In this document: positions 1-64,000 of the stretch, piece after piece | How the letters are laid out: every line of letters begins with the position of its first letter | How positions within the stretch are numbered: the first letter of the stretch is position 1 | NCBI RefSeq assembly: GCF_030384885.1 | Contig: NZ_CP128613.1 | Length of the DNA stretch: 64,000 nt | Reading direction: 5' to 3' (one strand) | DNA from: Escherichia coli | GTDB taxonomy: Bacteria; Pseudomonadota; Gammaproteobacteria; Enterobacterales; Enterobacteriaceae | Made by a program: the position numbers and the translations under genes | The notes under the pieces: model-generated | What the model was told of the DNA's origin: nothing | The model's database searches: none | The model's input: only the letters and a program-made list of their open reading frames with translations

Positions 1-67
1 TTTTTTAAACATATTTAACATAGCCAAACGGCAGACGGCATCATCTTCTCTCACTGCGGGAATCAAA

Positions 68-472
68 TCAGTAGGTGGCTGATTTACTCCGAATCACCTC
101 AATTATCCCCGTCGTCGACACCGACGGCGTGCGCGGGAAATAGACCACCTCACAAATATACGCAAAGCTATCAAACTTCCCTGCCCAGTCATCGCCCATC
201 ACCAAAGCATCCGCACTGTACCCCCGCAGATATTCCGCTTTCTGCGCCAGCGACTCCTCCAGAAATACGCCATCCACGCACGCCAGCCCGGCGATAATCG
301 CCATGCGGTCATCCTGAGGGTAAACCGGTGCCCTGCCCTTTTTGGCGATATTTAAAGCATCAGAGGATACGCCGACCAGCAGCCGTTCGCCCAGCGTGCG
401 GGCGCGTTGTAAAAGGCGCAGATGACCGACATGAAACACATCGAAGGTGCCGAAGGTGATGACCGTTTTCAT
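68..472 (-). CDS. cytidylyltransferase-like protein (nucleotidyltransferase HxGH motif, glycerol-3-phosphate cytidylyltransferase-like), accessory gene in lateral flagellar cluster
   Basis: ORF 68..505 trimmed to the internal Met of MKTVITFGTFDVFHVGHLRLL; the TFGTFD..HxGH signature is typical of cytidylyltransferases. Confidence 0.55.
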   Translation of the reverse strand: MKTVITFGTFDVFHVGHLRLLQRARTLGERLLVGVSSDALNIAKKGRAPVYPQDDRMAIIAGLACVDGVFLEESLAQKAEYLRGYSADALVMGDDWAGKFDSFAYICEVVYFPRTPSVSTTGIIEVIRSKSATY

Positions 473-474
473 GG

Positions 475-909
475 CTACTCCGCTAATTTTTGCCGCAGCC
501 AGCACTGAACGGCGATGTCATCCACCGCTTTTTGCGCTTTCGCCGTGGCACTTTCTTGCTGCTCGCGGCGTTTGTCATCCAGCGTCAGGGTCACCACTTT
601 TTCTTCGCATGCCGCCGCCGTCAGGTTTTTCTGCATTCGCGTAGCCTTGATGTTTGCCAGCGTTTTTTCCTGCTCCTGCCAGGCGATCACTTTGCGCAAG
701 GTGCCTTTGTAGCCGCTGACGTTTTTCAGCGATTCCACCGACGCCGCCGCGCCCGCAGATGTTTTCTCCACCAGGTAGCCTAACGCTTTGATATTGTTGT
801 CATAGCCCGCGCAAATCTGTTTTTGCTTTGCCAGCTCGACGGTTTTGTCTTTGACCGATTTATCCCGCAGGCGCTGCAATTGCGCGAGGGTGTCGATGAT
901 TTGTCGCAT
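475..909 (-). CDS. lfiJ: flagellar export chaperone FliJ-like (lateral system)
   Basis: 144 aa coiled-coil-type protein directly downstream of and overlapping the FliI-like ATPase gene; position in fliE-F-G-H-I-J order. Confidence 0.6.
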   Translation of the reverse strand: MRQIIDTLAQLQRLRDKSVKDKTVELAKQKQICAGYDNNIKALGYLVEKTSAGAAASVESLKNVSGYKGTLRKVIAWQEQEKTLANIKATRMQKNLTAAACEEKVVTLTLDDKRREQQESATAKAQKAVDDIAVQCWLRQKLAE

Positions 910-911
910 AG

Positions 912-2249
912 TTACTGTTCTGCCTTTTTGGCACCAGGAAAGAGGATTTGCAGGCGGCTTTGTACCAGTTCGAGGGAGGCGGGTTCGCGCATCTCCTGGC
1001 GTAAAAATCGCTCGATGGCCGGGAACATTTTCACCGCTTTGTCGACGCTGGCATCCGCGCCTGCCACGTAGCCACCGAGTGGGATCAGCGGTTTGATCTC
1101 CATATAGGCGGCGTAGTTTTGCTTTAACGCGCGAGCGGATTGCTGATGTTCCGGGCGGGTGACCTGGTTCATGCAGCGGCTGATCGACTGGCCGATATCG
1201 ATGGCCGGATAGTGCCCCGCTTCCGCCAGTTTGCGGGTTAATACGATATGCCCGTCCAGCACCGCGCGGGCGCAGTCGACGATGGGATCTTGCTGATCGT
1301 CGCCTTCCGCCAGCACGGTGTAGATGGCAGTCATCGATCCCGCGCTTTCGCTGTTGCCTGCGCTTTCGACCAGTTTGGGGATCATGCCGAATGCCGACGG
1401 CGGATAGCCTTTGGTGGCGGGTGGTTCGCCAAGCGAGAGCGCAATTTCACGTTGCGCCATCGCATAGCGGGTCAGGGAATCCACCAGCAGTAAAACATGA
1501 TGCCCGCGGTCGCGAAACCAGGCGGCGATGGAGTGGCACAGTTCGGTGGCTTTCAGGCGCATCAGCGGCGATTCATCGGCGGGCGCGACGACGACGATAG
1601 ACTTCGCCAGCCCGTCCGCGCCCAAGGAATGGTCGATAAACTCTTTCACTTCACGCCCGCGTTCGCCAATCAGCCCAACCACCACGATGTCGGCTTTAGT
1701 CTGGCGGGTGATCATCCCCAGCAGCACGCTTTTCCCGACGCCGCTGCCCGCCATTAGCCCGACGCGCTGGCCTTTGCCGATGGTCAGCAGGCCGTTGATC
1801 GCTTTCACGCCCACATCTAAGGGTTCGTCCACCGAACGGCGGGTTAAGGGATTGACCGAGGGCGGTAGCGGCGGCAGAAGGTCGTTGCCGTTCAGGCGGC
1901 CTTTACCATCCAGCGGTTCGCCGAGGCCATTCACCACGCGGCCTAACCAGCTTTCGCCAATCAGGATGTCGTGGGCTTTTTCTTCCGGGAAGACACGCGC
2001 CCCCGCCATCAGGCCAACTGGCTGTTTGAATGGCATTAAATAGGTGATGTCGCGATTAAAGCCCACGGCCTGCGCGTCAATCAGCGTATGATTGGCGCTT
2101 TCTATGCGGCACAGTTGTCCGGTCATTAATGGGCAGCCGACGCTCTCCAGCAGAATGCCGTTCAGGCGCACCAGCCGTCCGGCGACGCGAGCCAGCGGGA
2201 TCGACTCCAGCGAGCGCAGGGCGTTATCGAAAGCAGAAAAATCACTCAC
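912..2249 (-). CDS. lfiI: flagellum-specific ATP synthase FliI-like (lateral system)
   Basis: 445 aa with Walker A GSGVGKS and F1/T3SS-ATPase-like sequence; follows FliH homologue. Confidence 0.9.
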   Translation of the reverse strand: MSDFSAFDNALRSLESIPLARVAGRLVRLNGILLESVGCPLMTGQLCRIESANHTLIDAQAVGFNRDITYLMPFKQPVGLMAGARVFPEEKAHDILIGESWLGRVVNGLGEPLDGKGRLNGNDLLPPLPPSVNPLTRRSVDEPLDVGVKAINGLLTIGKGQRVGLMAGSGVGKSVLLGMITRQTKADIVVVGLIGERGREVKEFIDHSLGADGLAKSIVVVAPADESPLMRLKATELCHSIAAWFRDRGHHVLLLVDSLTRYAMAQREIALSLGEPPATKGYPPSAFGMIPKLVESAGNSESAGSMTAIYTVLAEGDDQQDPIVDCARAVLDGHIVLTRKLAEAGHYPAIDIGQSISRCMNQVTRPEHQQSARALKQNYAAYMEIKPLIPLGGYVAGADASVDKAVKMFPAIERFLRQEMREPASLELVQSRLQILFPGAKKAEQ

Positions 2250-2952
2250 CCTGCGACTCCGGCGTTAGCGTCTCTTGCAGTGCGGTCATGCATTGTTCAA
2301 GGCGATGCTCGCAGCCGATATCCAGTTCTGATTTATCGGTAATCACCCGGCATTCCCCCGGCGGCAAATCCGGCGAAGGCGTCAGCCCCCATTCGTTGAC
2401 CTTTACCGGCACCGCATCGCGCAGGCGGTTAAACTCTTCCGTGCTCAGCATCACTTGCAGGGTTTCCGGCATCGCCGGGAAGGCCGCCAGCGCCTCTTCC
2501 ACCAGCGCCAGTAACTGCGTCGGTTGCAGCGCCAGTTCGCAGCGAATCACCTGGCGGGTGACTTTCTCCACCAGTTGCAGCAAATCTTCCCGCTGTTTAC
2601 GTTCGATATGGGCGAGGAAGTCGTTCACTTTACCGCTGATGGCCTCCAGCGGCTGCGCCGCTTCAATAAACTGCTTGCGCCCTTCCTGCTGCCCGGCGAG
2701 GCTGCCTTCGGTGTAGCCCTGACGTTGCCCCTCGGCAAAACCTTGCTGATGACCTTCGCTAAAGCCCTGCTCCTGCCCCTCGGTCATGCCCTGAGCAAAC
2801 CCTTTTTGCAGCCCTTCCTGAAAACCGTCCATCAACTGGCGCTGGTAATCGGCGGCGCTAATGCTGGCAGTGAGCGGTTCTCCGGTCACCGCACGCTGGC
2901 GCGGCGGGAAACGGTGCAGGCGATAGCGCCCGCGCAGTGTTTCAATGGTCAT
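2242..2952 (-). CDS. lfiH: flagellar assembly protein FliH-like
   Basis: 236 aa, Gln/Glu-rich repeat region, overlaps fliI start by 8 nt; operon position. Confidence 0.65.
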   Translation of the reverse strand: MTIETLRGRYRLHRFPPRQRAVTGEPLTASISAADYQRQLMDGFQEGLQKGFAQGMTEGQEQGFSEGHQQGFAEGQRQGYTEGSLAGQQEGRKQFIEAAQPLEAISGKVNDFLAHIERKQREDLLQLVEKVTRQVIRCELALQPTQLLALVEEALAAFPAMPETLQVMLSTEEFNRLRDAVPVKVNEWGLTPSPDLPPGECRVITDKSELDIGCEHRLEQCMTALQETLTPESQGE

Positions 2953-2955
2953 GGG

Positions 2956-3966
2956 TTACTCCGCCGTCTGTTCCGCAAAGAGCTGTTGCTGAATTTCGCC
3001 CGCCTCTTCCAGTTCACGGGCGATACCCATGATTTCGCGGCGGATTTGTTCGATACGGCTAACCGGCACCGGACCCAGGCGCGCGGTGATCGCTTCCAGT
3101 TGCTGCACCTGACGTTTTGGCATCACCGCATAAATGGAGCGACGTAACAGGGCTTCGGTGCCTTTCAGCGCCACCGCCCAGTCTTCCATTGGCACTTCGT
3201 CGAGCAGGCGACGGCGTACCTCTTCGTTCTGGCGGCTGAGAATAAAGAAGTCGTACATCTCATCCTGCAACTGCTCCAGCACGTCTTCGTCGCGCTCGCG
3301 CATCTGGTCGAGGATCACCTGCTGGTTTCCCTGGAAGCGGTTGACAATATCCGCCGCCTGTTTGATGCCCTTCACCTTCGAGCCGTGCTCTGAAAGCACC
3401 GACAGGCCGCGTTCGATCAGACGATCCAGTTCATCCACCACGTCGCGGTTGACGTCGTTGAGTTTCGCTACCCGGTAGAGAATTTCGTTTTGCACCGATT
3501 CGTTGAGATAAGAGAGCACCGCCGCCGAGATTTCCGGCGTCAGAAACGCGAGGAATACCGCCTGCAATTGCAGATGTTCTTCGGAGATCAGCATCGCCAG
3601 CTGGCGCGGTTCCACCCATTGCAGGCGCGCCATCCGCGAGCGAATCTCATCGCCGTAGATGCCATTGATCACGCTGCTGGCGATCTCGGTGCCCAGCGCC
3701 TTGTTAAGAATGCCCTGCAACATGGATCGCGATGCGCCGTTGATCCCGCTCTGTTCGCGGAACTCATCAAAGAAGTTATTGATCACTTTGCGTGCCATGC
3801 TGGTTTTGACGCCGGAAAGCCGCGCCATGTTTTCGCTCAGGCGCACCACTTCTTCGCGGCTGAGTTTTTGCATCACCGTTGCCGCCGCTTCTTCGCCCAG
3901 ACACAGCAGCAGAATCGCCGCCTGTTCGAGATAGCTGTTGCTCTTATTTATTGTCAATTCGCTCAT
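2956..3966 (-). CDS. lfiG: flagellar motor switch protein FliG-like
   Basis: ORF 2956..3999; N-terminus MSELTINK..AAILLLCLGEE resembles FliG; start trimmed to second Met, uncertain. Confidence 0.8.
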   Translation of the reverse strand: MSELTINKSNSYLEQAAILLLCLGEEAAATVMQKLSREEVVRLSENMARLSGVKTSMARKVINNFFDEFREQSGINGASRSMLQGILNKALGTEIASSVINGIYGDEIRSRMARLQWVEPRQLAMLISEEHLQLQAVFLAFLTPEISAAVLSYLNESVQNEILYRVAKLNDVNRDVVDELDRLIERGLSVLSEHGSKVKGIKQAADIVNRFQGNQQVILDQMRERDEDVLEQLQDEMYDFFILSRQNEEVRRRLLDEVPMEDWAVALKGTEALLRRSIYAVMPKRQVQQLEAITARLGPVPVSRIEQIRREIMGIARELEEAGEIQQQLFAEQTAE

Positions 3967-5590
3967 TGCTGGTAATCCATTGTCTGAGAACTTCGGCAAC
4001 GCGATCGGTGTCGCTCATGGCCAGTTTTTGCAGGAACTCGAGTTTCACTTCGAGGCCAGAACTCTGGGACGGCAGGCTGTCATCGCCAGGCAGCGACGGC
4101 AGGTCGACATTTTTACGCTCCTCTTCCGGCACGGCGATCCACGGTTCGCTGATGGCTTCCGGTTCTGGTGTGATAACCGGCGCACGTACCGCCGTCAGCC
4201 GTTTCATCAGCGGGCGCACCACAAAGAACAGCAGCAACAGCGCCAGCAGGCCGCAGCCAATCAGCCGCCCCCACGCCAGTACACTGTCATCTTTCCACAG
4301 TGGAATAACCGGTTCGACAGGCACCGCCTGCGGCACAAAGTTGAGCAGTGATAAGGTGAGATTGTCACCACGCTGGGCGTCGATTCCGGCGGCATTATTC
4401 AGCAACGCGGTCAGTTGCGTGGTTTGCTCCGGCTTCCAGTTTTTCAGCGCCGGGGCGTTTTGATTGAGCACCACCGCCACGTTGAGGCGTTTCACCGCAA
4501 AGCCGGGATGCTGAATATGCTGGACGCTGCGGTCGTAAGAGTAGTCGCGCTTACTTTCGCTGTGTTTGGAAAGCGCTTCCGGCGAGCGGTTTTCTTCCGC
4601 ACCGTTGGTCATCTGATTCGCTGCAATCGGCGGACGGTTACTGAGCGAACCGGGCACGCCCATCGCCACCTGATTAGTGTCGCTGTCCAGCACGCTCTCT
4701 TCGCGGTTGATTTTCGGCGCGTCACCGTAGTGTTCCTGAGTTTCGTCGATGGTGCTGAGGTCGAGATCCGGCATCACACTGACGCGGTAATTCCCCATGC
4801 CAACCAGCGAATCCAGCACGTTCGCCACGCTGGCACGGGTTTTGTCCTGAATATCTTTGAGGATCTGATCGCGTTTACGGGTCGCGGCAGAAACCGCCTC
4901 GCCCGCGCCAATGCCGTCGGTCAGCAGATTTCCCGCCTGATCGACGACGCTGACTTTGCTGGCCTGTAGCCCCGGAATACTGCCGGACACCAGATGCACA
5001 ATGGCGTTCACCTGGTCCATATTCAGCTTCGCGCCGTAATGCAAGCGCACCACCACCGAGGCACTGTTTTGCGGCTCATCGCTGACCACAAACGAGCTTT
5101 CTTCGTTGAGCGCCAGATGCACCCGCGCGCTTTCCACCGCGTCCAGCGACATGATGCTCTGCGCCAGCTCCCCTTCGAGGCTGCGTTTATAGCGCACGTT
5201 CTGCACGAACTGACTGCTGCCGAGCATTTCGTCTTTGTCCATCAGCTCGTAGCCGCTGGGCAATATCGCCTGCACGCCTTTCGCGGCAAGGGTCATGCGC
5301 GTTTTCGACAGTTCGTCTTCCGGCACCAGTATCTGCCCGCTTTGCGGGTCGATGCGGTAGGTGAGCTTTTCGCCGTCCAGCACGGTGACAATCTGCGACA
5401 CGGGCAGATTTTCCTGGCGTCCGTAGAGCGAGACGTAGCCGCGATTCCCCGTCCATAGCACGCTGACGATAATCGCCGTCGCCGCAACGGCAAGCCCCAC
5501 ACCCGCCATCAACGCCCAGCGTTTGTTATCTGCGAGCCGCAGTCGAAACGCCGGAAAGGCCTGGGTTAACTTCTTTATTTGTGCATTCAT
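3944..5590 (-). CDS. lfiF: flagellar MS-ring protein FliF-like
   Basis: 548 aa, N-terminal TM segment and FliF/YscJ-like domain; operon position. Confidence 0.85.
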   Translation of the reverse strand: MNAQIKKLTQAFPAFRLRLADNKRWALMAGVGLAVAATAIIVSVLWTGNRGYVSLYGRQENLPVSQIVTVLDGEKLTYRIDPQSGQILVPEDELSKTRMTLAAKGVQAILPSGYELMDKDEMLGSSQFVQNVRYKRSLEGELAQSIMSLDAVESARVHLALNEESSFVVSDEPQNSASVVVRLHYGAKLNMDQVNAIVHLVSGSIPGLQASKVSVVDQAGNLLTDGIGAGEAVSAATRKRDQILKDIQDKTRASVANVLDSLVGMGNYRVSVMPDLDLSTIDETQEHYGDAPKINREESVLDSDTNQVAMGVPGSLSNRPPIAANQMTNGAEENRSPEALSKHSESKRDYSYDRSVQHIQHPGFAVKRLNVAVVLNQNAPALKNWKPEQTTQLTALLNNAAGIDAQRGDNLTLSLLNFVPQAVPVEPVIPLWKDDSVLAWGRLIGCGLLALLLLFFVVRPLMKRLTAVRAPVITPEPEAISEPWIAVPEEERKNVDLPSLPGDDSLPSQSSGLEVKLEFLQKLAMSDTDRVAEVLRQWITSNERIDNK

Positions 5591-5594
5591 AGGG

Positions 5595-5936
5595 TTAGAT
5601 CGACATACTCATCAGATCGTTAAATCCGGTGGCGATTTTGTTGCGCACCTGCACCAGCGCGGAGAAAGAGAGCGACGCCTGCTGGCTGGCGATCATCGCC
5701 CCGGCGAGGTCATCACTTTTGCCCGTGTCGACAGCCGTTTGCTGCTGCTCCGCCACCTGCTGGAACTGGTCAACGTGACCGAGCGCGCCGAACATAATAC
5801 GGTTAAACGACACGTCCGGGTCGGTGGAACTGAAGGTCATGGCGGGTAGCACTGGCGCCTGGGCGTTGGCCTGCATCCGCTGCACGTCCTGCATAATTTG
5901 CGCCTGCATGGTGCTGTTGATTGTGGTAATGCTCAT
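5595..5936 (-). CDS. lfiE: flagellar hook-basal body protein FliE-like
   Basis: ORF 5595..6158 trimmed to MSITTINSTMQ (113 aa); the untrimmed ORF would overlap the upstream regulator gene. Confidence 0.7.
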   Translation of the reverse strand: MSITTINSTMQAQIMQDVQRMQANAQAPVLPAMTFSSTDPDVSFNRIMFGALGHVDQFQQVAEQQQTAVDTGKSDDLAGAMIASQQASLSFSALVQVRNKIATGFNDLMSMSI

Positions 5937-5950
5937 TTTTAACTTCCGGG

Positions 5951-6937
5951 TCAGGAGAAAACTTCGATACCGTGCTTGCGCATGGAGGCCAGTCGATAGC
6001 GCAGGGCACGTGGGGTAATGCCTAACAGGTCGGCGATTTTGCTGCGGTTGCCCTGATATTTGCGCATCAGGTCGGCGATATATTGATACTGCGCGCTTCG
6101 TCCGTGCTGGCCTAAATCGCCGGTTTCGGCAATGTGGACGGCGGGCTGAACAGGCCATTGCAGTTCACTGTGGTCAGCAATATCGGTGTCCGGCAGGCCT
6201 AATGCATCCGGGTAAATTACGCCGTCGCGATTTAAAATCATTCCCCGCTGAATGGCGTTTTCCAGTTGGCGCACGTTACCGGGCCAGCGGTAATTAAGCA
6301 GCGCACGGCGGGTGGATTCGGACAGGGTGATATTTTTCACCAGCACCGTGGAGTATTTTTTAATAAATGACTCTGCCAGCGGAATAATATCGTTCAGGCG
6401 TTCACGCAGTGGCGGCATGGTAATAGGGATAACCGCCAGACGATAATAGAGATCTTCACGAAAACGTCCGGCGGCAACTTCCTGCTCCAGGTTTTTATTG
6501 GTGCAGGCAATCAGGCGAAAATTGAGTTTGATTTGTCGGTTACTGCCTAATCGCTCAACCTGTTGTTCCTGCAATACGCGTAATATTTTGGCCTGTAGCG
6601 CCAGCGGCATTTCACCAATTTCATCGAGTAATAAGGTGCCGTTATTTGCCAGTTCCATTTTTCCTGGCACGCTGGCAATTGCGCCGGTAAATGCACCTTT
6701 GTCGTAGCCAAATAACGTCGATTCCAGCATATTTTCCGGGATCGCCGCGCAGTTCACGCCGATATAGGGCGCATTATCATTTTCACCAAAGGCTACGGTG
6801 TGAATATACTTCGCCACGCACTCTTTCCCCGCGCCGGTTTCGCCCTGAATCAGGACCGGCACGTTAAAGGCGGCGACACGCTTTGCCAGAGTAAAAGCGT
6901 TAATGCTGGAGGCGGCAGATGCAATAAGTTCAGACAT
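5951..6937 (-). CDS. lafK: sigma54-dependent transcriptional activator (AAA+ and C-terminal HTH, no receiver domain), lateral flagellar regulator
   Basis: 328 aa; Walker A GETGAGKE near the N-terminus, GAFTGA motif (YDKGAFTGAI), C-terminal HTH; no room upstream for a receiver domain. Confidence 0.85.
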   Translation of the reverse strand: MSELIASAASSINAFTLAKRVAAFNVPVLIQGETGAGKECVAKYIHTVAFGENDNAPYIGVNCAAIPENMLESTLFGYDKGAFTGAIASVPGKMELANNGTLLLDEIGEMPLALQAKILRVLQEQQVERLGSNRQIKLNFRLIACTNKNLEQEVAAGRFREDLYYRLAVIPITMPPLRERLNDIIPLAESFIKKYSTVLVKNITLSESTRRALLNYRWPGNVRQLENAIQRGMILNRDGVIYPDALGLPDTDIADHSELQWPVQPAVHIAETGDLGQHGRSAQYQYIADLMRKYQGNRSKIADLLGITPRALRYRLASMRKHGIEVFS

Positions 6938-7061
6938 AGGGTGAACAATATAAGTAGCGACAATAATCAGGATGTTCTGAAGCGTATCACCGGCGGGATT
7001 AACAAGTTTGAATTAAACGATAATAAAAATATTATTTGTTTACAAACAACGAGTTATCCAT

Positions 7062-7144
7062 GTAGGCCGGATAAGGCGTTTACGCCGCATCCGACAATCT
7101 TGCACCGGTGCCTGATGCGATGCTGCGCGTCTTATCAGGCCTAC
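7062..7144. repeat. BIME: two inverted REP elements (GCCGGATAAGGCGTTTACGCCGCATCC and GCCTGATGCGATGCTGCGCGTCTTATCAGGC types)
   Basis: Canonical E. coli REP sequences read directly in the lafK/lfiM divergent intergenic region. Confidence 0.7.
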
Positions 7145-7323
7145 TGTTCGTGCAATGTTTTATGACGATGCCTGATATCTCACCCTTTAATAATTTAATT
7201 ATTTTTTCACCCTATTAATAATTTGCCCCTTTCACGCCCCGTCTATTTAATACCTCACCTTGTGTCACTGCCGGAATTGCATGCACAAAAACGCCCATAC
7301 CATTACAGCAGAGAAAGTAAGCC

Positions 7324-8175
7324 ATGCTGAAGTACAGTAAAACGCCAGGCATCTTTAAATTAGAAGGTAATCGGCTCGGACGCCCCTACCATCGCCTGCC
7401 GACCCTGTTTACGGGGAATTTTGACGTGATTGATTCGCATCTTGGCAGCTACTTTCTCAAAAAGCATCGCAGCAATATCACTTTAAAAAAGATTGGTTGC
7501 GAAATGGATATTATTAATAAAAACGCCGAGTTGATGGTTTCCCAGGTCGGGCATCTGGCGTTTGATATTGATCGTTCCTTATTGTTAATGCTGCTGGGTA
7601 ATTTTTATGGTCTGGAATCGTCTCTTGAAGAGGCGAAAGCGCATAACGGCCTACCGACCAAAACCGAAACACGATTAAAGAACCGACTCGCGCTGGATAT
7701 CTGCACGCTGATATTTAATCTGCAAACCTCCGGTATTGCACTGAAATTAAAACTGGACAGCAGCACAGTGATTACCCACTGGGCGTATCAATTAACCTTT
7801 ACCCTCGCGGGCGATGAAGAGAGCCGTTTTCGTATTTTGCTCGACGATGCCCACACCGATTTTATTTTAAATCTGATCCGCCACAGTGAGCACAGTAAAC
7901 CGCAGCAGGTGGCGAAATCCGTCAACAAGCCGGCACTGATTAAAGAGATCATCCGCTCCCTGCCGTTGACCCTGAACGTCAAAATCGCCGAGCTGTCGAT
8001 GAATGTTGCCGATCTGGCGCAGGTAAAAGCCGGAGATATTTTACCCATCTCGCTGGGAGAAACGTTCCCGGTGGCGATTGGGCAATCTGAATTATTTAGC
8101 GCCCTGATAGTGGAAGACAAAGACAAACTGTTTTTGTCGGAGCTGGCGGGCAAAAATGAGAATAGCCATGAGTAA
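7324..8175 (+). CDS. lfiM: flagellar motor switch protein FliM-like
   Basis: 283 aa, C-terminal SpoA-like region; precedes fliN homologue with overlap. Confidence 0.65.
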   Translation: MLKYSKTPGIFKLEGNRLGRPYHRLPTLFTGNFDVIDSHLGSYFLKKHRSNITLKKIGCEMDIINKNAELMVSQVGHLAFDIDRSLLLMLLGNFYGLESSLEEAKAHNGLPTKTETRLKNRLALDICTLIFNLQTSGIALKLKLDSSTVITHWAYQLTFTLAGDEESRFRILLDDAHTDFILNLIRHSEHSKPQQVAKSVNKPALIKEIIRSLPLTLNVKIAELSMNVADLAQVKAGDILPISLGETFPVAIGQSELFSALIVEDKDKLFLSELAGKNENSHE

Positions 8176-8539
8176 GCAAGAAGATATTTTAGCCGGGGAT
8201 TTTGGCCTCACCGATGACGTTGCGCCTGTCACGAAATCCGCCGACGCCGAAACGCTGGTCACCCGCCTGGAGGACCGTTTTTCCGACTCGATGACGCTGC
8301 TGAAACGCATTCCGGTGACCTTAACGCTGGAAGTCTCCTCGGTGGAAATCATGTTAGCCGACCTGCTGAACATCGACGATGACACGGTGATTGAACTGGA
8401 TAAACTCGCCGGGGAGCCGCTGGATATCAAAGTGAACAATATCCTGCTGGGCAAAGCGGAAGTGGTAGTGGTCAACGAGAAGTACGGCCTGCGCGTGCTG
8501 GAGTTTAACACCCGCGATATCAACGACCTGGCGCCATGA
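8156..8539 (+). CDS. lfiN: flagellar motor switch protein FliN-like
   Basis: 127 aa, SpoA/FliN C-terminal domain. Confidence 0.8.
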   Translation: MRIAMSKQEDILAGDFGLTDDVAPVTKSADAETLVTRLEDRFSDSMTLLKRIPVTLTLEVSSVEIMLADLLNIDDDTVIELDKLAGEPLDIKVNNILLGKAEVVVVNEKYGLRVLEFNTRDINDLAP

Positions 8540-9288
8540 AACGCCGCACTCAACTGACGCTGGGCCTGGCGCTGCTGGCGCTCGCGCCGCTGGCATTAGC
8601 CCAGGGCGGCGATATTGCGCTGCTTAATGTGGTCACTCACGGCAACACTCAGGAGTACAGCGTCAAAATTCAGGTACTGATTCTGATGACCCTCGTCGGT
8701 TTGTTGCCGACGATGGTGCTGATGATGACCTGCTTTACGCGCTTTATTATCGTGCTTTCACTACTGCGCCAGGCGCTGGGGCTGCAACAAACGCCGCCAA
8801 ACCGCATTCTGATTGGCATTGCGCTCTCCCTCACCCTGCTGGTGATGCGCCCTGTCTGGCTGAATATTTACGACCACGCGGTGGTGCCGTTCGAAAACGA
8901 TCAGATTACCCTGACCGATGCGTTAAGCACCGCCGCGACGCCGCTGAAACGCTTTATGCTGGCGCAGACCGACAAAAAAGCGATGGCGCAAATCATGACC
9001 ATCGGCGGCGCAAAGGGCAATGCCGCCGACCAGGATCTCTCCATCGTGGTGCCCGCCTATGTGCTGAGCGAACTGAAAACCGCTTTCCAGATTGGCTTTA
9101 TGATTTACATCCCGTTTCTGGTTATCGACCTGATTGTCGCCAGCGTATTGATGGCGATGGGGATGATGATGCTGTCGCCGCTGATCGTTTCGCTGCCCTT
9201 TAAGCTGATGCTGTTTGTGCTGATCGACGGCTGGTCGTTGACCATCGGCACGCTCACCACCAGCATTCGCGGACTGGGGCTGGGCTGA
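8536..9288 (+). CDS. lfiP: flagellar export apparatus protein FliP-like
   Basis: 250 aa, signal peptide plus FliP-type membrane segments; 4-nt overlap with fliN. Confidence 0.9.
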   Translation: MKRRTQLTLGLALLALAPLALAQGGDIALLNVVTHGNTQEYSVKIQVLILMTLVGLLPTMVLMMTCFTRFIIVLSLLRQALGLQQTPPNRILIGIALSLTLLVMRPVWLNIYDHAVVPFENDQITLTDALSTAATPLKRFMLAQTDKKAMAQIMTIGGAKGNAADQDLSIVVPAYVLSELKTAFQIGFMIYIPFLVIDLIVASVLMAMGMMMLSPLIVSLPFKLMLFVLIDGWSLTIGTLTTSIRGLGLG

Positions 9289-9290
9289 TT

Positions 9291-9563
9291 ATGCTGACCG
9301 TTGACGTAGCCGCCGACATTGTCGCCAGCGGCATAAAAGTGGTGATTTTACTGGTTTCGGTACTGGTGGTGCCAAGCCTGCTCGTTGGCCTGCTGGTGAG
9401 CGTGTTCCAGGCGGTGACGCAGATTAACGAACAGACCCTGAGCTTTTTGCCGAGGCTGATTGTCACGCTGGTGGTGCTGGGGATATGCGGCAAATGGATG
9501 ATTACCCAGTTGCATGACCTGTGCATTCACCTGTTTAGCCAGGCCGCGTTGCTGGTGCATTAA
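9291..9563 (+). CDS. lfiQ: flagellar export apparatus protein FliQ-like
   Basis: 90 aa two-TM protein, FliQ-like. Confidence 0.85.
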   Translation: MLTVDVAADIVASGIKVVILLVSVLVVPSLLVGLLVSVFQAVTQINEQTLSFLPRLIVTLVVLGICGKWMITQLHDLCIHLFSQAALLVH

Positions 9564-9564
9564 G

Positions 9565-10347
9565 ATGCGCACAAGCGACGTTACGCAACTGACGGATCTG
9601 GCGCTGGGGCTGTGGTTTCCCTTCGTGCGCATTATGGCGTTTCTGCGCTATGTGCCGGTGCTGGATAACAGCGCCCTGACTATGCGCGTGCGGATTATTT
9701 TGTCGCTGGCGCTGGCAATCATCATCACGCCGTTGATCCCCCATCCCATTCCGCATGATTTGCTCTCGCTCAACAGTTTGATCCTGACGGTGGAGCAAAT
9801 CTTATGGGGCATGTTATTCGGGCTGATGTTTCAGTTTCTGTTTCTGGCGCTGCAACTCGCCGGGCAAATTCTCTCGTTCAATATGGGGATGAGCATGGCG
9901 GTGATGAACGACCCGAGCAGCGGCGCATCGACCACCGTGCTGGCGGAGCTTATCAACGTCTACGCGATCCTGCTGTTTTTTGCCATGGACGGGCATCTGT
10001 TGCTGGTGAGCGTGTTGTACAAGGGCTTCACCTACTGGCCGATTGGCAACGCGCTGCATCCGCAAACCCTGCGCACCATTGCGCTGGCCTTTAGCTGGGT
10101 GCTGGCGTCCGCATCGCTGCTTGCGCTGCCGACCACTTTTATCATGCTGATTGTGCAGGGCTGCTTTGGCCTGCTCAACCGCATTGCGCCGCCGCTGAAT
10201 CTCTTTTCACTTGGCTTTCCCATCAACATGCTGGCAGGGCTGGTCTGCTTTGCCACCCTGCTCTACAACCTGCCGGATCACTATCTGCATATGGCGAATT
10301 TTGTGTTGCAGCAGCTCGACGCGCTGAAAGGTCACTATGGCGGATAG
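9565..10347 (+). CDS. lfiR: flagellar export apparatus protein FliR-like
   Basis: ORF 9514..10347 trimmed to the ATG just after the fliQ stop (260 aa); polytopic membrane protein. Confidence 0.85.
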   Translation: MRTSDVTQLTDLALGLWFPFVRIMAFLRYVPVLDNSALTMRVRIILSLALAIIITPLIPHPIPHDLLSLNSLILTVEQILWGMLFGLMFQFLFLALQLAGQILSFNMGMSMAVMNDPSSGASTTVLAELINVYAILLFFAMDGHLLLVSVLYKGFTYWPIGNALHPQTLRTIALAFSWVLASASLLALPTTFIMLIVQGCFGLLNRIAPPLNLFSLGFPINMLAGLVCFATLLYNLPDHYLHMANFVLQQLDALKGHYGG

Positions 10348-11476
10348 CAGCAGCGAAGAAAAAACAGAGAAACCCTCGGCGCAAAAGCTGCGTAAAGCGC
10401 GTGAAGAGGGACAACTGCCGCGCTCAAAGGATATAGGGCTGGCGGCGAGCCTGTTTGCGGCGTTTGTGGTGATCTCCAGCAGCTTCCCGTGGTATGCCGA
10501 TTTTGTACGCGAGAGTTTTATCAGCGTGCATCAGTACGCGCAGGAGATTAATAACCCGGAGGTGATCGGCCAGTTTCTGCGCCATCACCTGTTAATTCTC
10601 GGCAAGTTTATTCTCACCTTGCTACCGATGCCCGCCGCCGCGCTGCTCTCTTCGCTGGTGCCCGGTGGCTGGCTGTTCTTGCCAAAAAAAATCCTCCCGG
10701 ATTTCAGCAAAATCAGTCCGTTAAAAGGGATTGGGCGGCTGTTCTCCAGTGAACATCTTGCGGAAACAGGCAAGATGACGGCGAAGTCGGTGGTGGTGCT
10801 GGTGATGCTGTGGATTAGCCTGCGCAATAACTTTGCCGCCTTCCTCGGCCTGCAAGCGCTGCCGTTCAAACTGGCGATGAATGAGGGTTTGTCGCTCTAC
10901 GCCAGCGTGATGCGCAACTTTGTCATCCTGTTTATTTTCTTCGCGCTTATCGACGTGCCGCTGGCGAAAGCCCTGTTCACCAAAGGGCTGAAGATGACTA
11001 AGCAGGAGCTGAAAGAAGAGTACAAAAATCAGGAAGGCAAGCCGGAAGTGAAGGCGCGCGTGCGGCGGCTGCAACGGCAACTGGCGATGGGGCAAATTCG
11101 CAAAGTGGTGCCGAAAGCCAACGTGGTGATCACCAACCCGACCCACTACGCCGTGGCGTTGCAGTATGACCAGTCACGCGCCGCCGCGCCGTTTGTGGTG
11201 GCAAAAGGTACCGATGAAATCGCCCTCTATATTCGTCAGGTCGCCACTGAAAATCAGGTGGAAGTGGTCGAGTTCCCGCGACTGGCGCGCTCGGTTTACT
11301 ACACCACCCAGGTGAATCAGCAAATTCCGTTTCAGCTTTACCGGGCCATCGCCCACGTTCTGACCTACGTCCTGCAAATGAAACACTGGCGCGACGGCGC
11401 ACAGCCGCGCCCGGCTCTGAACAGACATATTTCCATTCCCAAAGAGGTGCTTAAACTGGATGGCGAAAACAACTAA
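10337..11476 (+). CDS. lfhB: flagellar export apparatus protein FlhB-like
   Basis: 379 aa, contains the FlhB autocleavage motif NPTHY. Confidence 0.9.
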   Translation: MADSSSEEKTEKPSAQKLRKAREEGQLPRSKDIGLAASLFAAFVVISSSFPWYADFVRESFISVHQYAQEINNPEVIGQFLRHHLLILGKFILTLLPMPAAALLSSLVPGGWLFLPKKILPDFSKISPLKGIGRLFSSEHLAETGKMTAKSVVVLVMLWISLRNNFAAFLGLQALPFKLAMNEGLSLYASVMRNFVILFIFFALIDVPLAKALFTKGLKMTKQELKEEYKNQEGKPEVKARVRRLQRQLAMGQIRKVVPKANVVITNPTHYAVALQYDQSRAAAPFVVAKGTDEIALYIRQVATENQVEVVEFPRLARSVYYTTQVNQQIPFQLYRAIAHVLTYVLQMKHWRDGAQPRPALNRHISIPKEVLKLDGENN

Positions 11477-13553
11477 ATCGTTCCTCGCGCTACTGCGCGG
11501 CGGCAATCTCGGCGTGCCGCTGGTGATCTTGTGTATTCTGGCGATGGTTATTTTGCCGCTGCCGCCTGCGCTGCTGGATATTCTGTTCACCTTCAACATT
11601 GTGCTGGCGGTGATGGTGCTGCTGGTGGCGGTGTCGGCGAAACGTCCGCTGGAATTCAGCCTGTTCCCGACTATTTTGCTGATCACCACCTTAATGCGCC
11701 TGACGCTTAACGTTGCTTCTACGCGCGTGGTGCTGCTGCACGGGCATCTCGGCGCGGGCGCAGCGGGTAAGGTGATTGAGTCGTTTGGTCAGGTGGTGAT
11801 TGGCGGCAACTTTGTCGTCGGTTTCGTGGTGTTTATCATCCTGATGATCATCAACTTTATTGTCGTCACCAAAGGGGCCGAGCGTATTTCCGAGGTTTCT
11901 GCCCGCTTTACCCTAGACGCGATGCCCGGCAAGCAAATGGCGATTGACGCCGATCTTAACGCCGGGTTGATCAACCAGGCGCAGGCGCAGACCCGCCGCA
12001 AAGATGTTGCCAGCGAGGCCGATTTCTACGGCGCGATGGACGGGGCATCGAAGTTTGTGCGCGGGGATGCCATCGCCGGGATGATGATTCTGGCGATCAA
12101 CCTGATTGGCGGCGTTTGTATCGGGATCTTCAAATACAACCTGAGCGCCGATGCCGCCTTCCAGCAGTATGTGCTGATGACCATCGGTGACGGGCTGGTA
12201 GCGCAGATCCCGTCCCTGCTGCTCTCTACCGCGGCAGCGATTATCGTCACCCGCGTCAGCGACAACGGCGATATCGCCCATGACGTGCGCCATCAGTTGC
12301 TGGCAAGCCCGTCGGTGCTCTACACCGCCACCGGGATTATGTTCGTGCTGGCGGTGGTGCCGGGAATGCCGCACTTCCCGTTCCTGATGTTCAGCGCCTT
12401 GCTTGGCTTTACCGGCTGGCGAATGAGCAAACGCCCGCAGGCGGCGGAGGCGGAAGAGAAAAGCCTCGAAACGCTGACCCGCACAATCACTGAAACCAGC
12501 GAGCAACAGGTCAGTTGGGAAACCATTCCGCTGATCGAGCCCATCAGTTTAAGCCTCGGTTACAAGCTGGTGGCGCTGGTGGACAAAGCGCAGGGCAACC
12601 CGCTCACCCAGCGTATTCGCGGCGTGCGGCAGGTGATTTCCGACGGCAACGGCGTGCTGCTGCCGGAGATCCGTATTCGCGAAAACTTCCGCCTCAAGCC
12701 CAGCCAGTACGCCATTTTCATCAACGGCATTAAGGCTGATGAAGCTGATATTCCGGCGGATAAACTGATGGCGTTGCCCTCCAGCGAAACCTACGGCGAG
12801 ATAGACGGCGTGCTGGGGAACGACCCGGCGTACGGGATGCCGGTCACCTGGATTCAGCCCGCGCAGAAGGCGAAGGCGCTGAATATGGGGTATCAGGTGA
12901 TCGACAGCGCCAGCGTGATTGCTACCCATGTTAATAAGATTGTGCGCAGCTATATTCCTGATTTGTTTAACTATGACGACATCACGCAGTTGCATAACCG
13001 TTTGTCGTCAATGGCACCGCGCCTGGCAGAGGATTTGAGTGCGGCGCTGAATTACAGCCAGTTGCTGAAAGTGTACCGGGCACTACTGACCGAAGGCGTT
13101 TCCCTGCGCGATATCGTCACCATCGCCACCGTGCTGGTCGCCAGTAGCACCGTCACCAAAGATCATATTCTGCTGGCGGCCGATGTGCGCCTGGCACTGC
13201 GGCGCAGCATTACCCATCCGTTCGTTCGCAAGCAGGAGCTGACGGTGTATACGCTGAATAATGAGCTGGAAAACCTGCTGTCCAACGTGGTGAATCAGGC
13301 GCAACAGGCTGGCAAAGTGATGCTCGATAGCGTGCCGGTGGACCCGAATATGCTCAACCAGTTCCAGAACACGATGCCGCAGGTGAAAGAGCAGATGAAA
13401 GCGGCAGGGAAAGACCCGGTGCTGCTGGTGCCGCCGCAGTTGCGCCCTTTGCTGGCGCGTTATGCGAGGTTGTTTGCGCCGGGGTTGCATGTGCTGTCGT
13501 ATAACGAAGTGCCGGACGAGCTGGAGTTGAAGATTATGGGGGCGTTGAGTTGA
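11460..13553 (+). CDS. lfhA: flagellar export apparatus protein FlhA-like
   Basis: 697 aa, FlhA/InvA-family N-terminal membrane domain and cytoplasmic domain. Confidence 0.9.
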   Translation: MAKTTKSFLALLRGGNLGVPLVILCILAMVILPLPPALLDILFTFNIVLAVMVLLVAVSAKRPLEFSLFPTILLITTLMRLTLNVASTRVVLLHGHLGAGAAGKVIESFGQVVIGGNFVVGFVVFIILMIINFIVVTKGAERISEVSARFTLDAMPGKQMAIDADLNAGLINQAQAQTRRKDVASEADFYGAMDGASKFVRGDAIAGMMILAINLIGGVCIGIFKYNLSADAAFQQYVLMTIGDGLVAQIPSLLLSTAAAIIVTRVSDNGDIAHDVRHQLLASPSVLYTATGIMFVLAVVPGMPHFPFLMFSALLGFTGWRMSKRPQAAEAEEKSLETLTRTITETSEQQVSWETIPLIEPISLSLGYKLVALVDKAQGNPLTQRIRGVRQVISDGNGVLLPEIRIRENFRLKPSQYAIFINGIKADEADIPADKLMALPSSETYGEIDGVLGNDPAYGMPVTWIQPAQKAKALNMGYQVIDSASVIATHVNKIVRSYIPDLFNYDDITQLHNRLSSMAPRLAEDLSAALNYSQLLKVYRALLTEGVSLRDIVTIATVLVASSTVTKDHILLAADVRLALRRSITHPFVRKQELTVYTLNNELENLLSNVVNQAQQAGKVMLDSVPVDPNMLNQFQNTMPQVKEQMKAAGKDPVLLVPPQLRPLLARYARLFAPGLHVLSYNEVPDELELKIMGALS

Positions 13554-13636
13554 TTGAGGATTCTTTTCCATACTTTGCAGCACCTGACACCATTAATTGA
13601 CGTCACACTGCAAAGAGACTACGATGACACCATACA

Positions 13637-13936
13637 ATGACGTCATGGATTGATAGTATGATTAAGGTCAGCGCGCTAGGCTCTCGTCATAGAAAAACAT
13701 TCGACGATGTAATGACGGAGCCGCCAAAATCTGGAATTAAATGGGATGATGTTGTTGCTCTCATTAAAGCGGTGGGTGGCTCAATAAAAAATAACAACGG
13801 CTCCAGACGAAAATTTCAGATTGGAACGACCAAATTCAGCACACATGAGCCGCATCCAAAGAATGTGATGGATAAAGGCGCAGTAGCAGGTCTTAAGGAG
13901 TGGTTTGTTAACTGTGTAGGGGTAGATTATGAATAA
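13637..13936 (+). CDS. HicA-like toxin candidate (mRNA interferase fold) with N-terminal extension
   Basis: 99 aa; ALIKAVGGSIK..GSRRKF..THEPHPKNVMDKGAVAGLKEW resembles the HicA pattern; overlaps the downstream gene by 8 nt; true start may be an internal Met. Confidence 0.45.
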   Translation: MTSWIDSMIKVSALGSRHRKTFDDVMTEPPKSGIKWDDVVALIKAVGGSIKNNNGSRRKFQIGTTKFSTHEPHPKNVMDKGAVAGLKEWFVNCVGVDYE

Positions 13937-14285
13937 AGCATCGAACATTATCACAATTAAAGGTCAACCAGCCGCAGTGACATTTGAAGCCGATATCAAC
14001 GCATTTCGCGGCAAGTTCCTCAATGTAAACGGTTATTGTGACTTTGTAGCCACAAGTATTGAGGCATTATATCGTGAAGGCGAAAGCGCTCTGGATGAGT
14101 GGATGGCGGATTGTGAAGAGGACGGTATTGCCCCTTTTCGTGAAGAAGAAGAGCAAAAACGCCTGACGCTTCGTGTGCCGCATCACATCGATTCGCGGCT
14201 GACCATCGTCGCCAGACAACATTCCATTTCAAAAAACCAGCTCATTATTGATGTCTTAGAACGTGAGTTTTCAGCCCAGATGTAA
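13929..14285 (+). CDS. HicB-like antitoxin candidate with C-terminal ribbon-helix-helix DNA-binding domain
   Basis: 118 aa; C-terminus KRLTLRVPHHIDSRLTIVARQHSISKNQLIIDVLEREF is RHH/CopG-like; coupled to the upstream small gene. Confidence 0.45.
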   Translation: MNKASNIITIKGQPAAVTFEADINAFRGKFLNVNGYCDFVATSIEALYREGESALDEWMADCEEDGIAPFREEEEQKRLTLRVPHHIDSRLTIVARQHSISKNQLIIDVLEREFSAQM

Positions 14286-14317
14286 ACAGGTCGGATGCCG
14301 CGTGGCATCCGACCTGT
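14286..14317. terminator. perfect 14-bp stem hairpin between convergent genes (bidirectional terminator candidate)
   Basis: ACAGGTCGGATGCC-GCGT-GGCATCCGACCTGT read directly. Confidence 0.4.
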
Positions 14318-14341
14318 TGCCAGTTCGTCAATATTACCCAT

Positions 14342-15100
14342 TTACAAAATCGTCTCTTCCGTCAAAATCCGCCGCGCGCCTAAAAAATGATCATGCCAGA
14401 AAGGTTCAGCTAACCGACTTACCCGAATGGTTTCCCCGGTGCGCGGCGACTCGATAAACTGACCGTCTCCCAGATACACGCCCATATGGTCGGCAATCTC
14501 GCGGCTGTGAATATGGAAAAACAGCAAATCTCCCCGGCGCAGGTCGTTATTTGCCACAATGGTTGCCCGACGGTAGTGATACATCTCATTGGCCGTGCGC
14601 GGGAGTTTCGCCTCGAGGATCTTGTTGTAGGCATAAAAAACCAACCCGCTACAGTCGAAGCCTTGATCGGGTCGCGTGCCGCCCCAGACGTATGGCTTGC
14701 CAAGCTGCTGCTCCAGACGGTGAATCGCCACTTCGGTGATATTATGCAGGTGGTTACTGCTGAGGAAATGATTGTTTTCCGCCAGCGCCTGCCAGCGTCT
14801 GTCACTCGCCTTGAGCGGCGCAGGAAACCATTCTGGATGCTGTTTTATCTGTTCGCGGTTGTGTTGCCGCAGTGCCCTTCTGCTTTCGGCATTGCCTTCC
14901 ACAATATAGCTGGCCTGCTTTTTCAGATGAATTTGGTACTGTTTTAATAAACGCGCACGGTTTTGCATCCGCTGGCGGGCGGCGTAGCTGAAAGAGATAT
15001 GTGATGTGGTGGCGCTGGCGAGTAAAGGGAGCAAAACGCATAACGAAAACACGCCTGGATGCAGAAATCTGCCGAGCAAGAACGAAGACATGAAGGACAT
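14342..15100 (-). CDS. yafL: NlpC/P60-family peptidoglycan endopeptidase
   Basis: 252 aa; NlpC/P60 catalytic region GFDCSGLV; synteny with yafK. Confidence 0.8.
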   Translation of the reverse strand: MSFMSSFLLGRFLHPGVFSLCVLLPLLASATTSHISFSYAARQRMQNRARLLKQYQIHLKKQASYIVEGNAESRRALRQHNREQIKQHPEWFPAPLKASDRRWQALAENNHFLSSNHLHNITEVAIHRLEQQLGKPYVWGGTRPDQGFDCSGLVFYAYNKILEAKLPRTANEMYHYRRATIVANNDLRRGDLLFFHIHSREIADHMGVYLGDGQFIESPRTGETIRVSRLAEPFWHDHFLGARRILTEETIL

Positions 15101-15391
15101 AAACCGGCTGAATGAAGGTGAGAATTTTAAAAGACCGGAGGAGTAAACGGGATTATTAATTGCTTATTTGCATATTACTATTGAGGTTTCATAATCTTAG
15201 GAAATAAATGATACATGCGCTTTTCGGACTAATGAAAACTGCCCTTGTGCTAAATTTGTAAACCCTGCGCCGACAGGCTTGCGTAAAACTCTTTTGGTGA
15301 TAATGTGAGCCTTCCAAATCCAGACTATTCCGATTTGGGATCCATTTTGCCGTCCTGGCGTGTGTAACCGTTTTATCAAGGAATAAGCAGT

Positions 15392-16132
15392 ATGCGTAAA
15401 ATCGCATTAATTCTTGCGATGTTGTTGATCCCGTGCGTTTCGTTTGCCGGTTTGCTGGGCAGCAGTAGCTCGACCACGCCAGTGAGCAAAGAGTATAAGC
15501 AGCAGTTGATGGGATCCCCTGTCTACATCCAGATCTTCAAGGAAGAACGTACGCTCGATCTCTACGTCAAAATGGGCGAGCAATATCAACTGCTCGACAG
15601 CTATAAAATCTGTAAATATTCCGGCGGCTTGGGGCCAAAACAGCGTCAGGGCGATTTCAAAAGCCCGGAAGGGTTTTATAGCGTCCAGCGTAATCAGTTA
15701 AAACCAGACAGCCGTTACTACAAGGCGATTAATATCGGTTTCCCCAATGCCTATGACCGTGCGCATGGTTATGAAGGGAAATACCTGATGATCCACGGCG
15801 ATTGTGTTTCCATCGGCTGCTACGCGATGACCAATCAGGGTATTGATGAGATCTTCCAGTTCGTTACTGGTGCGCTGGTGTTTGGTCAGCCGAGCGTGCA
15901 AGTGAGTATTTACCCGTTCCGCATGACCGACGCCAATATGAAGCGCCATAAATATTCCAACTTTAAGGACTTCTGGGAGCAACTGAAGCCGGGCTACGAC
16001 TACTTTGAGCAAACCCGTAAGCCACCGACCGTTTCTGTGGTCAATGGCCGTTACGTGGTCAGCAAGCCGTTAAGCCACGAAGTTGTGCAACCACAGCTGG
16101 CATCAAACTACACGCTCCCCGAGGCAAAATAA
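15392..16132 (+). CDS. yafK: L,D-transpeptidase-like periplasmic protein
   Basis: 246 aa with signal peptide and YkuD-like region ([12 protein letters not shown]). Confidence 0.85.
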
Positions 16133-16870
16133 GCGCCATTCGCCTGGCATAATCTTTTGCCAGGTTTCATTGCCCGTCAGCGGCTGTGTTGCAATCACCG
16201 TGACCACATCATTCGGTGTGGTCTGCGAGCTGAAGTCGATTTCCACATCCTGATCCAGCAACGTTGCCACGCCAAACGGCGCGCGGCGGGTGATCCAGTG
16301 TAAATTAGTCGAGCAATACGCCATTACATAGCGCCCGTCCGAAAGCAGCATGTTGAAAACGCCCTTCTGCCGCAGTTCATCCGCCAGTGAGGCGATATAT
16401 TTAAATACCGCCGCCATGTTGCCCGGTGTGCGCGGGTAACGCTGCGTTAATTTATGTAGGAGCCAGCAGAAGGCTTTTTCGCTGTCGGTTTCGCCTACCG
16501 GGCGGAAGTTGCCGGTTTCCAGTGATTTGTAGCCCGTCAGTTGTCCGTTATGGGCATAAGTCCAGTTACGCCCCCATAACTCGCGGGTAAATGGGTGAGT
16601 ATTTTCCAGCGCCACCTCGCCCCGATTAGCCTGGCGAATATGAGCCACCACCGAACAGGATTTTATCGGGTAGTCCTGGACAAGTTTGGCGATGGGGGAA
16701 TTAAAGCTGGGTTGTGGATCTTTAAATGTGCGACAGCCTTTACCTTCGTAAAAGGTAATGCCCCAGCCATCTTTATGTGGCCCGGTTCCACCACCACGCT
16801 GTACAAGTCCGGTGAAACTAAAGCAGATATCGGTAGGGACGTTGGCGCTCATCCCGAGCAATTCGCACAT
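16103..16870 (-). CDS. yafJ: class II glutamine amidotransferase-like protein
   Basis: ORF 16103..16885 trimmed to [11 protein letters not shown]; N-terminal Cys after Met is typical of class II GATase. Confidence 0.85.
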
Positions 16871-16958
16871 CGGTAACCTCCACAACAGCGGGAGCGCATG
16901 GCCCCCGGCGAAGATTGATTAAAAAGTAATAAGGTGCAGGCTGTTACCCTCACCCCGG

Positions 16959-16981
16959 CCCTCTCCCTGATAGGGAGAGGG
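16959..16981. terminator. perfect 9-bp hairpin CCCTCTCCC-TGATA-GGGAGAGGG downstream of gmhA (no clear U-tract)
   Basis: Read directly from sequence between gmhA and yafJ. Confidence 0.35.
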
Positions 16982-16991
16982 AGAAAAGCCC

Positions 16992-17570
16992 TTACTTAGC
17001 CATCTCTTTTTCAATTAACTGGATCAGGATATGGATCACTTTAATGTGAATCTCCTGAATGCGGTCGGCATAACCAAAGTGCGGAACGCGAATTTCGATA
17101 TCCGCCGTGCCAGCCATTTTGCCGCCGTCTTTACCGGTCAGGGTGATCACTTTCATCCCCTTCTCACGCGCCGCTGCGATCGCTTTGATCACGTTTGCAG
17201 AGTTACCAGAGGTGGAGATCCCCAGCAGTACATCGCCTTCGCGACCTACCGCTTCAACGTAACGGGAGAAAATATCATTGAAACCGAAATCGTTACCGAC
17301 GCAGGAAATATGACTAACGTCAGAAATGGCAATCGCCGGATAGCCCGGACGGTTTTCACGGTAGCGCCCCGTCAACTCTTCGGCAAAGTGCATGGCGTCG
17401 CAATGGGAACCGCCATTACCGCAGGAAAGCACCTTACCACCGGCTTTAAAGCTATCTGCTAACAGGACCGCCGCGCGCTGAATGGCGTGAATATTGGCGT
17501 CATCTTTTAAAAAGTTAGCCAGCGTTTCCGCCGCTTCGTTCAGTTCGTTACGAATAAGATCCTGGTACAT
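16992..17570 (-). CDS. gmhA: D-sedoheptulose 7-phosphate isomerase
   Basis: ORF 16992..17732 trimmed to [10 protein letters not shown] (192 aa); SIS domain. Confidence 0.9.
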
Positions 17571-17809
17571 GAGGATATCCTTCAGCATAAATGTAATAGA
17601 CAAAATGCAGTGTACCGGATACCGCCAAAAGCGAGAAGTACGGGCAGGTGCGATGACCAGGACTTTTTGACCTGAAGTGCGGATAAAAACAGCAACAATG
17701 TGAGCTTTGTTGTAATTATATTGTAAACACATTGCTAAATATTTTTACATCCACTACAACCATATCATCACAAGTGGTCAGACCTCCTACAAGTAAGGGG
17801 CTTTTCGTT

Positions 17810-20254
17810 ATGATGATTTTGAGTATTCTCGCTACGGTTGTCCTGCTCGGCGCGTTGTTCTATCACCGCGTGAGCTTATTTATCAGCAGTCTGATTTTGC
17901 TCGCCTGGACAGCCGCCCTCGGCGTCGCTGGTCTGTGGTCGGCGTGGGTACTGGTGCCTCTGGCCATTATCCTCGTGCCATTTAACTTTGCGCCTATGCG
18001 TAAGTCGATGATTTCCGCGCCGGTATTTCGTGGATTCCGTAAGGTGATGCCACCGATGTCACGCACTGAAAAAGAAGCGATTGATGCAGGCACTACCTGG
18101 TGGGAAGGCGACTTGTTCCAGGGTAAGCCGGACTGGAAAAAGCTGCATAACTATCCGCAGCCGCGCCTGACCGCAGAAGAGCAAGCGTTTCTCGACGGCC
18201 CGGTAGAAGAAGCCTGCCGGATGGCGAATGATTTCCAGATTACTCATGAGCTGGCTGATTTGCCGCCGGAGCTGTGGGCGTACCTTAAAGAGCATCGCTT
18301 CTTCGCGATGATCATCAAAAAAGAGTACGGCGGGCTGGAGTTCTCGGCTTATGCCCAATCTCGTGTGCTGCAAAAACTCTCCGGCGTGAGCGGGATCCTG
18401 GCGATTACCGTCGGCGTGCCGAACTCATTAGGCCCGGGCGAGCTGCTGCAACATTACGGCACTGACGAGCAGAAAAATCACTATCTGCCGCGTCTGGCGC
18501 GTGGTCAGGAGCTCCCTTGCTTTGCACTGACCAGCCCGGAAGCGGGTTCCGATGCGGGCGCGATTCCGGATACCGGGATTGTCTGCATGGGCGAGTGGCA
18601 GGGCCAGCAGGTGCTGGGGATGCGACTGACCTGGAACAAACGCTACATTACGCTCGCGCCAATTGCTACCGTGCTTGGGCTGGCGTTTAAACTCTCCGAC
18701 CCGGAAAAACTGCTGGGTGGTGCAGAAGATTTAGGCATTACTTGTGCGCTGATCCCGACCACCACGCCAGGCGTGGAAATTGGTCGTCGCCACTTTCCGC
18801 TGAACGTACCGTTCCAGAACGGACCGACGCGCGGCAAAGATGTCTTCGTACCGATCGACTACATTATCGGCGGACCAAAAATGGCCGGGCAAGGCTGGCG
18901 GATGCTGGTGGAGTGTCTCTCCGTGGGCCGCGGCATCACCCTACCTTCCAACTCAACCGGCGGCGTGAAATCGGTAGCGCTGGCAACGGGCGCGTATGCG
19001 CACATTCGCCGTCAGTTCAAAATCTCTATCGGTAAGATGGAAGGGATTGAAGAGCCGCTGGCGCGTATTGCCGGGAACGCTTATGTAATGGATGCTGCGG
19101 CATCGCTGATTACCTACGGCATTATGCTCGGTGAAAAACCTGCCGTGCTGTCGGCTATCGTTAAGTATCACTGTACCCACCGCGGGCAGCAGTCGATTAT
19201 TGATGCGATGGATATCACCGGGGGCAAAGGCATTATGCTCGGGCAAAGCAACTTCCTGGCCCGTGCTTACCAGGGCGCACCGATTGCCATCACCGTTGAA
19301 GGGGCCAACATTCTGACCCGCAGCATGATGATCTTCGGTCAGGGAGCGATTCGTTGCCATCCGTACGTGCTGGAAGAGATGGAAGCGGCGAAGAACAATG
19401 ACGTTAACGCGTTCGATAAACTGCTATTCAAACATATCGGCCACGTCGGCAGTAACAAAGTTCGCAGCTTCTGGCTGGGCCTGACGCGCGGTTTAACCAG
19501 CAGCACACCAACCGGCGATGCCACTAAACGTTATTATCAGCACCTGAACCGCCTGAGTGCCAACCTCGCCCTGCTTTCTGATGTTTCGATGGCGGTGCTG
19601 GGCGGCAGCCTGAAACGTCGCGAACGCATCTCGGCACGTCTGGGGGATATTTTAAGTCAGCTTTACCTCGCCTCTGCCGTTCTGAAGCGTTATGACGACG
19701 AAGGCCGTAATGAAGCCGACCTGCCGCTGGTGCATTGGGGCGTACAGGATGCGCTGTATCAGGCTGAACAGGCAATGGACGATTTACTGCAAAACTTCCC
19801 GAACCGCGTGGTTGCCGGGCTGCTGAATGTGGTGATCTTCCCGACCGGACGCCATTATCTGGCACCGTCTGACAAACTGGATCATAAAGTGGCGAAGATT
19901 TTACAAGTGCCTAACGCCACCCGTTCACGTATTGGTCGCGGTCAGTACCTGACGCCGAGCGAGCATAACCCGGTTGGTTTACTGGAAGAGGCGCTGGTGG
20001 ATGTGATTGCCGCCGATCCGATTCATCAGCGGATCTGTAAAGAGCTGGGTAAAAACCTGCCATTTACCCGTCTGGATGAACTGGCGCACAACGCGCTGGC
20101 AAAGGGGCTGATTGATAAAGATGAAGCCGCTATTCTGGTGAAAGCTGAAGAGAGTCGTCTGCGCAGTATTAACGTTGATGACTTTGAGCCGGAAGAGCTG
20201 GCGACGAAGCCGGTAAAGTTGCCGGAGAAAGTGCGGAAAGTTGAAGCCGCATAA
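17810..20254 (+). CDS. fadE: acyl-CoA dehydrogenase
   Basis: ORF 17732..20254 trimmed to [11 protein letters not shown] (814 aa); N-terminal TM segments plus acyl-CoA dehydrogenase domains. Confidence 0.9.
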
Positions 20255-20262
20255 TTGAATAA

Positions 20263-20286
20263 CGGAGCCGAAAGGCTCCGTTTCAT
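20263..20286 (+). terminator. intrinsic terminator after fadE
   Basis: CGGAGCC-GAAA-GGCTCCG followed by TTTC. Confidence 0.5.
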
Positions 20287-20296
20287 TATCCGCTAA

Positions 20297-20770
20297 TTAT
20301 TTAAAATTAAAGCCATCCGGATGATTTTCCAGGCTGCCGGTCAACGCCGCGAATAGCACCGTTTTACCATCAATCGAAAGCGCATCATTCACATTCAACC
20401 AGGTGAGTTTCTCTTGCGACGTTTTCTCATCAATGGTCGAGAACAGCCCCGTCATCTGATTAGATTTCTCGGACCACATCACAGCGATACGTTGCGAGCC
20501 ACAGTCATGCGGTTTGCACGCGCTCATCACCTGATACGTCTCATCTCCCAACGTTACGGTTTGTGCAGGGGTATAAGTCCCGCCTTTCATCACCCAGGCA
20601 GGCAGCTTATGCCCTTGCACCATCTGATTAAACGCAGCTTTGGTGGTTTCGCCCTTTGCAAGGCTGCTAATGGTTAAATCATCCTGCGCCATTGCACTGG
20701 TGGCGATGACCAGAGCGGCGACTGTTGTTATTGCCTTAAACATCATTCCTCCCGAGCTTATCCTGCCCAT
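20297..20770 (-). CDS. ivy: inhibitor of vertebrate (C-type) lysozyme, periplasmic
   Basis: 157 aa with signal peptide; contains the Ivy loop motif CKPHDC. Confidence 0.85.
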   Translation of the reverse strand: MGRISSGGMMFKAITTVAALVIATSAMAQDDLTISSLAKGETTKAAFNQMVQGHKLPAWVMKGGTYTPAQTVTLGDETYQVMSACKPHDCGSQRIAVMWSEKSNQMTGLFSTIDEKTSQEKLTWLNVNDALSIDGKTVLFAALTGSLENHPDGFNFK

Positions 20771-20923
20771 GTTATTAACCTCCTAAAGCCTGGCGATAAC
20801 ACGATAATTTGCAAATCAGATATTTCCAATATCAGCATTTGTTATCAATTTATTCTGCGCTAAGGCAACTGCCTGATAAGGTGTTAAAGTTATAAAACCC
20901 TTCACATAAAGGAGTTGTACACC

Positions 20924-21694
20924 GTGCCTGGCTTGAAGATTACGCTTTTGCAGCAACCACTGGTGTGGATGGATGGTCCTGCCAACCTGCGCCATTTTGA
21001 TCGTCAACTAGAAGGTATTACCGGGCGCGATGTGATCGTTCTACCGGAGATGTTTACCAGCGGCTTTGCCATGGAAGCGGCAGCTTCGTCGCTAGCACAA
21101 GATGACGTAGTGAACTGGATGACAGCTAAAGCGCAGCAGTGCAATGCGCTGATTGCAGGCAGTGTTGCATTACAAACGGAGTCTGGTTCGGTTAACCGCT
21201 TTTTGCTGGTTGAGCCGGGCGGCACGGTACATTTTTATGATAAGCGTCATCTGTTCCGAATGGCAGATGAGCATCTGCATTATAAAGCGGGCAATGCGCG
21301 AGTGATTGTGGAATGGCGCGGCTGGCGTATTTTGCCGCTGGTGTGCTACGACCTGCGTTTTCCGGTGTGGTCGCGCAATCTCAACGATTATGACCTCGCC
21401 ATCTACGTTGCCAACTGGCCTGCACCGCGCTCTCTGCACTGGCAGGCATTGCTGACGGCCCGCGCGATTGAGAATCAGGCGTATGTGGCGGGATGCAATC
21501 GCGTCGGCAGCGATGGCAACGGCTGCCATTATCGCGGTGACAGCCGGGTGATTAATCCACAGGGCGAGATTATTACTACTGCCGACGCGCATCAGGCAAC
21601 GCGCATTGATGCCGAGTTGTCGATGGCGGTGTTAAGGGAATATAGAGAAAAGTTTCCAGCATGGCGGGATGCGGATGAGTTTAGGTTGTGGTGA
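20924..21694 (+). CDS. yafV: nitrilase-family omega-amidase (2-oxoglutaramate amidase)
   Basis: ORF 20915..21694; GTG start at 20924 preceded by AAAGGAG gives 256 aa; CN-hydrolase fold motifs. Confidence 0.85.
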   Translation: MPGLKITLLQQPLVWMDGPANLRHFDRQLEGITGRDVIVLPEMFTSGFAMEAAASSLAQDDVVNWMTAKAQQCNALIAGSVALQTESGSVNRFLLVEPGGTVHFYDKRHLFRMADEHLHYKAGNARVIVEWRGWRILPLVCYDLRFPVWSRNLNDYDLAIYVANWPAPRSLHWQALLTARAIENQAYVAGCNRVGSDGNGCHYRGDSRVINPQGEIITTADAHQATRIDAELSMAVLREYREKFPAWRDADEFRLW

Positions 21695-21734
21695 GTGGGG
21701 GTTGTGTTTAGGGCCGGGGAGAGTCGGGGTAAGA

Positions 21735-22808
21735 CTACGAAAGCCCGCTCCCAGCAAGGACTGACGCCAGATAGTTTCTGTCCATGGCTGCTTTTCGCAT
21801 CTTACGTCTTAACCCTGCCTTGAATACCTTATCATTCGTTAAAATATTAATAGCGATGTGCCGTATCCCTGAAAATAATTCTGCGGCGTTTCCTCTTCGT
21901 ATTTTGCAGTCGTCTTCATTCATTACCACGTCCAGACGCCAGTGCAGCTTATTCTCCACGTGCCAGTGATTTCGGATCGCTGTGGCGAACTTTTCTGCGG
22001 TTAAATCAGCAGAACTGATATAATATCTGACCGTCATTTCTGGCTCTTTCTTTTGTTCTGCTATTATTGACCGAAAGGAGAATGCCACGCATAATTTCTT
22101 CAGTCCTTTCCATTCAAACGTGAAATCAATAAGTTCATCACGGACATCGCAAACAATATGAAGACGGATTTCTTCTCTGCCGTGACTCTTTTCACTCATT
22201 GCGTAACTGTCATGCTCTGGATTATTTAATTCTTTCAGCGGAAATTTTTCCTCGAAGGCTTTATTTAGCCGCCCCTGGTTTCCTTTTACAGCGAATAAAT
22301 AATCACCTCCCTGTTTTTGTATCTTCTCTGCAATATCTTTCTGGCAACCCATCGCATCAGTTGTGATGATTTTTCCTTTAATATCCAGAATGTTAAGAAG
22401 TTCTGGGATAGCTGTAATCTCATTGGATTTCTCATCCGTCCTGATCTGTCCGATGACCAGACTGTGCATTGTTGAGAATGCACTAATGACATGAATCGCT
22501 CCCCTGCGGCGACTCTTGTCATAAGAATGCCGGAGTGTTTTTCCATCAATTGCGATGACGTCTTTATCATCTGAAGTATGGCAATCTCGCATCCAGTTAA
22601 TAAAGCACTCGTGAAATTTTGAAGGACTGATACAGGATACAACTCTGGCGATGGTATCGTGAACAGGAATACCATTTTCAAAATCACCATATTGTTTTAA
22701 AAAATCGCGATGTGCTTCCCCAAACTCCTCTATATGTTCCCAGCCTTCTGCACCAGAAATAACGGCACAAATAGTCAACAGTAGAATATCCGACAATTTA
22801 TGTTTCAC
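21735..22808 (-). CDS. H-repeat-associated protein (ISAs1-family transposase-like); N-terminus apparently frameshifted
   Basis: 357 aa ORF starting at GTG; an ATG with strong SD (AAGGAG) at 22872 opens a 24-codon ORF ([24 protein letters not shown]) in another frame that stops at the start of the long ORF. Confidence 0.8.
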
Positions 22809-22999
22809 TTTTGCAGGATTGTCTGTAATCGGGAATAACAGAAATATGTTCCATCAATTTTTTAAGTTCCATTCTTTTCTCCTTAATTATGTAAGGAGTA
22901 TTTGATCATGTATAAGCAATAAAAAAACAGCTTCAGGCAATGAGGAATATCTCAATTTTTAAACATAAAATGCGAATTGTTTAGTACAAAAAAGCAGCG

Positions 23000-24889
23000 T
23001 TAAGTGAGTAGGCCACCGGAACCTCCCCGACAGCCTCTCGCAGAACCGTACGTGAAACTCTCGCTTCATACGGCTCCCGTCAGGCAAACGCGCTTCCTGG
23101 TCCTGCTTTCCAGTGGGCAAACAACTCCGGCTTCTCTTTTGACAGCCTTTCCATTAGCTGACACGCCTTCGTCTTTCTATACCGCAGGGTTTTATATTTC
23201 TTTCTCGCCCACGCAATCAGCGTCAGATTAATATATCTGCATACTTTCTTCATCGCTGATTTGTGGTATCTCGCGTAATAATTCAGCCACCCCGATATTA
23301 TCGGATTCAGCCACTTCGCAATATCTTCGAGACTCATCTCCACCCTGCGTCTGATCCACAGTTTCCTGAGTTTTCCAATCATGCCTTTCTGCGCACGGTT
23401 ACTCGCCGCCGGGCTGAAACTCGTAAAGAGGTTTCCCCGCCGGTGGTTACGTGCTCTTCGCGCTCTGAACGTATACCCCAGAAAATCAAACTGCACTGTT
23501 TCATGGTTCGCCTGTCGTTCGCTGTCTTTGCAGTAAACTATTTTCGTTTTCTCCGGATGTAATTCCAGTCCACATTCCTGAAAACGTTTTGCCAGCTTAT
23601 TCAGTAATTCCTCTGCCTGTTGTTTACTGCCACAATGAATTAATCCATCATCTGCATAACGGCACCAGGGAATTTCCGGATAATGTAACGTCAGCCATTT
23701 ATCAAACACATAGTGCAGAAATAAATTCGCCAGTACCGGGCTGATGACTCCACCCTGTGGCGTACCTTTATTTCTTTCCTTCAGTGTTCCATCCGGCATC
23801 TGCACCGGCGCTGTCAGCCACCGGCGAATAGACAGTCTTACCCATTTATCCGCACAATGTTTATCCACTGCCCTGAGTAATAAATCGTGGGGGATATTAT
23901 CGAATAACCCTTTAATATCAAACTCAAGACACCAGTCGTATTGCCAGCAACGTTTTCTGGTGACTGCTATTGCATCCAGCGCTGATTTTCCATGCCGGTA
24001 TCCGTATGAATCATTCAGGAAATAACGCTCCACTAATGGTTCAAACGTTACCAGCACCGTCATCTGCGCTATTCGATCGCTTACTGTCGGTATTCCTAAA
24101 AGTCTTTTGCTGCCATCCTTCTTCGGAATTTCCACCGCACGCACTGGCGGCGGCATCCAGCTTCCCGACGATAACCTGTTCCAGATTTTGTACAGATTTC
24201 CTTTCAGATCCCGCTCAAAATCTTTCAGCGTCTGGTTATCCACTCCGGCAGCTCCGGCATTCGCCTTTATCCGCCGGTACGCTTCCACCACATGCAATTT
24301 ACTGACCTGAAACGGTTTTGTCTGTTCACACACAGCCTCCTCCTGCCTACAGTTGGGCTGTGATGCAGACTGCCCGACGCTGTCCCTTCGCTCCACGTTC
24401 ATTACAAACGCTTCCTCACTACTACGAACAGCTCTGCCCCGGTTTCGCACATCGATACTCTCATACTCATAATTTCGGTTATTTGTATTTCTCTCTTGAC
24501 ATTGCGACGACCGGTTCCCGTAGTTCCTGCAAAGAGCCCGATACAGCGTCATGCCTGCTATACACCGGACATCATTCACGCAGCATTCGGAATTCACCCG
24601 TAAATTAATCCCGGCGGTATCACGAAACCTCCGGTTTTGATGTCACTTAGGACTAACGACGTTTCAACACAGGTTCGGGTTTACTCATCTCACTGTATCT
24701 CACATAGGATCAGATCTCGTCTGATCGTTCCCCCTGCGCTCACTACCATGGCTCTTTACCACAGCAGCCGGGGTTGTTTGGGACCGACTTCCGACAGCAG
24801 ATCCCGGTGGGCCTGCCACCATCTCTTCACAAGCTTATGCTTATTACATGCAAAACGTCCCGTTTTGCATCTTTGTGCCTACGGCACAC
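23000..24889 (-). mobile_element. group II intron (approximate boundaries), carrying an intron-encoded protein
   Basis: Minus strand: candidate 5' end GUGUG at 24889; domain V GAGCCGTATGAAGCGAGAGTTTCACGTACGGTTC at 23078..23041 immediately after the IEP stop; 3' end not precisely mapped. Confidence 0.6.
23080..24402 (-). CDS. group II intron reverse transcriptase/maturase, no endonuclease domain
   Basis: ORF 23080..24597 trimmed to MNVERRD; RT motifs including YADD (CRYADDGLIHC) and a maturase (X) domain; ends without an HNH region. Confidence 0.85.
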   Translation of the reverse strand: MNVERRDSVGQSASQPNCRQEEAVCEQTKPFQVSKLHVVEAYRRIKANAGAAGVDNQTLKDFERDLKGNLYKIWNRLSSGSWMPPPVRAVEIPKKDGSKRLLGIPTVSDRIAQMTVLVTFEPLVERYFLNDSYGYRHGKSALDAIAVTRKRCWQYDWCLEFDIKGLFDNIPHDLLLRAVDKHCADKWVRLSIRRWLTAPVQMPDGTLKERNKGTPQGGVISPVLANLFLHYVFDKWLTLHYPEIPWCRYADDGLIHCGSKQQAEELLNKLAKRFQECGLELHPEKTKIVYCKDSERQANHETVQFDFLGYTFRARRARNHRRGNLFTSFSPAASNRAQKGMIGKLRKLWIRRRVEMSLEDIAKWLNPIISGWLNYYARYHKSAMKKVCRYINLTLIAWARKKYKTLRYRKTKACQLMERLSKEKPELFAHWKAGPGSAFA

Positions 24890-25138
24890 CGTGATCTTTC
24901 CCTAGCATATCGCCCTGACGCGCCGCTGGTTTTACGCTCATGGTATCTCCTTAAATTATTTTGGGCTGTATTCTGGCACCATAGACTCTGATTTATCACC
25001 AATACTCAAAACACCATTAATCAGAAAAATCAGCATCTACATATAATTAATTAGAATAATTCAATAAATTATTTTTCTGCCATTATTGACTTGGCTTTTT
25101 ATTGAATGAAATAAAAGAAAAAATCATCACCTAAAAAT

Positions 25139-25756
25139 TTAGTAGACGTTTCTTGTTACTATATGCGCATCATCAACCAAACGCCCGGAACTATCTGTTT
25201 CCTCATGATCAGATACACACATTTCTGGTGCATATCCTGAAAAATCAGAAGTCGCATTCGGATAATTTGTGACATCTAATCTTAATTTAAAACTATATAT
25301 CTCCCAAAATAATTCAGGAGATCTTTCAGGCAAAAAATCATAAATATCAATAAGTATCTTCATCCCCCTTACACGGAACTCCCTCCTGTGTCCATATAAC
25401 GGATGATCTTTACATCCACCAATGATTTGGGACAGAAAAAATCTTGCTCGTGTTTCTGTTACTCCCCAATTAGCAACAGGTTGAAAAATTTCAGAACCAT
25501 CTTTCACACTAAAAAATTTACATTGGTAAAAGCCTGAAAACGTACCATATTCTCCAATATATTTTTCTGATTCATTATAATCCATGCAAACAAAAACATA
25601 TTCAATATCTCCATTTTTTGCCATAACATCATGGATAATAAATGGATTGTTTTGTGATACAGAGAAAATACTATGTACGTTCTGCACTTCAACATTTAAA
25701 GCCCATATATCACTGGGAAAGAAAATCAAACATATCAAATACAACCAAAATTTCAT
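25139..25756 (-). CDS. putative immunity protein for the upstream Rhs C-terminal toxin
   Basis: 205 aa, low GC, hydrophobic N-terminus; start overlaps the Rhs stop (TAATG); the usual position of rhsI genes. Confidence 0.45.
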   Translation of the reverse strand: MKFWLYLICLIFFPSDIWALNVEVQNVHSIFSVSQNNPFIIHDVMAKNGDIEYVFVCMDYNESEKYIGEYGTFSGFYQCKFFSVKDGSEIFQPVANWGVTETRARFFLSQIIGGCKDHPLYGHRREFRVRGMKILIDIYDFLPERSPELFWEIYSFKLRLDVTNYPNATSDFSGYAPEMCVSDHEETDSSGRLVDDAHIVTRNVY

Positions 25757-26748
25757 TATTGCGTACCACTCGGACAACTCATATCATCAGGTATAGTAAT
25801 TATTACATCTTGAATGCCCATATCCTTCTCTAGCCCTGGTATTTCAAGAATCAACTTTCCGGGATTTTTATCCATTAACTTTTGCTGAGGGTTTATATTA
25901 TTTCTACGCAAAGCCGAATCATCAACGATGTCCCTGACACAACTAAACAGCTGAGTACCATCAGCTTTTAATTTTCCGCTAATAGAATTTATTTTATTTC
26001 TGGCAGATGGTTTATCCCTAAATCCCCATTGAGAAGGGATAATTGCTGTCGAGTCAGTTGTTACTCCGTATTTATCCAAATTTGAAGGACTAGTGTTATA
26101 TCCACCACCTTTCCCAACTAGTCTCGAATTTCCTTGTAATACTCGTGCGCTGCCTATACATTCTTTTAACCCCAAAGGATCTATATACCCCACAGGATCC
26201 AGCGGATACGCATACAGGTTCCAGCCCCCCTTCAGCCCTATCGGATCCTGGGTAATATACCTCCCCTGCAACGGGTCATAGTACCGGTGATGGTTGTAAT
26301 ACAGTCCCGACTCCTCATCATACTGCTGCCCCGGCAGACGGAGTGACTGTTGCAGGTGCAGCGTGCTTTCCTCTCCCAGCAGGTTTCCCCACTCGTCATA
26401 CTCCCCCTGCCACGCCGTTTCCCCTTCCGGGCTGATGAGCGCCTGCGGCAGCCCACGGTGGTCACAGTGGTAAAGATGAAGTTTCCTCTCCGGGATGTAT
26501 TCCGCCTCCATCTGCGCCGCCATCTGTTCCGCCGTCAGCCCGCACTGCGCAAGCCACTGCTGGCTTTCCTCACTCACCGCGCCCGTGCGCAGCTCCCGCT
26601 CCAGCCTTCCCAGCATCACCGCCAGCTCCGCCGGTAGCGTCACCCCCGTGTCCTCCTGCAACATCTCCGCCAGGCTATCCTGCATCGCCGTCTGGCCGGA
26701 AAGCCTGCAACAGCAGCAGGCTACGACACAATGGAATGAAGCACTCAA
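25756..26748 (-). CDS. orphan Rhs fragment: C-terminal part of Rhs core plus variable toxin tip
   Basis: Contains the Rhs core end [52 protein letters not shown] followed by ~139 aa of low-GC unrelated sequence; the large N-terminal Rhs body is absent. Confidence 0.8.
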
Positions 26749-27079
26749 AACCCGCGCACAGAGTAGCCCACAGTTGCGTGGCTGGTTGCAGACCCGCCAG
26801 GACTTACATGCTTTTGCAGATCTCGTGATGCAGCGCGAGAAAGAGGGATTAACCCTTTCCTATATCAAAAATGTCATCTGGCAGGCGGAGCGGGGGCTGG
26901 GGCAGGAAACGCCTGTGGAATCTCTGCTGACGCAGTACCAGGATGCCCGTGCGCAGAAGCAGAATACAGATGCGCTGGAAAAACAGATTAACGAGCGGAT
27001 GGACGGCGTGTTAAGTCGCTGGCTGCTGCTGAAGAATAATACGATACCGACGATAAAAAAAGACATTGAATTTCAATAA
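26705..27079 (+). pseudogene. 3' remnant of an unidentified gene, abutting the truncated Rhs fragment head-to-head
   Basis: ORF 26495..27079; only the part beyond ~26705 has plausible coding character, the upstream part is antisense to the Rhs core. Confidence 0.3.
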
Positions 27080-27105
27080 CATTCATGAATACAAAGGAGC
27101 TTTAA

Positions 27106-27585
27106 ATGGCGAATTTAATTTATTTAACACTAAATGGTGATAATCAAGGGCTCATTTCAAGTGGTTGTTCATCACAACCATCCATTGGAAATAAAGCTCA
27201 AACAGCACACATTGATCAAATTATGATTTATGAATTCATGCATGGATTAAATCGAGATCAAAACGTCAACCATCATCATTTGACAATAAAAAAACCTATA
27301 GATAAAGCATCACCCTTATTAGGCAAAGCAATTTGCGACAATGAATTATTGACATGTGATTTTTCCTTTTATCGTACAAATAAATTTGGAATTAATGAAC
27401 TGTACTATAAAATCAAATTAACTGGAGCAAAGATAAGCGACATTCATGTCTCTATATCACATATTGTTGTTGATAACAGCGTTCAACCCGAAGAGTCAGT
27501 TTCTTTCAGTTATGAGTCAATTATATGGGAGCATTGTTCCGCTGGCACTAGTGCATACAGTTTATGGGAAGATCGTCTTTTTTAA
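27106..27585 (+). CDS. hcp: Hcp-family protein (type VI secretion tube/effector-carrier)
   Basis: 159 aa; Hcp-like pattern LIYLTLNGD..HHHLTIKKPIDKASPLLGKAI..SVSFSYESIIWEH; SD AAAGGAG upstream. Confidence 0.8.
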   Translation: MANLIYLTLNGDNQGLISSGCSSQPSIGNKAQTAHIDQIMIYEFMHGLNRDQNVNHHHLTIKKPIDKASPLLGKAICDNELLTCDFSFYRTNKFGINELYYKIKLTGAKISDIHVSISHIVVDNSVQPEESVSFSYESIIWEHCSAGTSAYSLWEDRLF

Positions 27586-27605
27586 AAATATCTGGGATTA
27601 TTATA

Positions 27606-28502
27606 ATGGCTAACAATATTTTACACTCTTCAACATCAGACAGTGAAAACAAAAATACAAGCACTGACAGTACGTTATTTAATGAAAAATTCCCATTTCA
27701 ACTAAGGCAAGATTTCGCATCAAGAATAACAGAAGATGAAAGTGATTTTTTTAAATGGAAAAAAATAAGAGAGTTGGCATTTGTGAGCAATCATAAAGAA
27801 TGGAATAAATATGACTTATTAATTTTAAAATCTGTTAATGAAATCAACATTCATTTGTCCAGCACTCCATACTTTCAGCCGTTGGATTGGTATATAATAA
27901 AAGCCATGCTCTGGACTGAAAACGATGCGGCAAATACTTCTCAGTGGAATGGTTATCCATTACAAATTGGTCGTTTTCGGAAAGATAAAGCGATGCCTGC
28001 TTTAATTTCTGGAGAAAAATCCACAGCCCTTGTTACCCCCCCACAATGGAGAAACAAAGCATTCAATGGGTTAAAAGATCCAGAAAGAAATTACTGGGCA
28101 AAAGAACAAATAACTGGCTCTCCAGAAGAGAATATCAAAGCAGCAATTACTTACTTAATGATGAAACTTTCTAATACAAAGGAAGAGTCAACTATCGTTC
28201 AATATGACTCAACTCTATATAGCACCATTGTCCAAAAAGGCGATTTGGCTGACAACATCAGAAAAGAGAGAAAAACGACCATACCTAACTTAACGAAAAA
28301 CAACCCTGGAAAAAATCTCGATAAAATACACCCGGGAGATATTTTATATTATCAAAAAGCATCCATGAAAGTAATAATTACTGGATGGAAACCTATCACA
28401 ATAAAAAATGTAGCGATGAATTATAATGGTGGTGGAGATCCCAAGTATGCAATAAAACTTCAGTTCGTTTATACATTGCTCACAAAAAACAGAGTGTTAT
28501 AA
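27606..28502 (+). CDS. candidate Hcp-linked effector: cysteine-free protein with putative lysozyme-like region and C-terminal LysM-like segment
   Basis: ORF 27564..28502 trimmed to MANNILHSS (298 aa); no signal peptide, no Cys; segment WTENDAANTSQWNGYPLQIGRF and TIVQKGDLADNI..IHPGDILYY; family assignment tentative. Confidence 0.4.
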   Translation: MANNILHSSTSDSENKNTSTDSTLFNEKFPFQLRQDFASRITEDESDFFKWKKIRELAFVSNHKEWNKYDLLILKSVNEINIHLSSTPYFQPLDWYIIKAMLWTENDAANTSQWNGYPLQIGRFRKDKAMPALISGEKSTALVTPPQWRNKAFNGLKDPERNYWAKEQITGSPEENIKAAITYLMMKLSNTKEESTIVQYDSTLYSTIVQKGDLADNIRKERKTTIPNLTKNNPGKNLDKIHPGDILYYQKASMKVIITGWKPITIKNVAMNYNGGGDPKYAIKLQFVYTLLTKNRVL

Positions 28503-28504
28503 GA

Positions 28505-28954
28505 ATGGGAAAAATAACAATTATTCTACTGCTTACATTCTCATGTACAAAAGGTCTGGCATTTGACATTTCCATGTCTAAAGAATGTAGTGGCGTTGAT
28601 GAACTTGAATTTGTTGATTGTGTTAAAAACTCATTTATTATGAGCACTATTACACTTAAAAAAGCAGAAGTAAATATAAAAGAGAAAATTAAAAAATGGA
28701 ATAACGATGAGGACGAAGCAATAAGAAAAGAAGCAGTTATTTCTTTAAAAAGACTAGAATCTTCTAATCGGGAATTTATACGTTACAGATTTGCTCAATG
28801 CTCTTTTGCTCTAACCTGGGGGGCCAGAGTAGGACGTCTGGCATTCTCTCGACTATATCCATGCTATACTGAGTTAAACAAAATTAGAGCCATGCAACTA
28901 AACAATGCTTTCATTTCAGATTTTCAAAACCCAGATGAGATATCCAGCAAATGA
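28505..28954 (+). CDS. secreted small protein, candidate immunity protein (DUF1311/LprI lysozyme-inhibitor-like pattern)
   Basis: 149 aa; Sec-type signal peptide MGKITIILLLTFSCTKGLA; conserved-Cys pattern with REFIRYRFAQC. Confidence 0.4.
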   Translation: MGKITIILLLTFSCTKGLAFDISMSKECSGVDELEFVDCVKNSFIMSTITLKKAEVNIKEKIKKWNNDEDEAIRKEAVISLKRLESSNREFIRYRFAQCSFALTWGARVGRLAFSRLYPCYTELNKIRAMQLNNAFISDFQNPDEISSK

Positions 28955-29307
28955 TTATTATAAAATTAAGATTAACATTACTATTTATACTGGCCACAAT
29001 TACATATTCAGTACAATCAGACGAATTCGATGATCAAACCACTTACACGAAATACCGTTATTTTTCCACAGCCATACCAGAAGATATACGTAGATTTATG
29101 TTCTACGTAGATTATTGCTTTGTAGATTTAGCATTCGATATCGAAACTGACTCAATGACAGCTAAAAATGATATTATTAATGAATGTACTCCATTAAAAG
29201 AAAGAAACAAAACATTAAAAGAAAAATATAAAAAAGATGAAGAGATAATAGCAATTCTTTCCATTGCAGATGATACCATTTTAATTTATGAAGAATTAAA
29301 AAAATAA
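28951..29307 (+). CDS. secreted small protein, second candidate immunity protein
   Basis: 118 aa; signal peptide MIIIKLRLTLLFILATITYSVQS; 4-nt overlap with the upstream gene; very AT-rich. Confidence 0.35.
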   Translation: MIIIKLRLTLLFILATITYSVQSDEFDDQTTYTKYRYFSTAIPEDIRRFMFYVDYCFVDLAFDIETDSMTAKNDIINECTPLKERNKTLKEKYKKDEEIIAILSIADDTILIYEELKK

Positions 29308-29433
29308 CTCACATGCAATTCACTGGCAATATATATTATAATTTTATAAAAAAAATAATATTTACATTATAGAAATACTCAGCTCCTGTTTGCTGCCCGC
29401 CCTAAACTACAGGCGGCAGCATAACAATAACGA

Positions 29434-30234
29434 TTACTGGAATCGACTCACCAAGTCTTTCACCATCGATACATATGTTTTTTGTTTCAAATTAAACAGT
29501 TGCACTTCCGTAACATGGTCCTTTGATAGTTCTTTATTGCTCGTTTTTGTTATTCCAGCCGGCGGAAAAATTACTCTCGATTCATAATTCACCGGCGACC
29601 AGGTAGCCCACTCACCTGTTGCCACATCCACCAGCGTGAAACGTACCAGGTAGCGCAGGGAGATAGTGTCAGTGAGTTTTTCATTTTTATAGTCGGACCA
29701 TACTGTTGATTTCAGCGCAGAGTCATATTTTCCTGTCTGCAACGTATCATGGTAAACAATAATCGCTTTCTGATGCCCTTTCGCAGCCACAAAACGCAAT
29801 GCCTGCATCCAGTTCATATTTTCAGCACTGGCAACATCCTCGTTCTCATTTTTATCTTTATTTTTGTTACAAGTCAGAGGCTTTTGCCTGTCCGGGATAC
29901 CAGAGAATGTGGAAACAGTATAATATTTTCTCATCTCCTCCTGCATAATGGTTTCCGGTGCGCGACTGCCAGACTGGACAAGTATTACGGGAGAATTGAG
30001 AGGCACACGAAACTCATCTCCTTCAAGCGCAGCCTGAATATCCTCCTCGGATACAGCCAGAGTGGTTTCATTACCGAATAAATCTTTGTCTGTCAGTTGC
30101 GGGGGAATGTTTTTATTAATATTACTTTGTGTAACTTGAGCTTTTTTCTTTTTTTCATCAATAGAAGATTGAGAGGCACATCCTGCAAGCAGCGAGAATA
30201 ATACACATATGCAACAAACTTTTTTTGAATTCAT
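29434..30234 (-). CDS. yafT: lipoprotein of unknown function
   Basis: 266 aa with lipobox LLAGC; position adjacent to the tRNA-Asp gene. Confidence 0.7.
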
Positions 30235-30500
30235 AATCGGACACTCCCTCGCCTGTCATAATGATTAGAATATTTAGCACTGATAACGGACTCTAATTAT
30301 ATACCCCACTTAAATAATAACAAACAAAATCAACATGAAATATACATTCATTTAGTCAATATAAAATTATTCTCTAAAAATATATTTAAGTTGAATGGTT
30401 CGATATCATTATTGAATTTTAATAAATGAGACAACAAGCGAGAGTTACGCACTTACGCCAGAGTAAAATCATTGAACAGAGAAATAGCGGGATTTAAATG

Positions 30501-30532
30501 CAAAAAACCGCAAAATTAAAAATCTTGCGGTT
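30501..30532 (-). terminator. intrinsic terminator downstream of tRNA-Asp (aspV)
   Basis: On the minus strand AACCGCAA-loop-TTGCGGTT followed by TTTTTG. Confidence 0.5.
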
Positions 30533-30559
30533 CTCTGAACTCATTTTCATGAGTAAATT

Positions 30560-30636
30560 TGGCGGAACGGACGGGACTCGAACCCGCGACCCCCTGCGTG
30601 ACAGGCAGGTATTCTAACCGACTGAACTACCGCTCC
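30560..30636 (-). tRNA. aspV: tRNA-Asp (GUC)
   Basis: Exact 77-nt match to the remembered E. coli tRNA-Asp sequence, CCA-encoded. Confidence 0.95.
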
Positions 30637-30768
30637 GCGTTGTGTTCCGTTGGGAACGAGGCGAATATTACGGATTGCCTCACCCTTCGTCAACGGTTTT
30701 TCTCATCTTTTGAATCGTTTGCTGCAAAAATCGCCCAAGTCGCTATTTTTAGCGCCTTTTACAGGTAT

Positions 30769-31500
30769 TTATGCCCGCCAGAGGCAGCTTCCGCCCTTTT
30801 TCTGCACCAGATCGAGACGGGCTTCATGTGCCGCAAGCTCTTCATCTGTCGCAAAAACAACGCGTAACTTACTTGCCTGACGCACAATGCGCTGAATTGT
30901 TGTTTCACCTTGTTGCTGTTGTGTCTCTCCTTCCATCGCAAAAGCCATCGACGTTTGACCACCAGTCATCGCCAGATAAACTTCCGCAAGGATCTGGGCA
31001 TCGAGTAATGCCCCGTGCAGCGTTCGTTTACTGTTATCTATTTCATAACGAGCACATAACGCATCAAGGCTGTTGCGCTTGCCAGGAAACATTTTCCTCG
31101 CCACCGCAAGGCTATCTGTGACCTTACAGAAGGTATTGGTCTTCGGAATATCGCGCTTGAGCAACGAAAACTCATAGTCCATAAAGCCGATATCGAACGC
31201 TGCGTTATGGATCACGAGCTCCGCGCCGCGAATATAGTTCATGAACTCATCGGCTACTTCGGCAAATGTGGGCTTATCGAGCAAAAACTCATCGGCAATA
31301 CCATGTACGCCAAAGGCTTCTGGATCCACCAGCCGATCGGGTTTGAGATAAACGTGAAAGTTATTGCCCGTCAGGCGACGGTTCACCACTTCAACGGCAC
31401 CAATCTCAATGATCTTGTGGCCTTCATAGTGCGCACCAATCTGGTTCATACCGGTGGTTTCGGTATCGAGAACGATCTGGCGTGTAATTGCAGTGCTCAT
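30769..31500 (-). CDS. dnaQ: DNA polymerase III epsilon subunit (3'-5' proofreading exonuclease)
   Basis: ORF 30769..31509 trimmed to [17 protein letters not shown] (243 aa). Confidence 0.95.
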
Positions 31501-31564
31501 AGCGGTCATTTATGTCAGACTTGTCATTTTACAGTTCGATTCAATTACAGGAAGTCTACCAGAG

Positions 31565-32032
31565 ATGCTTAAACAGGTAGAAATTTTCACCGATGGTTCG
31601 TGTCTGGGTAATCCTGGACCCGGGGGTTACGGCGCTATTTTACGCTATCGCGGACGCGAGAAAACCTTTAGCGCTGGCTACACCCGCACCACCAACAACC
31701 GTATGGAGTTGATGGCCGCTATTGTCGCGCTGGAGGCGTTAAAAGAACATTGCGAAGTCATTTTGAGTACCGACAGCCAGTATGTCCGCCAGGGGATCAC
31801 CCAGTGGATCCATAACTGGAAAAAACGTGGCTGGAAAACAGCAGACAAAAAACCAGTAAAAAATGTCGATCTCTGGCAACGTCTTGATGCTGCATTGGGG
31901 CAGCATCAAATCAAATGGGAATGGGTTAAAGGCCATGCCGGACACCCGGAAAACGAACGCTGTGATGAACTGGCTCGTGCTGCGGCGATGAATCCCACAC
32001 TGGAAGATACAGGCTATCAAGTCGAAGTTTAA
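31565..32032 (+). CDS. rnhA: ribonuclease HI
   Basis: ORF 31454..32032 trimmed to [23 protein letters not shown] (155 aa); divergent from dnaQ. Confidence 0.95.
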
Positions 32033-32751
32033 GCCTGTGGTTTACGACATTGCCGGGTGGCACCAACCGCCTGGCGAATTCGTGGCTTGTTTTTACTCTG
32101 TTTCATCGGATTTAGCGTTAAAGGAATAGTCCGTTTCCGGGCAACGATAAGTTGTAAGCAACCAAGCGCAGGAATATGCGCATTCAATAGTTTTCCACCG
32201 TGTTTGTTCCACGGGAGAACGTGGAAACGGCTGGCGTGCAGCACTTCAAAATTCAACAAAGAGAGCCAGTCCAGTTGCCGCATCAGAGTAAACATCCGGC
32301 TGTTATAGGGCGAGTTTTTTCGCAATACCGGCACAAGTTTGCGCAATCCCATTAAACTGATGGGATTAAAGCCACTAATGACCAGCCAGCCATCATCAAT
32401 CAATACCCGATCGGTTTCACGCAATAAACGATGCGGATCGGTGCACCACGGCAATGTATGTGCCAGTAGACAAACATCAACGGATTTATCGGCAAAAGGA
32501 AGATGAAGTGGGTCCGCCTGCACCTGGACGGGCATTCCTTGCGCAGAAACATTCACTTGATGAGAAACCGCGCACGCTTCGCAATTGATTTCTGCGCTTA
32601 AATTGCCAATCTTAAGCAGATGAAAACCATACATTTTAGTGAACCACGGGTTGAGCTGGCGCTCCAGCGCCTTGCGATAAAGCTCTCCCCAGGGCAAATC
32701 GCCCCAGCAATCAGGAGCCACGACAGTTTGAGGGACTCTTGCTGGTTTCAT
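32029..32751 (-). CDS. yafS: SAM-dependent methyltransferase-like protein
   Basis: ORF 32029..32769; start possibly the internal Met; synteny between rnhA and gloB. Confidence 0.8.
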
Positions 32752-32781
32752 CACAACCTTCCGTTTCACACTGAGAGGTAA

Positions 32782-33540
<759 letters not shown>

Positions 33541-33611
33541 TAAAACTTTCTTGTCATCGGCTCCGTTCGCCGTTATGATCGGTCGTCTTTTAAGCAACTA
33601 TTGACACACAC

Positions 33612-34970
33612 ATGAAGGCAAAAGCGATATTACTCGCCTCTGTCCTGCTCGTGGGTTGCCAGAGTACCGGCAACGTTCAACAGCACGCACAGAGCCTTTC
33701 TGCAGCTGGTCAAGGGGAAGCAGCAAAGTTTACAAGTCAGGCACGATGGATGGACGATGGGACGTCTATCGCGCCAGATGGTGACTTGTGGGCTTTCATT
33801 GGCGACGAGCTAAAGATGGGAATTCCGGAAAATGACCGGATTCGCGAACAGAAACAGAAATATTTACGCAATAAGAGCTATCTCCACGATGTAACTTTAC
33901 GGGCAGAGCCGTATATGTACTGGATAGCTGGGCAAGTTAAAAAACGTAACATGCCTATGGAACTGGTACTACTACCCATAGTGGAGAGCGCTTTTGATCC
34001 TCACGCGACGTCTGGCGCCAATGCCGCAGGCATCTGGCAGATCATTCCGAGCACGGGGCGCAATTATGGTTTGAAACAGACCCGCAATTATGACGCGCGT
34101 CGCGATGTTGTTGCTTCAACGACTGCCGCGCTGAACATGATGCAGCGTCTGAACAAGATGTTTGACGGCGACTGGCTTCTGACCGTAGCGGCTTATAACA
34201 GCGGCGAAGGTCGGGTCATGAAGGCAATTAAAACGAACAAAGCGCGTGGGAAATCCACGGACTTCTGGTCGTTACCGTTGCCGCAGGAAACGAAACAGTA
34301 CGTGCCTAAAATGCTGGCATTGAGTGATATTCTCAAAAACAGCAAGCGTTATGGTGTACGTCTGCCAACGACTGATGAAAGCCGTGCTCTGGCGCGTGTG
34401 CACCTGAGCAGCCCGGTTGAAATGGCGAAGGTTGCAGATATGGCGGGAATTTCCGTCAGCAAGCTGAAGACATTCAACGCTGGCGTGAAAGGCTCCACGC
34501 TGGGCGCAAGTGGCCCGCAGTACGTGATGGTGCCAAAGAAGCATGCAGATCAACTGCGTGAATCTCTGGCTTCAGGCGAAATTGCTGCTGTACAGTCGAC
34601 GCTGGTTGCCGACAATACGCCGCTTAACAGCCGTGTTTACACCGTACGCTCTGGCGACACGCTTTCAAGTATCGCTTCACGTCTCGGCGTAAGCACCAAA
34701 GATTTGCAGCAGTGGAACAAACTGCGCGGATCTAAGCTGAAGCCAGGCCAAAGTTTGACGATTGGTGCAGGCAGTAGCGCACAGCGGTTGGCAAACAACA
34801 GCGATAGCATTACGTATCGTGTGCGCAAAGGCGATTCGCTTTCAAGCATTGCTAAACGCCACGGCGTGAACATCAAAGATGTGATGCGCTGGAACAGCGA
34901 CACTGCGAATCTGCAACCAGGCGATAAGCTGACGTTGTTTGTGAAAAACAACAACATGCCAGATTCCTGA
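33612..34970 (+). CDS. mltD: membrane-bound lytic murein transglycosylase D
   Basis: 452 aa; lipoprotein signal (LLVGC), SLT domain and two C-terminal LysM repeats. Confidence 0.9.
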   Translation: MKAKAILLASVLLVGCQSTGNVQQHAQSLSAAGQGEAAKFTSQARWMDDGTSIAPDGDLWAFIGDELKMGIPENDRIREQKQKYLRNKSYLHDVTLRAEPYMYWIAGQVKKRNMPMELVLLPIVESAFDPHATSGANAAGIWQIIPSTGRNYGLKQTRNYDARRDVVASTTAALNMMQRLNKMFDGDWLLTVAAYNSGEGRVMKAIKTNKARGKSTDFWSLPLPQETKQYVPKMLALSDILKNSKRYGVRLPTTDESRALARVHLSSPVEMAKVADMAGISVSKLKTFNAGVKGSTLGASGPQYVMVPKKHADQLRESLASGEIAAVQSTLVADNTPLNSRVYTVRSGDTLSSIASRLGVSTKDLQQWNKLRGSKLKPGQSLTIGAGSSAQRLANNSDSITYRVRKGDSLSSIAKRHGVNIKDVMRWNSDTANLQPGDKLTLFVKNNNMPDS

Positions 34971-34985
34971 CAAACCAGATAATAA

Positions 34986-35016
34986 AAAGGCACCGATTCC
35001 CCCGGTGCCTTTTTTA
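34986..35016 (+). terminator. intrinsic terminator after mltD (bidirectional with yafE)
   Basis: GGCACCG-ATTCCCC-CGGTGCC followed by TTTTTTATTT. Confidence 0.6.
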
Positions 35017-35017
35017 T

Positions 35018-35788
35018 TTATGCCGCTTTATGTGCTTCTACCATGATGATATCACTGGTGAAAGAGCCATCATTCTGCAAGGCAAAATACGTTTTCACCT
35101 CTGTCGATGCGCTCTGTTGGTAAATGCGAATAGCGTCTACTAACGCTTCTGGCGTACGCATTCTCACGACCCATGAAGAAAATTCCAGCGGTAACTTATC
35201 TGTAATTAAATTATCAACTATCAGATTGGCTTCATTGATTAACGTCAACCACTCACCGCTGGCGTAGTTTCGTACGTGTGAGGTATCGCGTAATGCTTCT
35301 GCCGTCTGTAACCAGATGTCGCGCACTGGGTGACCCGGAGACATTACGTCCATCACAATCAGCTTACCGCCAGGTTTCAATATCCGATTCACTTCACGCA
35401 GTGCTGCACCAACATCATGCCAGTGATGGGCAGAATAACGGCTGATAACAATATCAAATGCGTTATCGGCAAATGGCAGACTTTCGGCATAACCCTGGCG
35501 GGTGGTGATATTTTTCAGTTGCCGGGCTTCCGCAGCTTGTGCCACGACATCCAGCATTTGGGCAGATAAGTCATACGCCACCACCGCGCTAACGTTCTGC
35601 GCAGCGACAAAGCTGGCATGCCCTGCTCCGCAGCCCATATCAAGTACACTTGCATCAGGATAATCAGCCAGACGCACCGCCAGGCGCTGTAAATCTCGCC
35701 CGGATGCATGTACGGTACTGGTTAAATACTCACTGGCCTGCGAGCTAAACTGCTTTTCTACGTGGTCATGGTGGGATTGTGTTGTCAT
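35018..35788 (-). CDS. yafE: SAM-dependent methyltransferase
   Basis: 256 aa; methyltransferase motif I VLDMGCGAGH. Confidence 0.8.
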   Translation of the reverse strand: MTTQSHHDHVEKQFSSQASEYLTSTVHASGRDLQRLAVRLADYPDASVLDMGCGAGHASFVAAQNVSAVVAYDLSAQMLDVVAQAAEARQLKNITTRQGYAESLPFADNAFDIVISRYSAHHWHDVGAALREVNRILKPGGKLIVMDVMSPGHPVRDIWLQTAEALRDTSHVRNYASGEWLTLINEANLIVDNLITDKLPLEFSSWVVRMRTPEALVDAIRIYQQSASTEVKTYFALQNDGSFTSDIIMVEAHKAA

Positions 35789-35864
35789 TGCGCTGTCCTT
35801 TTATTGTTTGATTAAAAAGGGCAGCGCCAAACGTTGGTCTGCCCTGTGGCAGACCTGACATACC

Positions 35865-36716
<852 letters not shown>

Positions 36717-36905
36717 CTACTGTTATAGGGATTTTAGCTCACTCTTTCAACGAGCAATTGTATATTGTTATGTAAGCAAGTGCTTACACCGGTCAGAAAT
36801 TTGCTCATTATTGAGAACATTAAATCGGATGACATATCACGCATCCTGATGGTTTAATGACAAATAAATTCAAAATATCTCATCTATTTTGCAACAGGAG
36901 CAAAA

Positions 36906-37820
36906 ATGAAAGCCACGTCGGAAGAACTCGCCATTTTTGTTTCGGTCGTCGAAAGCGGCAGCTTTAGCCGGGCAGCGGAACAATTAGGGCAAGCAAACTC
37001 AGCGGTAAGCCGGGCGGTGAAAAAGCTGGAGATGAAACTTGGCGTTAGCCTGCTTAATCGGACCACGCGGCAACTTAGCCTGACGGAAGAAGGCGAGCGT
37101 TATTTTCGTCGCGTACAGTCAATTTTGCAGGAGATGGCAGCGGCAGAATCAGAAATTATGGAGACGCGTAATACACCGCGTGGACTGTTGCGCATCGATG
37201 CCGCAACTCCAGTGGTGCTGCACTTTCTGATGCCGTTAATTAAGCCTTTCCGTGAACGCTATCCGGAAGTTACTTTATCGCTAGTCTCCTCCGAAACGAT
37301 TATTAATTTGATCGAAAGAAAAGTGGATGTCGCGATACGCGCCGGTACGTTAACGGATTCCAGCTTACGTGCCAGGCCGTTATTTAACAGTTATCGAAAA
37401 ATTATCGCCTCCACCGATTATATTTCCCGCTATGGGAAGCCAGAAACGCTCGACGATTTAAAGCAACATGTTTGCCTGGGATTCACTGAACCCGCTTCCC
37501 TTAATACTTGGCCGATAGCCTGTAGCGATGGACAATTACATGAGGTGAAGTACGGTTTGTCATCCAATAGTGGGGAAACACTGAAACAGCTTTGCCTGAG
37601 TGGCAACGGGATTGCGTGTTTGTCCGACTACATGATCGACAGAGAAATCGCTCACGGAGAATTGGTGGAGTTAATGGCAGATAAAGTGTTGCCAGTGGAA
37701 ATGCCATTTAGTGCAGTCTATTACAGCGACCGTGCGGTAAGTACGCGTATCCGGGCTTTTATCGATTTCCTTAGCGAGCATGTAAAAACAGCTCCCGAAG
37801 GAGCTGTCAGAGAGTCTTAA
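36906..37820 (+). CDS. yafC: LysR-family transcriptional regulator
   Basis: 304 aa; N-terminal LysR HTH. Confidence 0.85.
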
Positions 37821-38620
37821 TCCCATTCAGGAGCCAGACCTGCCGGGCTAACCAGGCGGTCGTTGCAATCCAGTGCGGCGATCGCTTTTTTATCTTCGGC
37901 ATCAAGCTGTAAATTTTGTGCCTTAAGATTACTCTCCAGGTTTTCACGTTTAGTAGAAGAAGGAATTACTGAGTAACCTTCCCCCATAGCCCACGCCAGA
38001 ATCACTTGTGCCGGAGTCGCATTGTGTTTAGCTGCAATACGAGCAATAACCTCATCTTTCAGGGCATTCCCATATGCCAGCGTCATATAGGAAGTAATAT
38101 GGATGCCGTGCTGTTTAGCCCAATCGACTACTTTACGGTATTGCAGATAAGGAGAGAGTTCAATCTGGTTGGTAGCGATATTTTCAGCGCCAACAGCAGC
38201 AATCGCTTTTTCCATCAATGGGATCGTGAAGTTGGAAATACCGATCTCACACGTCAGACCTTGTTTTTTGGCTTCCAGCAGCGCCTGCATAAACTCTTCA
38301 ACAGAGACTTCATCGTTTGGTGACGGCCAGTGGATTAGCGCCAGATCAACATAATCGGTACGCAATTTTTGCAGACTCTCTTTCAGACTCGGGATCAGTT
38401 TGTCTTTGCTGAGATTTTCAATCCAGATTTTAGTGGTGATATAGAGTTCATTACGAGGCACGCCACTTTCTGCAATCGCCTGACCTACTGCGGCTTCGTT
38501 ATCATAGATTTGTGCGGTATCGATTGCGCGATAACCAAGTTCAAGCGCCGTTTTCACAGATGAAATAACAACGTCGTCTTTCAGACGAAAAGTACCTAAA
38601 CCAAATGCAGGGATAGCCAT
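37817..38620 (-). CDS. dkgB: 2,5-diketo-D-gluconate reductase B (aldo-keto reductase)
   Basis: 267 aa aldo-keto reductase; convergent 4-nt overlap with yafC. Confidence 0.9.
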
Positions 38621-38742
38621 AATATGCCTCTTTTGATGCTATGTTCGTTAACTGAGATGATTATGGACTTTAGACTGTTGCGGGAAAAGGGCGTAAAACG
38701 CAGAGGATTTTTGCGATTTTGGCAATAATAGAAATACAGACG

Positions 38743-38771
38743 AAAAAAAAACCTCGAGCGTTAACTCGAGG
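38743..38771 (-). terminator. rRNA operon terminator
   Basis: Minus strand CCTCGAG-TTAACG-CTCGAGG followed by a T9 run. Confidence 0.55.
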
Positions 38772-38783
38772 CTTCTTAATAAG

Positions 38784-38860
38784 TGGCGGAACGGACGGGA
38801 CTCGAACCCGCGACCCCCTGCGTGACAGGCAGGTATTCTAACCGACTGAACTACCGCTCC
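38784..38860 (-). tRNA. aspU: tRNA-Asp (GUC), distal gene of the rRNA operon
   Basis: 77 nt, identical to the aspV copy at 30560..30636. Confidence 0.95.
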
Positions 38861-38912
38861 ACCGAATTCTTTTACAACCACCGGTTTTATGACCGGCTTA
38901 CTGCTTAATTTG

Positions 38913-39032
38913 ATGCCTGGCAGTTCCCTACTCTCGCATGGGGAGACCCCACACTACCATCGGCGCTACGGCGTTTCACTTCTGAGTTCGGCATGGGGTC
39001 AGGTGGGACCACCGCGCTAAGGCCGCCAGGCA
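38913..39032 (-). rRNA. rrfH: 5S ribosomal RNA
   Basis: 120 nt matching E. coli 5S (TGCCTGGCGGCC...GCCAGGCAT). Confidence 0.95.
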
Positions 39033-39130
39033 AATTCTGTTTATCAACACGTCATGTTCTGACCTGTCGATGTCATCTGTATCAAGCTTACTTGTCGATG
39101 TCTCTTCCGCCAAAACACCTTCGGCGTTGT

Positions 39131-42035
<2,905 letters not shown>

Positions 42036-42218
42036 TCACAACCCGAAGATGTTTCTTGCGATTCATCATCGTGTTGCGAAAATTTGAGAGACTCACGAAC
42101 AACTTTCGTTGTTCAGTGTTTCAATTTTCAGCTTGATCCAGATTTTTAAAGAGCAAAACTTCGCAGTGAACCTTTGCAGGTACACTCTGAAGTATTTTTT
42201 ATTTAATCACTACAGAGA

Positions 42219-42294
42219 TGGTGGAGCTATGCGGGATCGAACCGCAGACCTCCTGCGTGCAAAGCAGGCGCTCTCCCAGCTGAGCTATAGCCCC
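42219..42294 (-). tRNA. alaV: tRNA-Ala (UGC), spacer tRNA
   Basis: 76 nt, GGGGCTATAGCTCAGCTGGGAGAGCGCCTGCTTTGCACGCAGG... Confidence 0.95.
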
Positions 42295-42336
42295 ATAACA
42301 TGTAGTTAAAACCTCTTCAAATTTGCGGTGCAAATT

Positions 42337-42413
<77 letters not shown>

Positions 42414-42481
42414 GTAGAGGTTTTACTGCTCATTTTCATCAGACAATCTGTGTGAGCACTGCAAAGTACAGTTCTTTAAGG

Positions 42482-44023
<1,542 letters not shown>

Positions 44024-44190
44024 AAAAGTTTGATGCTCAAAGAATTAAACTTCGTAATGAATTACGTGTTCACTCTTGAGACTTGGTATTCATTTTTCGT
44101 CTTGCGACGTTAAGAATCCGTATCTTCGAGTGCCCACACAGATTGTCTGATAAATTGTTAAAGAGCAGTTGCGACGCGGCTTTCAGCTCA

Positions 44191-44237
44191 CTGTCGCGAG
44201 GTGGCGTATATTACGCTTTCCTCTTTCAGAGTCAACC
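44191..44237 (-). promoter_or_regulatory. rRNA operon promoter P2
   Basis: Minus strand TTGACTCTGAAAGAGGAAAGCGTAATATACGCCACCTCGCGACAGTG (-35 TTGACT, -10 TAATAT). Confidence 0.6.
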
Positions 44238-44304
44238 CTGAATTTCAGGATTTTTTCTCTTCAACCGAACCGGCTGTTTGTGTGAAGTGATTCACATCCG
44301 CCGT

Positions 44305-44375
44305 GTCGATGGAGGCGCATTATAGGGAGTCGTCTCAGGAAGACAAGCGGAAAAATGCATTTTTATTTCAACCGC
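44305..44375 (-). promoter_or_regulatory. rRNA operon promoter P1 with AT-rich UP element
   Basis: Minus strand CTTGTCTTCCTGAGACGACTCCCTATAATGCGCCTCC; AT-rich tract upstream. Confidence 0.6.
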
Positions 44376-44389
44376 TCATCTTTTAATCA

Positions 44390-44962
44390 TTACGCCGGTT
44401 TTTGCTGCTTTTTTATCGCTTGCGGCAGGTCTGCCAGGCTATTTAACACCCAATCCGCCGCGTTTTCTGCTTCAGGCGTAATAGGTTTTCCCGTACGCAC
44501 CAGCACTTTTGTTCCCACGTTCGCCGCAGCCGCTGCCTGCATATCTTCTAATTTATCGCCCACCATATAAGAAGCGGCCATATCAATATGCAAATAATCG
44601 CGTGCTGACAAAAGCATCCCCGGATGTGGTTTGCGGCAGTCGCAGACCTGGCGAAACTCTTCAACACTACCCTGCGGATGATGCGGGCAATAATAGATAC
44701 CATCCAGATCGACATCGCGGTCCGCCAGCGACCAGTCCATCCACTCGGTCAGCGTTTCAAACTGTGCTTCAGTAAATTTACCGCGAGCAATGCCAGACTG
44801 GTTGGTTACTACCACCAGCGCAAAGCCCATTTTTTTTAGCTCGCGCATGGCGTCAATAACACCGTCGATAAATTCAAAGTTGTCGATCTCATGGACATAG
44901 CCGTGATCGACATTAATGGTGCCATCACGGTCAAGAAAAATTGCGGGTACGCTCTTCGCCAC
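44390..44962 (-). CDS. gmhB: D-glycero-D-manno-heptose 1,7-bisphosphate phosphatase
   Basis: 190 aa HAD-family; DRDGT motif. Confidence 0.9.
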
Positions 44963-45043
44963 CTTTTATAGCTCCTTAATAAGGCATGTGACGCTAGTAT
45001 CGCATGTTTCGACCTGCAAGAAAGTGCTCTTCGCATAAACCTG

Positions 45044-45075
45044 ATTGATTTAGACGTCTGGATGCCTTAACATCC
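45044..45075 (+). promoter_or_regulatory. putative MetJ operator (tandem met boxes) upstream of metN
   Basis: AGACGTCT consensus box at 45052..45059 followed by degenerate 8-bp repeats (GGATGCCT, TAACATCC). Confidence 0.45.
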
Positions 45076-45149
45076 ATTTCATTGACGGCTTTGACCGTTT
45101 CAGGCATTCGAAATGCCACGACTAACTTAATGACGATAATAAATAATCA

Positions 45150-46181
45150 ATGATAAAACTTTCGAATATCACCAAAGTGTTCCACCAGGGCACCCGCACC
45201 ATCCAGGCGTTGAACAACGTCAGCCTGCATGTGCCAGCTGGACAAATTTATGGCGTTATCGGTGCCTCAGGTGCGGGTAAAAGTACGCTTATCCGTTGTG
45301 TAAACCTGCTGGAGCGCCCAACCGAGGGTAGCGTGCTGGTCGATGGTCAGGAACTGACCACGCTGTCAGAATCCGAGTTGACCAAAGCTCGCCGCCAGAT
45401 TGGTATGATTTTCCAGCATTTTAACCTGCTCTCTTCGCGCACTGTTTTTGGCAACGTGGCACTGCCGCTGGAGCTGGACAACACGCCGAAAGACGAGATT
45501 AAACGTCGCGTGACAGAATTACTGTCATTGGTTGGTCTTGGCGATAAGCATGATAGTTACCCGTCTAACCTTTCCGGTGGGCAGAAACAACGTGTGGCGA
45601 TTGCCCGTGCGTTAGCCAGCAATCCCAAAGTATTGCTGTGTGATGAGGCCACCAGCGCGCTGGACCCGGCAACAACACGTTCTATTCTCGAACTGCTGAA
45701 AGACATCAATCGTCGTCTGGGTTTGACGATTCTGTTGATCACCCACGAAATGGACGTTGTGAAGCGCATTTGTGATTGCGTGGCGGTGATCAGTAATGGC
45801 GAGTTGATCGAGCAGGACACGGTAAGTGAAGTGTTCTCGCATCCGAAAACGCCGCTAGCGCAGAAGTTTATTCAGTCGACCCTGCATCTGGATATCCCGG
45901 AAGACTATCAGGAACGACTGCAAGCGGAACCATTCGCTGACTGCGTGCCGATGCTGCGTCTGGAGTTTACCGGTCAATCGGTCGATGCCCCGCTGCTTTC
46001 TGAAACCGCGCGTCGTTTCAACGTCAATAACAACATTATTAGCGCGCAGATGGATTACGCCGGTGGCGTTAAGTTCGGCATCATGCTGACTGAAATGCAC
46101 GGCACACAACAAGATACGCAAGCCGCCATTGCCTGGCTGCAGGAACACCATGTAAAAGTAGAGGTACTGGGTTATGTCTGA
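45150..46181 (+). CDS. metN: methionine ABC transporter ATP-binding protein
   Basis: 343 aa; Walker [13 protein letters not shown] signature LSGGQKQR. Confidence 0.95.
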
Positions 46182-46827
46182 GCCGATGATGTGGCTGCTG
46201 GTTCGTGGCGTATGGGAAACGCTGGCAATGACCTTCGTATCCGGTTTTTTTGGTTTTGTGATTGGCCTGCCGGTTGGCGTCCTGCTTTATGTCACGCGTC
46301 CGGGGCAAATTATTGCTAACGCGAAGCTGTATCGTACCGTTTCTGCGATTGTGAACATTTTCCGATCCATCCCGTTCATTATCTTGCTGGTATGGATGAT
46401 TCCGTTTACTCGCGTTATTGTCGGTACATCGATTGGTTTGCAAGCAGCGATTGTTCCGCTGACAGTTGGTGCAGCACCGTTTATTGCCCGTATGGTCGAG
46501 AACGCTCTGCTGGAGATCCCAACCGGGTTAATTGAAGCTTCCCGCGCAATGGGTGCCACGCCAATGCAGATCGTCCGTAAAGTGCTGTTACCGGAGGCGT
46601 TGCCAGGTCTGGTGAATGCGGCAACTATCACCCTGATTACCCTGGTTGGTTATTCCGCAATGGGTGGCGCAGTCGGTGCCGGTGGTTTAGGTCAGATTGG
46701 CTATCAGTATGGCTACATCGGCTACAACGCGACGGTGATGAATACGGTACTGGTATTGCTGGTCATTCTGGTTTATTTAATTCAGTTCGCAGGCGACCGC
46801 ATCGTCCGGGCTGTCACTCGCAAATAA
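46174..46827 (+). CDS. metI: methionine ABC transporter permease
   Basis: 217 aa polytopic permease; 8-nt overlap with metN. Confidence 0.95.
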
Positions 46828-46866
46828 CGTTCAACACAACATAAATAATTGAAGAAGGAATAAGGT

Positions 46867-47682
46867 ATGGCGTTCAAATTCAAAACCTTTGCGGCAGTGG
46901 GAGCCCTGATTGGATCACTGGCACTGGTAGGCTGCGGTCAGGATGAAAAAGATCCAAACCACATTAAAGTCGGCGTGATTGTTGGTGCCGAACAGCAGGT
47001 TGCAGAAGTCGCGCAGAAAGTCGCGAAAGACAAATATGGCCTGGACGTTGAGCTGGTCACCTTCAACGACTATGTTCTGCCAAACGAAGCATTGAGCAAA
47101 GGCGATATCGACGCCAACGCCTTCCAGCATAAACCGTACCTTGATCAGCAACTGAAAGATCGTGGCTACAAACTGGTCGCAGTAGGCAACACGTTTGTGT
47201 ATCCGATTGCCGGTTACTCCAAGAAAATCAAATCGCTGGATGAACTGCAGGATGGTTCGCAGGTTGCCGTGCCAAACGACCCGACTAACCTTGGTCGTTC
47301 ACTGCTGCTGCTGCAAAAAGTGGGCTTGATCAAACTGAAAGATGGCGTTGGCCTGTTGCCAACAGTTCTTGATGTTGTTGAGAACCCAAAAAACCTGAAA
47401 ATTGTTGAGCTGGAAGCACCGCAGCTGCCGCGCTCTCTGGACGATGCGCAAATCGCTCTGGCGGTTATCAACACCACCTATGCCAGCCAGATTGGCCTGA
47501 CTCCGGCGAAAGACGGTATCTTTGTCGAAGATAAAGAGTCTCCGTACGTAAACCTGATCGTGACGCGTGAAGATAATAAAGACGCAGAGAACGTGAAGAA
47601 ATTCGTCCAGGCTTATCAGTCTGACGAAGTTTACGAAGCAGCGAACAAAGTGTTTAACGGTGGCGCTGTTAAAGGCTGGTAA
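46867..47682 (+). CDS. metQ: methionine-binding lipoprotein
   Basis: 271 aa; lipobox LVGC; NlpA-family. Confidence 0.95.
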   Translation: MAFKFKTFAAVGALIGSLALVGCGQDEKDPNHIKVGVIVGAEQQVAEVAQKVAKDKYGLDVELVTFNDYVLPNEALSKGDIDANAFQHKPYLDQQLKDRGYKLVAVGNTFVYPIAGYSKKIKSLDELQDGSQVAVPNDPTNLGRSLLLLQKVGLIKLKDGVGLLPTVLDVVENPKNLKIVELEAPQLPRSLDDAQIALAVINTTYASQIGLTPAKDGIFVEDKESPYVNLIVTREDNKDAENVKKFVQAYQSDEVYEAANKVFNGGAVKGW

Positions 47683-47717
47683 TTTTTAGGCTGTTTCCAC
47701 AATTTGTAATATCATTC

Positions 47718-47748
47718 AGGACGGGCGCTTGCCCGTCTTGTCATTTTT
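47718..47748 (+). terminator. intrinsic terminator after metQ
   Basis: GACGGGC-GCTT-GCCCGTC followed by a T-rich tract. Confidence 0.55.
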
Positions 47749-47799
47749 ACAAGCTCCTGATTCAATATTGACGTTTTGATCATACATTGAGGAAATACT

Positions 47800-48204
47800 A
47801 TGCGTGCTTTACCGATCTGTTTAGTAGCACTCATGCTAAGCGGCTGTTCCATGTTAAGCAGATCCCCTGTCGAACCCGTTCAAAGCACTGCACCCCAGCC
47901 GAAAGCGGAGCCTGCAAAACCGAAAGCACCGCGCGCCGCGCCGGTCCGAATTTATACCAATGCAGAAGAATTAGTCGGCAAACCATTCCGCGATCTCGGT
48001 GAAGTCAGTGGCGATTCTTGCCAGGCCTCTAATCAGGACTCTCCGCCGAGCATTCCAACCGCGCGTAAGCGGATGCAAATCAATGCCTCTAAAATGAAAG
48101 CCAATGCGGTATTACTGCATAGCTGCGAAGTTACCAGCGGTACGCCAGGCTGCTATCGTCAGGCTGTATGTATCGGTTCTGCGCTTAACATTACGGCGAA
48201 ATGA
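47800..48204 (+). CDS. rcsF: outer membrane lipoprotein sensor of the Rcs phosphorelay
   Basis: 134 aa; lipobox LSGC, Pro-rich linker, four Cys in the C-terminal domain. Confidence 0.9.
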   Translation: MRALPICLVALMLSGCSMLSRSPVEPVQSTAPQPKAEPAKPKAPRAAPVRIYTNAEELVGKPFRDLGEVSGDSCQASNQDSPPSIPTARKRMQINASKMKANAVLLHSCEVTSGTPGCYRQAVCIGSALNITAK

Positions 48205-48908
48205 GCAGTTTCCAGTTCGAGCAAATAGGCGTTATTCGCTCGCCCTATAAAGAAAAATTCGCCGTTCCGCGCCAGCCAGGTCTGGTAAAAAGCGCCAACG
48301 GTGAACTGCATCTCATTGCTCCCTACAACCAGGCCGACGCCGTTCGCGGCCTGGAAGCGTTTAGCCATTTATGGATCCTTTTTGTCTTTCATCAAACAAT
48401 GGAAGGCGGCTGGCGTCCGACTGTGCGTCCACCGCGCCTCGGCGGTAACGCCAGAATGGGCGTTTTCGCCACACGCTCTACTTTCCGCCCTAACCCGATT
48501 GGTATGTCGCTGGTAGAGCTGAAGGAAGTTATTTGTCATAAAGATAACGTGATTCTGAAGCTCGGCAGTCTGGATCTGGTCGATGGTACGCCGGTGGTAG
48601 ATATCAAACCGTATCTTCCCTTTGCCGAATCGCTTCCTGATGCCAGTGCCAGCTATGCGCAAAGTGCACCAGCGGCAGAGATGGCGGTGAGTTTTACCTT
48701 AGAGGTCGAAAAGCAGCTTTTGACATTGGAGAAGCGCTATCCGCAGTTAACGCTGTTTATCCGCGAAGTACTGGCGCAGGACCCGCGTCCAGCCTATCGT
48801 AAAGGTGAGGAAACGGGCAAAACCTATGCCGTCTGGCTGCATAATTTTAACGTTCGCTGGCGCGTCACCGACGCTGGTTTTGAAGTCTTTGCGCTGGAAC
48901 CGCGTTAA
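48201..48908 (+). CDS. tsaA: tRNA (adenine37-N6)-methyltransferase
   Basis: 235 aa; 4-nt overlap with rcsF; YaeB-family. Confidence 0.9.
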   Translation: MSSFQFEQIGVIRSPYKEKFAVPRQPGLVKSANGELHLIAPYNQADAVRGLEAFSHLWILFVFHQTMEGGWRPTVRPPRLGGNARMGVFATRSTFRPNPIGMSLVELKEVICHKDNVILKLGSLDLVDGTPVVDIKPYLPFAESLPDASASYAQSAPAAEMAVSFTLEVEKQLLTLEKRYPQLTLFIREVLAQDPRPAYRKGEETGKTYAVWLHNFNVRWRVTDAGFEVFALEPR

Positions 48909-49018
48909 ATTCGCGCCCTTCTCTTTTGACATTTCTTTTGCACTGGTAAACTAAATCACTTTTTTTGTCCCAGGCTCGCCTTGAGCCTGCTCTACCTTCC
49001 AACTGGAACCGTAACAAC

Positions 49019-50737
49019 ATGCGTACTAGCCAATACCTGCTCTCCACTCTTAAGGAGACACCTGCCGACGCCGAGGTGATCAGCCATCAGCTGATGTTAC
49101 GCGCCGGGATGATCCGCAAGCTGGCCTCCGGGTTATACACCTGGCTGCCGACCGGCGTGCGCGTTCTGAAAAAAGTCGAAAACATCGTGCGTGAAGAGAT
49201 GAACAACGCCGGTGCGATCGAGGTGTTAATGCCGGTGGTTCAGCCATCTGAACTGTGGCAAGAGAGTGGTCGTTGGGAACAGTATGGCCCGGAATTGCTG
49301 CGTATTGCTGACCGTGGTGACCGTCCGTTCGTACTTGGCCCAACTCATGAAGAAGTGATTACCGACCTGATTCGTAACGAGCTGAGCTCTTACAAACAGC
49401 TGCCGCTGAACTTCTATCAGATCCAAACCAAGTTCCGTGATGAAGTACGCCCGCGTTTCGGCGTCATGCGTTCCCGCGAATTCCTGATGAAAGATGCTTA
49501 CTCTTTCCATACCTCTCAGGAATCCCTGCAGGAAACCTACGATGCAATGTATGCGGCCTACAGCAAAATCTTCAGCCGCATGGGGCTGGATTTCCGCGCC
49601 GTACAGGCCGATACCGGTTCTATCGGCGGCAGCGCCTCTCACGAATTCCAGGTGCTGGCGCAGAGCGGTGAAGACGATGTGGTCTTCTCCGACACCTCTG
49701 ACTATGCAGCGAACATTGAGCTGGCAGAAGCTATCGCGCCGAAAGAACCGCGCGCTGCTGCTACCCAGGAAATGACGCTGGTTGATACGCCGAACGCGAA
49801 AACCATCGCTGAACTGGTAGAACAATTCAATCTGCCGATTGAAAAAACGGTTAAGACTCTGCTGGTTAAAGCCGTTGAAGGCAGTAGCTTCCCGCTGGTT
49901 GCGCTGCTGGTTCGCGGTGACCACGAGCTGAACGAAGTTAAAGCTGAGAAACTGCCGCAGGTTGCAAGCCCGCTGACTTTCGCGACTGAAGAAGAAATTC
50001 GTGCCGTGGTTAAAGCCGGTCCGGGTTCACTGGGTCCGGTAAACATGCCGATTCCGGTAGTAATTGACCGTACTGTTGCGGCGATGAGTGATTTTGCTGC
50101 TGGTGCTAACATCGATGGCAAACACTACTTCGGTATCAACTGGGATCGCGATGTCGCAACCCCGGAAGTTGCGGATATCCGTAACGTAGTGGCTGGCGAT
50201 CCAAGCCCGGATGGACAGGGTACGCTGCTGATCAAACGTGGTATCGAAGTCGGTCACATCTTCCAGCTGGGTACTAAGTACTCCGAAGCACTTAAAGCCT
50301 CCGTTCAGGGTGAAGATGGCCGTAATCAGATCCTGACTATGGGTTGCTACGGTATCGGCGTAACGCGCGTAGTAGCGGCGGCAATTGAGCAGAACTACGA
50401 CGAACGCGGCATCGTATGGCCTGACGCTATCGCACCTTTCCAGGTGGCGATTCTGCCGATGAACATGCACAAATCCTTCCGCGTACAGGAGCTGGCTGAG
50501 AAACTGTATAGCGAACTGCGCGCACAGGGTATCGAAGTGCTGCTGGATGATCGCAAAGAACGTCCGGGCGTGATGTTTGCTGATATGGAACTGATCGGTA
50601 TTCCGCACACTATCGTGTTGGGCGACCGTAACCTCGACAACGACGATATCGAATACAAATACCGTCGTAACGGTGAGAAACAGTTAATTAAGACCGGTGA
50701 CATCGTCGATTATCTGGTGAAACAGATTAAAGGCTGA
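49019..50737 (+). CDS. proS: prolyl-tRNA synthetase
   Basis: ORF 48965..50737 trimmed to [20 protein letters not shown] (572 aa); class II aaRS. Confidence 0.95.
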
Positions 50738-50743
50738 TGCCAG

Positions 50744-50772
50744 AAAGGGTCCTGAATTTCAGGACCCTTTTT
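50744..50772 (+). terminator. intrinsic terminator after proS
   Basis: GGGTCCTGAA-AT-TTCAGGACCC followed by TTTTTT. Confidence 0.6.
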
Positions 50773-50789
50773 TACATGGATTGTATAAA

Positions 50790-51614
50790 ATGGATAAACC
50801 AAAGGCGCACTGGTGCCTGCTTCTCCCCTGCTTTCTTTTACTTTCGGCCTGTACCGTTGATATCAGCCAACCAGACTCATCAGCCACAGCGGTAGATGCC
50901 AAGGCAAAAACATGGGCAGTCAAATTCCAGCATCAAAGCTCTTTCACCGAACAATCAATAAAAGAAATAACAGAACCTGATCTCAAACCCGGCGATTTAC
51001 TGTTCTCCTCAAGCCTTGGGGTAACTTCATTTGGTATCCGCGTCTTCAGCACTTCCTCAGTGAGCCACGTTGCAATCTTTTTGGGAGATAATAACGTTGC
51101 AGAAGCGACAGGAGATGGCATCCAGATTGTTTCCCTTAAAAAAGCGATGAAGCATAGTGATAAGCTTTTCGTCTTACGAGTCCCGGATCTTACCCCGCAA
51201 CAAGCCACAGAAATTACCGCGTTTGCCAATAAAATCAAAGATAGCGGTTATAACTATCGCGGCATTGTCGAATTTATTCCATTTATGGTGACTCGCCAGA
51301 TGTGCTCACTGAATCCGTTCTCCGAGGATTTTCGCCAACAGTGCGTCAGCGGCCTGGCGAAAGCGCAGTTAAGCAGTGTGAGCGAAGGAGACAAAAAGTC
51401 GTGGTTTTGTTCGGAATTTGTCACTGATGCATTTGCCAAAGCCGGACATCCGCTTACGCTGGCACAGTCTGGCTGGATTAGCCCTGCCGATCTGATGCAT
51501 ATGCGTACTGGCGATGTCTCTGTGTTTAAGCCAGAAACGCAATTAGAGTATATTGGGCACTTGAAGCCAGGGATTTATATCAAAGCGGGTCGCTTCGTTG
51601 GGTTGACTCAGTGA
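50790..51614 (+). CDS. yaeF: lipoprotein, putative papain-like peptidase
   Basis: ORF 50781..51614; lipobox LLSAC; start trimmed to MDKPKAH, uncertain. Confidence 0.8.
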   Translation: MDKPKAHWCLLLPCFLLLSACTVDISQPDSSATAVDAKAKTWAVKFQHQSSFTEQSIKEITEPDLKPGDLLFSSSLGVTSFGIRVFSTSSVSHVAIFLGDNNVAEATGDGIQIVSLKKAMKHSDKLFVLRVPDLTPQQATEITAFANKIKDSGYNYRGIVEFIPFMVTRQMCSLNPFSEDFRQQCVSGLAKAQLSSVSEGDKKSWFCSEFVTDAFAKAGHPLTLAQSGWISPADLMHMRTGDVSVFKPETQLEYIGHLKPGIYIKAGRFVGLTQ

Positions 51615-51628
51615 TAAAAGCCAGCCTC

Positions 51629-51739
51629 GTCCACAAAATACCGGATGAGGCGTGAGCGCCTTACCCGGCCTACAAAATCGTGCTAATACAAAATGTTGCA
51701 TTATTGGCTGTAGGCCTGATAAGCGCTGCGCATCAGGCA
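51629..51739. repeat. BIME-like pair of REP elements between yaeF and nlpE
   Basis: CCGGATGAGGCGTGAGCGCCTTACCCGGCCTAC and GTAGGCCTGATAAGCGCTGCGCATCAGGCA. Confidence 0.65.
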
Positions 51740-51769
51740 ATTTTTCGTTTGTTTCTGTCTCACGATGGC

Positions 51770-52480
51770 TTACTGCCCCAAACTACTGCAATCCTGGTGC
51801 GGGTAAAATTTACCTGCCGTATCGGGCGCAAATACTTTGGTCGGCGCACCAGTATCCGGATTAGCCTCAAGCGTAAAGTGACCTTCTACTGACAGTAACA
51901 CCGGTTTCTCGCTGTTGCCGCGGGCAGCCAAATAGCCCCGTTCCAGCTCAGCGTTATTCGCTACCATGAAACGTTTTCCGGTCGCACAATCAGTAAAGGT
52001 TGCCGCATCAGCCATATAAAAATACATGCCGCGTAGAGTCATCGGCGTCACTGGCAGGCTGGATTTTGCCGGTTCCAGTGTATAGTTGAACTGCGATTCG
52101 ATCGGATTGCCTTCACGATCGAGCATCTCCAGCGCATCTCCTTTCGCCCGATAATATGACTTTTCACCTTTACTGTCGGTTAATACCAGTTTGTCAGCGG
52201 TTCGCGCCCATGTACCGTAGGAGGCGAAAGAGGAAGGCTCTTCACGCGCGCCCAGATAACGTTCATTCATCACCCATGTTCCGTCTTTTTCGAGGAACAG
52301 TGAGGTTTCGATACCTTCGCAATCAGCACACGGCAGCACGCCGCGCCAGCTTTGCGGCATCGGCTTCAGTTCAGCGGCCTGCGCCGGGGAAAGCGTATCG
52401 ACTTCGGCCCGATTATTACATCCCATCAGTGTAAAGAGGCTGATTACAGCCATCGCTGTCACTATCGCTTTTTTCACCAT
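51770..52480 (-). CDS. nlpE: outer membrane lipoprotein (envelope stress sensor)
   Basis: 236 aa; lipobox LMGC; CxxC motif. Confidence 0.9.
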   Translation of the reverse strand: MVKKAIVTAMAVISLFTLMGCNNRAEVDTLSPAQAAELKPMPQSWRGVLPCADCEGIETSLFLEKDGTWVMNERYLGAREEPSSFASYGTWARTADKLVLTDSKGEKSYYRAKGDALEMLDREGNPIESQFNYTLEPAKSSLPVTPMTLRGMYFYMADAATFTDCATGKRFMVANNAELERGYLAARGNSEKPVLLSVEGHFTLEANPDTGAPTKVFAPDTAGKFYPHQDCSSLGQ

Positions 52481-52493
52481 CCATTCCTTCTTT

Positions 52494-52916
52494 TTATTCC
52501 CGACCGCCGCGCACTTTGCCGCGCAACGCCTTCACGCTTGATTTTTGTGCTTTCGATACCAGCCTGCGCTCTTTTGATGCGCGGGTAGGTCGTGTCGGTC
52601 GCCGGGTTTTTTGTTCTGTTGTTAATTCTTTAATCACTGCCACCAACCGTGCCAGCGCCGCTTCGCGGTTCAGTTCCTGGCTGCGATATTCCTGTGCCTT
52701 GATGACAATCACTCCATCGCTGCTAATCAGATGATGGCTGGCAGCGAGCAGGCGCTCTTTGTAATACTCTGGCAGGCTGGACGCTCGAATGTCAAAACGT
52801 AGATGAATAGCCGTTGAGGTCTTATTCACATGCTGCCCGCCCGCGCCCTGCGCACGAATGGCGGTGATCTCAAGCTCGCCATCGGGGATAGCAACATGTC
52901 GGGAAATCATAATCAT
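52494..52916 (-). CDS. arfB: peptidyl-tRNA hydrolase ArfB (alternative ribosome rescue factor)
   Basis: 140 aa; GGQ motif ([10 protein letters not shown]); basic C-terminal tail. Confidence 0.9.
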
Positions 52917-53458
52917 GAAGGTTGTTGCCAGGCGATTAAGTTTACTTCCAGATTATTCTTATCATCCGATAACCAAATCACCCCATCCTGAATCGTTGCC
53001 TGCAGCGTCATGGTACGATCGGCAAAGGCGCTCACTTTTGCCAGTTGCTCGTCGTCCAGATACCAGATGGAAAGATTGGCAAACTGCGCACATTTGCTCT
53101 GATTTTGCTGCCACCAGATTTGCGCTGCCCGACTATTATAGGCAAACAGCGCCACTTCTGCGGCCTGGGTGCAGGCTTTCTTAATCCGCCGCTCATCCGG
53201 CAATCCCAGTTCAATCCACAAATCAATGCCCAGATGATCATTACGCAGCCACGCTTCCGGCTCATCATCGGCACACAAACCTCGGGTAAATTGCAGACGC
53301 TCATCGGCATATTTCAGCCACGCCAGCAGGCGCAGCATCATGCGCTCCTGTGTTTCTGAAGGGTGGCGCGCCAGCGTCAGAGAGGCATCGAGAAACTGGT
53401 TGCGGTCGAGATCGGCCACATTAACCGTCGCTTTATAAATTGTCGCTTTAAGCGCCAT
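52913..53458 (-). CDS. yaeQ: YaeQ-family protein
   Basis: 181 aa; 4-nt overlap with arfB; synteny. Confidence 0.85.
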
Positions 53459-53623
53459 AAGAAAACTCCTTTCGAATCAGGAGGCCATTGTAACGGAATA
53501 CGTGCAGTTGCGACGCTGATATTGCAGAAATGAGTGTGGTATAGTCACCTTGCGAAACAGAGTTTATCTTCGTAGGCTTAGACTTGCATCCACGGTTAAG
53601 TCAGAGTGCTGACAGGAGGGCAT

Positions 53624-53824
53624 GTGGAAAAATATTGTGAGTTAATACGCAAGCGGTACGCGGAAATCGCCAGCGGAGACTTAGGATACGTTCCGGACGC
53701 GCTGGGCTGCGTTTTGAAAGTGCTGAATGAAATGGCTGCCGACGATGCCCTTTCTGAGGCTGTCAGGGAAAAAGCAGCATACGCTGCGGCAAACTTACTG
53801 GTGAGCGATTATGTCAATGAATGA
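53624..53824 (+). CDS. yaeP: small protein YaeP (UPF0253)
   Basis: ORF 53606..53824; GTG start at 53624 preceded by AGGAGG gives 66 aa ([12 protein letters not shown]...). Confidence 0.8.
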
Positions 53825-54071
53825 TACGTATCAACCAATCAATTGTGATGATTACGATAATCTTGAGCTCGCCTGCCAGCATCATTTAATGCTGACACTT
53901 GAGCTGAAAGATGGCGAAAAACTGCAGGGGAAGGCCAGCGATTTAGTCTCCCGCAAAAATGTGGAATATCTGGTCGTCGAAGCTGCTGGCGAAACCCGCG
54001 AGCTACGTCTGGATAAAATTACCAGCTTTAGCCACCCGGAAATCGGTACGGTGGTGGTGAGCGAGTCCTGA
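53817..54071 (+). CDS. rof: Rho-binding antiterminator Rof
   Basis: ORF 53811..54071 trimmed to [13 protein letters not shown] (84 aa); overlaps yaeP end. Confidence 0.85.
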
Positions 54072-54123
54072 TTTACTTTCGCCGGATGCGACGTTTGATG
54101 CGTCTTATCCGGCTTTCACTTAA

Positions 54124-55419
54124 CTAAGCGTTTCGCCGCCAGACAAAACTTACGCCATTCTCACCTTCAGCCACACCTTCTTGCGTCACAAATACCTCTG
54201 CCGCTGCAATCAGCGTTTCGCCATAAAACAGCAGTGGCGTGGTGTCACGCAACCACGGCGGTACGCCCAGTTCCTGCCAGATTTTCTTTAACTTACGCCC
54301 ACCATTGCGCCCGACAATATGCAGCAATCCTGGCGCTTTGAAACGCACACTGACCGCTTCGTCTGCACGCGGAGGGCGAATATCGCCTCCCGCAGTAAGC
54401 TGTACACTTCCCAGCGCCGCCGGTAATTCCAGCGGTTGTAACCACGTCTGCCACGGCACAATGGTTTCGCTTTGCCCAGTGACGGATTTAATCCACCACA
54501 GTTGCGATTGATAGCGGCGGATTTCAAACGCCCCCAAACGTAAACAGGGGGAAGCATCTTCTCGCGCCAGCGCCACTTCCTGCCAGATCCTCACCAACGC
54601 GTCGCGGGAAGGCATCGGTGCATTCTGCCCTGCCAGCCAGCGGCGGATAATCGCCGCGCGACGGGCATCACTCATCGCCAGCATTGGCGCAATCTGCAGC
54701 GTCCCCTGCGGCGTTTGACAGTGTGCTAAATCATCTGCCAGCAGTTCATCCAGCAGGCTCTCTTGCTCAGCACAAAGTGCAGCGCTGCGGGCCGTTGCTT
54801 CGGCAAAATGCGGCCAACGCTGCTGCAATAACGGCACTACGCGTAGGCGCAGGAAGTTACGATCGTATGAGTCGTCCTGATTACTTTCGTCTTCAATCCA
54901 ACGTAAACCATGCGCCAACGCCCACTGCTCCAGTTCTCCCCGTGTGCGGGCGAGCAACGGTCGGATCAGCCGCGTTCCGGCAAACTCCGAGACTTCCGCC
55001 ATAGCCGAAAGCCCTGCAGGGCCGCTACCACGTTTTAACGCCAGCAGAAACGTTTCACATTGATCGTCGAGATGTTGCGCTGTAACCAGCACTTCACCAG
55101 GTAACAGGGTACGAGCAAATGCCTGATAACGTGCCTGCCGCGCCTGAGCCTCAATACCTAGCCCCTCTTGCGCAAGTTGCACACGCTCAACCACCAGCGG
55201 CACCTGCCACTGCTGGCAGATATTTTCACAATGTTTCACCCAAGCATCAGCGTTGGCACTTAAACCATGATGCACATGAATAGCGCGCAGGGTGACGCCC
55301 GGATTTTCCGTCCGCCACTGCACCAACTGATGCAGCAGAACGGTGGAGTCAAGCCCGCCGCTAAAGGCCACCAGAATCTGGCGTGAGATGAGAAGTTGTC
55401 TATTGAGAGTGAGTGTCAT
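54124..55419 (-). CDS. tilS: tRNA(Ile)-lysidine synthetase
   Basis: 431 aa; PP-loop SGGLDS near the N-terminus. Confidence 0.9.
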
Positions 55420-55483
55420 GATGGTGCGATTTTACAGTAGCAATGCCCGGCACGTTACCGGGCAAATATGGCGATGACAAGCC

Positions 55484-55873
55484 TTACTGCTCATACAGTT
55501 CCAACGGCAGTCCGTCCGGATCGTTAAAGAATGTGAAGCGCTTTTGCGTGTAGGGATCGACACGTATGGCTTCACATTTCACGTTATGGCTTTCAAGATG
55601 CGCCACTGCCGCATCGATATCATCAACGCTAAAAGCCAGATGACGCAGGCCGCAAGCTTCCGGTCTGCTGGGGCGCTCCGGCGGGAACGGAAATGAGAAA
55701 AGCTCAATCACATATTGCCCATTAAGCGCCAAATCCCCTTTCCACGAATCGCGCGCTTCGCGATAGACTTCGCTTTGCAGCGTGAAACCGAGAATATCGC
55801 AGTAGAAAGCTTTGCTCACCGCATAATCCGTCGCAATAATCGCAATATGGTGAACCTGTTTTAAACCCAGCAT
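55484..55873 (-). CDS. yaeR: glyoxalase/VOC-family protein
   Basis: ORF 55484..55900 trimmed to MLGLKQVHHIAIIATDY (129 aa). Confidence 0.8.
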   Translation of the reverse strand: MLGLKQVHHIAIIATDYAVSKAFYCDILGFTLQSEVYREARDSWKGDLALNGQYVIELFSFPFPPERPSRPEACGLRHLAFSVDDIDAAVAHLESHNVKCEAIRVDPYTQKRFTFFNDPDGLPLELYEQ

Positions 55874-55929
55874 AACGCCTCCTTTATTTGTTAACAGCAC
55901 GTTACTCGCCCGGAAGCCGCTCTGGCAAG

Positions 55930-58071
55930 TTATCCCGCCATTTTTAGGACTCGTACGCGGTAAACGCCATCTTCGTCCTGTTTCGCGCCGTGAATATCCG
56001 TTTCAAAGCCGGGGTAGCGCTGGCCCACTGAACAGAGCATCAGCAGAAAATCGAGTACCGTGCGGCTCTCCTCGGTCAGCATTTCTCCTGGCATCAGTAG
56101 CGGTACGCCAGGCGGATAAGGCAGGATCATATTTGCCGATACTCTACCGACCAGTTGTTCCAGCGCAATGGTTTCTACTTCGCCTTTAATCTGCCGTTGC
56201 CATGCCTGATGTGGCGTCATGATCATCTCCGGTAAAGTATCAAATGCTCGCAACATCAAACCGGGAAGATCGTGTTTACGAATCAGCTTATGGATCCCTT
56301 GCGCCAGATCCTGAATACGCATATTGCGATAAAAATCGGGATCTTCTGCATAGAGATCGGGCAGCATATTTTTGATCCGCAGGTTGAGATCGTAAGAGCG
56401 CTTAAATTCCGTCAACCCACGCAATAATCCCATTGCTTTGGTTTTATCGATGCCAATACTAAAGAGAAACAGCAGGTTATAAGGGCCGGTTTTCTCTACT
56501 ACGATCCCACGTTCGTCGAGGAATTTTGCCACCAGCGCCGCCGGGATCCCCTCATCGCTCATATTGCCCTGCTCGTCCATCCCCGGTGTCAAAATAGTGA
56601 CTTTAACCGGATCGAGAAACATATGATCGGCATCCGCATCGTTAAAGCCGTGCCACTGTTCGCCAGGCGCAACGGGCCAGCATTCGGCTTCATCCACCTG
56701 CGGCGGTTGCCAGATATCGAAAAACCAGCCGTCAGACTCTTCCCGCAGCCGCTGGACCTCTTTGCGAAAATGCAGCGCTCGTTCTACTGAACGGTTAATC
56801 AGCCGTTTGCCCGGATTACCACGCAGCATCGCCGCCGCTGTCTCAACCGAAGCAACAATGGGATAACTGGGCGAAGTGGTGGTATGCATCATAAAGGCTT
56901 CATTAAACGCCTCTTCGTCGTACTCACCTTTAATGTGGATCAGTGATGCCTGCGACAACGCCGCCAGCATTTTGTGGGTCGATTGCGTTTCGAAGAAAAC
57001 TTTTCCTGCCACCCGATCGCCACTCATACCACTTTTGCCCTGATAGATCGGATGAAAATGAGTATACGGGACCCAGGCGGAATCGAAGTGGATCGAGGGG
57101 ACATCCAGCGTCTGTTTGATCCAGTCGGTGTTGTAGAGCAAGCCATCATAGGTTGAGTTGGTGATCACCGCATGAACCGGCCATTGTGCCTGCGTGGTAG
57201 CAGCGACTTTCTCTTCGATACTGTCGCGGGTAAATTCTCGTCGCGGGATCCCACCCAGAATCCCCAACGCATTACGTGTTGGTTTTAGCCAGACCGGCAC
57301 GACATCGTTCATCATCAACAGATGCGCCAGCGATTTATGACAATTGCGGTCAATTAACAGCGTACTGCCGGATGGCGCGGCGTACATACCCACAATTTTG
57401 TTCGACGTCGATGTTCCGTTGGTGACGATATAACTCTGTTCCGCGCCGAAAGTCCGTGCGATGTACTCTTCCGCTTCCAGATGTGGCCCGGTGTGGTCGA
57501 GCAACGAACCTAGCTCGGTTACCGAAATAGAGACGTCCGCCTTGAGGGTATTCCCGCCGAAAAAATCATAAAACAGACAGCCTACCGGGCTTTTCTGATA
57601 CGCGGTACCACCCATATGCCCCGGCGTACAAAAGGTGTACTTCCGCTCTTTGACATAAGTAAACAAGGCTTTAGTGAATGGCGGGGTAATGTTATCGAGA
57701 TATTCGTTGGTGTACTGACGCATACGAATGGCGATATCTTCTGCCTGCCCCAGCGCATATTCAAAGAACCAGAGCGCCATCCGCATATCCTGCACGCTGA
57801 CATCCATCGTCGAGTGAGTATTGATGAAGGCATAAAGCGGGAGATATTCATTAAGTTGATTGATATCGCTACATAAATCGAGACTGTATTCATCCCAGTC
57901 AAAAATCACGCCGCATATTCGTGGGTTGTGTTCGATAAATTTCAGCAAATCAACGCTGTTTTGTGGCCAGATAATCTGAAAACCTTGCGCCACCAGCGCC
58001 GACTCCAGTTCTTTGATGGGCTCATCTTTATAAAAGACGCCATGCGGTCCCATAATGGCAATGATGTTCAT
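55930..58071 (-). CDS. ldcC: lysine decarboxylase, constitutive
   Basis: 713 aa Orn/Lys/Arg decarboxylase; identified as ldcC rather than cadA by its position next to accA. Confidence 0.9.
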   Translation of the reverse strand: MNIIAIMGPHGVFYKDEPIKELESALVAQGFQIIWPQNSVDLLKFIEHNPRICGVIFDWDEYSLDLCSDINQLNEYLPLYAFINTHSTMDVSVQDMRMALWFFEYALGQAEDIAIRMRQYTNEYLDNITPPFTKALFTYVKERKYTFCTPGHMGGTAYQKSPVGCLFYDFFGGNTLKADVSISVTELGSLLDHTGPHLEAEEYIARTFGAEQSYIVTNGTSTSNKIVGMYAAPSGSTLLIDRNCHKSLAHLLMMNDVVPVWLKPTRNALGILGGIPRREFTRDSIEEKVAATTQAQWPVHAVITNSTYDGLLYNTDWIKQTLDVPSIHFDSAWVPYTHFHPIYQGKSGMSGDRVAGKVFFETQSTHKMLAALSQASLIHIKGEYDEEAFNEAFMMHTTTSPSYPIVASVETAAAMLRGNPGKRLINRSVERALHFRKEVQRLREESDGWFFDIWQPPQVDEAECWPVAPGEQWHGFNDADADHMFLDPVKVTILTPGMDEQGNMSDEGIPAALVAKFLDERGIVVEKTGPYNLLFLFSIGIDKTKAMGLLRGLTEFKRSYDLNLRIKNMLPDLYAEDPDFYRNMRIQDLAQGIHKLIRKHDLPGLMLRAFDTLPEMIMTPHQAWQRQIKGEVETIALEQLVGRVSANMILPYPPGVPLLMPGEMLTEESRTVLDFLLMLCSVGQRYPGFETDIHGAKQDEDGVYRVRVLKMAG

Positions 58072-58121
58072 GTGTTCCTCCTGGAAAATCCTTCCTTAAT
58101 CATAGCCCGCTCAAACCATGG

Positions 58122-58150
58122 CGATAAAAAAGGGCCACCGAAGTGACCCT
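58122..58150 (-). terminator. intrinsic terminator after accA
   Basis: Minus strand GGGTCAC-TTCG-GTGGCCC followed by TTTTTTAT. Confidence 0.5.
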
Positions 58151-58168
58151 TTTCAGAACATTTGCGAA

Positions 58169-59128
58169 TTACGCGTAACCGTAGCTCATCAGGCGCTGAT
58201 AACGACGATTTTTTAAATCTTCAGTGCTTAACACGTCGAGATCGGCCAGATCCGCCAGCAGCTGCGCTTTCAGAGACGCCGCCATCGCTTCCGGGTTACG
58301 GTGAGCACCGCCCAGCGGTTCCGGGATGATGGAGTCGATCAGTTTCAGTTCTTTCAAACGCGGAGCGATGATCCCCATCGCTTCAGCCGCCAGCGGCGCT
58401 TTGTCGGCGCTCTTCCACAGAATGGACGCACAACCTTCCGGCGAGATAACAGAATAGGTGCTGTATTGCAGCATATTCACTTTATCGCCCACGCCAATCG
58501 CCAGCGCGCCGCCAGAACCACCTTCACCGATAACGGTGCAAATAGTCGGTACGCTAAGGCGAGACATTTCACGCAGGTTGCGTGCAATGGCTTCAGACTG
58601 ACCGCGTTCTTCTGCGCCCACACCCGGATAAGCCCCCGGGGTGTCGATAAAGGTGATGATTGGCATCTTAAAGCGTTCAGCCATTTGCATCAGACGCAGT
58701 GCTTTGCGGTAACCTTCTGGCGCTGGCATACCAAAGTTACGGCGAATTTTTTCTTTGGTTTCACGACCTTTTTGATGACCAATGATCATCACCGGACGAC
58801 CATCGAGACGGGCGATACCCCCGACGATAGCTTTATCGTCTGCATACGCGCGGTCGCCAGCCAGTTCGTCAAATTCATCAAAGGCCAGGCGAACGTAATC
58901 CAGGGTATAAGGACGCTGTGGATGGCGTGCCAGTTGCGCAATCTGCCATGCACCGAGATCGGCGAAGATTTTACGCGTCAGTTCTACGCTTTTTTCACGC
59001 AGACGATGCACTTCTTCATCGATATTAATATCCAGTTTCTCATCCTGGCGGCTAACCGCAGTCAGAGAATCGATTTTCGCTTCCAGCTCTGCAATCGGCT
59101 GTTCAAAATCAAGGAAATTCAGACTCAT
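58169..59128 (-). CDS. accA: acetyl-CoA carboxylase carboxyltransferase alpha subunit
   Basis: 319 aa; [23 protein letters not shown]-terminus. Confidence 0.95.
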
Positions 59129-59140
59129 AGTATTCCTGTA

Positions 59141-62100
59141 TTAGTCAAACTCCAGTTCCACCTGCTCCGAACCAATGAGGCCACGGAGATCGTTTAATAA
59201 ACGATCGCTCGGAGAGACACGCCACGTCGCGCCAAAACGCAACCGCGCGCGTGCATCCGCCCTCTGATAGTAGAGATGTACTGGAATTGTCCCAGAGCGG
59301 TGGGGTTCCAGAGACTGACGGAGTCGGTTTAAAAGCTGGTCATCAATTTGCCTGTCCGTCAGCGAGATAGCAAGCCCGCGAGCATATTTTTCCCGGGCTT
59401 CGTCAATATCCATCACTTCGCGAGCGGTCATTTTAAGCCCACCGCTGAAGTCATCAAAGCTGACCTGTCCGCTGACGATAAGTATGCGGTCTTTTTCCAG
59501 CAATTGCTGGTATTTATCCAGGGCGTCAGTAAACAACATCACTTCCAGCCGCCCGGAACGGTCATCCAGCGTGCAGATACCGATACGATTGCCGCGCTTG
59601 GTGACCATAACCCGCGCAGCAACAACGAGCCCCGCAGCCGTGGTGACTTTACCACGTTCTGTCGGGTGCATGTCTTTCAGCCTTACGCCTCCGACATAAC
59701 GCTCAATCTCTTTTAAATACTGGTTGATAGGGTGTCCCGTCAGGTACAGACCTAACGTTTCACGTTCCCCATCTAACACCACCTGCTCCGGCCACGGTTG
59801 GCAACTGGCGTAGGATTGTTCAATTTGTTCCGGCTCTTCTGCCAGCACGCCGAACATATCAGCCTGACCGATGGCTTCTGCTTTCGCGTGTTGATCAGCC
59901 GCCTTTAACGCATCGCCCAGCGAGTTCATCAGCGCCGCGCGGTGTGGCCCAAGACGGTCAAACGCCCCGGACATGATCAGTTTTTCCAGCACTCGCCGGT
60001 TTAACTTTTTGGTGTCTGTACGGGCGCAGAGATCAAACAGTTCACGGAAATAGCCGCCTTTATTACGGGCTTCGATGATCGCCTCAATCGGACCTTCACC
60101 TACCCCTTTGATCGCGCCAATACCATACACGATTTCGCCGTCGTCGTTGACGTGGAAATGGTAAAGACCGGAGTTTATATCTGGTGGCAGGATTTTCAGC
60201 CCCATCCGCCAGCACTCATCCACCAGGCCCACCACCTTCTCGGTGTTGTCCATATCGGCGGTCATTACTGCCGCCATAAACTCCGCTGGATAGTGCGCTT
60301 TCAGCCATAACGTTTGATATGAAACCAAAGCATAGGCCGCAGAGTGCGATTTGTTAAATCCGTAACCGGCGAATTTCTCCACCAGGTCGAAGATTTTCAT
60401 CGCCAGTTCGGCGTTGATCCCGTTCTTTTCTGCGCCTTCAGCAAATACAGAACGCTGCTTGGCCATCTCTTCCGGCTTTTTCTTACCCATCGCACGACGC
60501 AGCATATCCGCGCCACCGAGGGTATAACCAGAAAGCACCTGGGCAATCTGCATGACCTGTTCCTGATACAGGATGATGCCGTAGGTTGGCTCCAGTACCG
60601 GTTTCAGGCTTTCATGCTGCCACTGCACATCCGGATAGGAGATCTCTTCGCGACCATGTTTACGGTCGATAAAGTTATCCACCATCCCTGATTGCAACGG
60701 GCCGGGGCGGAACAGTGCCACCAGTGCGATCATATCTTCGAAGCAGTCAGGTTGCAGACGCTTGATCAGGTCCTTCATGCCGCGCGATTCAAGCTGGAAT
60801 ACCGCCGTGGTTTCCGAGCGTTGCAGCATGTCGAAACTTTTCTTGTCATCCAGCGGGATCGCGGCGATATCCAGCGGCGGCTCGCCATTCTTCGCCCGCC
60901 GCTTGTTGATCATCTCCAGCGCCCAGTTGATGATGGTGAGCGTACGCAAACCAAGGAAGTCGAACTTCACCAGCCCGGCGTATTCAACGTCGCTTTTATC
61001 AAACTGGGTAACCGGATGTTTGCCCTCTTCATCGCAATAAAGCGGCGCAAAATCGGTAATTTTGGTCGGCGCGATAACCACCCCACCGGCGTGCTTACCA
61101 GCGTTACGGGTGACCCCTTCCAGTTTGCACGCCATGTCGATCAGCGCCTTAACTTCTTCGTCCGCTTCGTAGATTTCCGGCAGTTGCGGCTCGGCTTCAA
61201 ACGCTTTCGCCAGCGTCATCCCCGGATCGGGCGGGATCAGTTTCGAGATACGATCGACAAAGCCGTATGGATGCCCCAGCACGCGGCCTACGTCGCGGAT
61301 CACCGCTTTTGCCGCCATTGTACCGAAGGTGATGATCTGCGATACCGCATCACGACCGTACATGTCTGCCACGTGTTCGATAACCTGATCGCGTTTCTCC
61401 ATACAGAAGTCAACGTCAAAGTCAGGCATGGAGACACGTTCCGGGTTAAGGAAACGTTCGAACAGCAGGTCAAATTCCAGCGGATCGAGGTCGGTAATTT
61501 TCAGCGCGTAGGCCACCAGTGACCCTGCACCGGAACCACGGCCAGGCCCTACCGGTACGCCGTTATCCTTCGACCACTGGATAAATTCCATAACGATGAG
61601 GAAGTAACCCGGGAAGCCCATCTGGTTGATAACCTGAAGTTCAGTATCCAGACGCTCGTCATACTCCGGGCGACGCTTAAGACGTTCTTCCTCGTCAGGG
61701 AATAAAAACGCCAGACGCTCTTCCAGGCCTTCTTTTGCACGCTTGACCAGATAATCTTCGGTGCTCATGTCCCCGGTCGGGAACTGCGGCAGGAAGTATT
61801 CACCCAGACGCACAGTCACGTTACAGCGTTTGGCGATCTCAACAGTGTTGGCAAGGGCTTCGGGGATGTCGGCAAACAGCTCGCACATCTCCTCTTCGCT
61901 GCGCATATATTGCTGCGGCGAATAATTACGCGGGCGTTTGGGATCGTCGAGAGTAAAGCCGTCATGGATCGCGACGCGGATTTCGTGCGCGTCAAAGTCG
62001 CTGCTGTCGATAAAGCGCACGTCATTGGTCGCCACGACGGGCAAACCGCGCGCTTCCGCCAGCTCCACTGCCGCGTGCAGATAACTTTCTTCGTCCGGCC

Positions 62101-62623
62101 TGCCGGTGCGGATCAGCTCGAGAAAATAGCGATCCGGGAAGTGCTCTTCATAAAATGCAACGCACTCATCTACCAGCGCGCTGTTACCACGCAAAAGGCT
62201 GCGCCCGACGTCGCCCATGCGCCCGCCGGAAAGGAGGATCAGCCCTTCGTTTAATTCGATAAGCCAGTCGCGATCGATGATAGGCCCAGCGGCACCGTAC
62301 CCGCGCTGATACGCTTTTGAGATCAGCAACGTCAGATTCTGATAGCCGGTATTGTTTGCCGCCAGCACCGTCAGGTGGGTTAACTCATCACCCAGCAGGT
62401 CGCACTGGACATTAAAATCTGCCCCGACGATAGGCTTAATCCCTGCGCCATGTCCCGCTCCGTAGAACTTCACCAGACCGCAAAGGTTGGTGAAATCGGT
62501 GATCGCCAGTGCTGGCATACCCAACGCCGCCGCCTTTTTTACCAGCGGCGCGGTTTTGGCCAGGCCATCGATCATCGAGTAGTCGCTGTGCACCCGCAGG
62601 TGTACGAAACGTGGTTCAGACAT
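59141..62623 (-). CDS. dnaE: DNA polymerase III alpha subunit
   Basis: 1160 aa; PHP domain N-terminus [20 protein letters not shown]. Confidence 0.95.
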
Positions 62624-62659
62624 CTTCAGATTCCGGTTTACTTAATCTCGACACAAGAA

Positions 62660-63256
62660 TCAGGACGCAAGTCCCAGTGCGCGTTTGACAGGCCCAAAGC
62701 TGCGACGATGATGTTCAGTCGCGCCATATTCAGCCAGTTTTTCCAGATGAAAAGCGGTTGGATACCCTTTGTGCTGGGCAAAACCATATTGCGGGAAAAC
62801 AATATCCAGCGCCGCCATTTCAGCGTCGCGCGTCACTTTCGCCAGGATAGACGCAGCACTGATTTCCGGTACGCGGCTATCGCCTTTCACCACTGCCATC
62901 GAAGGCATCGGTAATTTTGGGCAGCGGTTACCATCAATCAACACATATTCCGGCGCAATATGCAGCCCCGCGACGGCGCGCTGCATCGCCAGCATGGTCG
63001 CGTGTAAAATATTCAGTTCGTCGATTTCGTGGGGTTCCGCGCGGCCCAGACTCCAGCTTAACGCTTTCTCTTTGATCTCTTCGCAGAGCGCCAGACGGCG
63101 TTTTTCGCTCAGCTTTTTGGAATCATTCAGCCCAGCAATCGGGCGCGCCGGGTCAAGGATCACCGCAGCGGTAACCACCGCGCCAACCAACGGCCCGCGT
63201 CCAACTTCATCCACACCCGCAACCAGCTGCGTGTGTGGATAAACAAATTCGATCAT
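62660..63256 (-). CDS. rnhB: ribonuclease HII
   Basis: 198 aa; [27 protein letters not shown]. Confidence 0.95.
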
Positions 63257-64000
63257 TGTGCTAACTCCAGAACGGCTTGTGCCGCCTGCTCATCGGCATT
63301 GCAGCGGATCTGCTGATGCAGTTCACGGAAGGTATCGTGCATCGCGTGGCTGGTTTTCCCGTTCGCCAACAGCGGTAACAGCGCCGCAGCCAGTTTTTGC
63401 GGCTCACACTCTTCCTGCAATAATTCTTTGACTAACTCTCTGCCCGCCAGCAAATTTGGCAGCGAGACATACTCGGTTTTCACCAGCCTCTTCGCCAGCC
63501 AGAAGGTAAAAGGCTTCATGCGATATCCCACCACCATCGGGCATTTCGCCAGCATGCACTCCAGGGCTGCCGTACCCGACGCCAGTAGCGCCGCATCACT
63601 GGCGACCATCGCCTCACGGCCCATCCCATCCAGCAGATGAACCGAAAGATCTGGCGCAACTTCCGCTTTGATACGCTCAAACTGCTCACGGCGTTTGGCA
63701 TTCACCAGCGGCACCACGATCTCCAGATCGGGGTACGTCTGGCGCAAAAGCTGGGCCGTTTTCAGGAAATCGGCACTAAGCATCTCCACTTCCGCACCAC
63801 GACTTCCCGGCAGCAACGCAAGACAGTGAGCATCGTGAGGGATCCCCAGCACATCACGGGCGGCATTTTTATCTGGATCTAACGGCATGGCATCAGCCAT
63901 GGTGTGACCGATAAAACGGCACGGCACGTTGTATTTGTCATAAAACGCTTTTTCGAAAGGCAGAAATGCGAGCACCAGATCGGTGGCTCTGCCTATTTTG
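63253..64000 (-). CDS. lpxB: lipid-A-disaccharide synthase (3' part; gene continues beyond the window end)
   Basis: Open frame to the window edge; 4-nt overlap with rnhB; lpxB-rnhB-dnaE synteny. Confidence 0.9.

Follow-up and report, generated by a model that had tools for sequence, protein, structure and literature searches.

[quoted passage not shown] Flag-2 is a secondary flagellar system of Enterobacterales and is of the lateral type. The locus itself, its organization in three clusters, its patchy distribution and the lfhA/lafU scar of K-12 are all already published. Cluster 1 is defined as 14 genes, lfhAB-lfiRQPNM-lafK-lfiEFGHIJ, and lafK is present in Flag-2 and missing from Flag-1 (PMC6993521).

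We analyzed a stretch of 64,000 nucleotides from contig NZ_CP128613.1 (assembly GCF_030384885.1), referred to here as the window. Positions 475-13553 can be read with high confidence as a complete, intact Flag-2 cluster 1. All 14 genes occur in the published order with open frames, in two divergent and tightly packed units; the minus strand carries lfiJIHGFE-lafK, the plus strand lfiMNPQR-lfhBA (Table 1). The junctions within the arm are gaps of 1-14 nt or overlaps of 4-23 nt; the sole exception is the stretch of 386 nt that separates the divergent genes lafK and lfiM. The first-pass annotation had described a window that opens inside a complete, tightly overlapping set of lateral flagellar export and basal body genes ending with an flhA homologue. 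The completeness, the packing and the terminal flhA homologue were borne out. The window opens, instead, in variable region 1 (VR1) of Flag-2, where a spacer and a cargo gene precede the end of lfiJ, and the genes form two divergent transcription units and not a single run.

Gene identities were assigned with NCBIfam models and their cutoffs, and domains with Pfam; the features found go far past what chance would give. NCBIfam matches were obtained for the homologues of FliG, FliF and FliE, and also for the FliM/N-family pair, FliP, FliQ, FliR and FlhB. A 187-aa reading frame on the program-made list for lfiE was discarded as an upstream over-extension into lafK, the annotated length of lfiE being 342 nt.

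Table 1. Features of the Flag-2 arm, with positions in the window
Feature	Position	Strand	Evidence
VR1 spacer	1-67		Identical to relatives L003-L006
VR1 cargo gene, cytidylyltransferase family, TagD-like (glycerol-3-phosphate cytidylyltransferase-like), 134 aa	68-472	-	TIGR00125 61 bits, above cutoff; Pfam CTP_transf_like
lfiJ (FliJ homologue, export chaperone/stalk), 144 aa	475-909	-	TIGR02473 58 bits, cutoff 50; open frame
lfiI (FliI homologue, export ATPase), 445 aa, GTG start	912-2249	-	NF005535 (PRK07196) 772 bits, E 1.8e-232, cutoff 715; open frame
lfiH (FliH homologue, ATPase regulator), 236 aa	2242-2952	-	NF009925 (PRK13386) 311 bits, cutoff 192; open frame
lfiG (FliG homologue, rotor/switch), 336 aa	2956-3966	-	TIGR00207 200 bits; Pfam FliG_N/M/C
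lfiF (FliF homologue, MS ring), 548 aa	3944-5590	-	TIGR00206 221 bits, above cutoff
lfiE (FliE homologue, rod adaptor), 113 aa	5595-5936	-	TIGR00205 70 bits; ATG start, open frame; 342 nt annotated in H1
lafK (sigma-54-dependent activator), 328 aa	5951-6937	-	Sigma-54 activator families, E 1e-96 and similar
lafK/lfiM divergent AT-rich intergenic region	6938-7323		GC 0.45-0.46
REP/BIME element in lafK/lfiM intergenic region	7065-7141		Rfam naRNA4, 73.5 bits
lfiM (divergent FliM-like C-ring protein), 283 aa	7324-8175	+	Weak TIGR01397 match, E 7e-7; weak Pfam FliMN_C; annotated FliM/FliN family
lfiN (FliN homologue), 123 aa	8168-8539	+	TIGR02480 83 bits; open frame
lfiP (FliP homologue, export gate), 250 aa	8536-9288	+	TIGR01103 245 bits, above cutoff
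lfiQ (FliQ homologue), 90 aa	9291-9563	+	TIGR01402 84 bits
lfiR (FliR homologue), 260 aa	9565-10347	+	TIGR01400 174 bits, above cutoff; start per RefSeq annotation
lfhB (FlhB homologue, substrate-specificity switch), 379 aa	10337-11476	+	TIGR00328 345 bits; NPTH autocleavage motif at residue 267
lfhA (FlhA homologue, export gate), 697 aa, full length, outermost gene of locus	11460-13553	+	TIGR01398 774 bits, E 8.9e-233, above cutoff
K-12-type deletion join site inside lfhA, CTGATGATCATC	11841-11852	+	Junction alignments; lafU partner CTGTTGACTATC

The protein encoded by the VR1 cargo gene scored 110 bits with TIGR01518, under the cutoff of 165 for that model, and is presumed to act in flagellin glycan synthesis. 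TagD has been described in the VR1 of Flag-2 (PMC6993521). The cargo gene abuts lfiJ, and in relatives the space between lfiJ and lfgN goes on with further flagellin-modification genes, for a GT2 glycosyltransferase and a FliB-like methylase; in near-identical relatives the GT2 gene is convergent and ends 77 nt beyond the window start. At the other end, lfhA is followed by hicAB, yafL, dpaA, yafJ, lpcA, and fadE, which is the usual chromosomal site. The boundary at the published site (lfhA / lafU, yafL/rayT to dinB) is thus seen directly on the lfhA side, and on the lafU-dinB side in the draft genome GCA_053417115.1. The G+C content of the arm is 0.55-0.61, against ~0.50 in the flanks, in agreement with the raised G+C published for Escherichia Flag-2 (PMC6993521).

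Membership in Flag-2 is settled by homology at the nucleotide level, and no observation spoke against it. An alignment found the arm collinear with annotated E. coli Flag-2 loci at 94-98% nucleotide identity over 99% of the query, and the matching complete-genome records are annotated with lafA and lafU. That the arm is part of the primary flagellum (Flag-1) or of a nonflagellar injectisome type III system is exceedingly improbable. Models of the Sct family do match the export proteins, but with lower scores: for every shared component the flagellar equivalog models outscored them, and homologues of FliE, FliF, FliG, FliM, and FliN are present, so an injectisome was rejected. Flag-1 was rejected as well, because the genes form a single compact cluster and not dispersed flg/flh/fli regions, at the lfhA/lafU site beside yafL, and because a sigma-54 activator gene, lafK, lies inside cluster 1. 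FlhA, the one protein compared with lateral and other chains, was closer to the lateral chain: it scored 888 bits with 7AMY, the lateral FlhA of Vibrio parahaemolyticus, versus 574 bits with the next FlhA, the 692-aa chain 36hw, which from its length we take to be the primary enteric (Salmonella-type) FlhA.

At least 80% of the arm was found in 1270 of the 5426 complete genomes (23%), at about 94-98% identity. This agrees with the published frequency of Flag-2, 24% of E. coli (PMC6993521), and with the claim of the first-pass annotation that only some E. coli lineages carry the intact system. That annotation also proposed that the strain carries the ancestral intact Flag-2. Cluster 1 is indeed intact. 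By its dnaE region the host is Escherichia cryptic clade I and not a typical E. coli: the region is 100% identical to that of the clade I strain 2013C-4282 and ~96.5% identical to that of typical E. coli. The Flag-2 closest to that of the window in the complete E. coli genomes was that of RMDEC465, at 97.7%. Strain 2013C-4282, the closest relative with a complete genome, has its Flag-2 locus deleted.

The locus very probably continues upstream of the window start, as had been proposed; this cannot be read from the window itself and is taken by proxy from draft genomes that differ by 2-5 SNPs from window positions 1-10472 and share bases 1-67 without a difference. There, the locus runs on through GT2, a LafV-like methylase, lfgN-L, lafW, lafZ, and lafA-U to dinB. 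It was traced with the FlgE and LafZ proteins of a relative, since FlgG was too conserved and matched unrelated lineages at 92-96%. Clusters 2 (lfgN-L) and 3 (lafW, lafZ, lafA-U) are present and open in the near-identical relatives and, lying outside the window, serve as a proxy for the source strain. In GCA_053417115.1, at 2 SNPs from the window, the rest of the Flag-2 locus is open throughout, through lafU-dinB.

By homology with known flagellar type III export systems and basal bodies, LfhA, LfhB, and LfiPQR would form the membrane export gate, and LfiH, LfiI, and LfiJ the cytoplasmic ATPase complex. LfiF would be the MS ring, LfiE the adaptor between the MS ring and the rod, and LfiG, LfiM, and LfiN the C ring of the rotor and switch. 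Together with clusters 2 and 3, cluster 1 would build a second flagellum, probably glycosylated and methylated, whose expression would be expected only under particular conditions.

The sequence of LafK matches Pfam Sigma54_activat, AAA_lid_14, and a C-terminal HTH_8 only, with GAFTGA at residue 81 in the AAA+ domain and without a receiver domain. By homology, this receiver-less sigma-54 enhancer-binding protein would activate the early and middle flagellar operons, the role that LafK has in V. parahaemolyticus. A scan for the sigma-54 consensus TGGCAC-N5-TTGCW with up to two mismatches gave 31 matches in the window versus 42 expected by chance, and none in the lafK/lfiM intergenic region; a scan for GG-N10-GC upstream of lfiM, lafK, and lfiE gave poor candidates only. 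Scans of the window for sigma-70 promoters and terminators were at chance level. For these reasons no promoter was assigned, and, because no canonical −24/−12 site was found upstream of lfiM or lfiE, the regulatory wiring of the arm is drawn by analogy.

Whether the source strain assembles a working second flagellum is a close question, and we put its chances at even or a little below. About as probable is a relic that has not yet decayed, in which the arm is intact and Flag-2 is silent or broken through lesions elsewhere, through a substitution in LfiG or through lack of expression. The Flag-2 of E. coli ST131 EC958 looks intact, yet neither LafA nor motility was detected in the conditions tested (PMC4637896), and that of E. 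coli 042 carries an inactivating frameshift (PMC6993521). The tests published for lateral flagella and motility in E. coli gave negative or uninformative results (PMC4637896). At least one core gene is absent from 22% of Flag-2 loci. Decay is also seen among relatives: LfiH has a fresh stop, Q76*, in the very close relatives L003 and L013, lafA is freshly split among very close relatives, the Flag-2 of RMDEC465 has IS621 insertions and lacks lfgE-J, and the whole locus is gone from the sister strain 2013C-4282. The window itself has a private substitution, L327Q in LfiG (nt 2987), where L327 is kept in the seven other alleles compared, and nonsynonymous changes make up 14 of the 15 coding SNPs that arose recently in the locus.

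Other observations speak against a relic. An excess of nonsynonymous SNPs is normal at very recent divergence, and by our own calculation this one does not significantly exceed what neutrality predicts (about P = 0.08). In the window all 15 frames (14 flagellar genes and the cargo gene), that of lfiH included, are open and free of internal stops, and each equals in length its counterpart at three E. coli Flag-2 loci annotated in RefSeq; the genome at 2 SNPs is open over the whole locus. Over the 14 genes of cluster 1, dN/dS was 0.042-0.043 at a dS of ~0.22-0.24 relative to two alleles of E. coli sensu stricto, and this long-term value indicates a selected function under strong purifying selection. 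A further proposal is that the apparatus serves mainly to secrete cargo effectors and not for motility, as De Maayer et al. postulated in a speculative reading of the effector-like VR1/VR2 cargo genes of some taxa (PMC6993521). We consider this very unlikely here, since the cargo is of the flagellin-modification type, the relatives add a glycosyltransferase and a methylase and not effectors, and they retain the genes for rotor, stator (LafT/U), hook, and filament.

In K-12 MG1655, only the pseudogenes lfhA (b0229) and lafU (b0230) are left at the locus. The statement of the first-pass annotation that K-12 keeps a truncated remnant is correct: MG1655 lfhA aligns with window positions 11841-13548 at 94.4% identity. 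In MG1655, O157:H7, and most E. coli, lfhA is kept only from window position ~11850 onwards and is fused to a remnant of lafU. Junction alignments placed the scar of 2013C-4282 at the same nucleotide as those of K-12, O157:H7, and KFu022. No SNP separated its flanks from the intact haplotype, over 3.6 kb in the direction of lfhA and ~0.95 kb in that of lafU; the same flanks were ~6% diverged from the scars of E. coli sensu stricto. It looks as though 2013C-4282 lost the locus independently, by a deletion that recurred at this junction. From these alignments we give an even chance to the view that the K-12-type deletion recurs at exactly one junction and was not a single ancestral event. If so, Flag-2 would be lost at a hotspot, through the imperfect direct repeat CTGWTGAYYATC, and its loss would recur in natural populations, including within a near-clonal lineage of Shiga-toxin-producing E. 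coli (STEC).

The locus is an ordinary occurrence of a well-described system, and public assemblies and RefSeq protein sets already contain near-identical sequences of the arm, so its significance beyond correct annotation is slight. What it adds is a fully open Flag-2 cluster 1 in a clade I lineage, a group that includes producers of Shiga toxin and enterotoxin. The window strain and 2013C-4282, which lacks the locus, could serve as a natural near-isogenic pair for asking what Flag-2 does in Escherichia.

Compared with the Flag-2 of E. coli 042 and other E. coli, the window has the same 14 genes, in the same order and orientation, with the same lengths and at the same chromosomal site, and the same TagD-like cytidylyltransferase cargo beside lfiJ. 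The differences are small. The allele is ~5-6% diverged from those of E. coli sensu stricto, because the host belongs to cryptic clade I; the end of the cargo gene (its last ~6 codons) and all that precedes base 87 also differ, matches to sensu stricto loci beginning at bases 87-92, and the L327Q change in LfiG is found in the window only. The K-12-type scar (lfhA, or fhiA, and lafU, or mbhA) shares with the window its lfhA part, ~11850-13553. Missing from the scar are ~390 nt at the start of lfhA and the ~36 kb between lfhA and the lafU remnant, whereas in the window lfhA is complete (697 aa) and all that lies upstream of it is present. The Laf systems of V. parahaemolyticus and Aeromonas hydrophila, which belong to other genera, have the same gene families and a sigma-54 activator LafK within the cluster, and the FlhA homologue of the window aligns end to end with the V. 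parahaemolyticus protein; in contrast to theirs, the 328-aa LafK found here has no N-terminal receiver-like domain. A function in swarming has been proven for the lateral systems of Vibrio and Aeromonas and for the Flag-2 of Plesiomonas, whereas in Escherichia it is a putative one.

The 14 genes of the arm (table below) follow the order lfhAB-lfiRQPNM-lafK-lfiEFGHIJ, an exact match to the published definition of cluster 1 of Flag-2, the second, lateral-type flagellar locus of Enterobacterales (PMC6993521). Together with a cargo gene, 15 genes were placed in window 1-13553 from the ORF list and NCBIfam scans. All had open frames with proper starts and stops, and the gene lengths equalled the RefSeq annotation in three independent E. 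coli Flag-2 loci. These results confirm the first-pass annotation of an intact Flag-2 lateral flagellar arm ending with an flhA homologue. Its description of a tightly overlapping set was right about the packing (gaps of 1-14 nt or overlaps of 4-23 nt between neighbors) but not about a single run, since the genes form two divergent units. It also had the window open inside the export genes; the actual opening is in variable region 1 (VR1, the cargo genes between lfiJ and lfgN), with a 67 nt spacer followed by a TagD-like cytidylyltransferase cargo gene. This gene passed only the family-level model and scored below the cutoff of the specific TagD model. According to De Maayer et al. (PMC6993521), VR1 commonly carries TagD-like genes, GT2 glycosyltransferases, and FliB-like (LafV) methylases as its cargo. 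The G+C content of the coding parts of the arm was 0.55-0.61 versus about 0.50 in the flanking chromosome, in agreement with the positive deviation published for Escherichia Flag-2 (PMC6993521).

Features placed in the Flag-2 arm and in the accessory stretch (window positions)
Feature	Position	Strand	Support
Cytidylyltransferase-family gene	68-472	minus	passes TIGR00125
lfiJ/FliJ	475-909	minus	NCBIfam
lfiI/FliI	912-2249	minus	PRK07196, 772 bits, above cutoff
lfiH/FliH	2242-2952	minus	NCBIfam
lfiG/FliG	2956-3966	minus	NCBIfam
lfiF/FliF	3944-5590	minus	NCBIfam
lfiE/FliE	5595-5936	minus	NCBIfam
lafK, sigma-54 activator	5951-6937	minus	NCBIfam
lafK/lfiM divergent intergenic region, AT-rich, 386 nt	6938-7323
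lfiM	7324-8175	plus	NCBIfam
lfiN	8168-8539	plus	NCBIfam
lfiP	8536-9288	plus	NCBIfam
lfiQ	9291-9563	plus	NCBIfam
lfiR	9565-10347	plus	NCBIfam
lfhB	10337-11476	plus	NCBIfam
lfhA	11460-13553	plus	TIGR01398, 774 bits, above cutoff
ISAs1 transposase	21735-22808
Group II intron with reverse transcriptase/maturase	23003-24820
RHS core C-terminal fragment	25756-26748
Hcp/TssD gene	27106-27585
tRNA	30563-30636

The arm was compared by megablast with 5426 complete E. coli genomes, counting those in which one place covered at least 80% of it. As had been expected, only some E. coli carry it: 1270 genomes (23%), at about 94-98% identity. In nearly all the others, the match was restricted to 11841/11850-13548/13553 and annotated as a partial FlhA adjoining lafU. 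The truncated lfhA remnant attributed to K-12 in the first-pass annotation was found in MG1655, where the pseudogenes lfhA (b0229) and lafU (b0230) lie between rayT and dinB. The lfhA remnant matches 11841-13548 only (94.4% identity); because the match begins at 11841, it lacks the first ~390 nt of lfhA and everything upstream. The feature is a known locus with a known distribution and chromosomal site. The best match, RMDEC465, had the gene order of the window arm, with lfg and laf genes upstream, including one annotated "lateral flagellin LafA."

Clade I Escherichia is regarded as related to E. coli at the subspecies level. The arm had only ~94% identity to most E. coli alleles, and dnaE-ldcC-accA of the window shared ~96.5% identity with typical E. 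coli and 100% with 2013C-4282, which is among the cryptic clade I genomes of Okuno et al. (PMC10100065). Window 11841-26677 was 99.946% identical to the same strain. These two matches indicate a clade I host and not a standard phylogroup strain. Window and 2013C-4282 also share a hicA-hicB toxin-antitoxin pair (13658-14285) 3' of lfhA, at the K-12 rayT position, and the absence of dinJ-yafQ (present in K-12 and RMDEC465) from 15101-15391, between yafL (14342-15100) and dpaA (15392-16132). Their match ends at 26677, within the RHS gene, which in 2013C-4282 is full-length and precedes VgrG, Hcp, and a complete T6SS island. The accessory stretch (21735-30636) has several ORFs without a family match. 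A complete rRNA operon occupies 38787-44023 on the minus strand (16S, two tRNAs, a StyR-44 match, 23S, 5S, then a tRNA).

Draft assemblies retrieved by exact-protein look-up with the cargo gene differed from window 1-10472 by 2-5 SNPs and were identical over bases 1-67. Beyond the window start, these relatives carried a GT2 glycosyltransferase (823 aa), a FliB-like methylase, lfgN, M, A, B, C, D, E, F, G, H, I, J, K, and L, then lafW, lafZ, lafA, B, C, D, E, F, S, T, and U, and finally dinB. Two of their loci, L004 and L017, overlapped perfectly on one contig of GCA_053417115.1, in which every cluster 2/3 frame from lfgD to lafU (the L017 genes) translated cleanly. With these near-identical relatives as proxy, the source strain very probably has the whole Flag-2 locus as well.

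The K-12-type scar, which fuses the remnants of lfhA and lafU, had its junction at one same nucleotide, between ...CTGTTGAC(A/T) and ATCAACTTTAT..., in MG1655, O157:H7 9234, KFu022, and clade I 2013C-4282. The junction positions are window 11841-11852, 15399-15410 of L002 (a further locus compared), and 2947-2958 of L017. Its partners are CTGATGATCATC in lfhA of the window (11841-11852) and CTGTTGACTATC in intact lafU of the relatives. They match at 9/12 positions, with the crossover in ATC, and this imperfect repeat agrees with the "direct repeats" of published accounts (PMC6993521). Neither flank of the 2013C-4282 scar (lfhA, 3.6 kb; lafU, ~0.95 kb) showed a SNP against the intact clade I haplotype; clade I bases persist as far as the junction itself, and the scar differed by ~6% throughout from the sensu stricto scars. 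Identical junctions with SNP-free clade I flanks and this divergence suggest, as the simplest reading of the alignments, that the same deletion occurred more than once, at the imperfect 12-nt direct repeat. Alternatively, the scar may be an old polymorphism whose flanks were heavily homogenized. In the 1.7-kb 3' part of lfhA (11850-13553 compared with L001 and L021-L024), sensu stricto scar and intact alleles did not group separately, and within E. coli sensu stricto this part was unusually diverse (95-97% pairwise identity).

Compared with two E. coli sensu stricto alleles (dS about 0.22-0.24), the 14 genes of the window had a dN/dS of 0.042-0.043; against RMDEC465 the value was 0.039. These low values indicate that selection kept the genes across the whole clade I/E. 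coli divergence. More recent changes give another picture. Among near-identical relatives of window 1-10472 and upstream, 10/11 coding SNPs in cluster 1 and 4/4 in clusters 2/3 were protein-changing (14/15 in total), among them LfiH Q76 to stop in L003/L013. The window has a private non-synonymous change, LfiG L327Q (window 2987, codon 327), near the C-terminus; seven other alleles, from four near-identical relatives and three more distant E. coli, have L there. One relative (L015) has a split lafA, the RMDEC465 locus contains IS621 copies and lacks lfgE-J, and 2013C-4282 has its Flag-2 locus deleted. A non-synonymous excess is expected at very short divergence, and here it did not significantly exceed neutrality (about P = 0.08, own calculation), so the excess does no more than hint that loss has been frequent in recent times. 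Published experiments have not demonstrated Flag-2 function in Escherichia (PMC4637896, PMC6993521): EC958 produced neither LafA nor Flag-2 motility (PMC4637896), and Flag-2 of 042 is frameshifted (PMC6993521). Plesiomonas has a functional Flag-2, and Flag-2 expression is documented for Yersinia enterocolitica.

The sigma-54 contact motif GAFTGA is present in LafK, which consists of an AAA+ module and HTH only, with no receiver domain in the domain analysis of the protein; LfhB has the NPTH autocleavage motif. Although lafK, a sigma-54 activator gene, adjoins, our scan upstream of lfiM and lfiE (6938-7323 and 5937-6400) found no canonical sigma-54 -24/-12 promoter (GG-N10-GC, TGGCAC/TTGCW), and LafK/sigma-54 control of the arm is for this reason proposed by analogy with Vibrio. 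A REP/BIME element lies in the lafK/lfiM intergenic region at 7065-7141 (Rfam naRNA4/CssrE, 73.5 bits; gathering threshold 59.5) and is conserved wherever an E. coli Flag-2 locus aligns gap-free across this region. The FlhA homologue of the window aligned over the full length with FlhA of the Vibrio parahaemolyticus lateral flagellum (PDB 7AMY, an origin that PMC8213127 confirms) at 888 bits versus 574 bits for the next-best FlhA, a 692-aa chain, which justifies the label "lateral type," at least for FlhA.

What the first reader, a model, noticed from the sequence alone, without database searches (positions are those of the whole stretch)
5951..6937. Lateral flagellar sigma54 activator without a receiver domain
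The activator ORF starts directly at the AAA+ domain (Walker A within the first 40 residues) and the upstream 380 bp is intergenic (BIME plus divergent promoter), so there is no N-terminal receiver or regulatory domain. That architecture implies constitutive activity controlled at the level of expression or by a partner protein. No convincing -24/-12 sigma54 promoter was found by eye nearby, so its targets remain to be located.
Basis: partly seen in the sequence, partly recalled or inferred. Interest (0 to 1): 0.35.

Follow-up and report, generated by a model that had tools for sequence, protein, structure and literature searches.

The report
Receiver-less lateral flagellar activator LafK

Summary
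The ORF at 5951-6937 (minus strand, 328 aa) is intact lafK of the E. coli Flag-2 locus. It is 95% identical to LafK of strain 042. It consists only of a sigma-54 AAA+ domain (Walker A 32-39, GAFTGA 81-86), a lid and a Fis-type HTH. An in-frame stop lies 25 codons upstream, and the 386-bp upstream spacer holds a BIME and no receiver remnant.

All 25 enterobacterial Flag-2 orthologues examined are equally short. lafK is under strong purifying selection (dN/dS about 0.05). The closest longer relatives, Vibrio LafK (444 aa, degenerate receiver) and FleR/FlrC (true receiver plus kinase), occupy the same position upstream of fliE-fliF. The enterobacterial form is therefore best read as a receiver-deleted FlrC-type activator.

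No sigma-54 promoter lies near lafK in the window. In E. coli 042 and other genera, strong -24/-12 sites sit upstream of lfgB, lafB and a lysine-methylase gene. Each is preceded by a GGAA-N7-TTCC dyad, a candidate LafK enhancer. These sites lie outside the window.

The literature already lists LafK among receiver-less activators and reports the lfgB and lafB sigma-54 sites. Verdict: confirmed, already known, low interest.

The parts
5951..6937 (-). lafK coding sequence, 328 aa, sigma-54-dependent activator of the Flag-2 flagellar locus
   Evidence: ORF. Pfam domains. 95% identical to E. coli 042 LafK. PGAP annotates the same 987-nt CDS in strain RMDEC465.
6422..6922 (-). Sigma-54 interaction AAA+ domain (residues 6-172)
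   Evidence: PF00158, 216.9 bits. Best solved relative is V. cholerae FlrC AAA+ domain 4qhs, E=2.9e-75.
6821..6844 (-). Walker A, GETGAGKE (residues 32-39)
   Evidence: Read from the translation. Aligned to the FlrC Walker A.
6680..6697 (-). GAFTGA sigma-54 contact loop (residues 81-86)
   Evidence: Read from the translation. Aligned to the GAFTGA of FlrC.
6620..6625 (-). Walker B Asp-Glu (residues 105-106, LLLDEIGEM)
   Evidence: Read from the translation. Aligned to FlrC.
6200..6406 (-). AAA+ lid domain (residues 178-246), with the WPGNVRQLEN sensor II region
   Evidence: PF25601, 71.3 bits.
5987..6088 (-). C-terminal Fis-type helix-turn-helix (residues 284-317), the presumed enhancer-binding domain
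   Evidence: PF02954, 35.6 bits. The sequence ...LGITPRALRYRLASMR is conserved in orthologues from other genera.
6938..7323 (.). 386-bp divergent intergenic region between lafK (-) and lfiM (+). It holds no sigma-54 site and no coding remnant.
7062..7144 (.). BIME: two REP units in inverted orientation
   Evidence: Inverted repeats I1 and I3. Absent at this place in Citrobacter and Phytobacter, and expanded to about six copies in L003 (alignment A1).
7000..7060 (-). AT-rich block conserved across genera, 60-125 nt upstream of the lafK ATG, with sigma-70-like hexamers. Candidate lafK (class I) promoter or operator; the exact promoter was not determined.
   Evidence: Conserved columns in A1. Consensus scan: minus strand 7060..7031 TGGATA-18-AATAAT, plus strand 7008..7035 TTGAAT-16-TATTAT.
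5595..5936 (-). lfiE (FliE homologue), starting 14 nt after the lafK stop. Likely co-transcribed with lafK as lafK-lfiEFGHIJ.
   Evidence: ORFs, sequence, annotation of the homologous locus.
7324..8175 (+). lfiM (FliM-like), first gene of the divergent lfiMNPQR-lfhBA operon
   Evidence: ORF, annotation of the homologous locus.

Best explanation
- Identity: the ORF is LafK, the dedicated enhancer-binding protein of the E. coli Flag-2 (lateral-type) flagellar system.
- Architecture: an AAA+ sigma-54 remodelling domain plus a Fis-type DNA-binding domain, and no input domain.
- Expression: it is most likely made from a sigma-70-type promoter in the AT-rich, BIME-containing spacer it shares with lfiM, as the first gene of a lafK-lfiEFGHIJ operon.
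- Activity: once made, it is probably active without phosphorylation.
- Action: it would bind a GGAA-N7-TTCC dyad about 40-55 nt upstream of the -24 element. It would use ATP hydrolysis and its GAFTGA loop to open sigma-54 promoters in front of lfgB (rod and hook genes), lafB (an operon that includes the lateral sigma-28 gene and the motor genes) and a lysine-methylase gene.
- Control point: this makes lafK transcription the main control point of the cascade.
- Origin: it descends from a FlrC/FleR-type response regulator that first degenerated (as in Vibrio LafK) and then lost its receiver.
- Shown here: identity, domain content, absence of a receiver, conservation, and the promoter/dyad modules in relatives.
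- Inferred: constitutive activity, dyad binding, the sigma-70 promoter, and the evolutionary order.
For: - Domains and motifs.
- Context: Flag-2 cluster 1 synteny, and 95% identity to 042 LafK.
- Length: all 25 enterobacterial Flag-2 loci have a 327-366 aa ORF with an N-terminal extension of at most 35 aa.
- Selection: dN/dS 0.04-0.07 against Pseudocitrobacter and Citrobacter.
- Longer relatives at 45-50% identity have a receiver of about 125 aa and also sit directly upstream of fliE-fliF. L028 shows fleQ, then a PAS/HisKA kinase, then a REC-containing activator, then fliE.
- Vibrio campbellii LafK is 444 aa with a sub-threshold receiver (22-26 bits against a cut-off of 30.2). E. coli residue 1 aligns to its residue 123.
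- Promoters: the three best sigma-54 matrix hits in 40 kb of E. coli 042 Flag-2 (15.5-16.9 bits; shuffles give a mean of 0.53 hits at 15 bits or more) are all intergenic. All three are correctly oriented, 32-37 nt from the end of the 16-mer to the ATG, upstream of lfgB, lafB and the methylase gene.
- The lfgB site recurs in Cedecea, Yersinia and Mangrovibacter.
- Dyad: 12 of 26 GGAA-N7-TTCC dyads in 638 kb lie 39-53 nt upstream of such a site.
- Literature: sigma-54 sites at lfgB and lafB in E. coli PCN033 (PMC4578781). RpoN binding at the flgB2, lafA and lafB promoters in V. parahaemolyticus (PMC9817140). Many regulators act on laf gene expression in Vibrio (PMC9029033).
Against: - No experiment shows that E. 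coli LafK is active, binds the dyad, or is constitutive.
- Flag-2 was not expressed in ST131 strain EC958 under laboratory conditions (PMC4637896). Strain 042 has a frameshifted lfgC.
- The target promoters are not in the window, so their presence in this particular genome is unverified.
- My sigma-54 matrix is an approximation of the published consensus. It was not trained on data.
- AAA+ similarity to FleQ (49%) and NifA is about as high as to FlrC. The FlrC ancestry therefore rests mainly on full-length alignment and synteny.
- In Vibrio, LafV modulates LafK-dependent expression (PMC9303241), so partner control cannot be excluded.
Confidence: 0.75

Rival explanations
1. LafK activity, and not only its amount, is gated by a protein partner acting in trans on the AAA+ domain. 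PspA does this for PspF, HrpV for HrpS and FleN for FleQ. Loss of the receiver would have moved control to an anti-activator.
For: - The same domain layout as PspF (AAA+ plus HTH; full-length alignment to the PspF model).
- In V. parahaemolyticus, LafV, a degenerate EAL protein, represses surface-regulon genes only when LafK is present (PMC9303241).
- Francke et al. group LafK with PspF and HrpRS.
Against: - No PspA-, HrpV-, FleN- or EAL-like gene is annotated in the E. coli 042 Flag-2 locus or among the ORFs next to lafK in the window.
- The only other regulators annotated in the locus are FlgM, sigma-28 and LafZ, a protein with a ToxR-like N-terminal winged helix. LafZ is more likely to act on DNA.
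Confidence: 0.2
2. The gene is a functionally silent relic. Flag-2 is decaying in E. coli, and the short LafK is a truncated leftover that no longer activates anything.
For: - Flag-2 is deleted to a lafU-flhA scar in many strains, for example 2013C-4282. Only 1276 of 5426 complete genomes hold the lafK region.
- lfgC is frameshifted in strain 042.
- An IS621 interrupts cluster 2 in RMDEC465.
- No LafA was detected in EC958.
Against: - dN/dS is 0.04-0.07.
- All catalytic motifs are intact.
- The short architecture is the same in 25 loci from many genera.
- All 14 cluster 1 ORFs are intact in the window.
- Matching promoter and dyad modules are conserved.
Confidence: 0.08
3. The start codon is mis-called, and a receiver domain is encoded upstream, either in frame or as a split gene.
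For: None found. Some orthologues allow 7-35 extra N-terminal residues.
Against: - Several in-frame stops lie upstream.
- There is no receiver-like translation in any frame of 6700-7500.
- The spacer is a BIME plus AT-rich promoter blocks.
- 386 bp could barely encode a receiver, and the divergent lfiM starts at 7324.
Confidence: 0.01

Closest known systems
LafK of E. coli 042 Flag-2 locus (CAH19120.1; Ren et al. 2005, cited in PMC6993521)
   Same: 95% identical over the full length. Same position between lfiM and lfiE. Same receiver-less architecture (326 against 328 aa).
   Different: A 2-residue indel and 14 substitutions. The REP units of the upstream BIME are arranged differently.
LafK of Vibrio lateral flagella (V. 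campbellii chromosome 2 copy examined here; V. parahaemolyticus LafK in the literature)
   Same: 48% identity across the AAA+ domain, lid and HTH. Directly upstream of fliE-fliF of the lateral system. Sigma-54-dependent master regulator. RpoN sites at the flgB and lafB homologues (PMC9817140).
   Different: - The Vibrio protein is 444 aa, with an N-terminal degenerate receiver of about 122 aa (Pfam Response_reg below cut-off). By my manual comparison with the L028 receiver, the phospho-acceptor Asp appears to be replaced.
- The E. coli protein starts exactly where that domain and its linker end.
- motY precedes lafK in Vibrio. In E. coli lafK faces lfiM.
FlrC / FleR / FlaM response regulators of polar flagella
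   Same: Best solved-structure match (FlrC AAA+, E=2.9e-75). 45-50% identity over the full length including the HTH. Same position immediately upstream of fliE-fliF.
   Different: They carry a bona fide receiver domain (103 bits in L028) and follow a PAS-HisKA kinase gene. LafK has neither.
PspF and HrpR/HrpS (receiver-less enhancer-binding proteins, type Ic of Francke et al. 2011)
   Same: AAA+ plus HTH only, with no cis-regulatory domain. This predicts intrinsic activity controlled by abundance or by a trans-acting inhibitor.
   Different: Not orthologous. The PspF models score 207-238 bits against cut-offs of 444-529. No PspA- or HrpV-like partner gene is in the locus. The regulon is different.

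Membership tests
Bacterial enhancer-binding proteins (sigma-54 activators) | AAA+ sigma-54 interaction domain above the curated threshold | tested here: met
   PF00158, 216.9 bits against a cut-off of 20.2.
Bacterial enhancer-binding proteins (sigma-54 activators) | GAFTGA loop, Walker A and Walker B motifs intact | tested here: met
   GAFTGA 81-86, GETGAGKE 32-39, DE 105-106. Aligned to FlrC.
Bacterial enhancer-binding proteins (sigma-54 activators) | C-terminal DNA-binding helix-turn-helix | tested here: met
   PF02954, 35.6 bits against a cut-off of 22.
Bacterial enhancer-binding proteins (sigma-54 activators) | -24/-12 promoters at the genes it controls | tested here: met
   Met in related loci only: lfgB, lafB and methylase promoters in E. 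coli 042 and other genera. None lies within the window.
Bacterial enhancer-binding proteins (sigma-54 activators) | ATP- and sigma-54-dependent activation of transcription | not testable with these tools
   Needs reporter fusions in rpoN and lafK mutants, or in vitro transcription.
LafK of the enterobacterial Flag-2 locus | Located between divergent lfiM and lfiE-lfiF in Flag-2 cluster 1 | tested here: met
LafK of the enterobacterial Flag-2 locus | Close sequence identity to the named E. coli 042 protein | tested here: met
   95% over 328 aa.
FlrC/FleR two-component response regulators | N-terminal phospho-accepting receiver domain | tested here: not met
   No domain before residue 6. No upstream coding potential.
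FlrC/FleR two-component response regulators | Adjacent cognate histidine kinase gene | tested here: not met
   The upstream neighbour is the divergent lfiM. In L028 the upstream gene is a PAS-HisKA-HATPase kinase.
FlrC/FleR two-component response regulators | Position directly upstream of fliE-fliF and full-length similarity | tested here: met
Vibrio-type LafK | N-terminal degenerate (pseudo-)receiver domain of about 120 aa | tested here: not met
   Present in V. campbellii LafK. E. coli residue 1 aligns to Vibrio residue 123.
PspF (phage shock activator) | Score above the NCBIfam equivalog cut-off | tested here: not met
   TIGR02974: 237.8 against 443.55. NF008622: 207.4 against 529.
PspF (phage shock activator) | Negative control by a PspA-like partner | not tested
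   No such gene is annotated in the Flag-2 locus. No interaction assay was possible.
FleQ/FlrA master regulators | N-terminal FleQ domain | tested here: not met
   No PF06490 hit. It is present in the FleQ of L028.
FleQ/FlrA master regulators | c-di-GMP-binding residues after Walker A (the Arg-Asn of ...KEVVARNLH; residue identities recalled from the literature) | tested here: inconclusive
   LafK has KECVAKYIH, with Lys-Tyr at the aligned positions. It also begins after the LFRS-type segment. Binding was not assayed.

The most novel reading that the evidence does not exclude
Enterobacterial LafK is the end point of a stepwise loss of input control: FlrC/FleR with receiver and kinase, then Vibrio-type LafK with a dead receiver, then no receiver. 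It recognises a so far undescribed enhancer, GGAA-N7-TTCC, placed about 40-55 nt upstream of the -24 element. The enhancer occurs at exactly three Flag-2 promoters: lfgB, lafB and the flagellin-methylase gene. The whole second flagellar system would then be switched solely by transcription of lafK from the BIME-containing spacer.
Probability: 0.4. Interest if true: 0.3.

Novelty: already known. Interest (0 to 1): 0.12.

Why it matters
It matters little beyond correct annotation. lafK is the named regulator of a well-catalogued secondary flagellar locus. Its receiver-less layout and its sigma-54 targets (lfgB, lafB) are already in the literature.

There are three modest additions.
- A candidate LafK enhancer dyad and a third target promoter. 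These would let someone design reporters to find the still unknown conditions under which E. coli expresses Flag-2.
- A clear picture that the short form is universal in Enterobacterales and differs from the 444-aa Vibrio prototype.
- The demonstration that Flag-2 cluster 1, which includes lafK itself, carries no sigma-54 promoter. The system's input must therefore act on lafK transcription.

Tried and rejected
- Four database proteins joined a receiver or ACT domain to a LafK C-terminus (P0047, P0065, P0119, P0078). P0065 and P0119 carry what I recognise from memory as the E. coli NtrC N-terminus, P0078 the TyrR N-terminus, and P0047 another receiver-type activator. All are joined to LafK at conserved motifs on short ENA contigs, so I rejected them as assembly chimeras.
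- P0009 and P0011 are longer proteins fused to a FliE or FliG domain. I rejected them as gene-call or frameshift artefacts.
- A sigma-28 consensus scan (TAAAGTTT-N11-GCCGATAA) of E. coli 042 Flag-2 and of the window gave nothing convincing, so I make no class III prediction.
- I looked for the dyad plus sigma-54 module near Vibrio campbellii lafK. Only intragenic, uncoupled hits appeared in the 19 kb held, so the enhancer cannot be extended to Vibrio.
- E. coli 2013C-4282 is 100% identical to the window at dnaQ-rnhA but carries only the lafU-flhA deletion scar. It is not the source genome.
- Ren et al. 2005 (PMC545627) and Kim & McCarter 2004 (PMC419961) are not held. I could not check what they say about LafK length.
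- The word search for 'lafK' alone returned mostly the surname Lafkas.
- Cluster look-up of short relatives from the representative search gave no useful names.
- No structure prediction was run. Sequence evidence settled the architecture.

Full report
**Observation**

The ORF at 5951-6937 lies on the minus strand. It starts with ATG and encodes 328 aa. Pfam finds Sigma54_activat at residues 6-172 (217 bits), AAA_lid_14 at 178-246 and HTH_8 at 284-317, with nothing N-terminal to these. From the translation, Walker A (GETGAGKE) is at 32-39, GAFTGA at 81-86 and the Walker B DE at 105-106. All align to the same motifs of the V. cholerae FlrC AAA+ domain.

In the lafK frame a stop lies 25 codons upstream of the ATG. 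There is no ATG/GTG/TTG in between, and further stops lie beyond. The spacer to the divergent lfiM (start 7324) is 386 bp. It contains two inverted REP units, a BIME, at 7062-7095 and 7110-7144. This explains why part of the query 5500-7400 matched 5424 of 5426 complete E. coli genomes at a median of 12 places each.

Receiver domains of ten FlrC-type relatives find nothing meaningful in any frame of 6700-7500, and nothing at E<=1e-3 in the whole window. The antisense 121-aa ORF 6800-7165 has no Pfam match.

**What it is**

The window is E. coli (100% identity to a complete genome at dnaQ-rnhA). The gene sits in Flag-2 cluster 1:
- lfiJIHGFE-lafK on the minus strand (475-6937);
- lfiMNPQR-lfhBA on the plus strand (7324-13553).

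All these ORFs are intact. The order is as annotated in strains RMDEC465 and 042. The protein is 95% identical to LafK of E. coli 042, the protein used as the marker for Flag-2 loci in the comparative study of De Maayer et al. (PMC6993521). 1276 of 5426 complete E. coli genomes hold at least 80% of the region 5500-7400. lfiE starts 14 nt after the lafK stop, so lafK is probably the first gene of a lafK-lfiEFGHIJ operon.

**Architecture in relatives**

I fetched 80 loci from one genome per species. The 25 enterobacterial Flag-2 loci (LafK 56-97% identical) all have a short ORF of 327-366 aa, even with the longest possible start. None has more than 35 extra N-terminal residues. dN/dS against Pseudocitrobacter and Citrobacter is 0.04-0.07. 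The short form is therefore the selected, functional state and not a decay product.

The next relatives (45-50% identity over the whole length) are 440-489 aa, with an N-terminal extension of about 125 aa. Strikingly, many also sit directly upstream of fliE-fliF. In L028 the order is as follows:
- fleQ;
- a PAS-HisKA-HATPase kinase;
- a REC-containing activator (Response_reg 103 bits);
- fliE, then fliF.

The best solved-structure match of LafK is FlrC (E=2.9e-75), ahead of FleQ (about 1e-63) and PspF (about 1e-53).

A Vibrio campbellii chromosome 2 record carries the lateral locus motY-lafK-fliE-fliF. Its LafK is 444 aa. The first roughly 122 residues are a degenerate receiver: Response_reg scores 22-26 bits, below the cut-off of 30.2. 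By my manual comparison with the L028 receiver, LVSSNLPDM stands where the phospho-Asp motif would be. E. coli LafK residue 1 aligns to Vibrio residue 123 (48% identity).

The most economical reading is a series: FlrC/FleR with receiver and kinase, then Vibrio-type LafK with a dead receiver and no kinase, then enterobacterial LafK with no receiver. This order is inferred. AAA+ similarity alone does not discriminate: FleQ is 49% identical and NifA scores nearly as well as FlrC. The inference rests on full-length alignment and synteny.

**Targets**

TGGCAC-N5-TTGC with up to 2 mismatches does not occur in 6938-7323, and its count in the window is no higher than in shuffles. With a scoring matrix that approximates the published consensus (my own approximation):
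- the spacer has no site of 5.5 bits or more;
- the same spacer in 20 other Flag-2 loci has no conserved site;
- the best site in window 1-14500 scores 11.2 bits and is intragenic.

In the complete Flag-2 locus of E. coli 042 the picture is different. The three best hits in 40 kb are listed below.

| Site in L083 | Sequence | Bits | Gene downstream |
|---|---|---|---|
| 19580 (+) | TGGCACAGCGATTGCT | 16.9 | lfgB |
| 17935 (-) | CGGCACGCTTATTGCA | 15.5 | lysine-N-methylase gene of variable region 1 |
| 32994 (+) | TGGCACGCCTTTTGCC | 15.5 | lafB/fliD operon, which contains the lateral sigma-28 and motor genes |

All three are intergenic and correctly oriented, and end 32-37 nt before the start codon. 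Shuffles give a mean of 0.53 hits at 15 bits or more. The lfgB site recurs in RMDEC465, Cedecea, Yersinia and Mangrovibacter at 13.4-18.0 bits.

Each of these promoters is preceded by a 15-bp dyad, GGAA-N7-TTCC (usually GGAAA-N5-yTTCC). Of 26 such dyads in 638 kb of window plus loci, 12 lie 39-53 nt upstream of a sigma-54 site of 11 bits or more. The remaining 14 are about what chance predicts, roughly 10. A similar pair, with a wider spacing of about 70 nt, occurs in a separate locus that has a long LafK-like protein (L032). I propose the dyad as the LafK enhancer. This is inference only.

The window contains no such dyad at all, and none with one mismatch in 6800-7400. All predicted targets lie to the left of window base 1. 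In RMDEC465 they are 5-7 kb beyond it.

**The spacer**

I aligned the lafK-lfiM spacer across Escherichia, Pseudocitrobacter, Citrobacter and Phytobacter (A1). Two conserved AT-rich blocks appear:
- one 60-125 nt upstream of the lafK ATG (window about 7000-7060), where the consensus scan finds sigma-70-like hexamers on both strands;
- one nearer lfiM (about 7195-7240).

The BIME sits between them. It is absent in Citrobacter and Phytobacter and amplified to about six copies in L003, so it is a variable insertion and not a required control element.

Cluster 1, including lafK, therefore looks sigma-54-independent (class I). This fits a cascade whose input acts on lafK transcription. One candidate input, outside the window, is LafZ. 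It has an N-terminal winged-helix domain in the ToxR/CadC arrangement.

**Mechanism and rivals**

The best explanation (confidence about 0.75) is a receiver-less, intrinsically active enhancer-binding protein whose abundance sets Flag-2 expression. It would act at the lfgB, lafB and methylase promoters through the dyad.

The main rival (about 0.2) is control by a trans-acting anti-activator, as for PspA-PspF. The Vibrio observation that LafV acts only in the presence of LafK (PMC9303241) keeps this open. However, no candidate partner gene is annotated in the locus.

A silent-relic reading (about 0.08) is supported by the patchy distribution and the frequent lesions of Flag-2 in E. coli, and by the lack of expression in EC958. 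Purifying selection and intact motifs argue against it for lafK itself.

A mis-called start is excluded.

FleQ-like c-di-GMP control seems unlikely. LafK has Lys-Tyr where FleQ has the Arg-Asn after Walker A, and it begins after the preceding motif (residue roles recalled from the literature). This was not tested.

**Comparison with what is known**

- Francke et al. 2011 list LafK with PspF and HrpRS as activators lacking a signal-recognition domain (PMC3162934). The Vibrio protein they cite does have a sub-threshold receiver. The statement is strictly true only for the enterobacterial form.
- Liu et al. 2015 report the full PF00158 domain of E. coli PCN033 LafK and consensus sigma-54 sites upstream of lfgB and lafB (PMC4578781).
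- In V. parahaemolyticus, RpoN binds the flgB2, lafA and lafB promoters (PMC9817140).

The gene, its architecture and two of its three predicted targets are thus already described. What I did not find in the searchable literature is the methylase promoter, the GGAA-N7-TTCC dyad, and an explicit statement that all enterobacterial LafK proteins lack the Vibrio pseudo-receiver. These are small additions. Ren et al. 2005 could not be read and may already cover some of them.

**Verdict**

Novelty: already known. Interest is low (0.12).

Noticed in passing
window 7062-7144; L003 about 9400-9950; L083 about 7010-7130: The BIME between lafK and lfiM is a variable insertion. The window and strain 042 each have two REP units, arranged differently. 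Pseudocitrobacter faecalis (L003) has about six tandem copies. Citrobacter and Phytobacter have none (alignment A1).
   Followed up: partly
window 32450-32465 (-): The only sigma-54 site in the window with a perfect TGGCAC-N5-TTGC core (TGGCACATACATTGCC, 14.5 bits) lies inside the yafS coding sequence, in sense orientation, with no GGAA-N7-TTCC dyad. It is probably one of the intragenic sigma-54 sites known in E. coli, or chance.
   Followed up: partly
window 13637-14285 (+): A HicA/HicB toxin-antitoxin pair directly follows lfhA, as in RMDEC465 and 2013C-4282. E. coli 042 has the REP-associated transposase gene rayT at the equivalent place instead.
   Followed up: no
P0047, P0065, P0119, P0078: Public metagenome protein sets contain chimeric 'receiver-LafK' and 'ACT-LafK' proteins. 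They appear to be made by assembly joins between other E. coli activators (NtrC and TyrR, recognised from memory) and lafK at conserved AAA+ motifs. They could mislead domain-architecture surveys.
   Followed up: yes
L075 9953-10978 (Ectothiorhodospira shaposhnikovii): A 341-aa receiver-less FlrC-like activator (49% identical to LafK) also sits directly upstream of fliE-fliF, in a non-enterobacterial genome. This may be an independent loss of the receiver.
   Followed up: partly
L019 9801 and L020 9804: Enterobacter cloacae and Kluyvera have a GGAA-N7-TTCC dyad about 200 nt upstream of lafK, without a sigma-54 site. This hints at LafK autoregulation in that clade. The window has no equivalent.
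   Followed up: no
L016, L023, L024, L025 (Erwinia spp. and an enterobacterial MAG): LafK homologues (56-59% identity) occur without the cluster 1 genes next to them. In Erwinia mallotivora and E. endophytica the neighbours are lafZ and fliA or fliS, with a strong sigma-54 site plus dyad. This is a rearranged or reduced Flag-2.
   Followed up: no
L032 9641-10975 (Citrobacter sp. R56): A 444-aa LafK-like protein with a sub-threshold receiver (21.6 bits) lies upstream of fliE-fliF, in a locus distinct from Flag-2. That locus has its own dyad plus sigma-54 module at 6633/6719.
   Followed up: partly
L086 19641-22110 (E. coli 2013C-4282): The genome closest to the window's backbone carries only the lafU-flhA deletion scar of Flag-2. 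The Flag-2 region of the window genome therefore has a different history from its flanks. The best lafK-region match is only 98.4%, against 100% at dnaQ.
   Followed up: partly

What the first reader, a model, noticed from the sequence alone, without database searches (positions are those of the whole stretch)
7062..7144. BIME (paired REP elements) inside the divergent lafK / fliM-homologue regulatory region
Two canonical REP sequences in inverted orientation sit between the regulator gene and the divergent export operon. REP/BIME elements usually lie at 3' ends of genes; here they are upstream of the regulator start, so they could affect mRNA stability or DNA gyrase/IHF binding at the promoter of the lateral flagellar regulator.
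Basis: seen in the sequence. Interest (0 to 1): 0.3.

Follow-up and report, generated by a model that had tools for sequence, protein, structure and literature searches.

The report
REP pair between divergent flagellar promoters
A genuine copy of E. coli's commonest dispersed repeat (a two-hairpin REP/BIME element) sits in the unconserved spacer between the probable back-to-back promoters of the lateral-flagella regulator gene lafK and the lfiM export operon. This is a rare position for such a repeat, but comparison with other strains points to a variable passenger, not a working part of the regulatory region.

Summary
Window 7062-7144 holds two canonical E. coli REPs in inverted orientation: a y-type on the minus strand and a z1-type on the plus strand, joined by a 13-nt linker. 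They lie in the 386-bp lafK/lfiM divergent intergenic region. Rfam's REP-pair model (naRNA4) scores above its gathering cut-off, and the same sequence recurs about 25 times in 5425 of 5426 E. coli genomes.

By its parts it is an "atypical" BIME (y + short linker + z1). It has no long L linker and no IHF consensus, so the IHF idea is not supported.

About 94% of E. coli Flag-2 loci carry a BIME here. The site also varies: 5 REPs in strain LR-46, a 6-unit tandem array in Pseudocitrobacter, a different dispersed GC-rich repeat in 58 genomes, and no REP in Citrobacter, Phytobacter or Enterobacter.

A sigma-70-like promoter for lfiM occurs exactly once in each of 26 intergenic regions from several genera. 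A weaker lafK-directed match is also conserved. Both place the BIME upstream of both transcripts.

Most likely it is a tolerated mobile repeat in a permissive spacer. An effect on DNA topology is possible but untested. It is ordinary and of low interest.

The parts
5951..6937 (-). lafK (328 aa sigma-54-dependent activator with no receiver domain), the left flanking gene
   Evidence: ORF. Pfam Sigma54_activat 1.9e-64, AAA_lid_14 and HTH_8. RefSeq homologues are annotated as sigma-54 interaction domain protein.
7020..7049 (-). Candidate lafK promoter (inferred): -35 TTGTTT (7049->7044), 18-nt spacer, -10 TATTAT (7025->7020); start site near 7012
   Evidence: TTGTnn-N18-TAT(T/A)AT is kept at the same place in all 7 Escherichia/Pseudocitrobacter alleles and in 4 Citrobacter loci; Enterobacter ENT03 has TTGTTT-N18-TAATAT. 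It is only a consensus match in AT-rich DNA, so confidence is low to moderate.
7022..7036 (.). Left AT-rich palindrome AATAA-N5-TTATT, inside the conserved left block (about 7000-7038)
   Evidence: Repeats D1 and I3. The block is conserved in E. coli, Pseudocitrobacter and Citrobacter.
7062..7096 (-). REP unit 1, y-type (minus strand reads TGTCGGATGCGGCGTAAACGCCTTATCCGGCCTAC)
   Evidence: hairpin -18.6 kcal/mol on the minus strand, z = -3.6.
7097..7109 (.). 13-nt head-to-head linker ATCTTGCACCGGT (short, S-like; not the IHF-binding L motif)
   Evidence: The K-12 fre/fadA BIME and the yafL-rayT BIME have a linker of the same length. No IHF consensus was found.
7110..7144 (+). REP unit 2, z1-type (GCCTGATGCGATGCTGCGCGTCTTATCAGGCCTAC, 35 nt)
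   Evidence: hairpin -18.4 kcal/mol, z = -4.3. It is longer than the 30-nt z2 REP at 51710-51739 in the same window.
7145..7175 (+). Linker-like remnant ending in a REP 5' stub GCCTGAT (7169-7175): the footprint of a formerly longer BIME and the right edge of the repeat-occupied segment
   Evidence: Direct repeat D2, CGGTGCCTGAT / CGATGCCTGAT. The junction GCCTGAT|ATCTCACCC is shared with the Pseudocitrobacter array; PSS-12 and LR-46 have the variant GCCCGACATCTCACCC there.
7189..7203 (.). Right AT-rich palindrome AATAA-N5-TTATT, in the conserved right block (about 7188-7222)
   Evidence: D1, I3. Conserved.
7214..7221 (+). ATTAATAA motif just upstream of the lfiM -35; conserved across Flag-2 loci of many genera; the protein that binds it is unknown
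   Evidence: (G/T)ATTAATAA lies 1-11 nt upstream of the -35 in nearly all of the 22 regions listed.
7223..7251 (+). Probable lfiM operon promoter (inferred): -35 TTGCCC (7223-7228), 17-nt spacer, -10 TTTAAT (7246-7251); start site near 7258
   Evidence: TTGNNN-N17-TNNAAT occurs exactly once in each of 26 lafK-lfiM intergenic regions (Escherichia to Yersinia and Erwinia). Composition-matched shuffles give 0.065 per region. Context is shown.
7324..8175 (+). lfiM (FliM-like switch protein), first gene of the lfiMNPQR-lfhBA export operon
   Evidence: Pfam FliMN_C. RefSeq annotation.

Best explanation
This is an ordinary, non-autonomous REP/BIME repeat of the 'atypical' kind (y REP, 13-nt linker, z1 REP). 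It occupies the one stretch of the lafK-lfiM regulatory region that is free to vary: the spacer between two back-to-back promoters. These are P_lafK (start near 7012, minus strand) and P_lfiM (start near 7258, plus strand), each with its own conserved AT-rich upstream block.

The BIME lies at about -50 to -132 from P_lafK and -114 to -196 from P_lfiM. It is therefore probably not part of either mRNA. It is tolerated because the distance and sequence between the two promoter blocks are not constrained. It changes by the usual BIME processes of amplification, deletion, gene conversion and replacement.

Shown: the identity of the element, its polymorphism, and the conserved blocks. Inferred: the promoter positions, and hence that the BIME is not transcribed and has no required function.
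For: 1. Identity. It has canonical REP cores, hairpins and genome-wide copies and an Rfam REP-pair hit above gathering. Its architecture matches the K-12 fre/fadA BIME and the yafL-rayT BIME.
2. Variation among E. coli. Of 1284 genomes with the flanking blocks, 1211 carry a full-length BIME allele. LR-46 has 5 REPs in a 531-bp intergenic region. 58 genomes have a different dispersed GC-rich repeat in its place. Strain 1506 has IS1 at this position and only the last 46 bp of the intergenic region remain next to lfiM.
3. Variation among genera. Pseudocitrobacter faecalis has 6.1 tandem 100-bp BIME units at the same site. Citrobacter, Phytobacter and Enterobacter have no REP there but keep the flanking blocks.
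4. Faster change in the centre. The centre (7038-7187) is 85-95% identical between 2-REP alleles whose flanks are 94-100% identical.
5. Spacer length is free. The distance between the two -35 elements is 116-130 bp in REP-free relatives, 159 bp in the alternative-repeat allele, 173 bp here, 318 bp in LR-46 and 675 bp in Pseudocitrobacter.
6. Promoters. The lfiM promoter motif is present exactly once in 26 of 26 regions, against 0.065 expected. The lafK-directed motif is kept in 12 regions.
7. No other signals. The intergenic region has no sigma-54 promoter, IHF site or terminator-like site.
8. Agreement with homologous systems. The fliM_L operon is LafK-independent in V. parahaemolyticus (PMC3930126). 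Class I lateral genes, including lafK, are sigma-70-dependent in Aeromonas (PMC4481668).
9. Agreement with known BIME behaviour. [quoted passage not shown]
Against: - The promoters are predicted, not mapped.
- A plus-strand sigma-70-like match, TTGAAT-N16-TATTAT at 7008-7035, would transcribe straight through the BIME towards lfiM. A minus-strand TTATTA-N17-TTAAAT in the right block (read by eye) could do the same towards lafK.
- About 94% of E. coli Flag-2 loci keep a BIME here. That may be shared ancestry, but it could also be selection.
- No empty-site Escherichia allele was found, so the insertion event itself is not documented.
- The BIME ends 12 bp from the lafK -35-like hexamer. It replaces AT-rich upstream DNA (about 20% G+C) with 59% G+C DNA, which could change promoter strength.
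Confidence: 0.65

Rival explanations
1. DNA-level role. The BIME binds gyrase or extrudes hairpins, and so acts as a topological buffer or insulator between the two divergent promoters. REP copy number would then set how strongly lafK and lfiM transcription are coupled.
For: Each REP and the whole pair can form stable single-strand DNA hairpins (-22.5 kcal/mol, z = -4.0). The element lies exactly between the predicted back-to-back promoters. The literature reports gyrase binding and topological insulation for BIMEs (cited in PMC3333891). Copy number varies naturally between strains.
Against: Gyrase cleavage was characterised for BIME-2 (z2 REPs), and this element has a z1 REP. Divergent transcription builds up negative supercoils, not the positive ones that gyrase removes (twin-domain model, established knowledge). 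REP-free relatives and the 58 genomes with a different repeat manage without it. [quoted passage not shown]
Confidence: 0.15
2. RNA-level role. The BIME lies in a long 5' leader of lafK or of lfiM, transcribed from a promoter on the far side of the spacer. Its hairpins would then stabilise the mRNA or attenuate transcription.
For: A plus-strand promoter-like match at 7008-7035 faces the BIME, and a minus-strand one lies in the right AT block (from the sequence). The RNA hairpins are strong on both strands. BIMEs can attenuate transcription (Espeli 2001, cited).
Against: A conserved lfiM promoter lies downstream of the BIME. The leader would be about 750 nt with 12 hairpins in Pseudocitrobacter. 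There is no U-tract terminator. REP effects on RNA are described for 3' ends. The AT-rich blocks give many chance -10-like matches.
Confidence: 0.12
3. It is an IHF-binding RIP/RIB element (BIME-1) that bends the promoter DNA.
For: The REP types (y plus z1) are those of BIME-1 (PMC3333891).
Against: The linker is 13 nt, not the long L motif that carries the IHF site. There is no WATCAANNNNTTR anywhere in 6938-7323. [quoted passage not shown]
Confidence: 0.02
4. It encodes an independent naRNA4-like small RNA that binds HU.
For: The Rfam RF02564 match is above gathering on the plus strand (73.5 bits).
Against: The model essentially describes any y/z REP pair: it also hits every unit of the Pseudocitrobacter array. 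There is no dedicated promoter or terminator. The proposed chromosome-compaction role of REP325, the source of naRNA4, is disputed by the 2026 preprint.
Confidence: 0.03

Closest known systems
Atypical BIMEs of E. coli (y REP, short linker, z1 REP), e.g. the fre/fadA BIME of K-12 and the yafL-rayT 'REPtron' BIME
   Same: Same REP types, same inverted arrangement, a 13-nt linker of the same length, 88-89% identity over the whole element, and the same tendency to vary in copy number between strains (PMC3333891).
   Different: Those copies lie at 3' ends or between convergent genes. This one lies between divergent genes, a class holding about 1% of E. coli REPs.
BIME-1 (RIP/RIB: y, L linker, z1, binds IHF)
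   Same: Same y and z1 REP types.
   Different: No long L linker and no IHF consensus. The locus shows tandem amplification, whereas BIME-1 is single copy.
BIME-2 (y, S linker, z2, tandem; gyrase target)
   Same: Short linker, and tandem amplification of about 100-bp units in LR-46 and Pseudocitrobacter.
   Different: The z REP is the 35-nt z1 form, not the 30-nt z2 form seen at 51710-51739. Gyrase binding was not tested.
naRNA4 / REP325 (Rfam RF02564)
   Same: Matches the covariance model end to end and above the gathering score.
   Different: REP325 is a 12-hairpin array in the yjdM-yjdN 3' region. Here there are two hairpins between promoters, with no evidence of expression.
REPINs mobilised by RAYT (TnpAREP) transposases
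   Same: Two inverted REPs with a GTAG foot. Other strains carry rayT next to lfhA, which ends about 6.5 kb from this BIME in the window.
   Different: rayT is not in this window. A hicAB-like cassette sits where rayT and its BIME lie in strain 2e. Mobilisation was not shown.

Membership tests
REP / palindromic unit of E. coli | Imperfect palindrome of about 35 nt ending in ...CG(C/T)CTTATC(C/A)GGCCTAC (Stern 1984 consensus, quoted in PMC7967276) | tested here: met
   Both units carry the exact 14-nt core, and each folds as a hairpin.
REP / palindromic unit of E. coli | Many dispersed copies per genome | tested here: met
   The BIME part matches 5425 of 5426 genomes, with a median of 25 places each.
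REP / palindromic unit of E. coli | Extragenic position | tested here: met
   It lies in the 386-bp lafK-lfiM intergenic region.
BIME | Two or more REPs in alternating orientation, separated by short linkers | tested here: met
   y REP (-) at 7062-7096, 13-nt linker, z REP (+) at 7110-7144.
BIME-1 (RIP/RIB) | Long L linker carrying an IHF site | tested here: not met
   The linker is 13 nt, and there is no WATCAANNNNTTR in the intergenic region.
BIME-2 | z2-type REP paired with y | tested here: not met
   The z unit is 35 nt with a GACGCGC...GC core (z1). A z2 unit of 30 nt is seen at 51710-51739 for contrast. The z1 and z2 consensus sequences are from my own knowledge of Bachellier et al.
BIME-2 | DNA gyrase binding and cleavage | not testable with these tools
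   This needs in vivo cleavage mapping.
Atypical BIME (chimeric) | Mixed parts (z1 with a short linker) and copy number that varies between strains at one locus (PMC3333891) | tested here: met
   y, 13-nt linker, z1. The same site holds 2, 5 or 12 REPs in different genomes.
Rfam RF02564 naRNA4 | Covariance-model score at or above the gathering threshold | tested here: met
   73.5 bits against 59.5, covering model positions 1-77.
Rfam RF02564 naRNA4 | Expressed, processed RNA that binds HU | not testable with these tools
   No expression data are available. No promoter or terminator is dedicated to it.
REP as 3'-UTR regulator (terminator / decay block) | Lies downstream of a gene, in a tandem or convergent pair | tested here: not met
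   The flanking genes diverge, and the predicted promoters put it upstream of both start sites.
REPIN mobilised by RAYT | A cognate rayT gene in the same genome | tested here: inconclusive
   tblastn with RayT finds nothing in the 64-kb window. The rest of the genome is not available.

The most novel reading that the evidence does not exclude
The repeat-occupied spacer between P_lafK and P_lfiM works as a natural tuning dial. REP copy number (0, 2, 5 or 12) or a swap to another palindromic repeat would change local supercoil absorption, gyrase access and promoter spacing. That would set strain-specific expression, or silencing, of the Flag-2 master regulator and export operon. REPs are otherwise studied almost only at 3' ends, so this would be a BIME function at promoters.
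Probability: 0.08. Interest if true: 0.5.

Novelty: already known. Interest (0 to 1): 0.18.

Why it matters
On its own it matters little. It is one more copy of a repeat family described since 1984, and a curated Rfam model recognises it automatically.

Two modest points are useful. First, it belongs to the rare class of REPs between divergent genes (about 1%). Nature has supplied an allelic series at one site: no REP, 2, 5 or 12 REPs, or a different repeat. That series could test cleanly whether BIMEs do anything at promoters.

Second, the comparison needed to judge it exposed the probable core promoter of the lfiM export operon and a conserved ATTAATAA upstream motif shared by Flag-2 loci of many genera.

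Tried and rejected
- **Sigma-54 promoter scan.** TGGCAC-N5-TTGCW with up to 2 mismatches gave nothing in 6938-7323. Window-wide hits (31) were below the chance expectation (42), so the scan carries little information.
- **IHF consensus.** None in the intergenic region.
- **Intrinsic terminators.** None.
- **First REP pattern.** My fixed-loop pattern missed both units because the loop length differs. The 14-nt core search found them.
- **Is rayT next to the Flag-2 end in this strain?** No. A hicAB-like cassette lies between lfhA and yafL instead.
- **Source strain.** ldcC-accA-dnaE is 100% identical to E. coli 2013C-4282, but that genome has type VI secretion genes, not Flag-2, at the position expected if the two genomes were collinear. 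No complete RefSeq genome has this exact intergenic allele; the best is 96.1%.
- **Alternative repeat.** Megablast found it once per genome, in 58 genomes. Only the sensitive search showed that it is a dispersed family. I call it Box C-like from memory only; this was not tested against a reference.
- **lafK promoter.** Sigma-28-like and other sigma-70 arrangements were examined by eye and dropped as unconvincing.
- **Ren et al. 2005** (the original Flag-2 paper) is not in the held library.
- **Empty-site Escherichia allele.** None appeared among the rows I could list.

Full report
**1. Is it there?**

Yes. Window 7062-7096 reads GTAGGCCGGATAAGGCGTTTACGCCGCATCCGACA, the reverse complement of a y-type REP. 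Window 7110-7144 reads GCCTGATGCGATGCTGCGCGTCTTATCAGGCCTAC, a z1-type REP. A 13-nt linker, ATCTTGCACCGGT, lies between them.

- The outer arms are 17 nt and 88% complementary, and the z unit is itself a palindrome.
- The REP core CTTATCMGGCCTAC matches exactly at both places. Allowing up to 2 mismatches, 0.55 matches are expected by chance in the whole window and 5 were found.
- Each unit folds as a hairpin. The 96-nt stretch folds at -40.9 kcal/mol against -27.8 for shuffles.
- Rfam's covariance model for a REP pair (RF02564, naRNA4) matches 7065-7141 end to end at 73.5 bits, above its gathering score of 59.5. It is the only such hit in the window.
- The BIME part of the intergenic region matches 5425 of 5426 complete E. 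coli genomes, at a median of 25 places each.

**2. Context**

- 5951-6937 (-) encodes a 328-aa protein with a sigma-54 interaction domain, an AAA lid and a Fis-type HTH. This is LafK.
- 7324-8175 (+) encodes a FliM/FliN-family protein, followed by fliN-, fliP-, fliQ- and fliR-like ORFs and two further ORFs of 379 and 697 aa (lfhB and lfhA by position and size; not searched).
- The window is E. coli: ldcC-accA-dnaE is 99-100% identical to many strains. No complete RefSeq genome has this exact intergenic allele, and the best is 96.1%.
- The BIME is a 59% G+C island between two blocks of about 20% G+C.
- The other REP sites in the window are in typical places. One pair (51642-51739) lies between convergent ORFs. 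A single REP (54081-54117) lies just after the stop of a minus-strand ORF.
- A recent preprint puts about 40% of E. coli REPs between tandem genes, about 60% between convergent genes and about 1% between divergent genes (10.64898/2026.03.23.713779).

**3. What kind of BIME**

Ton-Hoang et al. (PMC3333891) summarise three classes:

| Class | Parts | Copy number |
|---|---|---|
| BIME-1 | y + z1, long L linker that often carries an IHF site | single |
| BIME-2 | y + z2, short linker | tandem |
| Atypical | chimeras of the above | tandem, variable between strains |

Here the REPs are y and z1, but the linker is 13 nt. The z unit is 35 nt, against the 30-nt z2 unit seen at 51710-51739. The z1 and z2 consensus sequences are from my own knowledge. 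The intergenic region has no IHF consensus. It is therefore an atypical BIME.

The K-12 BIME between fre and fadA, and the BIME between yafL and rayT, have the same y / 13-nt linker / z1 layout.

To the right of the z unit, 7145-7175 looks like leftover linker and ends in a REP 5' stub, GCCTGAT (7169-7175). The stub repeats the start of the z unit (D2). The junction GCCTGAT|ATCTCACCC is shared with the Pseudocitrobacter array, and PSS-12 and LR-46 carry the variant GCCCGACATCTCACCC. The element was probably once longer.

**4. Comparison with other Flag-2 loci**

*Within E. coli:*

- 1284 of 5426 genomes have the conserved flanks of this intergenic region. Of these, 1211 have a full-length BIME-containing allele of 386-387 bp.
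- Strain LR-46 has 5 REPs, one with an internal deletion, in a 531-bp region.
- 58 genomes, such as TUM14759, have a 372-bp allele in which the BIME is replaced by a GC-rich palindromic element. That element is itself a dispersed repeat, found in 5425 genomes at a median of 17 places each. It resembles Box C from memory; this was not tested.
- In strain 1506, IS1 lies at this position and only the last 46 bp of the intergenic region remain next to lfiM.

*Outside E. coli:*

- Pseudocitrobacter faecalis (LafK 95% identical) has 6.1 tandem copies of a 100-bp y/z unit at the same site, in an 888-bp region.
- Citrobacter werkmanii, C. youngae, C. amalonaticus, Citrobacter sp. FP75, Phytobacter and Enterobacter sp. 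ENT03 have no REP there (Rfam found none in the two Citrobacter loci scanned). They keep the AT-rich blocks on either side, with unrelated spacer sequence between.

*Rate of change.* Among 2-REP alleles the centre (7038-7187) is 85-95% identical while the flanks are 94-100% identical. The window's flanks match strain MFDS1022581 (100% and 99.3%) although the centre is only 85% identical, which indicates recombination in or next to the BIME.

**5. Where are the promoters?**

- There is no sigma-54 promoter match in the intergenic region. This agrees with homologous systems: the fliM_L operon is LafK-independent in Vibrio parahaemolyticus (PMC3930126), and class I lateral genes, including lafK, are sigma-70-dependent in Aeromonas (PMC4481668).
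- *lfiM side.* TTGCCC-N17-TTTAAT (7223-7251) belongs to a pattern, TTGNNN-N17-TNNAAT, found exactly once in each of 26 lafK-lfiM intergenic regions from Escherichia to Yersinia and Erwinia. Composition-matched shuffles give 0.065 per region. It is preceded by a conserved ATTAATAA motif. This places the start near 7258 and the BIME at -114 to -196.
- *lafK side.* The best candidate is TTGTTT-N18-TATTAT on the minus strand (7049->7020). It is kept in all seven Escherichia/Pseudocitrobacter alleles and four Citrobacter loci, with TTGTTT-N18-TAATAT in Enterobacter ENT03. The start would be near 7012 and the BIME at -50 to -132. This second promoter is a weaker call, because the block is AT-rich and conserved as a whole.
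- *Spacer length.* The distance between the two -35 elements is 116-130 bp in REP-free relatives, 159 bp in the alternative-repeat allele, 173 bp here, 318 bp in LR-46 and 675 bp in Pseudocitrobacter. Spacing is clearly not constrained.

**6. Most likely explanation (about 0.65)**

The BIME is a tolerated mobile repeat sitting in the only unconstrained part of a back-to-back promoter region. It lies outside both transcripts and evolves by the usual BIME amplification, deletion, conversion and replacement.

- Shown: the identity of the element, its polymorphism, and the conserved flanks.
- Inferred: the start sites and the lack of function.

**7. Rivals**

- *DNA-level role as a gyrase site or supercoil sink between divergent promoters (about 0.15).* It is attractive because of the position and the natural copy-number series. 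However, gyrase cleavage was characterised for z2-containing BIME-2, and REP-free relatives do without it.
- *RNA leader role (about 0.12).* This would need a promoter beyond the BIME. A plus-strand TTGAAT-N16-TATTAT at 7008-7035 and a minus-strand match in the right block keep it alive. Against it, the conserved lfiM promoter lies downstream of the BIME, and the Pseudocitrobacter leader would hold 12 hairpins.
- *IHF-binding RIP/RIB (about 0.02).* Contradicted by the short linker.
- *Independent naRNA4-like sRNA (about 0.03).* It rests only on a model that recognises any y/z pair.

**8. Verdict**

The element is real and its position is rare, but IHF binding is not supported, an mRNA role is unlikely, and gyrase binding is untested.
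- The element is an ordinary member of a long-known family that existing curated models detect, so interest is low.
- The by-products deserve a note: a probable lfiM promoter and an ATTAATAA motif conserved across genera, and a site alternately occupied by two repeat families.

Noticed in passing
L001 (E. coli TUM14759) about 1620-1700, the place that corresponds to window 7040-7187: In 58 E. coli genomes the BIME is replaced by a GC-rich palindromic element (...CCCTCACCCTAACCCTCTCCCCGGATGGGGCGAGGGGAC...). That element is itself a dispersed repeat, with a median of 17 places per genome in 5425 genomes. It looks like Box C from memory. Two different repeat families therefore take turns at one site.
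   Followed up: partly
L004 (Pseudocitrobacter faecalis DSM 27453) 2260-2870: 6.1 tandem copies of a 100-bp E. coli-type y/z BIME unit lie at the same lafK-lfiM site (95% matches), and LafK is 95% identical to the window's. E. coli-type REPs in another genus suggest recent transfer of the Flag-2 locus, or shared REP families.
   Followed up: partly
window 7214-7251, and the matching places in 25 other loci (L001-L027, L083-L086): A TTGNNN-N17-TNNAAT promoter-like motif occurs exactly once upstream of lfiM in every Flag-2 locus examined. It is preceded by a conserved (G/T)ATTAATAA motif. The regulator that binds it is unknown, and none of the Flag-2 papers I searched mentions it.
   Followed up: partly
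window 7022-7036 and 7189-7203: Both conserved AT-rich blocks flanking the BIME contain the same palindrome, AATAA-N5-TTATT. It could be a shared operator for the two divergent promoters, or simply AT-rich upstream DNA.
   Followed up: no
window 7270-7277: GCCGGAAT lies in the predicted lfiM leader. The matching place in two distant loci (L011, L012) reads GCCGATAA, the sigma-28 -10 consensus. This may be a second, LafS-dependent promoter. No convincing -35 was seen.
   Followed up: no
window 6938-7323 compared with L083 (MFDS1022581) and L002 (RMDEC465): The allele is a mosaic. Its flanks are 100% and 99.3% identical to MFDS1022581 while the centre is 85% identical. The centre and left flank are closest to RMDEC465 (94.7% and 100%). 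The recombination breakpoints lie at or next to the BIME.
   Followed up: partly
window 13560-14340: Between lfhA and yafL this strain has a hicA/hicB-like pair (Pfam HicB on 13929-14285), followed by a GC-rich hairpin at 14287-14316. Strain 2e carries a BIME plus the REP transposase gene rayT at that position. rayT is absent from the whole window.
   Followed up: partly
window 6176-6191 (-): GGACACCGATATTGCT is a 2-mismatch sigma-54-like match inside the 3' part of lafK, about 240 nt upstream of lfiE. Such matches are at chance level in this window (31 found, 42 expected), so it is probably meaningless.
   Followed up: no
window 23003-24820 (-): Rfam finds group II intron domains (RF00029 and RF01999), so a group II intron lies in this stretch of the chromosome.
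   Followed up: no
window 51642-51739 and 54081-54117: The other REPs in the window are in typical positions. A y/z2 pair with a 36-nt tail-to-tail linker lies between convergent ORFs. A single REP lies directly after the stop of the minus-strand ORF 54124-55419.
   Followed up: yes

What the first reader, a model, noticed from the sequence alone, without database searches (positions are those of the whole stretch)
13560..14317. HicAB-like toxin-antitoxin pair with twin TGACGTCA palindromes wedged between the flhA homologue and yafL
Two overlapping small genes (8-nt overlap) encode a HicA-like protein and a protein with a C-terminal ribbon-helix-helix domain. The HicA-like protein has an N-terminal extension and GSRRKF where HicA usually has a His-containing motif, so its catalytic identity is uncertain. 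The promoter region carries two copies of the palindrome TGACGTCA (about 13597 and 13637, the second overlapping the start codon), a plausible autoregulatory operator. As I recall, K-12 has a REP-associated transposase gene (rayT) at this position instead.
Basis: partly seen in the sequence, partly recalled or inferred. Interest (0 to 1): 0.5.

Follow-up and report, generated by a model that had tools for sequence, protein, structure and literature searches.

The report
Annotated HicAB toxin-antitoxin cassette, His-less toxin
This is a real but already catalogued two-gene HicA/HicB toxin-antitoxin cassette that replaces the rayT element in about a quarter of E. coli strains. Its toxin belongs to a large untested branch of the family that lacks the usual catalytic histidine, and its promoter carries four conserved repressor sites, not two.

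Summary
Window 13549-14342 is a 794-bp cassette between the convergent genes lfhA and yafL. It holds hicA (13658-13936, 92 aa) and hicB (13929-14285, 118 aa), which overlap by 8 nt.

Pfam, structure models and fold searches place both proteins in the HicA and HicB families. [quoted passage not shown]

It is not new. RefSeq annotates it in 1,369 of 5,426 complete E. coli genomes. Ton-Hoang et al. 2012 described it as replacing the rayT REPtron. Gerdes 2024 lists a near-identical pair as a Class 4 hicAB.

Corrections and additions:
- The true start codon is 13658, not 13637, so the second palindrome lies in the 5' UTR.
- The operator has four sites (13585, 13598, 13625, 13638) at fixed positions around a TTGACG-17-TACGAT promoter. 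The layout is conserved across genera.
- Arg50 sits where tested HicAs have their catalytic His. This is typical of a large clade (761 clusters) that instead keeps an HxPHP motif and a basic N-terminal helix.
- hicA is often lost while hicB stays, and never the reverse, which argues that HicA is toxic.

No member of this clade was found to have been tested. Interest is low to moderate.

The parts
13549..14342 (+). hicAB cassette. This is the stretch with no homology to K-12. It sits between the lfhA stop and the yafL stop, in place of the K-12 rayT REPtron.
   Evidence: blastn against K-12 loses homology after 13548 and regains it at 14343. K-12 map. Published replacement (PMC3333891).
13585..13592 (.). 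Operator site 1, degenerate (TGACACCA), at -73 from the hicA ATG.
   Evidence: This position holds TGAYRTCA-like sites in 13 loci of other genera. It is part of a 21-nt direct repeat.
13597..13625 (+). Sigma-70-type promoter TTGACG-17 nt-TACGAT. The inferred transcription start is near 13632.
   Evidence: Consensus scan, 9 of 12 matches. TTGAC(G/A) and a -10-like hexamer occur at the same offsets in related loci.
13598..13605 (.). Operator site 2, perfect palindrome TGACGTCA. It overlaps the -35 hexamer, at -60 from the ATG.
13625..13632 (.). Operator site 3, degenerate (TGACACCA). It abuts the -10 hexamer and covers the inferred transcription start, at -33 from the ATG.
   Evidence: This site is a perfect TGACGTCA in L007, L018 and Salmonella plasmid pHL21C.
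13638..13645 (.). Operator site 4, perfect palindrome TGACGTCA, in the 5' UTR at -20 from the ATG.
   Evidence: Retained in the hicB-only allele.
13647..13649 (+). GGA core of the Shine-Dalgarno sequence for hicA.
   Evidence: A GGA lies 9-13 nt upstream of the ATG in 13 of 14 loci.
13658..13936 (+). hicA, 92 aa. It has an N-terminal helix (residues 9-19) followed by an alpha-beta-beta-beta-alpha HicA domain. Key residues are G48-S49-R50 (R50 codon 13805-13807), H63 (13844-13846) and H66 (13853-13855).
   Evidence: PGAP start. Pfam. AlphaFold model, pLDDT 92.9. Top fold match is B. pseudomallei HicA. Residue conservation.
13929..14285 (+). hicB, 118 aa. [quoted passage not shown] The DNA-reading strand is about residues 78-84, with T80 and R82 invariant.
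   Evidence: Pfam PF05534. Profile alignment to AmrZ and Arc. Model. Top fold matches are B. pseudomallei HicB and Y. pestis HicB3. Alignment A4.
14285..14318 (.). Perfect 15-bp-stem hairpin with a 4-nt loop, between the convergent hicB and yafL. It has no T tract. It may act as a transcript end or stabiliser (inferred).
   Evidence: the repeat finder. No canonical terminator was found by the scan.

Best explanation
This is a chromosomal type II toxin-antitoxin cassette of the hicAB kind (Gerdes Class 4: toxin gene first, HicB with a C-terminal RHH domain).

Transcription starts from one sigma-70 promoter (TTGACG-17-TACGAT, 13597-13625). hicA and hicB are translated from one mRNA, and the 8-nt overlap couples hicB translation to hicA.

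HicB is inferred to neutralise HicA through its N-terminal HicB-type domain. It is also inferred to repress the promoter through RHH dimers bound to four 8-bp sites of consensus TGAYRTCA. These sites lie at -73, -60, -33 and -20 from the ATG and cover the -35 hexamer, the -10/+1 region and the leader.

HicA is inferred to be growth-inhibitory, most likely as an RNase. It cannot use the canonical His at the start of strand beta2, because that residue is Arg50. The near-invariant His63 and His66 (HxPHP motif) and a conserved basic N-terminal helix are the likely substitutes. His63 sits across the beta2-beta3 hairpin from residue 50.

Shown here: gene structure, family and fold assignment, operator conservation, population distribution, and the asymmetric decay of the two genes.

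Inferred: toxicity, RNase chemistry, HicB-operator binding, and biological role (stabilisation of the segment or phage defence).
For: Family and fold:
- Pfam HicA_toxin and HicB hits, and 72 of 74 clade members match HicA_toxin.
- The models are confident (pLDDT 92.9 and 81.5). Their best PDB matches are B. pseudomallei HicA (6g26_E, probability 0.91), then 1whz and 6hpb_A for HicA. For HicB they are 6g26_A (probability 1.00) and 4p78_A (0.99).
- The RHH domain aligns to AmrZ and Arc.

Operon layout:
- The 8-nt overlap is kept in all 12 intact related loci.

Operator:
- Sites at -73, -60, -33 and -20 recur in 13 loci from Photorhabdus, Klebsiella, Morganella, Providencia, Proteus, Pantoea and others, at 57-66% HicA identity.
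- Site density there is 55 times that of the rest of the loci.
- A conjugative Salmonella IncFII plasmid has four perfect sites at -75, -62, -33 and -20.
- The RHH strand residues T80 and R82 are invariant.

Toxicity, indirect evidence:
- In E. coli, hicB DNA is in 1,479 genomes and hicA DNA in 1,370. All genomes with any match have hicB, so 109 have hicB only and none has hicA only.
- In other genera hicA is broken while hicB is intact in L009, L020, L021, L022 and L024. The reverse was never seen.

Clade features:
- At the catalytic-His column, R occurs in 123 of 149 representatives. H63 occurs in 141 and H66 in 142.
- Members with A, M, G or P at position 50 still keep H63 and H66.

Mobile contexts: plasmids and Ralstonia and Burkholderia phages.
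Against: No experiment on this pair or on any member of its clade was found.

Every HicA whose key residues were probed needs the His that is absent here (PMC11594946; PMC12297915).

In gonococcal HicA, mutating the His that aligns by motif with His66 (H40A) did not affect toxicity.

Fold-search E-values are weak (0.16 and 0.015) because the proteins are small.

Two of the four operator sites in this window are degenerate, matching 6 of 8 positions.

Most of the 109 hicB-only E. coli genomes probably descend from one deletion (108 sit in the 90-95% identity band), so they count as few independent events.
Confidence: 0.62

Rival explanations
1. The toxin is catalytically dead. Loss of the catalytic His left a harmless HicA-like protein, and the pair persists as a HicB-centred regulator or as an anti-addiction remnant.
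For: Arg50 occupies the column of the His that is essential in every tested HicA. hicA is dispensable, because 109 E. coli genomes and several other species carry hicB without an intact hicA.
Against: The His-less state is not decay. It is shared by a clade of 761 clusters at 50% identity with strongly conserved clade-specific residues: P22 in 145 of 149, W29 in 134, S49 in 144, H63 in 141, H66 in 142. HicA is intact and 57-66% conserved across genera, with the overlap to hicB kept. Loss is one-directional, with hicA lost and hicB never lost alone. That pattern is expected only if HicA harms cells lacking HicB.
Confidence: 0.13
2. HicA is toxic without cutting RNA. Its dsRBD-like fold and basic N-terminal helix bind RNA or the ribosome and block translation stoichiometrically.
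For: The fold is a dsRBD-like RNA-binding fold. The canonical catalytic His is missing. There is a conserved basic motif (K/R)-H-(R/K)-(K/R)-T in the extra helix.
Against: Two near-invariant histidines (H63, H66) next to position 50 are more typical of an acid-base catalytic pair than of a binding surface. No HicA is known to act this way.
Confidence: 0.15
3. The TGACGTCA repeats are not HicB operators. They are chance matches, sites for a host regulator, or remnants of the element that delivered the cassette.
For: No binding data exist. The literature search for this motif with antitoxins found nothing relevant. Two of the four sites here are imperfect.
Against: The sites travel with hicAB into unrelated genomic and plasmid contexts. 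They keep fixed offsets to the -35 and -10 hexamers and the ATG. Chance predicts 0.78 copies per 64 kb. The hicB-only allele keeps the -10 hexamer and site 4.
Confidence: 0.05

Closest known systems
Class 4 hicAB operons (Gerdes 2024, mBio, PMC10865869): hicA upstream, HicB with a C-terminal RHH domain. Structural examples are Burkholderia pseudomallei HicAB (6G26) and Yersinia pestis HicA3B3 (4P78).
   Same: Gene order, overlapping genes, HicA dsRBD-like fold, HicB N-terminal partial RNase H fold plus RHH domain, and palindromic sites in the promoter. Gerdes's Table S1 lists a near-identical E. coli pair, UIV62394.1 and UIV62393.1, as Class 4.
   Different: The toxin is 92 aa with an extra N-terminal helix. 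It has Arg where those toxins have the catalytic His (B. pseudomallei H24, Y. pestis H28). It has His63 where they have Thr. The operator has four 8-bp sites. Y. pestis has two 15-bp repeats and B. pseudomallei has a single palindromic region.
E. coli K-12 HicAB (6HPB), Gerdes Class 3
   Same: Same toxin fold family and toxin-first operon.
   Different: K-12 HicB uses a helix-turn-helix domain, not RHH. K-12 HicA is 58 aa with catalytic His23. It lies at a different chromosomal locus and has a two-promoter regulation scheme.
hicA-hicB allele between yafL and fhiA (lfhA) in phylogroup B1 E. coli (Ton-Hoang et al. 2012, NAR, PMC3333891)
   Same: This is the same locus. It was reported in 24 of 110 genomes, for example IAI1, as replacing tnpA-REP (rayT) and its BIMEs. 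The present counts are 1,369 of 5,426 genomes with hicAB and 3,564 with rayT.
   Different: That paper records only the presence of the genes. It does not treat the toxin's residues, the operator or the hicB-only allele.
Arc/MetJ-superfamily RHH repressors (Arc, AmrZ)
   Same: The HicB C-terminal domain aligns to them over the strand and both helices. These repressors use the paired N-terminal strands of a dimer to read short palindromic or tandem sites (established knowledge).
   Different: Here the RHH domain is fused to a toxin-neutralising domain.

Membership tests
HicA toxin family (Pfam PF07927) | Significant match to the family profile | tested here: met
   E=1.7e-6 (99-aa ORF) and 1.4e-6 (92-aa protein), covering residues 29-77 and model positions 1-50 of 58. 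72 of 74 clade members match at E<=0.001. There was no NCBIfam hit.
HicA toxin family (Pfam PF07927) | dsRBD-like alpha-beta-beta-beta-alpha fold | tested here: met
   AlphaFold model pLDDT 92.9, with H29-38, E42-46, E50-55, E58-63 and H73-87. The top Foldseek PDB hit is 6g26_E HicA (probability 0.91, TM 0.62 on the target). 1whz and 6hpb_A also appear in the list. E-values are weak.
HicA toxin family (His-dependent RNases as characterised) | Catalytic His at the start of beta2 (the G-S-H motif) | tested here: not met
   The profile alignment puts R50 on B. pseudomallei H24 (Ala in the crystallised mutant) and on Y. pestis H28 in GSH. R occupies this column in 123 of 149 clade representatives. 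The requirement for this His comes from the literature.
HicA toxin family | Conserved Gly two residues before the catalytic position (B. pseudomallei Gly22) | tested here: met
   G48 is invariant in the subfamily and present in 143 of 149 representatives.
HicA toxin family | Toxicity and RNase activity, neutralised by HicB | not testable with these tools
   Only indirect evidence is available: hicA is lost or broken while hicB stays intact, never the reverse.
HicB antitoxin family | N-terminal partial RNase H fold (beta-beta-beta-alpha) | tested here: met
   The model has E7-10, E13-20, E25-30, E38-41 and H44-65, with pLDDT about 90 over residues 11-70. Foldseek top hits are 6g26_A (probability 1.00), 4p78_A (0.99), 4p7d_A, 2dsy_D and 6g1c_B. 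No Pfam hit covers this half of the protein.
HicB antitoxin family | [quoted passage not shown] | tested here: met
   Pfam PF05534 at E=4.1e-10 over residues 60-110. The family profile aligns to AmrZ (E=0.01) and Arc (E=0.04) over the strand and both helices.
Type II TA operon with autoregulation | Adjacent co-oriented genes with operators in the promoter | tested here: met
   An 8-nt overlap conserved in all 12 intact related loci. Four conserved sites overlap the predicted promoter. Actual binding and repression were not testable.
Gerdes Class 4 hicAB | hicA upstream of a hicB that carries an RHH domain | tested here: met
   The architecture is as described above. A near-identical pair is listed as Class 4 in Table S1 of PMC10865869.

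The most novel reading that the evidence does not exclude
The long HicA clade defined by GSR, HxPHP and a basic N-terminal helix is a mechanistically distinct toxin subclass. It spans at least 761 clusters at 50% identity and occurs on chromosomes, plasmids and phages. The claim is that its active centre has moved from the beta2 His to His63 and His66 on and after beta3, helped by the extra helix, or that it acts without catalysis. A further claim is that its HicB partners in Enterobacterales repress through a four-site TGACGTCA operator bound by higher-order HicB assemblies. Neither claim appears to have been tested.
Probability: 0.35. Interest if true: 0.5.

Novelty: already known. Interest (0 to 1): 0.28.

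Why it matters
The cassette itself is ordinary. It is named in RefSeq, catalogued as a Class 4 hicAB, and published as the allele that replaces the rayT REPtron.

Its modest value lies elsewhere. It gives an easy E. coli entry point to a large, apparently untested branch of HicA toxins that lack the histidine on which every characterised HicA depends. Testing it would show whether HicA chemistry is more plastic than assumed.

The four-site operator, conserved across genera, is a clean system for studying how RHH-type HicB assemblies read DNA.

The yafK-dinB region also emerges as a hotspot where toxin-antitoxin modules (dinJ-yafQ, yafNO, hicAB) come and go between strains.

Tried and rejected
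Searches that found nothing:
- NCBIfam and PADLOC gave no meaningful hit for either protein.
- Sequence searches of PDB chains with either single protein, or with the narrow HicA profile A1, found no HicA or HicB. Only the broad 74-sequence HicA profile reached the solved HicAs. The narrow HicB profile A4 reached only the RHH repressors AmrZ and Arc.
- Literature searches for the RefSeq protein accessions, and for TGACGTCA together with antitoxin, found nothing relevant.

Ideas rejected:
- The 13637 ATG as the start codon was rejected. Homologues are 92 aa, many have an in-frame stop just upstream, and a GGA is conserved before 13658. That ATG is simply part of operator site 4.
- The 8-bp inverted repeat CTTTGCAG/CTGCAAAG (13573-13580 and 13608-13615) flanking site 2 is present only in the E. 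coli allele, not in other genera. I treat it as unproven.
- The third TGACGTCA at 42828 is inside 16S rRNA and is unrelated.

Unresolved:
- Model coordinates are not exposed, so I could not measure residue distances. The adjacency of R50 and H63 is deduced from the hairpin register.

Full report
**What is there**

The window is E. coli DNA. An flhB/flhA-like pair of the lateral (Flag-2) flagellar system ends at 13553. yafL runs on the minus strand at 14342-15100, followed by dpaA, yafJ and gmhA.

Two plus-strand ORFs lie between lfhA and yafL. The second is 13929-14285 (118 aa). The first ends at 13936, so they overlap by 8 nt, ATGAATAA.

blastn against K-12 loses homology after 13548 and regains it at 14343. 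The strain-specific cassette is therefore 13549-14342 and fills the gap between two convergent stop codons. In K-12 the same gap holds rayT and its REP/BIME repeats, and dinJ-yafQ lies between yafL and dpaA. The window has neither.

**Start codon**

Three lines of evidence point to 13658 instead:
- PGAP starts the gene at 13658, giving 92 aa, and nearly all homologues are 92 aa.
- In 8 of 14 related loci an in-frame stop lies 6 nt before the conserved ATGAT(T/A/C)AA start.
- A GGA lies 9-13 nt upstream in 13 of 14 loci.

The 13637 ATG is part of the second palindrome. That palindrome therefore lies in the leader, not on the start codon.

**Family assignment**

- HicA matches Pfam HicA_toxin over residues 29-77 (E about 1e-6).
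- Its AlphaFold model is confident (pLDDT 92.9). It shows an extra N-terminal helix (residues 9-19) followed by alpha-beta-beta-beta-alpha.
- The best PDB fold match is B. pseudomallei HicA. T. thermophilus TTHA1913 and E. coli HicA also appear in the list. E-values are weak, as expected for about 60 aligned residues.
- HicB matches Pfam HicB over residues 60-110. That region aligns to the RHH repressors AmrZ and Arc.
- The HicB model has an N-terminal beta-beta-beta-beta-alpha domain. Its best fold matches are B. pseudomallei HicB and Y. pestis HicB3.
- NCBIfam, PADLOC and single-sequence PDB searches were silent.

**Already known**

- RefSeq annotates the pair as HicA-family toxin and HicB-family antitoxin in 1,369 of 5,426 complete E. 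coli genomes.
- Ton-Hoang et al. 2012 reported that 24 of 110 E. coli/Shigella genomes, mostly phylogroup B1, have hicA-hicB between yafL and fhiA in place of tnpA-REP and its BIMEs (PMC3333891).
- Gerdes 2024 lists a near-identical pair (UIV62394.1 and UIV62393.1) as a Class 4 hicAB with an RHH domain.
- Here, rayT covers at least 80% of the query in 3,564 genomes. This fits two main alternative alleles plus a minority with neither.

**The toxin's catalytic residue**

A 74-sequence profile of the clade aligns to solved HicAs. Arg50 falls on the catalytic His: B. pseudomallei H24, which is Ala in the crystallised mutant, and Y. pestis H28 in GSH. His63 falls on a Thr, and His66 on the His of B. 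pseudomallei PHP. All tested HicAs need that His.

The substitution is not local decay. An exhaustive profile search found 761 clusters at 50% identity with E<=0.001. Among the best 149:
- The column holds R in 123 and H in 3.
- G48 is present in 143, S49 in 144, H63 in 141, P65 in 141, H66 in 142, P22 in 145 and W29 in 134.
- The extra helix carries a basic (K/R)-H-(R/K)-(K/R)-T motif.

Members with A, M, G or P at position 50 still keep H63 and H66. A few have His one residue later, as in K-12 GSNH. Two of the three with His at position 50 lack His63.

From the hairpin register of strands 50-55 and 58-63, residue 63 pairs across from residue 50. The most economical reading is an RNase whose acid-base residues moved to the HxPHP motif.

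One caveat applies. In gonococcal HicA, the His that appears by motif position to be equivalent to His66 was dispensable.

**Indirect evidence for toxicity**

- In E. coli, hicB DNA is in 1,479 genomes and hicA DNA in 1,370. Every genome with any match has hicB.
- The 109 hicB-only genomes carry a diverged allele, 92-94% identical. In it hicA and sites 1-2 are deleted, but the -10 hexamer, site 4 and the ribosome-binding region are fused to hicB. This is probably one old event.
- In species representatives of other genera, hicA is broken while hicB is intact in five loci: a nonsense mutation in L009, frameshifts in L021 and L022, and 5' loss in L020 and L024. Both genes are damaged in L023. 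No locus has intact hicA with broken hicB.

**The operator**

The two perfect palindromes are at 13598-13605 and 13638-13645. Chance predicts 0.78 copies per window. Each is preceded, 13 bp upstream, by TGACACCA. Together these form a 21-nt direct repeat with 40-nt spacing.

In 13 loci from Photorhabdus, Klebsiella, Morganella, Providencia, Proteus, Pantoea and others (57-66% HicA identity, different flanks), TGAYRTCA-like sites recur at about -73, -60, -33 and -20 from the ATG. Sites with at most one mismatch are 55 times denser there than in the rest of the loci.

A conjugative IncFII Salmonella plasmid carries the pair beside partition and colicin genes, with four perfect sites at -75, -62, -33 and -20.

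In the window, site 2 overlaps the -35 hexamer of TTGACG-17-TACGAT (13597-13625). Site 3 abuts the -10 hexamer and the inferred start, and site 4 is in the leader. The RHH strand residues T80 and R82 are invariant.

Solved RHH-type HicBs are tetramers that present two RHH dimers. Two tetramers on four sites is a reasonable but untested model.

**Wider context**

The clade occurs on plasmids of Piscirickettsia, Deinococcus and rhizobia, and in Ralstonia and Burkholderia phages. In phage Dina a GSR/HRPHP toxin overlaps a HicB-like gene between tail genes. It is preceded by a different palindrome, TGATACT-N7-AGTATCA.

**Verdict**

The object is an already annotated and published hicAB cassette.

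This analysis adds:
- the corrected start codon;
- the four-site operator;
- the recognition that the missing His marks a large untested HicA clade;
- the one-directional decay pattern of the two genes.

No experiment on this clade was found in the searchable literature.

Noticed in passing
window 15028-15251: The yafL-dpaA intergenic region and the first ~70 nt of yafL have no homology to K-12, where about 830 bp including dinJ-yafQ sit at this place. This strain therefore lacks dinJ-yafQ as well as rayT. tblastn with the K-12 proteins found only yafL in the window.
   Followed up: partly
window 10337-13553: The flhB-like (379 aa) and flhA-like lfhA (697 aa) genes are full length here. In K-12, and in the strain with the identical hicAB cassette (2013C-4282), lfhA is a 5'-truncated pseudogene fused next to lafU. 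The hicAB allele therefore occurs with both intact and deleted Flag-2 clusters.
   Followed up: partly
L002 2916-3347 and L003 (E. coli AR_0372, GMF054): This is a hicB-only allele found in 109 complete genomes. hicA and operator sites 1-2 are gone. The hicA ribosome-binding site and first codons are joined to hicB, giving a new N-terminus MMKTRLLISQASN. The lfhA stop region supplies a new -35-like TTGATG 17 nt before the retained TACGAT.
   Followed up: partly
window 14285-14318: A perfect 15-bp-stem, 4-nt-loop hairpin (AACAGGTCGGATGCC/GGCATCCGACCTGTT) starts on the last base of the hicB stop codon. It has no T run. Its role (transcript end, stabiliser or REP-like remnant) was not examined.
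   Followed up: no
window 13573-13580 and 13608-13615: An 8-bp inverted repeat CTTTGCAG/CTGCAAAG brackets operator sites 1-2. It is seen in the E. coli allele but not in the other genera.
   Followed up: partly
window about 42800-42870: The only other TGACGTCA in the window lies in sequence typical of 16S rRNA (GGAGGAAGGTGGGGATGACGTCAAGTCATCATGGCCC on the minus strand). An rRNA operon is therefore present in the window.
   Followed up: no
L027 1462-1500 (Ralstonia phage Dina): A distant member of the same His-less HicA clade sits with a HicB-like gene between phage tail genes. It is preceded by a different palindrome (TGATACT-N7-AGTATCA) whose half-sites resemble the TGAT/ATCA variants of the enterobacterial operator.
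   Followed up: partly
L028 1767-2337 (Deinococcus radiodurans plasmid pMP1): A clade member annotated as a HicA toxin is followed by a 570-bp stretch with no annotated gene. An unannotated antitoxin may lie there.
   Followed up: no

What the first reader, a model, noticed from the sequence alone, without database searches (positions are those of the whole stretch)
15101..15391. No dinJ-yafQ module between yafL and yafK
Only about 290 bp of non-coding sequence separate yafL and yafK here; the only ORF in it is a composition-poor 72-aa antisense frame. In K-12, as I recall, the dinJ-yafQ toxin-antitoxin operon occupies this gap. Together with the HicAB-like pair on the other side of yafL, the locus appears to carry different TA cargo in this strain.
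Basis: partly seen in the sequence, partly recalled or inferred. Interest (0 to 1): 0.3.

Follow-up and report, generated by a model that had tools for sequence, protein, structure and literature searches.

The report
Empty dinJ-yafQ site between yafL and yafK
This E. coli strain lacks the dinJ-yafQ toxin-antitoxin genes that K-12 carries between yafL and yafK; this is a common, already documented strain difference, and the empty site looks like the original state, not a deletion.

Summary
yafL (14342-15100, minus strand) and yafK/dpaA (15392-16132, plus strand) are 291 bp apart, or 300 bp with the RefSeq start. No DinJ or YafQ homologue lies in the gap or anywhere else in the 64-kb window. 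K-12 carries yafQ-dinJ at exactly this place.

The difference is a segment replacement. 224 bp here (15028-15251) correspond to 830 bp in K-12, and the segment includes the first ~25 codons of yafL.

Among 5,426 complete E. coli genomes, 2,084 carry this no-TA segment and 3,342 carry the dinJ-yafQ segment. The two counts sum exactly to the total, so the states are essentially exclusive and empty-site strains carry no recognisable copy elsewhere.

E. albertii, a cryptic Escherichia lineage, Citrobacter and Phytobacter all have yafL next to yafK without the module. The YafL N-terminus here is the E. albertii/Citrobacter type. The empty site is therefore ancestral and dinJ-yafQ is a gain in the K-12-type lineages.

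The HicAB pair is real and replaces K-12's rayT. It is not a substitute for dinJ-yafQ: about 1,130 genomes carry both modules flanking yafL.

The phylogroup-restricted distribution of dinJ-yafQ is published. This is an ordinary finding of low interest.

The parts
14342..15100 (-). yafL, an NlpC/P60 (C40) peptidase. The longest ORF is 252 aa; the RefSeq start corresponds to 15091 (249 aa). The first ~25 codons (15028-15100) are haplotype-specific.
   Evidence: ORF. Pfam NLPC_P60, E=8e-33. PGAP annotation of near-identical strains. Homology to K-12 stops at 15027.
15101..15391 (.). The yafL-yafK intergenic gap (291 bp). It holds no dinJ-yafQ, no remnant of it and no LexA box.
   Evidence: K-12 has the LexA box CTGTATATTTATTCAG upstream of dinJ; the CTG-N10-CAG scan of window 14991-15450 found none.
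15028..15251 (.). The 224-bp haplotype-specific segment: the yafL 5' coding end plus the yafL upstream region. K-12-type strains have an unalignable 830-bp segment here, made of a different yafL 5' end, the dinJ promoter with its LexA box, dinJ and yafQ.
   Evidence: Breakpoints. Found in 2,084 of 5,426 genomes, against 3,342 with the K-12 segment. Homologous to the E. albertii, E1V33 and B2-like E. coli gaps (alignment z of 21-24) and weakly to Citrobacter (z of 2.4-5.8), but not to the K-12 type (z of about 2).
15252..15391 (+). Conserved yafK/dpaA upstream region, a putative promoter and leader. Invariant blocks are TTGTAAAC (15257-15264), CTTGCGT-N16-TAATGT (15278-15306), TTGCCGTCCTGGC and the TTTATCAAGGAA Shine-Dalgarno region. 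It is 99-100% identical to K-12 and retained with or without the TA module.
   Evidence: No convincing conserved RNA structure and no Rfam family. The promoter role is inferred from conservation only.
15392..16132 (+). yafK/dpaA, a YkuD-fold peptidoglycan meso-DAP-protein amidase.
   Evidence: 98.2% nucleotide identity to K-12.
15189..15407 (-). It is spurious.
   Evidence: No Pfam match. The frame is broken by a stop at codon 22 in close relatives. It overlaps the conserved yafK upstream region and the yafK start.
13658..13936 (+). hicA-family toxin gene (92 aa by the PGAP start).
   Evidence: PGAP annotation. Pfam HicA_toxin at 29.4 bits, cut-off 27.
13929..14285 (+). hicB-family antitoxin gene (118 aa). 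It overlaps hicA by 8 nt.
   Evidence: PGAP annotation. Pfam HicB at 40.5 bits, cut-off 21. The segment 13549-14342 replaces K-12 rayT and its flanks.

Best explanation
The gap is the ancestral, unoccupied form of the yafL-yafK intergenic region. It contains only the divergent control regions of yafL (lineage-specific) and yafK/dpaA (conserved across Enterobacteriaceae).

dinJ-yafQ is accessory cargo. It entered the lineage that leads to K-12-type E. coli (published as phylogroups A, B1 and E plus F) on an 830-bp segment that also replaced the yafL promoter region and signal-peptide codons. The most likely route is homologous recombination with a donor whose yafL-yafK spacer already held the module.

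This window belongs to the 38% of E. coli that never received the segment or kept the native allele. It therefore has no SOS/LexA-linked DinJ-YafQ mRNA interferase at this locus and, by the population counts, most likely none elsewhere in its genome. The neighbouring hicAB pair is a separate, independently distributed insertion in place of rayT.

Shown here: the absence, the breakpoints, the population frequencies, the outgroup states and the co-occurrence of hicAB with dinJ-yafQ. Inferred: the direction of change (gain), the recombinational import and the promoter assignments.
For: - K-12 has yafQ-dinJ between dpaA and yafL.
- Homology between window and K-12 breaks at 15027/15028 and resumes at 15252, which is 16 bp past the K-12 yafQ stop.
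- There is no DinJ or YafQ similarity and no LexA box in the gap or elsewhere in the window.
- 2,084 genomes have the 224-bp segment and 3,342 have the dinJ-yafQ segment, summing to 5,426.
- yafL lies next to yafK without the module in E. albertii, Escherichia sp. E1V33, a B2-like E. coli, eleven Citrobacter loci (the other Citrobacter loci show no yafL upstream of yafK) and Phytobacter massiliensis.
- The window YafL N-terminus (RFLHPGVFSLCVLL) matches E. albertii and Citrobacter (RRFLPGLLSLCVVL). K-12's (SFVLSGLLLICLPF) is a different allele.
- The K-12-type yafL-side 273 bp does not align with the Escherichia no-TA type (z of 0.2-2.3) but does align with the C. amalonaticus type (z of about 6.8).
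- No flanking direct or inverted repeats mark the K-12 segment, which argues against transposition or site-specific integration.
- The nearest non-Escherichia YafQ homologues are at most 82% identical. The two whose contexts were read sit in mobile-element-like surroundings.
- Published distribution: dinJ-yafQ in all genomes of the EB1A lineage and only in phylogroup F of the FGB2 lineage, scored as acquisitions (PMC6896753). YafQ is prevalent in phylogroups A, B1 and F (PMC10790755).
Against: - No donor genome with a yafL-dinJ-yafQ-yafK arrangement outside Escherichia was found. Only the best 80 of 145 loci from the species scan were examined, and two non-Escherichia YafQ contexts.
- A cryptic Escherichia lineage (MOD1-EC7003) also carries the K-12-type haplotype. 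The polymorphism is therefore old or has crossed species boundaries, and the order of events within Escherichia is not resolved.
- No phylogeny was built. The phylogroup statements come from the literature and not from this window.
- Exclusivity of the two haplotypes is inferred from counts, not from per-genome lists.
Confidence: 0.85

Rival explanations
1. Secondary loss. The lineage of this window once carried dinJ-yafQ here and deleted it, or replaced the K-12-type segment with a no-TA allele by recombination from another strain.
For: Chromosomal TA modules are known to decay or be lost. The K-12-type haplotype also occurs in a cryptic Escherichia lineage, so it is old. yafL is unusually polymorphic, at 88-94% identity against 98-100% for yafK and yafJ, which suggests frequent recombination at this locus. 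Re-acquisition of the empty allele by recombination would leave no scar and cannot be excluded.
Against: A simple deletion would leave the K-12-type yafL 5' end and dinJ promoter. Instead the whole 224 bp is the E. albertii/Citrobacter-type sequence, including the signal-peptide codons. There is no residual dinJ or yafQ similarity. The outgroups lack the module.
Confidence: 0.1
2. TA exchange. hicAB is this strain's functional replacement for dinJ-yafQ, with one module displacing the other at the yafL locus.
For: The two modules flank the same gene. This window has hicAB and no dinJ-yafQ, while K-12 has the reverse.
Against: hicAB replaces rayT, not dinJ-yafQ. About 1,134 genomes carry both modules and about 1,840 carry neither. 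hicAB is more frequent among dinJ-yafQ-positive genomes (about 34%) than among negative ones (about 12%).
Confidence: 0.03
3. Artefact. The short gap comes from a mis-assembly or collapse in the sequence of this window.
For: None.
Against: The identical arrangement is present in 2,084 independently completed genomes, including one that is 99.9% identical over the 1.8 kb from yafL to dpaA.
Confidence: 0.01

Closest known systems
E. coli K-12 dinJ-yafQ locus (b0226-b0225), a type II TA with a RelB/DinJ-family antitoxin and a YafQ ribosome-dependent mRNA interferase, LexA-box promoter
   Same: Same chromosomal site and same flanking genes (yafL, dpaA/yafK, yafJ, lpcA, fadE). The yafK-proximal 140 bp are 99-100% identical.
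   Different: Both genes, their promoter and the LexA box are absent here. 224 bp of unrelated-looking sequence stand in for the 830 bp of K-12, and the YafL signal peptide differs.
Empty-site haplotype of phylogroup B2/D-type E. coli, E. albertii and Citrobacter (yafL and yafK adjacent)
   Same: Same gene order, a homologous intergenic sequence and the same YafL N-terminal type.
   Different: The window sub-variant lacks 11 bp that are present in the B2-like, E. albertii and E1V33 versions (224 bp against 235-236 bp). It is 91-93% identical to the most frequent, B2-like version.
HicAB type II TA family (the pair beside yafL; distinct from the K-12 hicAB/ydcQ locus)
   Same: HicA_toxin and HicB Pfam domains are present. 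The toxin gene lies upstream and overlaps the antitoxin gene by 8 nt. PGAP names them HicA and HicB.
   Different: It is not at the K-12 hicAB location. It occupies the rayT position between lfhA and yafL. The HicA score is only just above the Pfam cut-off. Activity was not tested.

Membership tests
dinJ-yafQ type II toxin-antitoxin module | A RelB/DinJ-family antitoxin ORF (about 86 aa) | tested here: not met
   tblastn of K-12 DinJ against the whole window gave a best E-value of 7.6. No such ORF lies in 15101-15391.
dinJ-yafQ type II toxin-antitoxin module | A YafQ (PF15738) toxin ORF (about 92 aa) immediately downstream of the antitoxin | tested here: not met
   tblastn of K-12 YafQ against the whole window gave a best E-value of 1.3. 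The ORFs in the gap have no Pfam match.
dinJ-yafQ type II toxin-antitoxin module | A LexA-box/DinJ operator palindrome in the promoter | tested here: not met
   A CTG-N10-CAG scan finds the K-12 box at L001 6520 and none in window 14991-15450.
Ancestral (unoccupied) yafL-yafK intergenic haplotype | The sequence of the gap is homologous to the gap of outgroup species that lack the module | tested here: met
   It aligns with E. albertii, E1V33 and B2-like E. coli (z of 21-24) and weakly with Citrobacter (z of 2.4-5.8).
Ancestral (unoccupied) yafL-yafK intergenic haplotype | No relic of the inserted element and no target-site duplication or deletion scar | tested here: met
   Searches find no dinJ or yafQ similarity. 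One search finds no repeats in the window gap.
Ancestral (unoccupied) yafL-yafK intergenic haplotype | Absence mapped as the root state on a species phylogeny | not tested
   No tree was built. Only the outgroup states and published phylogroup distributions are available.
HicAB type II toxin-antitoxin module (neighbouring pair) | HicA toxin domain and HicB antitoxin domain in adjacent genes, with the toxin gene first | tested here: met
   Pfam PF07927 at 29.4 bits (cut-off 27) and PF05534 at 40.5 bits (cut-off 21). hicA at 13658-13936 overlaps hicB at 13929-14285. PGAP names agree.
HicAB type II toxin-antitoxin module (neighbouring pair) | The toxin arrests growth and is neutralised by the antitoxin | not testable with these tools
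   This needs expression experiments.

The most novel reading that the evidence does not exclude
The dinJ-yafQ presence/absence polymorphism is really an allelic replacement. K-12-type strains carry a foreign, non-Escherichia-like yafL 5' region (promoter plus signal-peptide codons), imported by homologous recombination together with the TA module. TA status is then tightly linked to a different regulatory and secretion-signal allele of the peptidoglycan hydrolase YafL. Phenotypes attributed to dinJ-yafQ in strain comparisons could then partly reflect yafL or yafK expression differences.
Probability: 0.45. Interest if true: 0.25.

Novelty: already known. Interest (0 to 1): 0.1.

Why it matters
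It matters little in itself. The result confirms that chromosomal type II TA modules are accessory cargo in E. coli and that this strain belongs to the large minority (38% of complete genomes) without dinJ-yafQ.

Three practical points follow.

- K-12-based expectations about SOS-linked DinJ-YafQ, persistence or biofilm tolerance do not transfer to this strain.
- The indel boundary lies inside yafL. Gene-presence pipelines will therefore also see two YafL N-terminal alleles.
- The conserved 140 bp upstream of yafK argues that yafK has its own promoter. This is relevant to concerns that dinJ-yafQ deletions, such as in the delta-10 TA strain, perturb yafK (PMC5120126).

Tried and rejected
- Rfam scan of 13500-16300 at E<=1: only one chance-level miRNA hit, so no known RNA family lies in the gap.
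- Consensus promoter and terminator scan of the gap: two 9/12 promoter-like sites and three weak hairpins at the yafK start, close to the shuffle expectation and uninformative.
- RNAalifold on the yafK leader from 37 taxa: only a 4-bp hairpin, three of whose four pairs never vary. There is no support for a structured leader.
- The 72-aa antisense ORF as a gene: rejected, with no Pfam match and a broken frame in relatives.
- Repeats flanking the K-12 dinJ-yafQ segment or in the window gap, sought as signs of transposition or site-specific insertion: none meaningful.
- Search for a donor with a yafL-dinJ-yafQ-yafK arrangement outside Escherichia: none among 80 species loci. The Salmonella and Klebsiella YafQ homologues lie in unrelated, mobile-looking contexts. 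The 90%-identity YafQ variants are the same Escherichia locus.
- Ramisetty & Santhosh 2016 (FEMS Microbiol Lett), on horizontal transfer of chromosomal TAs, is not in the held library.
- The hypothesis that hicAB substitutes for dinJ-yafQ: rejected on the co-occurrence counts.

Full report
**Observation**

The window around the finding reads lfhA (11460-13553, plus strand), hicA/hicB (13658-14285, plus), yafL (14342-15100, minus), a gap, yafK/dpaA (15392-16132, plus), yafJ (minus), lpcA (minus) and fadE (plus). RefSeq annotation of two near-identical strains gives the same gene names. The gap is 291 bp by the longest yafL ORF and 300 bp by the PGAP start, which corresponds to window 15091.

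In K-12 MG1655 the same interval holds yafQ (b0225) and dinJ (b0226), with 155-bp and 209-bp spacers. K-12 DinJ and YafQ find nothing by tblastn anywhere in the 64-kb window, and the K-12 DNA segment finds only two short chance-level blastn matches, about 14 kb away from this locus. The K-12 LexA box upstream of dinJ (CTGTATATTTATTCAG) has no counterpart in the gap.

The 72-aa antisense ORF (15189-15407) has no Pfam match. It carries an in-frame stop at codon 22 in B2-like E. coli, E. albertii, Escherichia sp. E1V33, Escherichia sp. MOD1-EC7003 and O111:H8. It is not a gene.

**Anatomy of the difference**

Pairwise comparison with K-12 shows homology up to window 15027 and again from 15252. 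Position 15027 lies inside yafL, about 25 codons from the start. Position 15252 corresponds to 16 bp beyond the K-12 yafQ stop codon. Between these points, 224 bp here stand against 830 bp in K-12. The event is therefore a segment replacement and not a clean indel.

The replacement changes the YafL N-terminus. This window encodes MSFMSSFLLGRFLHPGVFSLCVLLPLLA|SATTSH. K-12 encodes MSLPSIPSFVLSGLLLICLPFSSFA|SATTSH. The sequence from SATTSH onward, where the two alleles converge, is essentially the same.

The 140 bp next to yafK (15252-15391) are 99-100% identical to K-12. They are strongly conserved across Enterobacteriaceae, with invariant blocks TTGTAAAC, CTTGCG(A/T)-N16-TAATGT, TTGCCG-TCCTGGC and TTTATCAAGGAA. 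I read this region as the yafK promoter and leader, an inference from conservation alone. The consensus promoter scan did not pick it up. RNAalifold finds no covarying structure. Rfam finds nothing.

**Population frequency**

Among 5,426 complete E. coli genomes, 5,424 contain the yafL-yafK locus.

- 2,084 genomes (38%) carry the 224-bp no-TA segment. Of these, 823 are at least 95% identical to the window version. Another 1,231 are 90-95% identical, and those listed are 11 bp longer (B2-like). A further 30 are a more divergent form.
- 3,342 genomes (62%) carry the K-12-type dinJ-yafQ segment.

The two counts sum exactly to 5,426. The states are therefore essentially mutually exclusive, and empty-site genomes carry no recognisable second copy elsewhere.

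This agrees with published surveys. One reports dinJ-yafQ in all genomes of the EB1A lineage and only in phylogroup F of the FGB2 lineage, and scores these as acquisitions (PMC6896753). Another reports YafQ as prevalent in phylogroups A, B1 and F (PMC10790755). A third describes TA modules as horizontally transferred units integrated next to core genes, and lists the K-12 spacers of yafL-209 bp-dinJ-yafQ-155 bp-yafK (PMC5120126).

**Direction of change**

A scan of one genome per species with YafK returned 80 loci. yafL lies directly upstream of yafK, 260-390 bp away and without DinJ or YafQ, in these genomes:

- E. albertii
- Escherichia sp. E1V33
- a B2-like E. coli
- eleven Citrobacter loci (including C. 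youngae, C. braakii, C. gillenii, C. werkmanii and one C. amalonaticus strain); the other Citrobacter loci show no yafL upstream of yafK
- Phytobacter massiliensis

Only Escherichia sp. MOD1-EC7003 shares the K-12-type haplotype.

The window YafL N-terminus matches the E. albertii and Citrobacter type: RFLHPGVFSLCVLL against RRFLPGLLSLCVVL. The 224-bp segment aligns strongly with the other Escherichia empty sites (z of 21-24) and weakly with Citrobacter.

The K-12-type yafL-side sequence (273 bp) does not align with the Escherichia empty-site type (z of 0.2-2.3). It does align with a C. amalonaticus-type upstream region (z of about 6.8), including a block of about 50 bp at roughly 80% identity. 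No direct or inverted repeats flank the K-12 segment.

The simplest reading has two parts. The empty site is ancestral. The K-12-type segment, consisting of a foreign yafL 5' end, the dinJ promoter, dinJ and yafQ, was imported by homologous recombination from an unidentified enterobacterial donor.

I did not find that donor. The closest non-Escherichia YafQ proteins are at most 82% identical. The two whose contexts I read, from Salmonella and Klebsiella, lie among small hypothetical and plasmid- or pilus-like genes and not between yafL and yafK. The 90%-identity variants are the same Escherichia locus.

Loss through later re-replacement by an empty allele cannot be formally excluded without a phylogeny. 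yafL is unusually polymorphic, at 88-94% nucleotide identity against 98-100% for yafK and yafJ, which suggests frequent recombination here.

**The HicAB pair**

hicA (13658-13936) and hicB (13929-14285) pass the Pfam cut-offs: HicA_toxin at 29.4 bits against 27, and HicB at 40.5 bits against 21. PGAP annotates them as HicA and HicB. The segment 13549-14342 exactly replaces K-12 rayT and its flanks.

A chimeric query made of hicAB plus the 224-bp segment matched 3,218 genomes. Of these, 244 hold both parts at one place. With 2,084 genomes carrying the 224-bp segment, the counts work out as follows.

| State | dinJ-yafQ present | dinJ-yafQ absent |
|---|---|---|
| hicAB present | about 1,134 | about 244 |
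| hicAB absent | about 2,208 | about 1,840 |

O111:H8 strain 8234 shows flhA-hicA-hicB-yafL-dinJ-yafQ-dpaA in a single locus. Strain BS-01 shows rayT-yafL-dpaA with neither module. All four combinations exist, and hicAB is more frequent among dinJ-yafQ-positive genomes. 'Different TA cargo' is an accurate description of this strain against K-12. It is not a swap or a compensation.

**Verdict**

It describes a common, already published presence/absence polymorphism of an accessory TA module, and the window carries the ancestral empty state.

The points I could not find stated in the papers I read are these:

- The polymorphic segment reaches into yafL and changes its signal peptide and upstream region.
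- The K-12-type yafL 5' region looks foreign.
- The conserved 140-bp yafK upstream region argues for an autonomous yafK promoter.

These are modest refinements. Novelty: already known. Interest: low.

Noticed in passing
window 15252-15391: The ~140 bp upstream of yafK/dpaA are conserved across many Enterobacteriaceae genera. Invariant blocks are TTGTAAAC, CTTGCG(A/T)-N16-TAATGT, TTGCCG-TCCTGGC and TTTATCAAGGAA. The region is identical whether or not dinJ-yafQ lies upstream. This suggests yafK has its own promoter and leader, contrary to the 'No promoter, likely cotranscribed' entry in Table 1 of PMC5120126. No covarying RNA structure and no Rfam family were found.
   Followed up: partly
window 14342-15027 (yafL): yafL is much more polymorphic among E. 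coli haplotypes (88-94% nucleotide identity) than the adjacent yafK and yafJ (98-100%). The two major haplotypes also encode different YafL signal peptides.
   Followed up: partly
window 13549-14342: A hicA/hicB pair exactly replaces the K-12 rayT (REP-associated tyrosine transposase) segment between lfhA and yafL. About 1,380 of 5,426 complete E. coli genomes carry this hicAB, and most of them also carry dinJ-yafQ.
   Followed up: yes
window 1-13553: The Flag-2 (lateral flagella) cluster is intact here. lfhA/flhA is 697 aa, and fliE-J, fliM-R and flhB are present according to the matching annotated genome. K-12 and the otherwise closest strain 2013C-4282 have a truncated lfhA pseudogene.
   Followed up: no
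window 1-25000: The best match of the first 25 kb among 5,426 complete E. coli genomes is only 97.8% identical (96% coverage), although the yafL-yafK region is 99.9% identical to strain 2013C-4282. The locus is a mosaic, or the lineage is poorly represented.
   Followed up: no
window ~21700-24600, by comparison with L002 and L085: Downstream of yafV, the related genomes carry an ISAs1 transposase pseudogene and a group II intron reverse transcriptase (ltrA), followed by Rhs/T6SS effector genes. The window has large minus-strand ORFs at 21735-22808 and 23080-24597 in the corresponding place.
   Followed up: no
L089 3001-3330 and L090 1249-1578: Some Escherichia genomes encode a 109-aa YafQ variant, 90% identical to K-12 YafQ and with a C-terminal extension, at the same yafL-dinJ-yafQ-yafK locus.
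   Followed up: no
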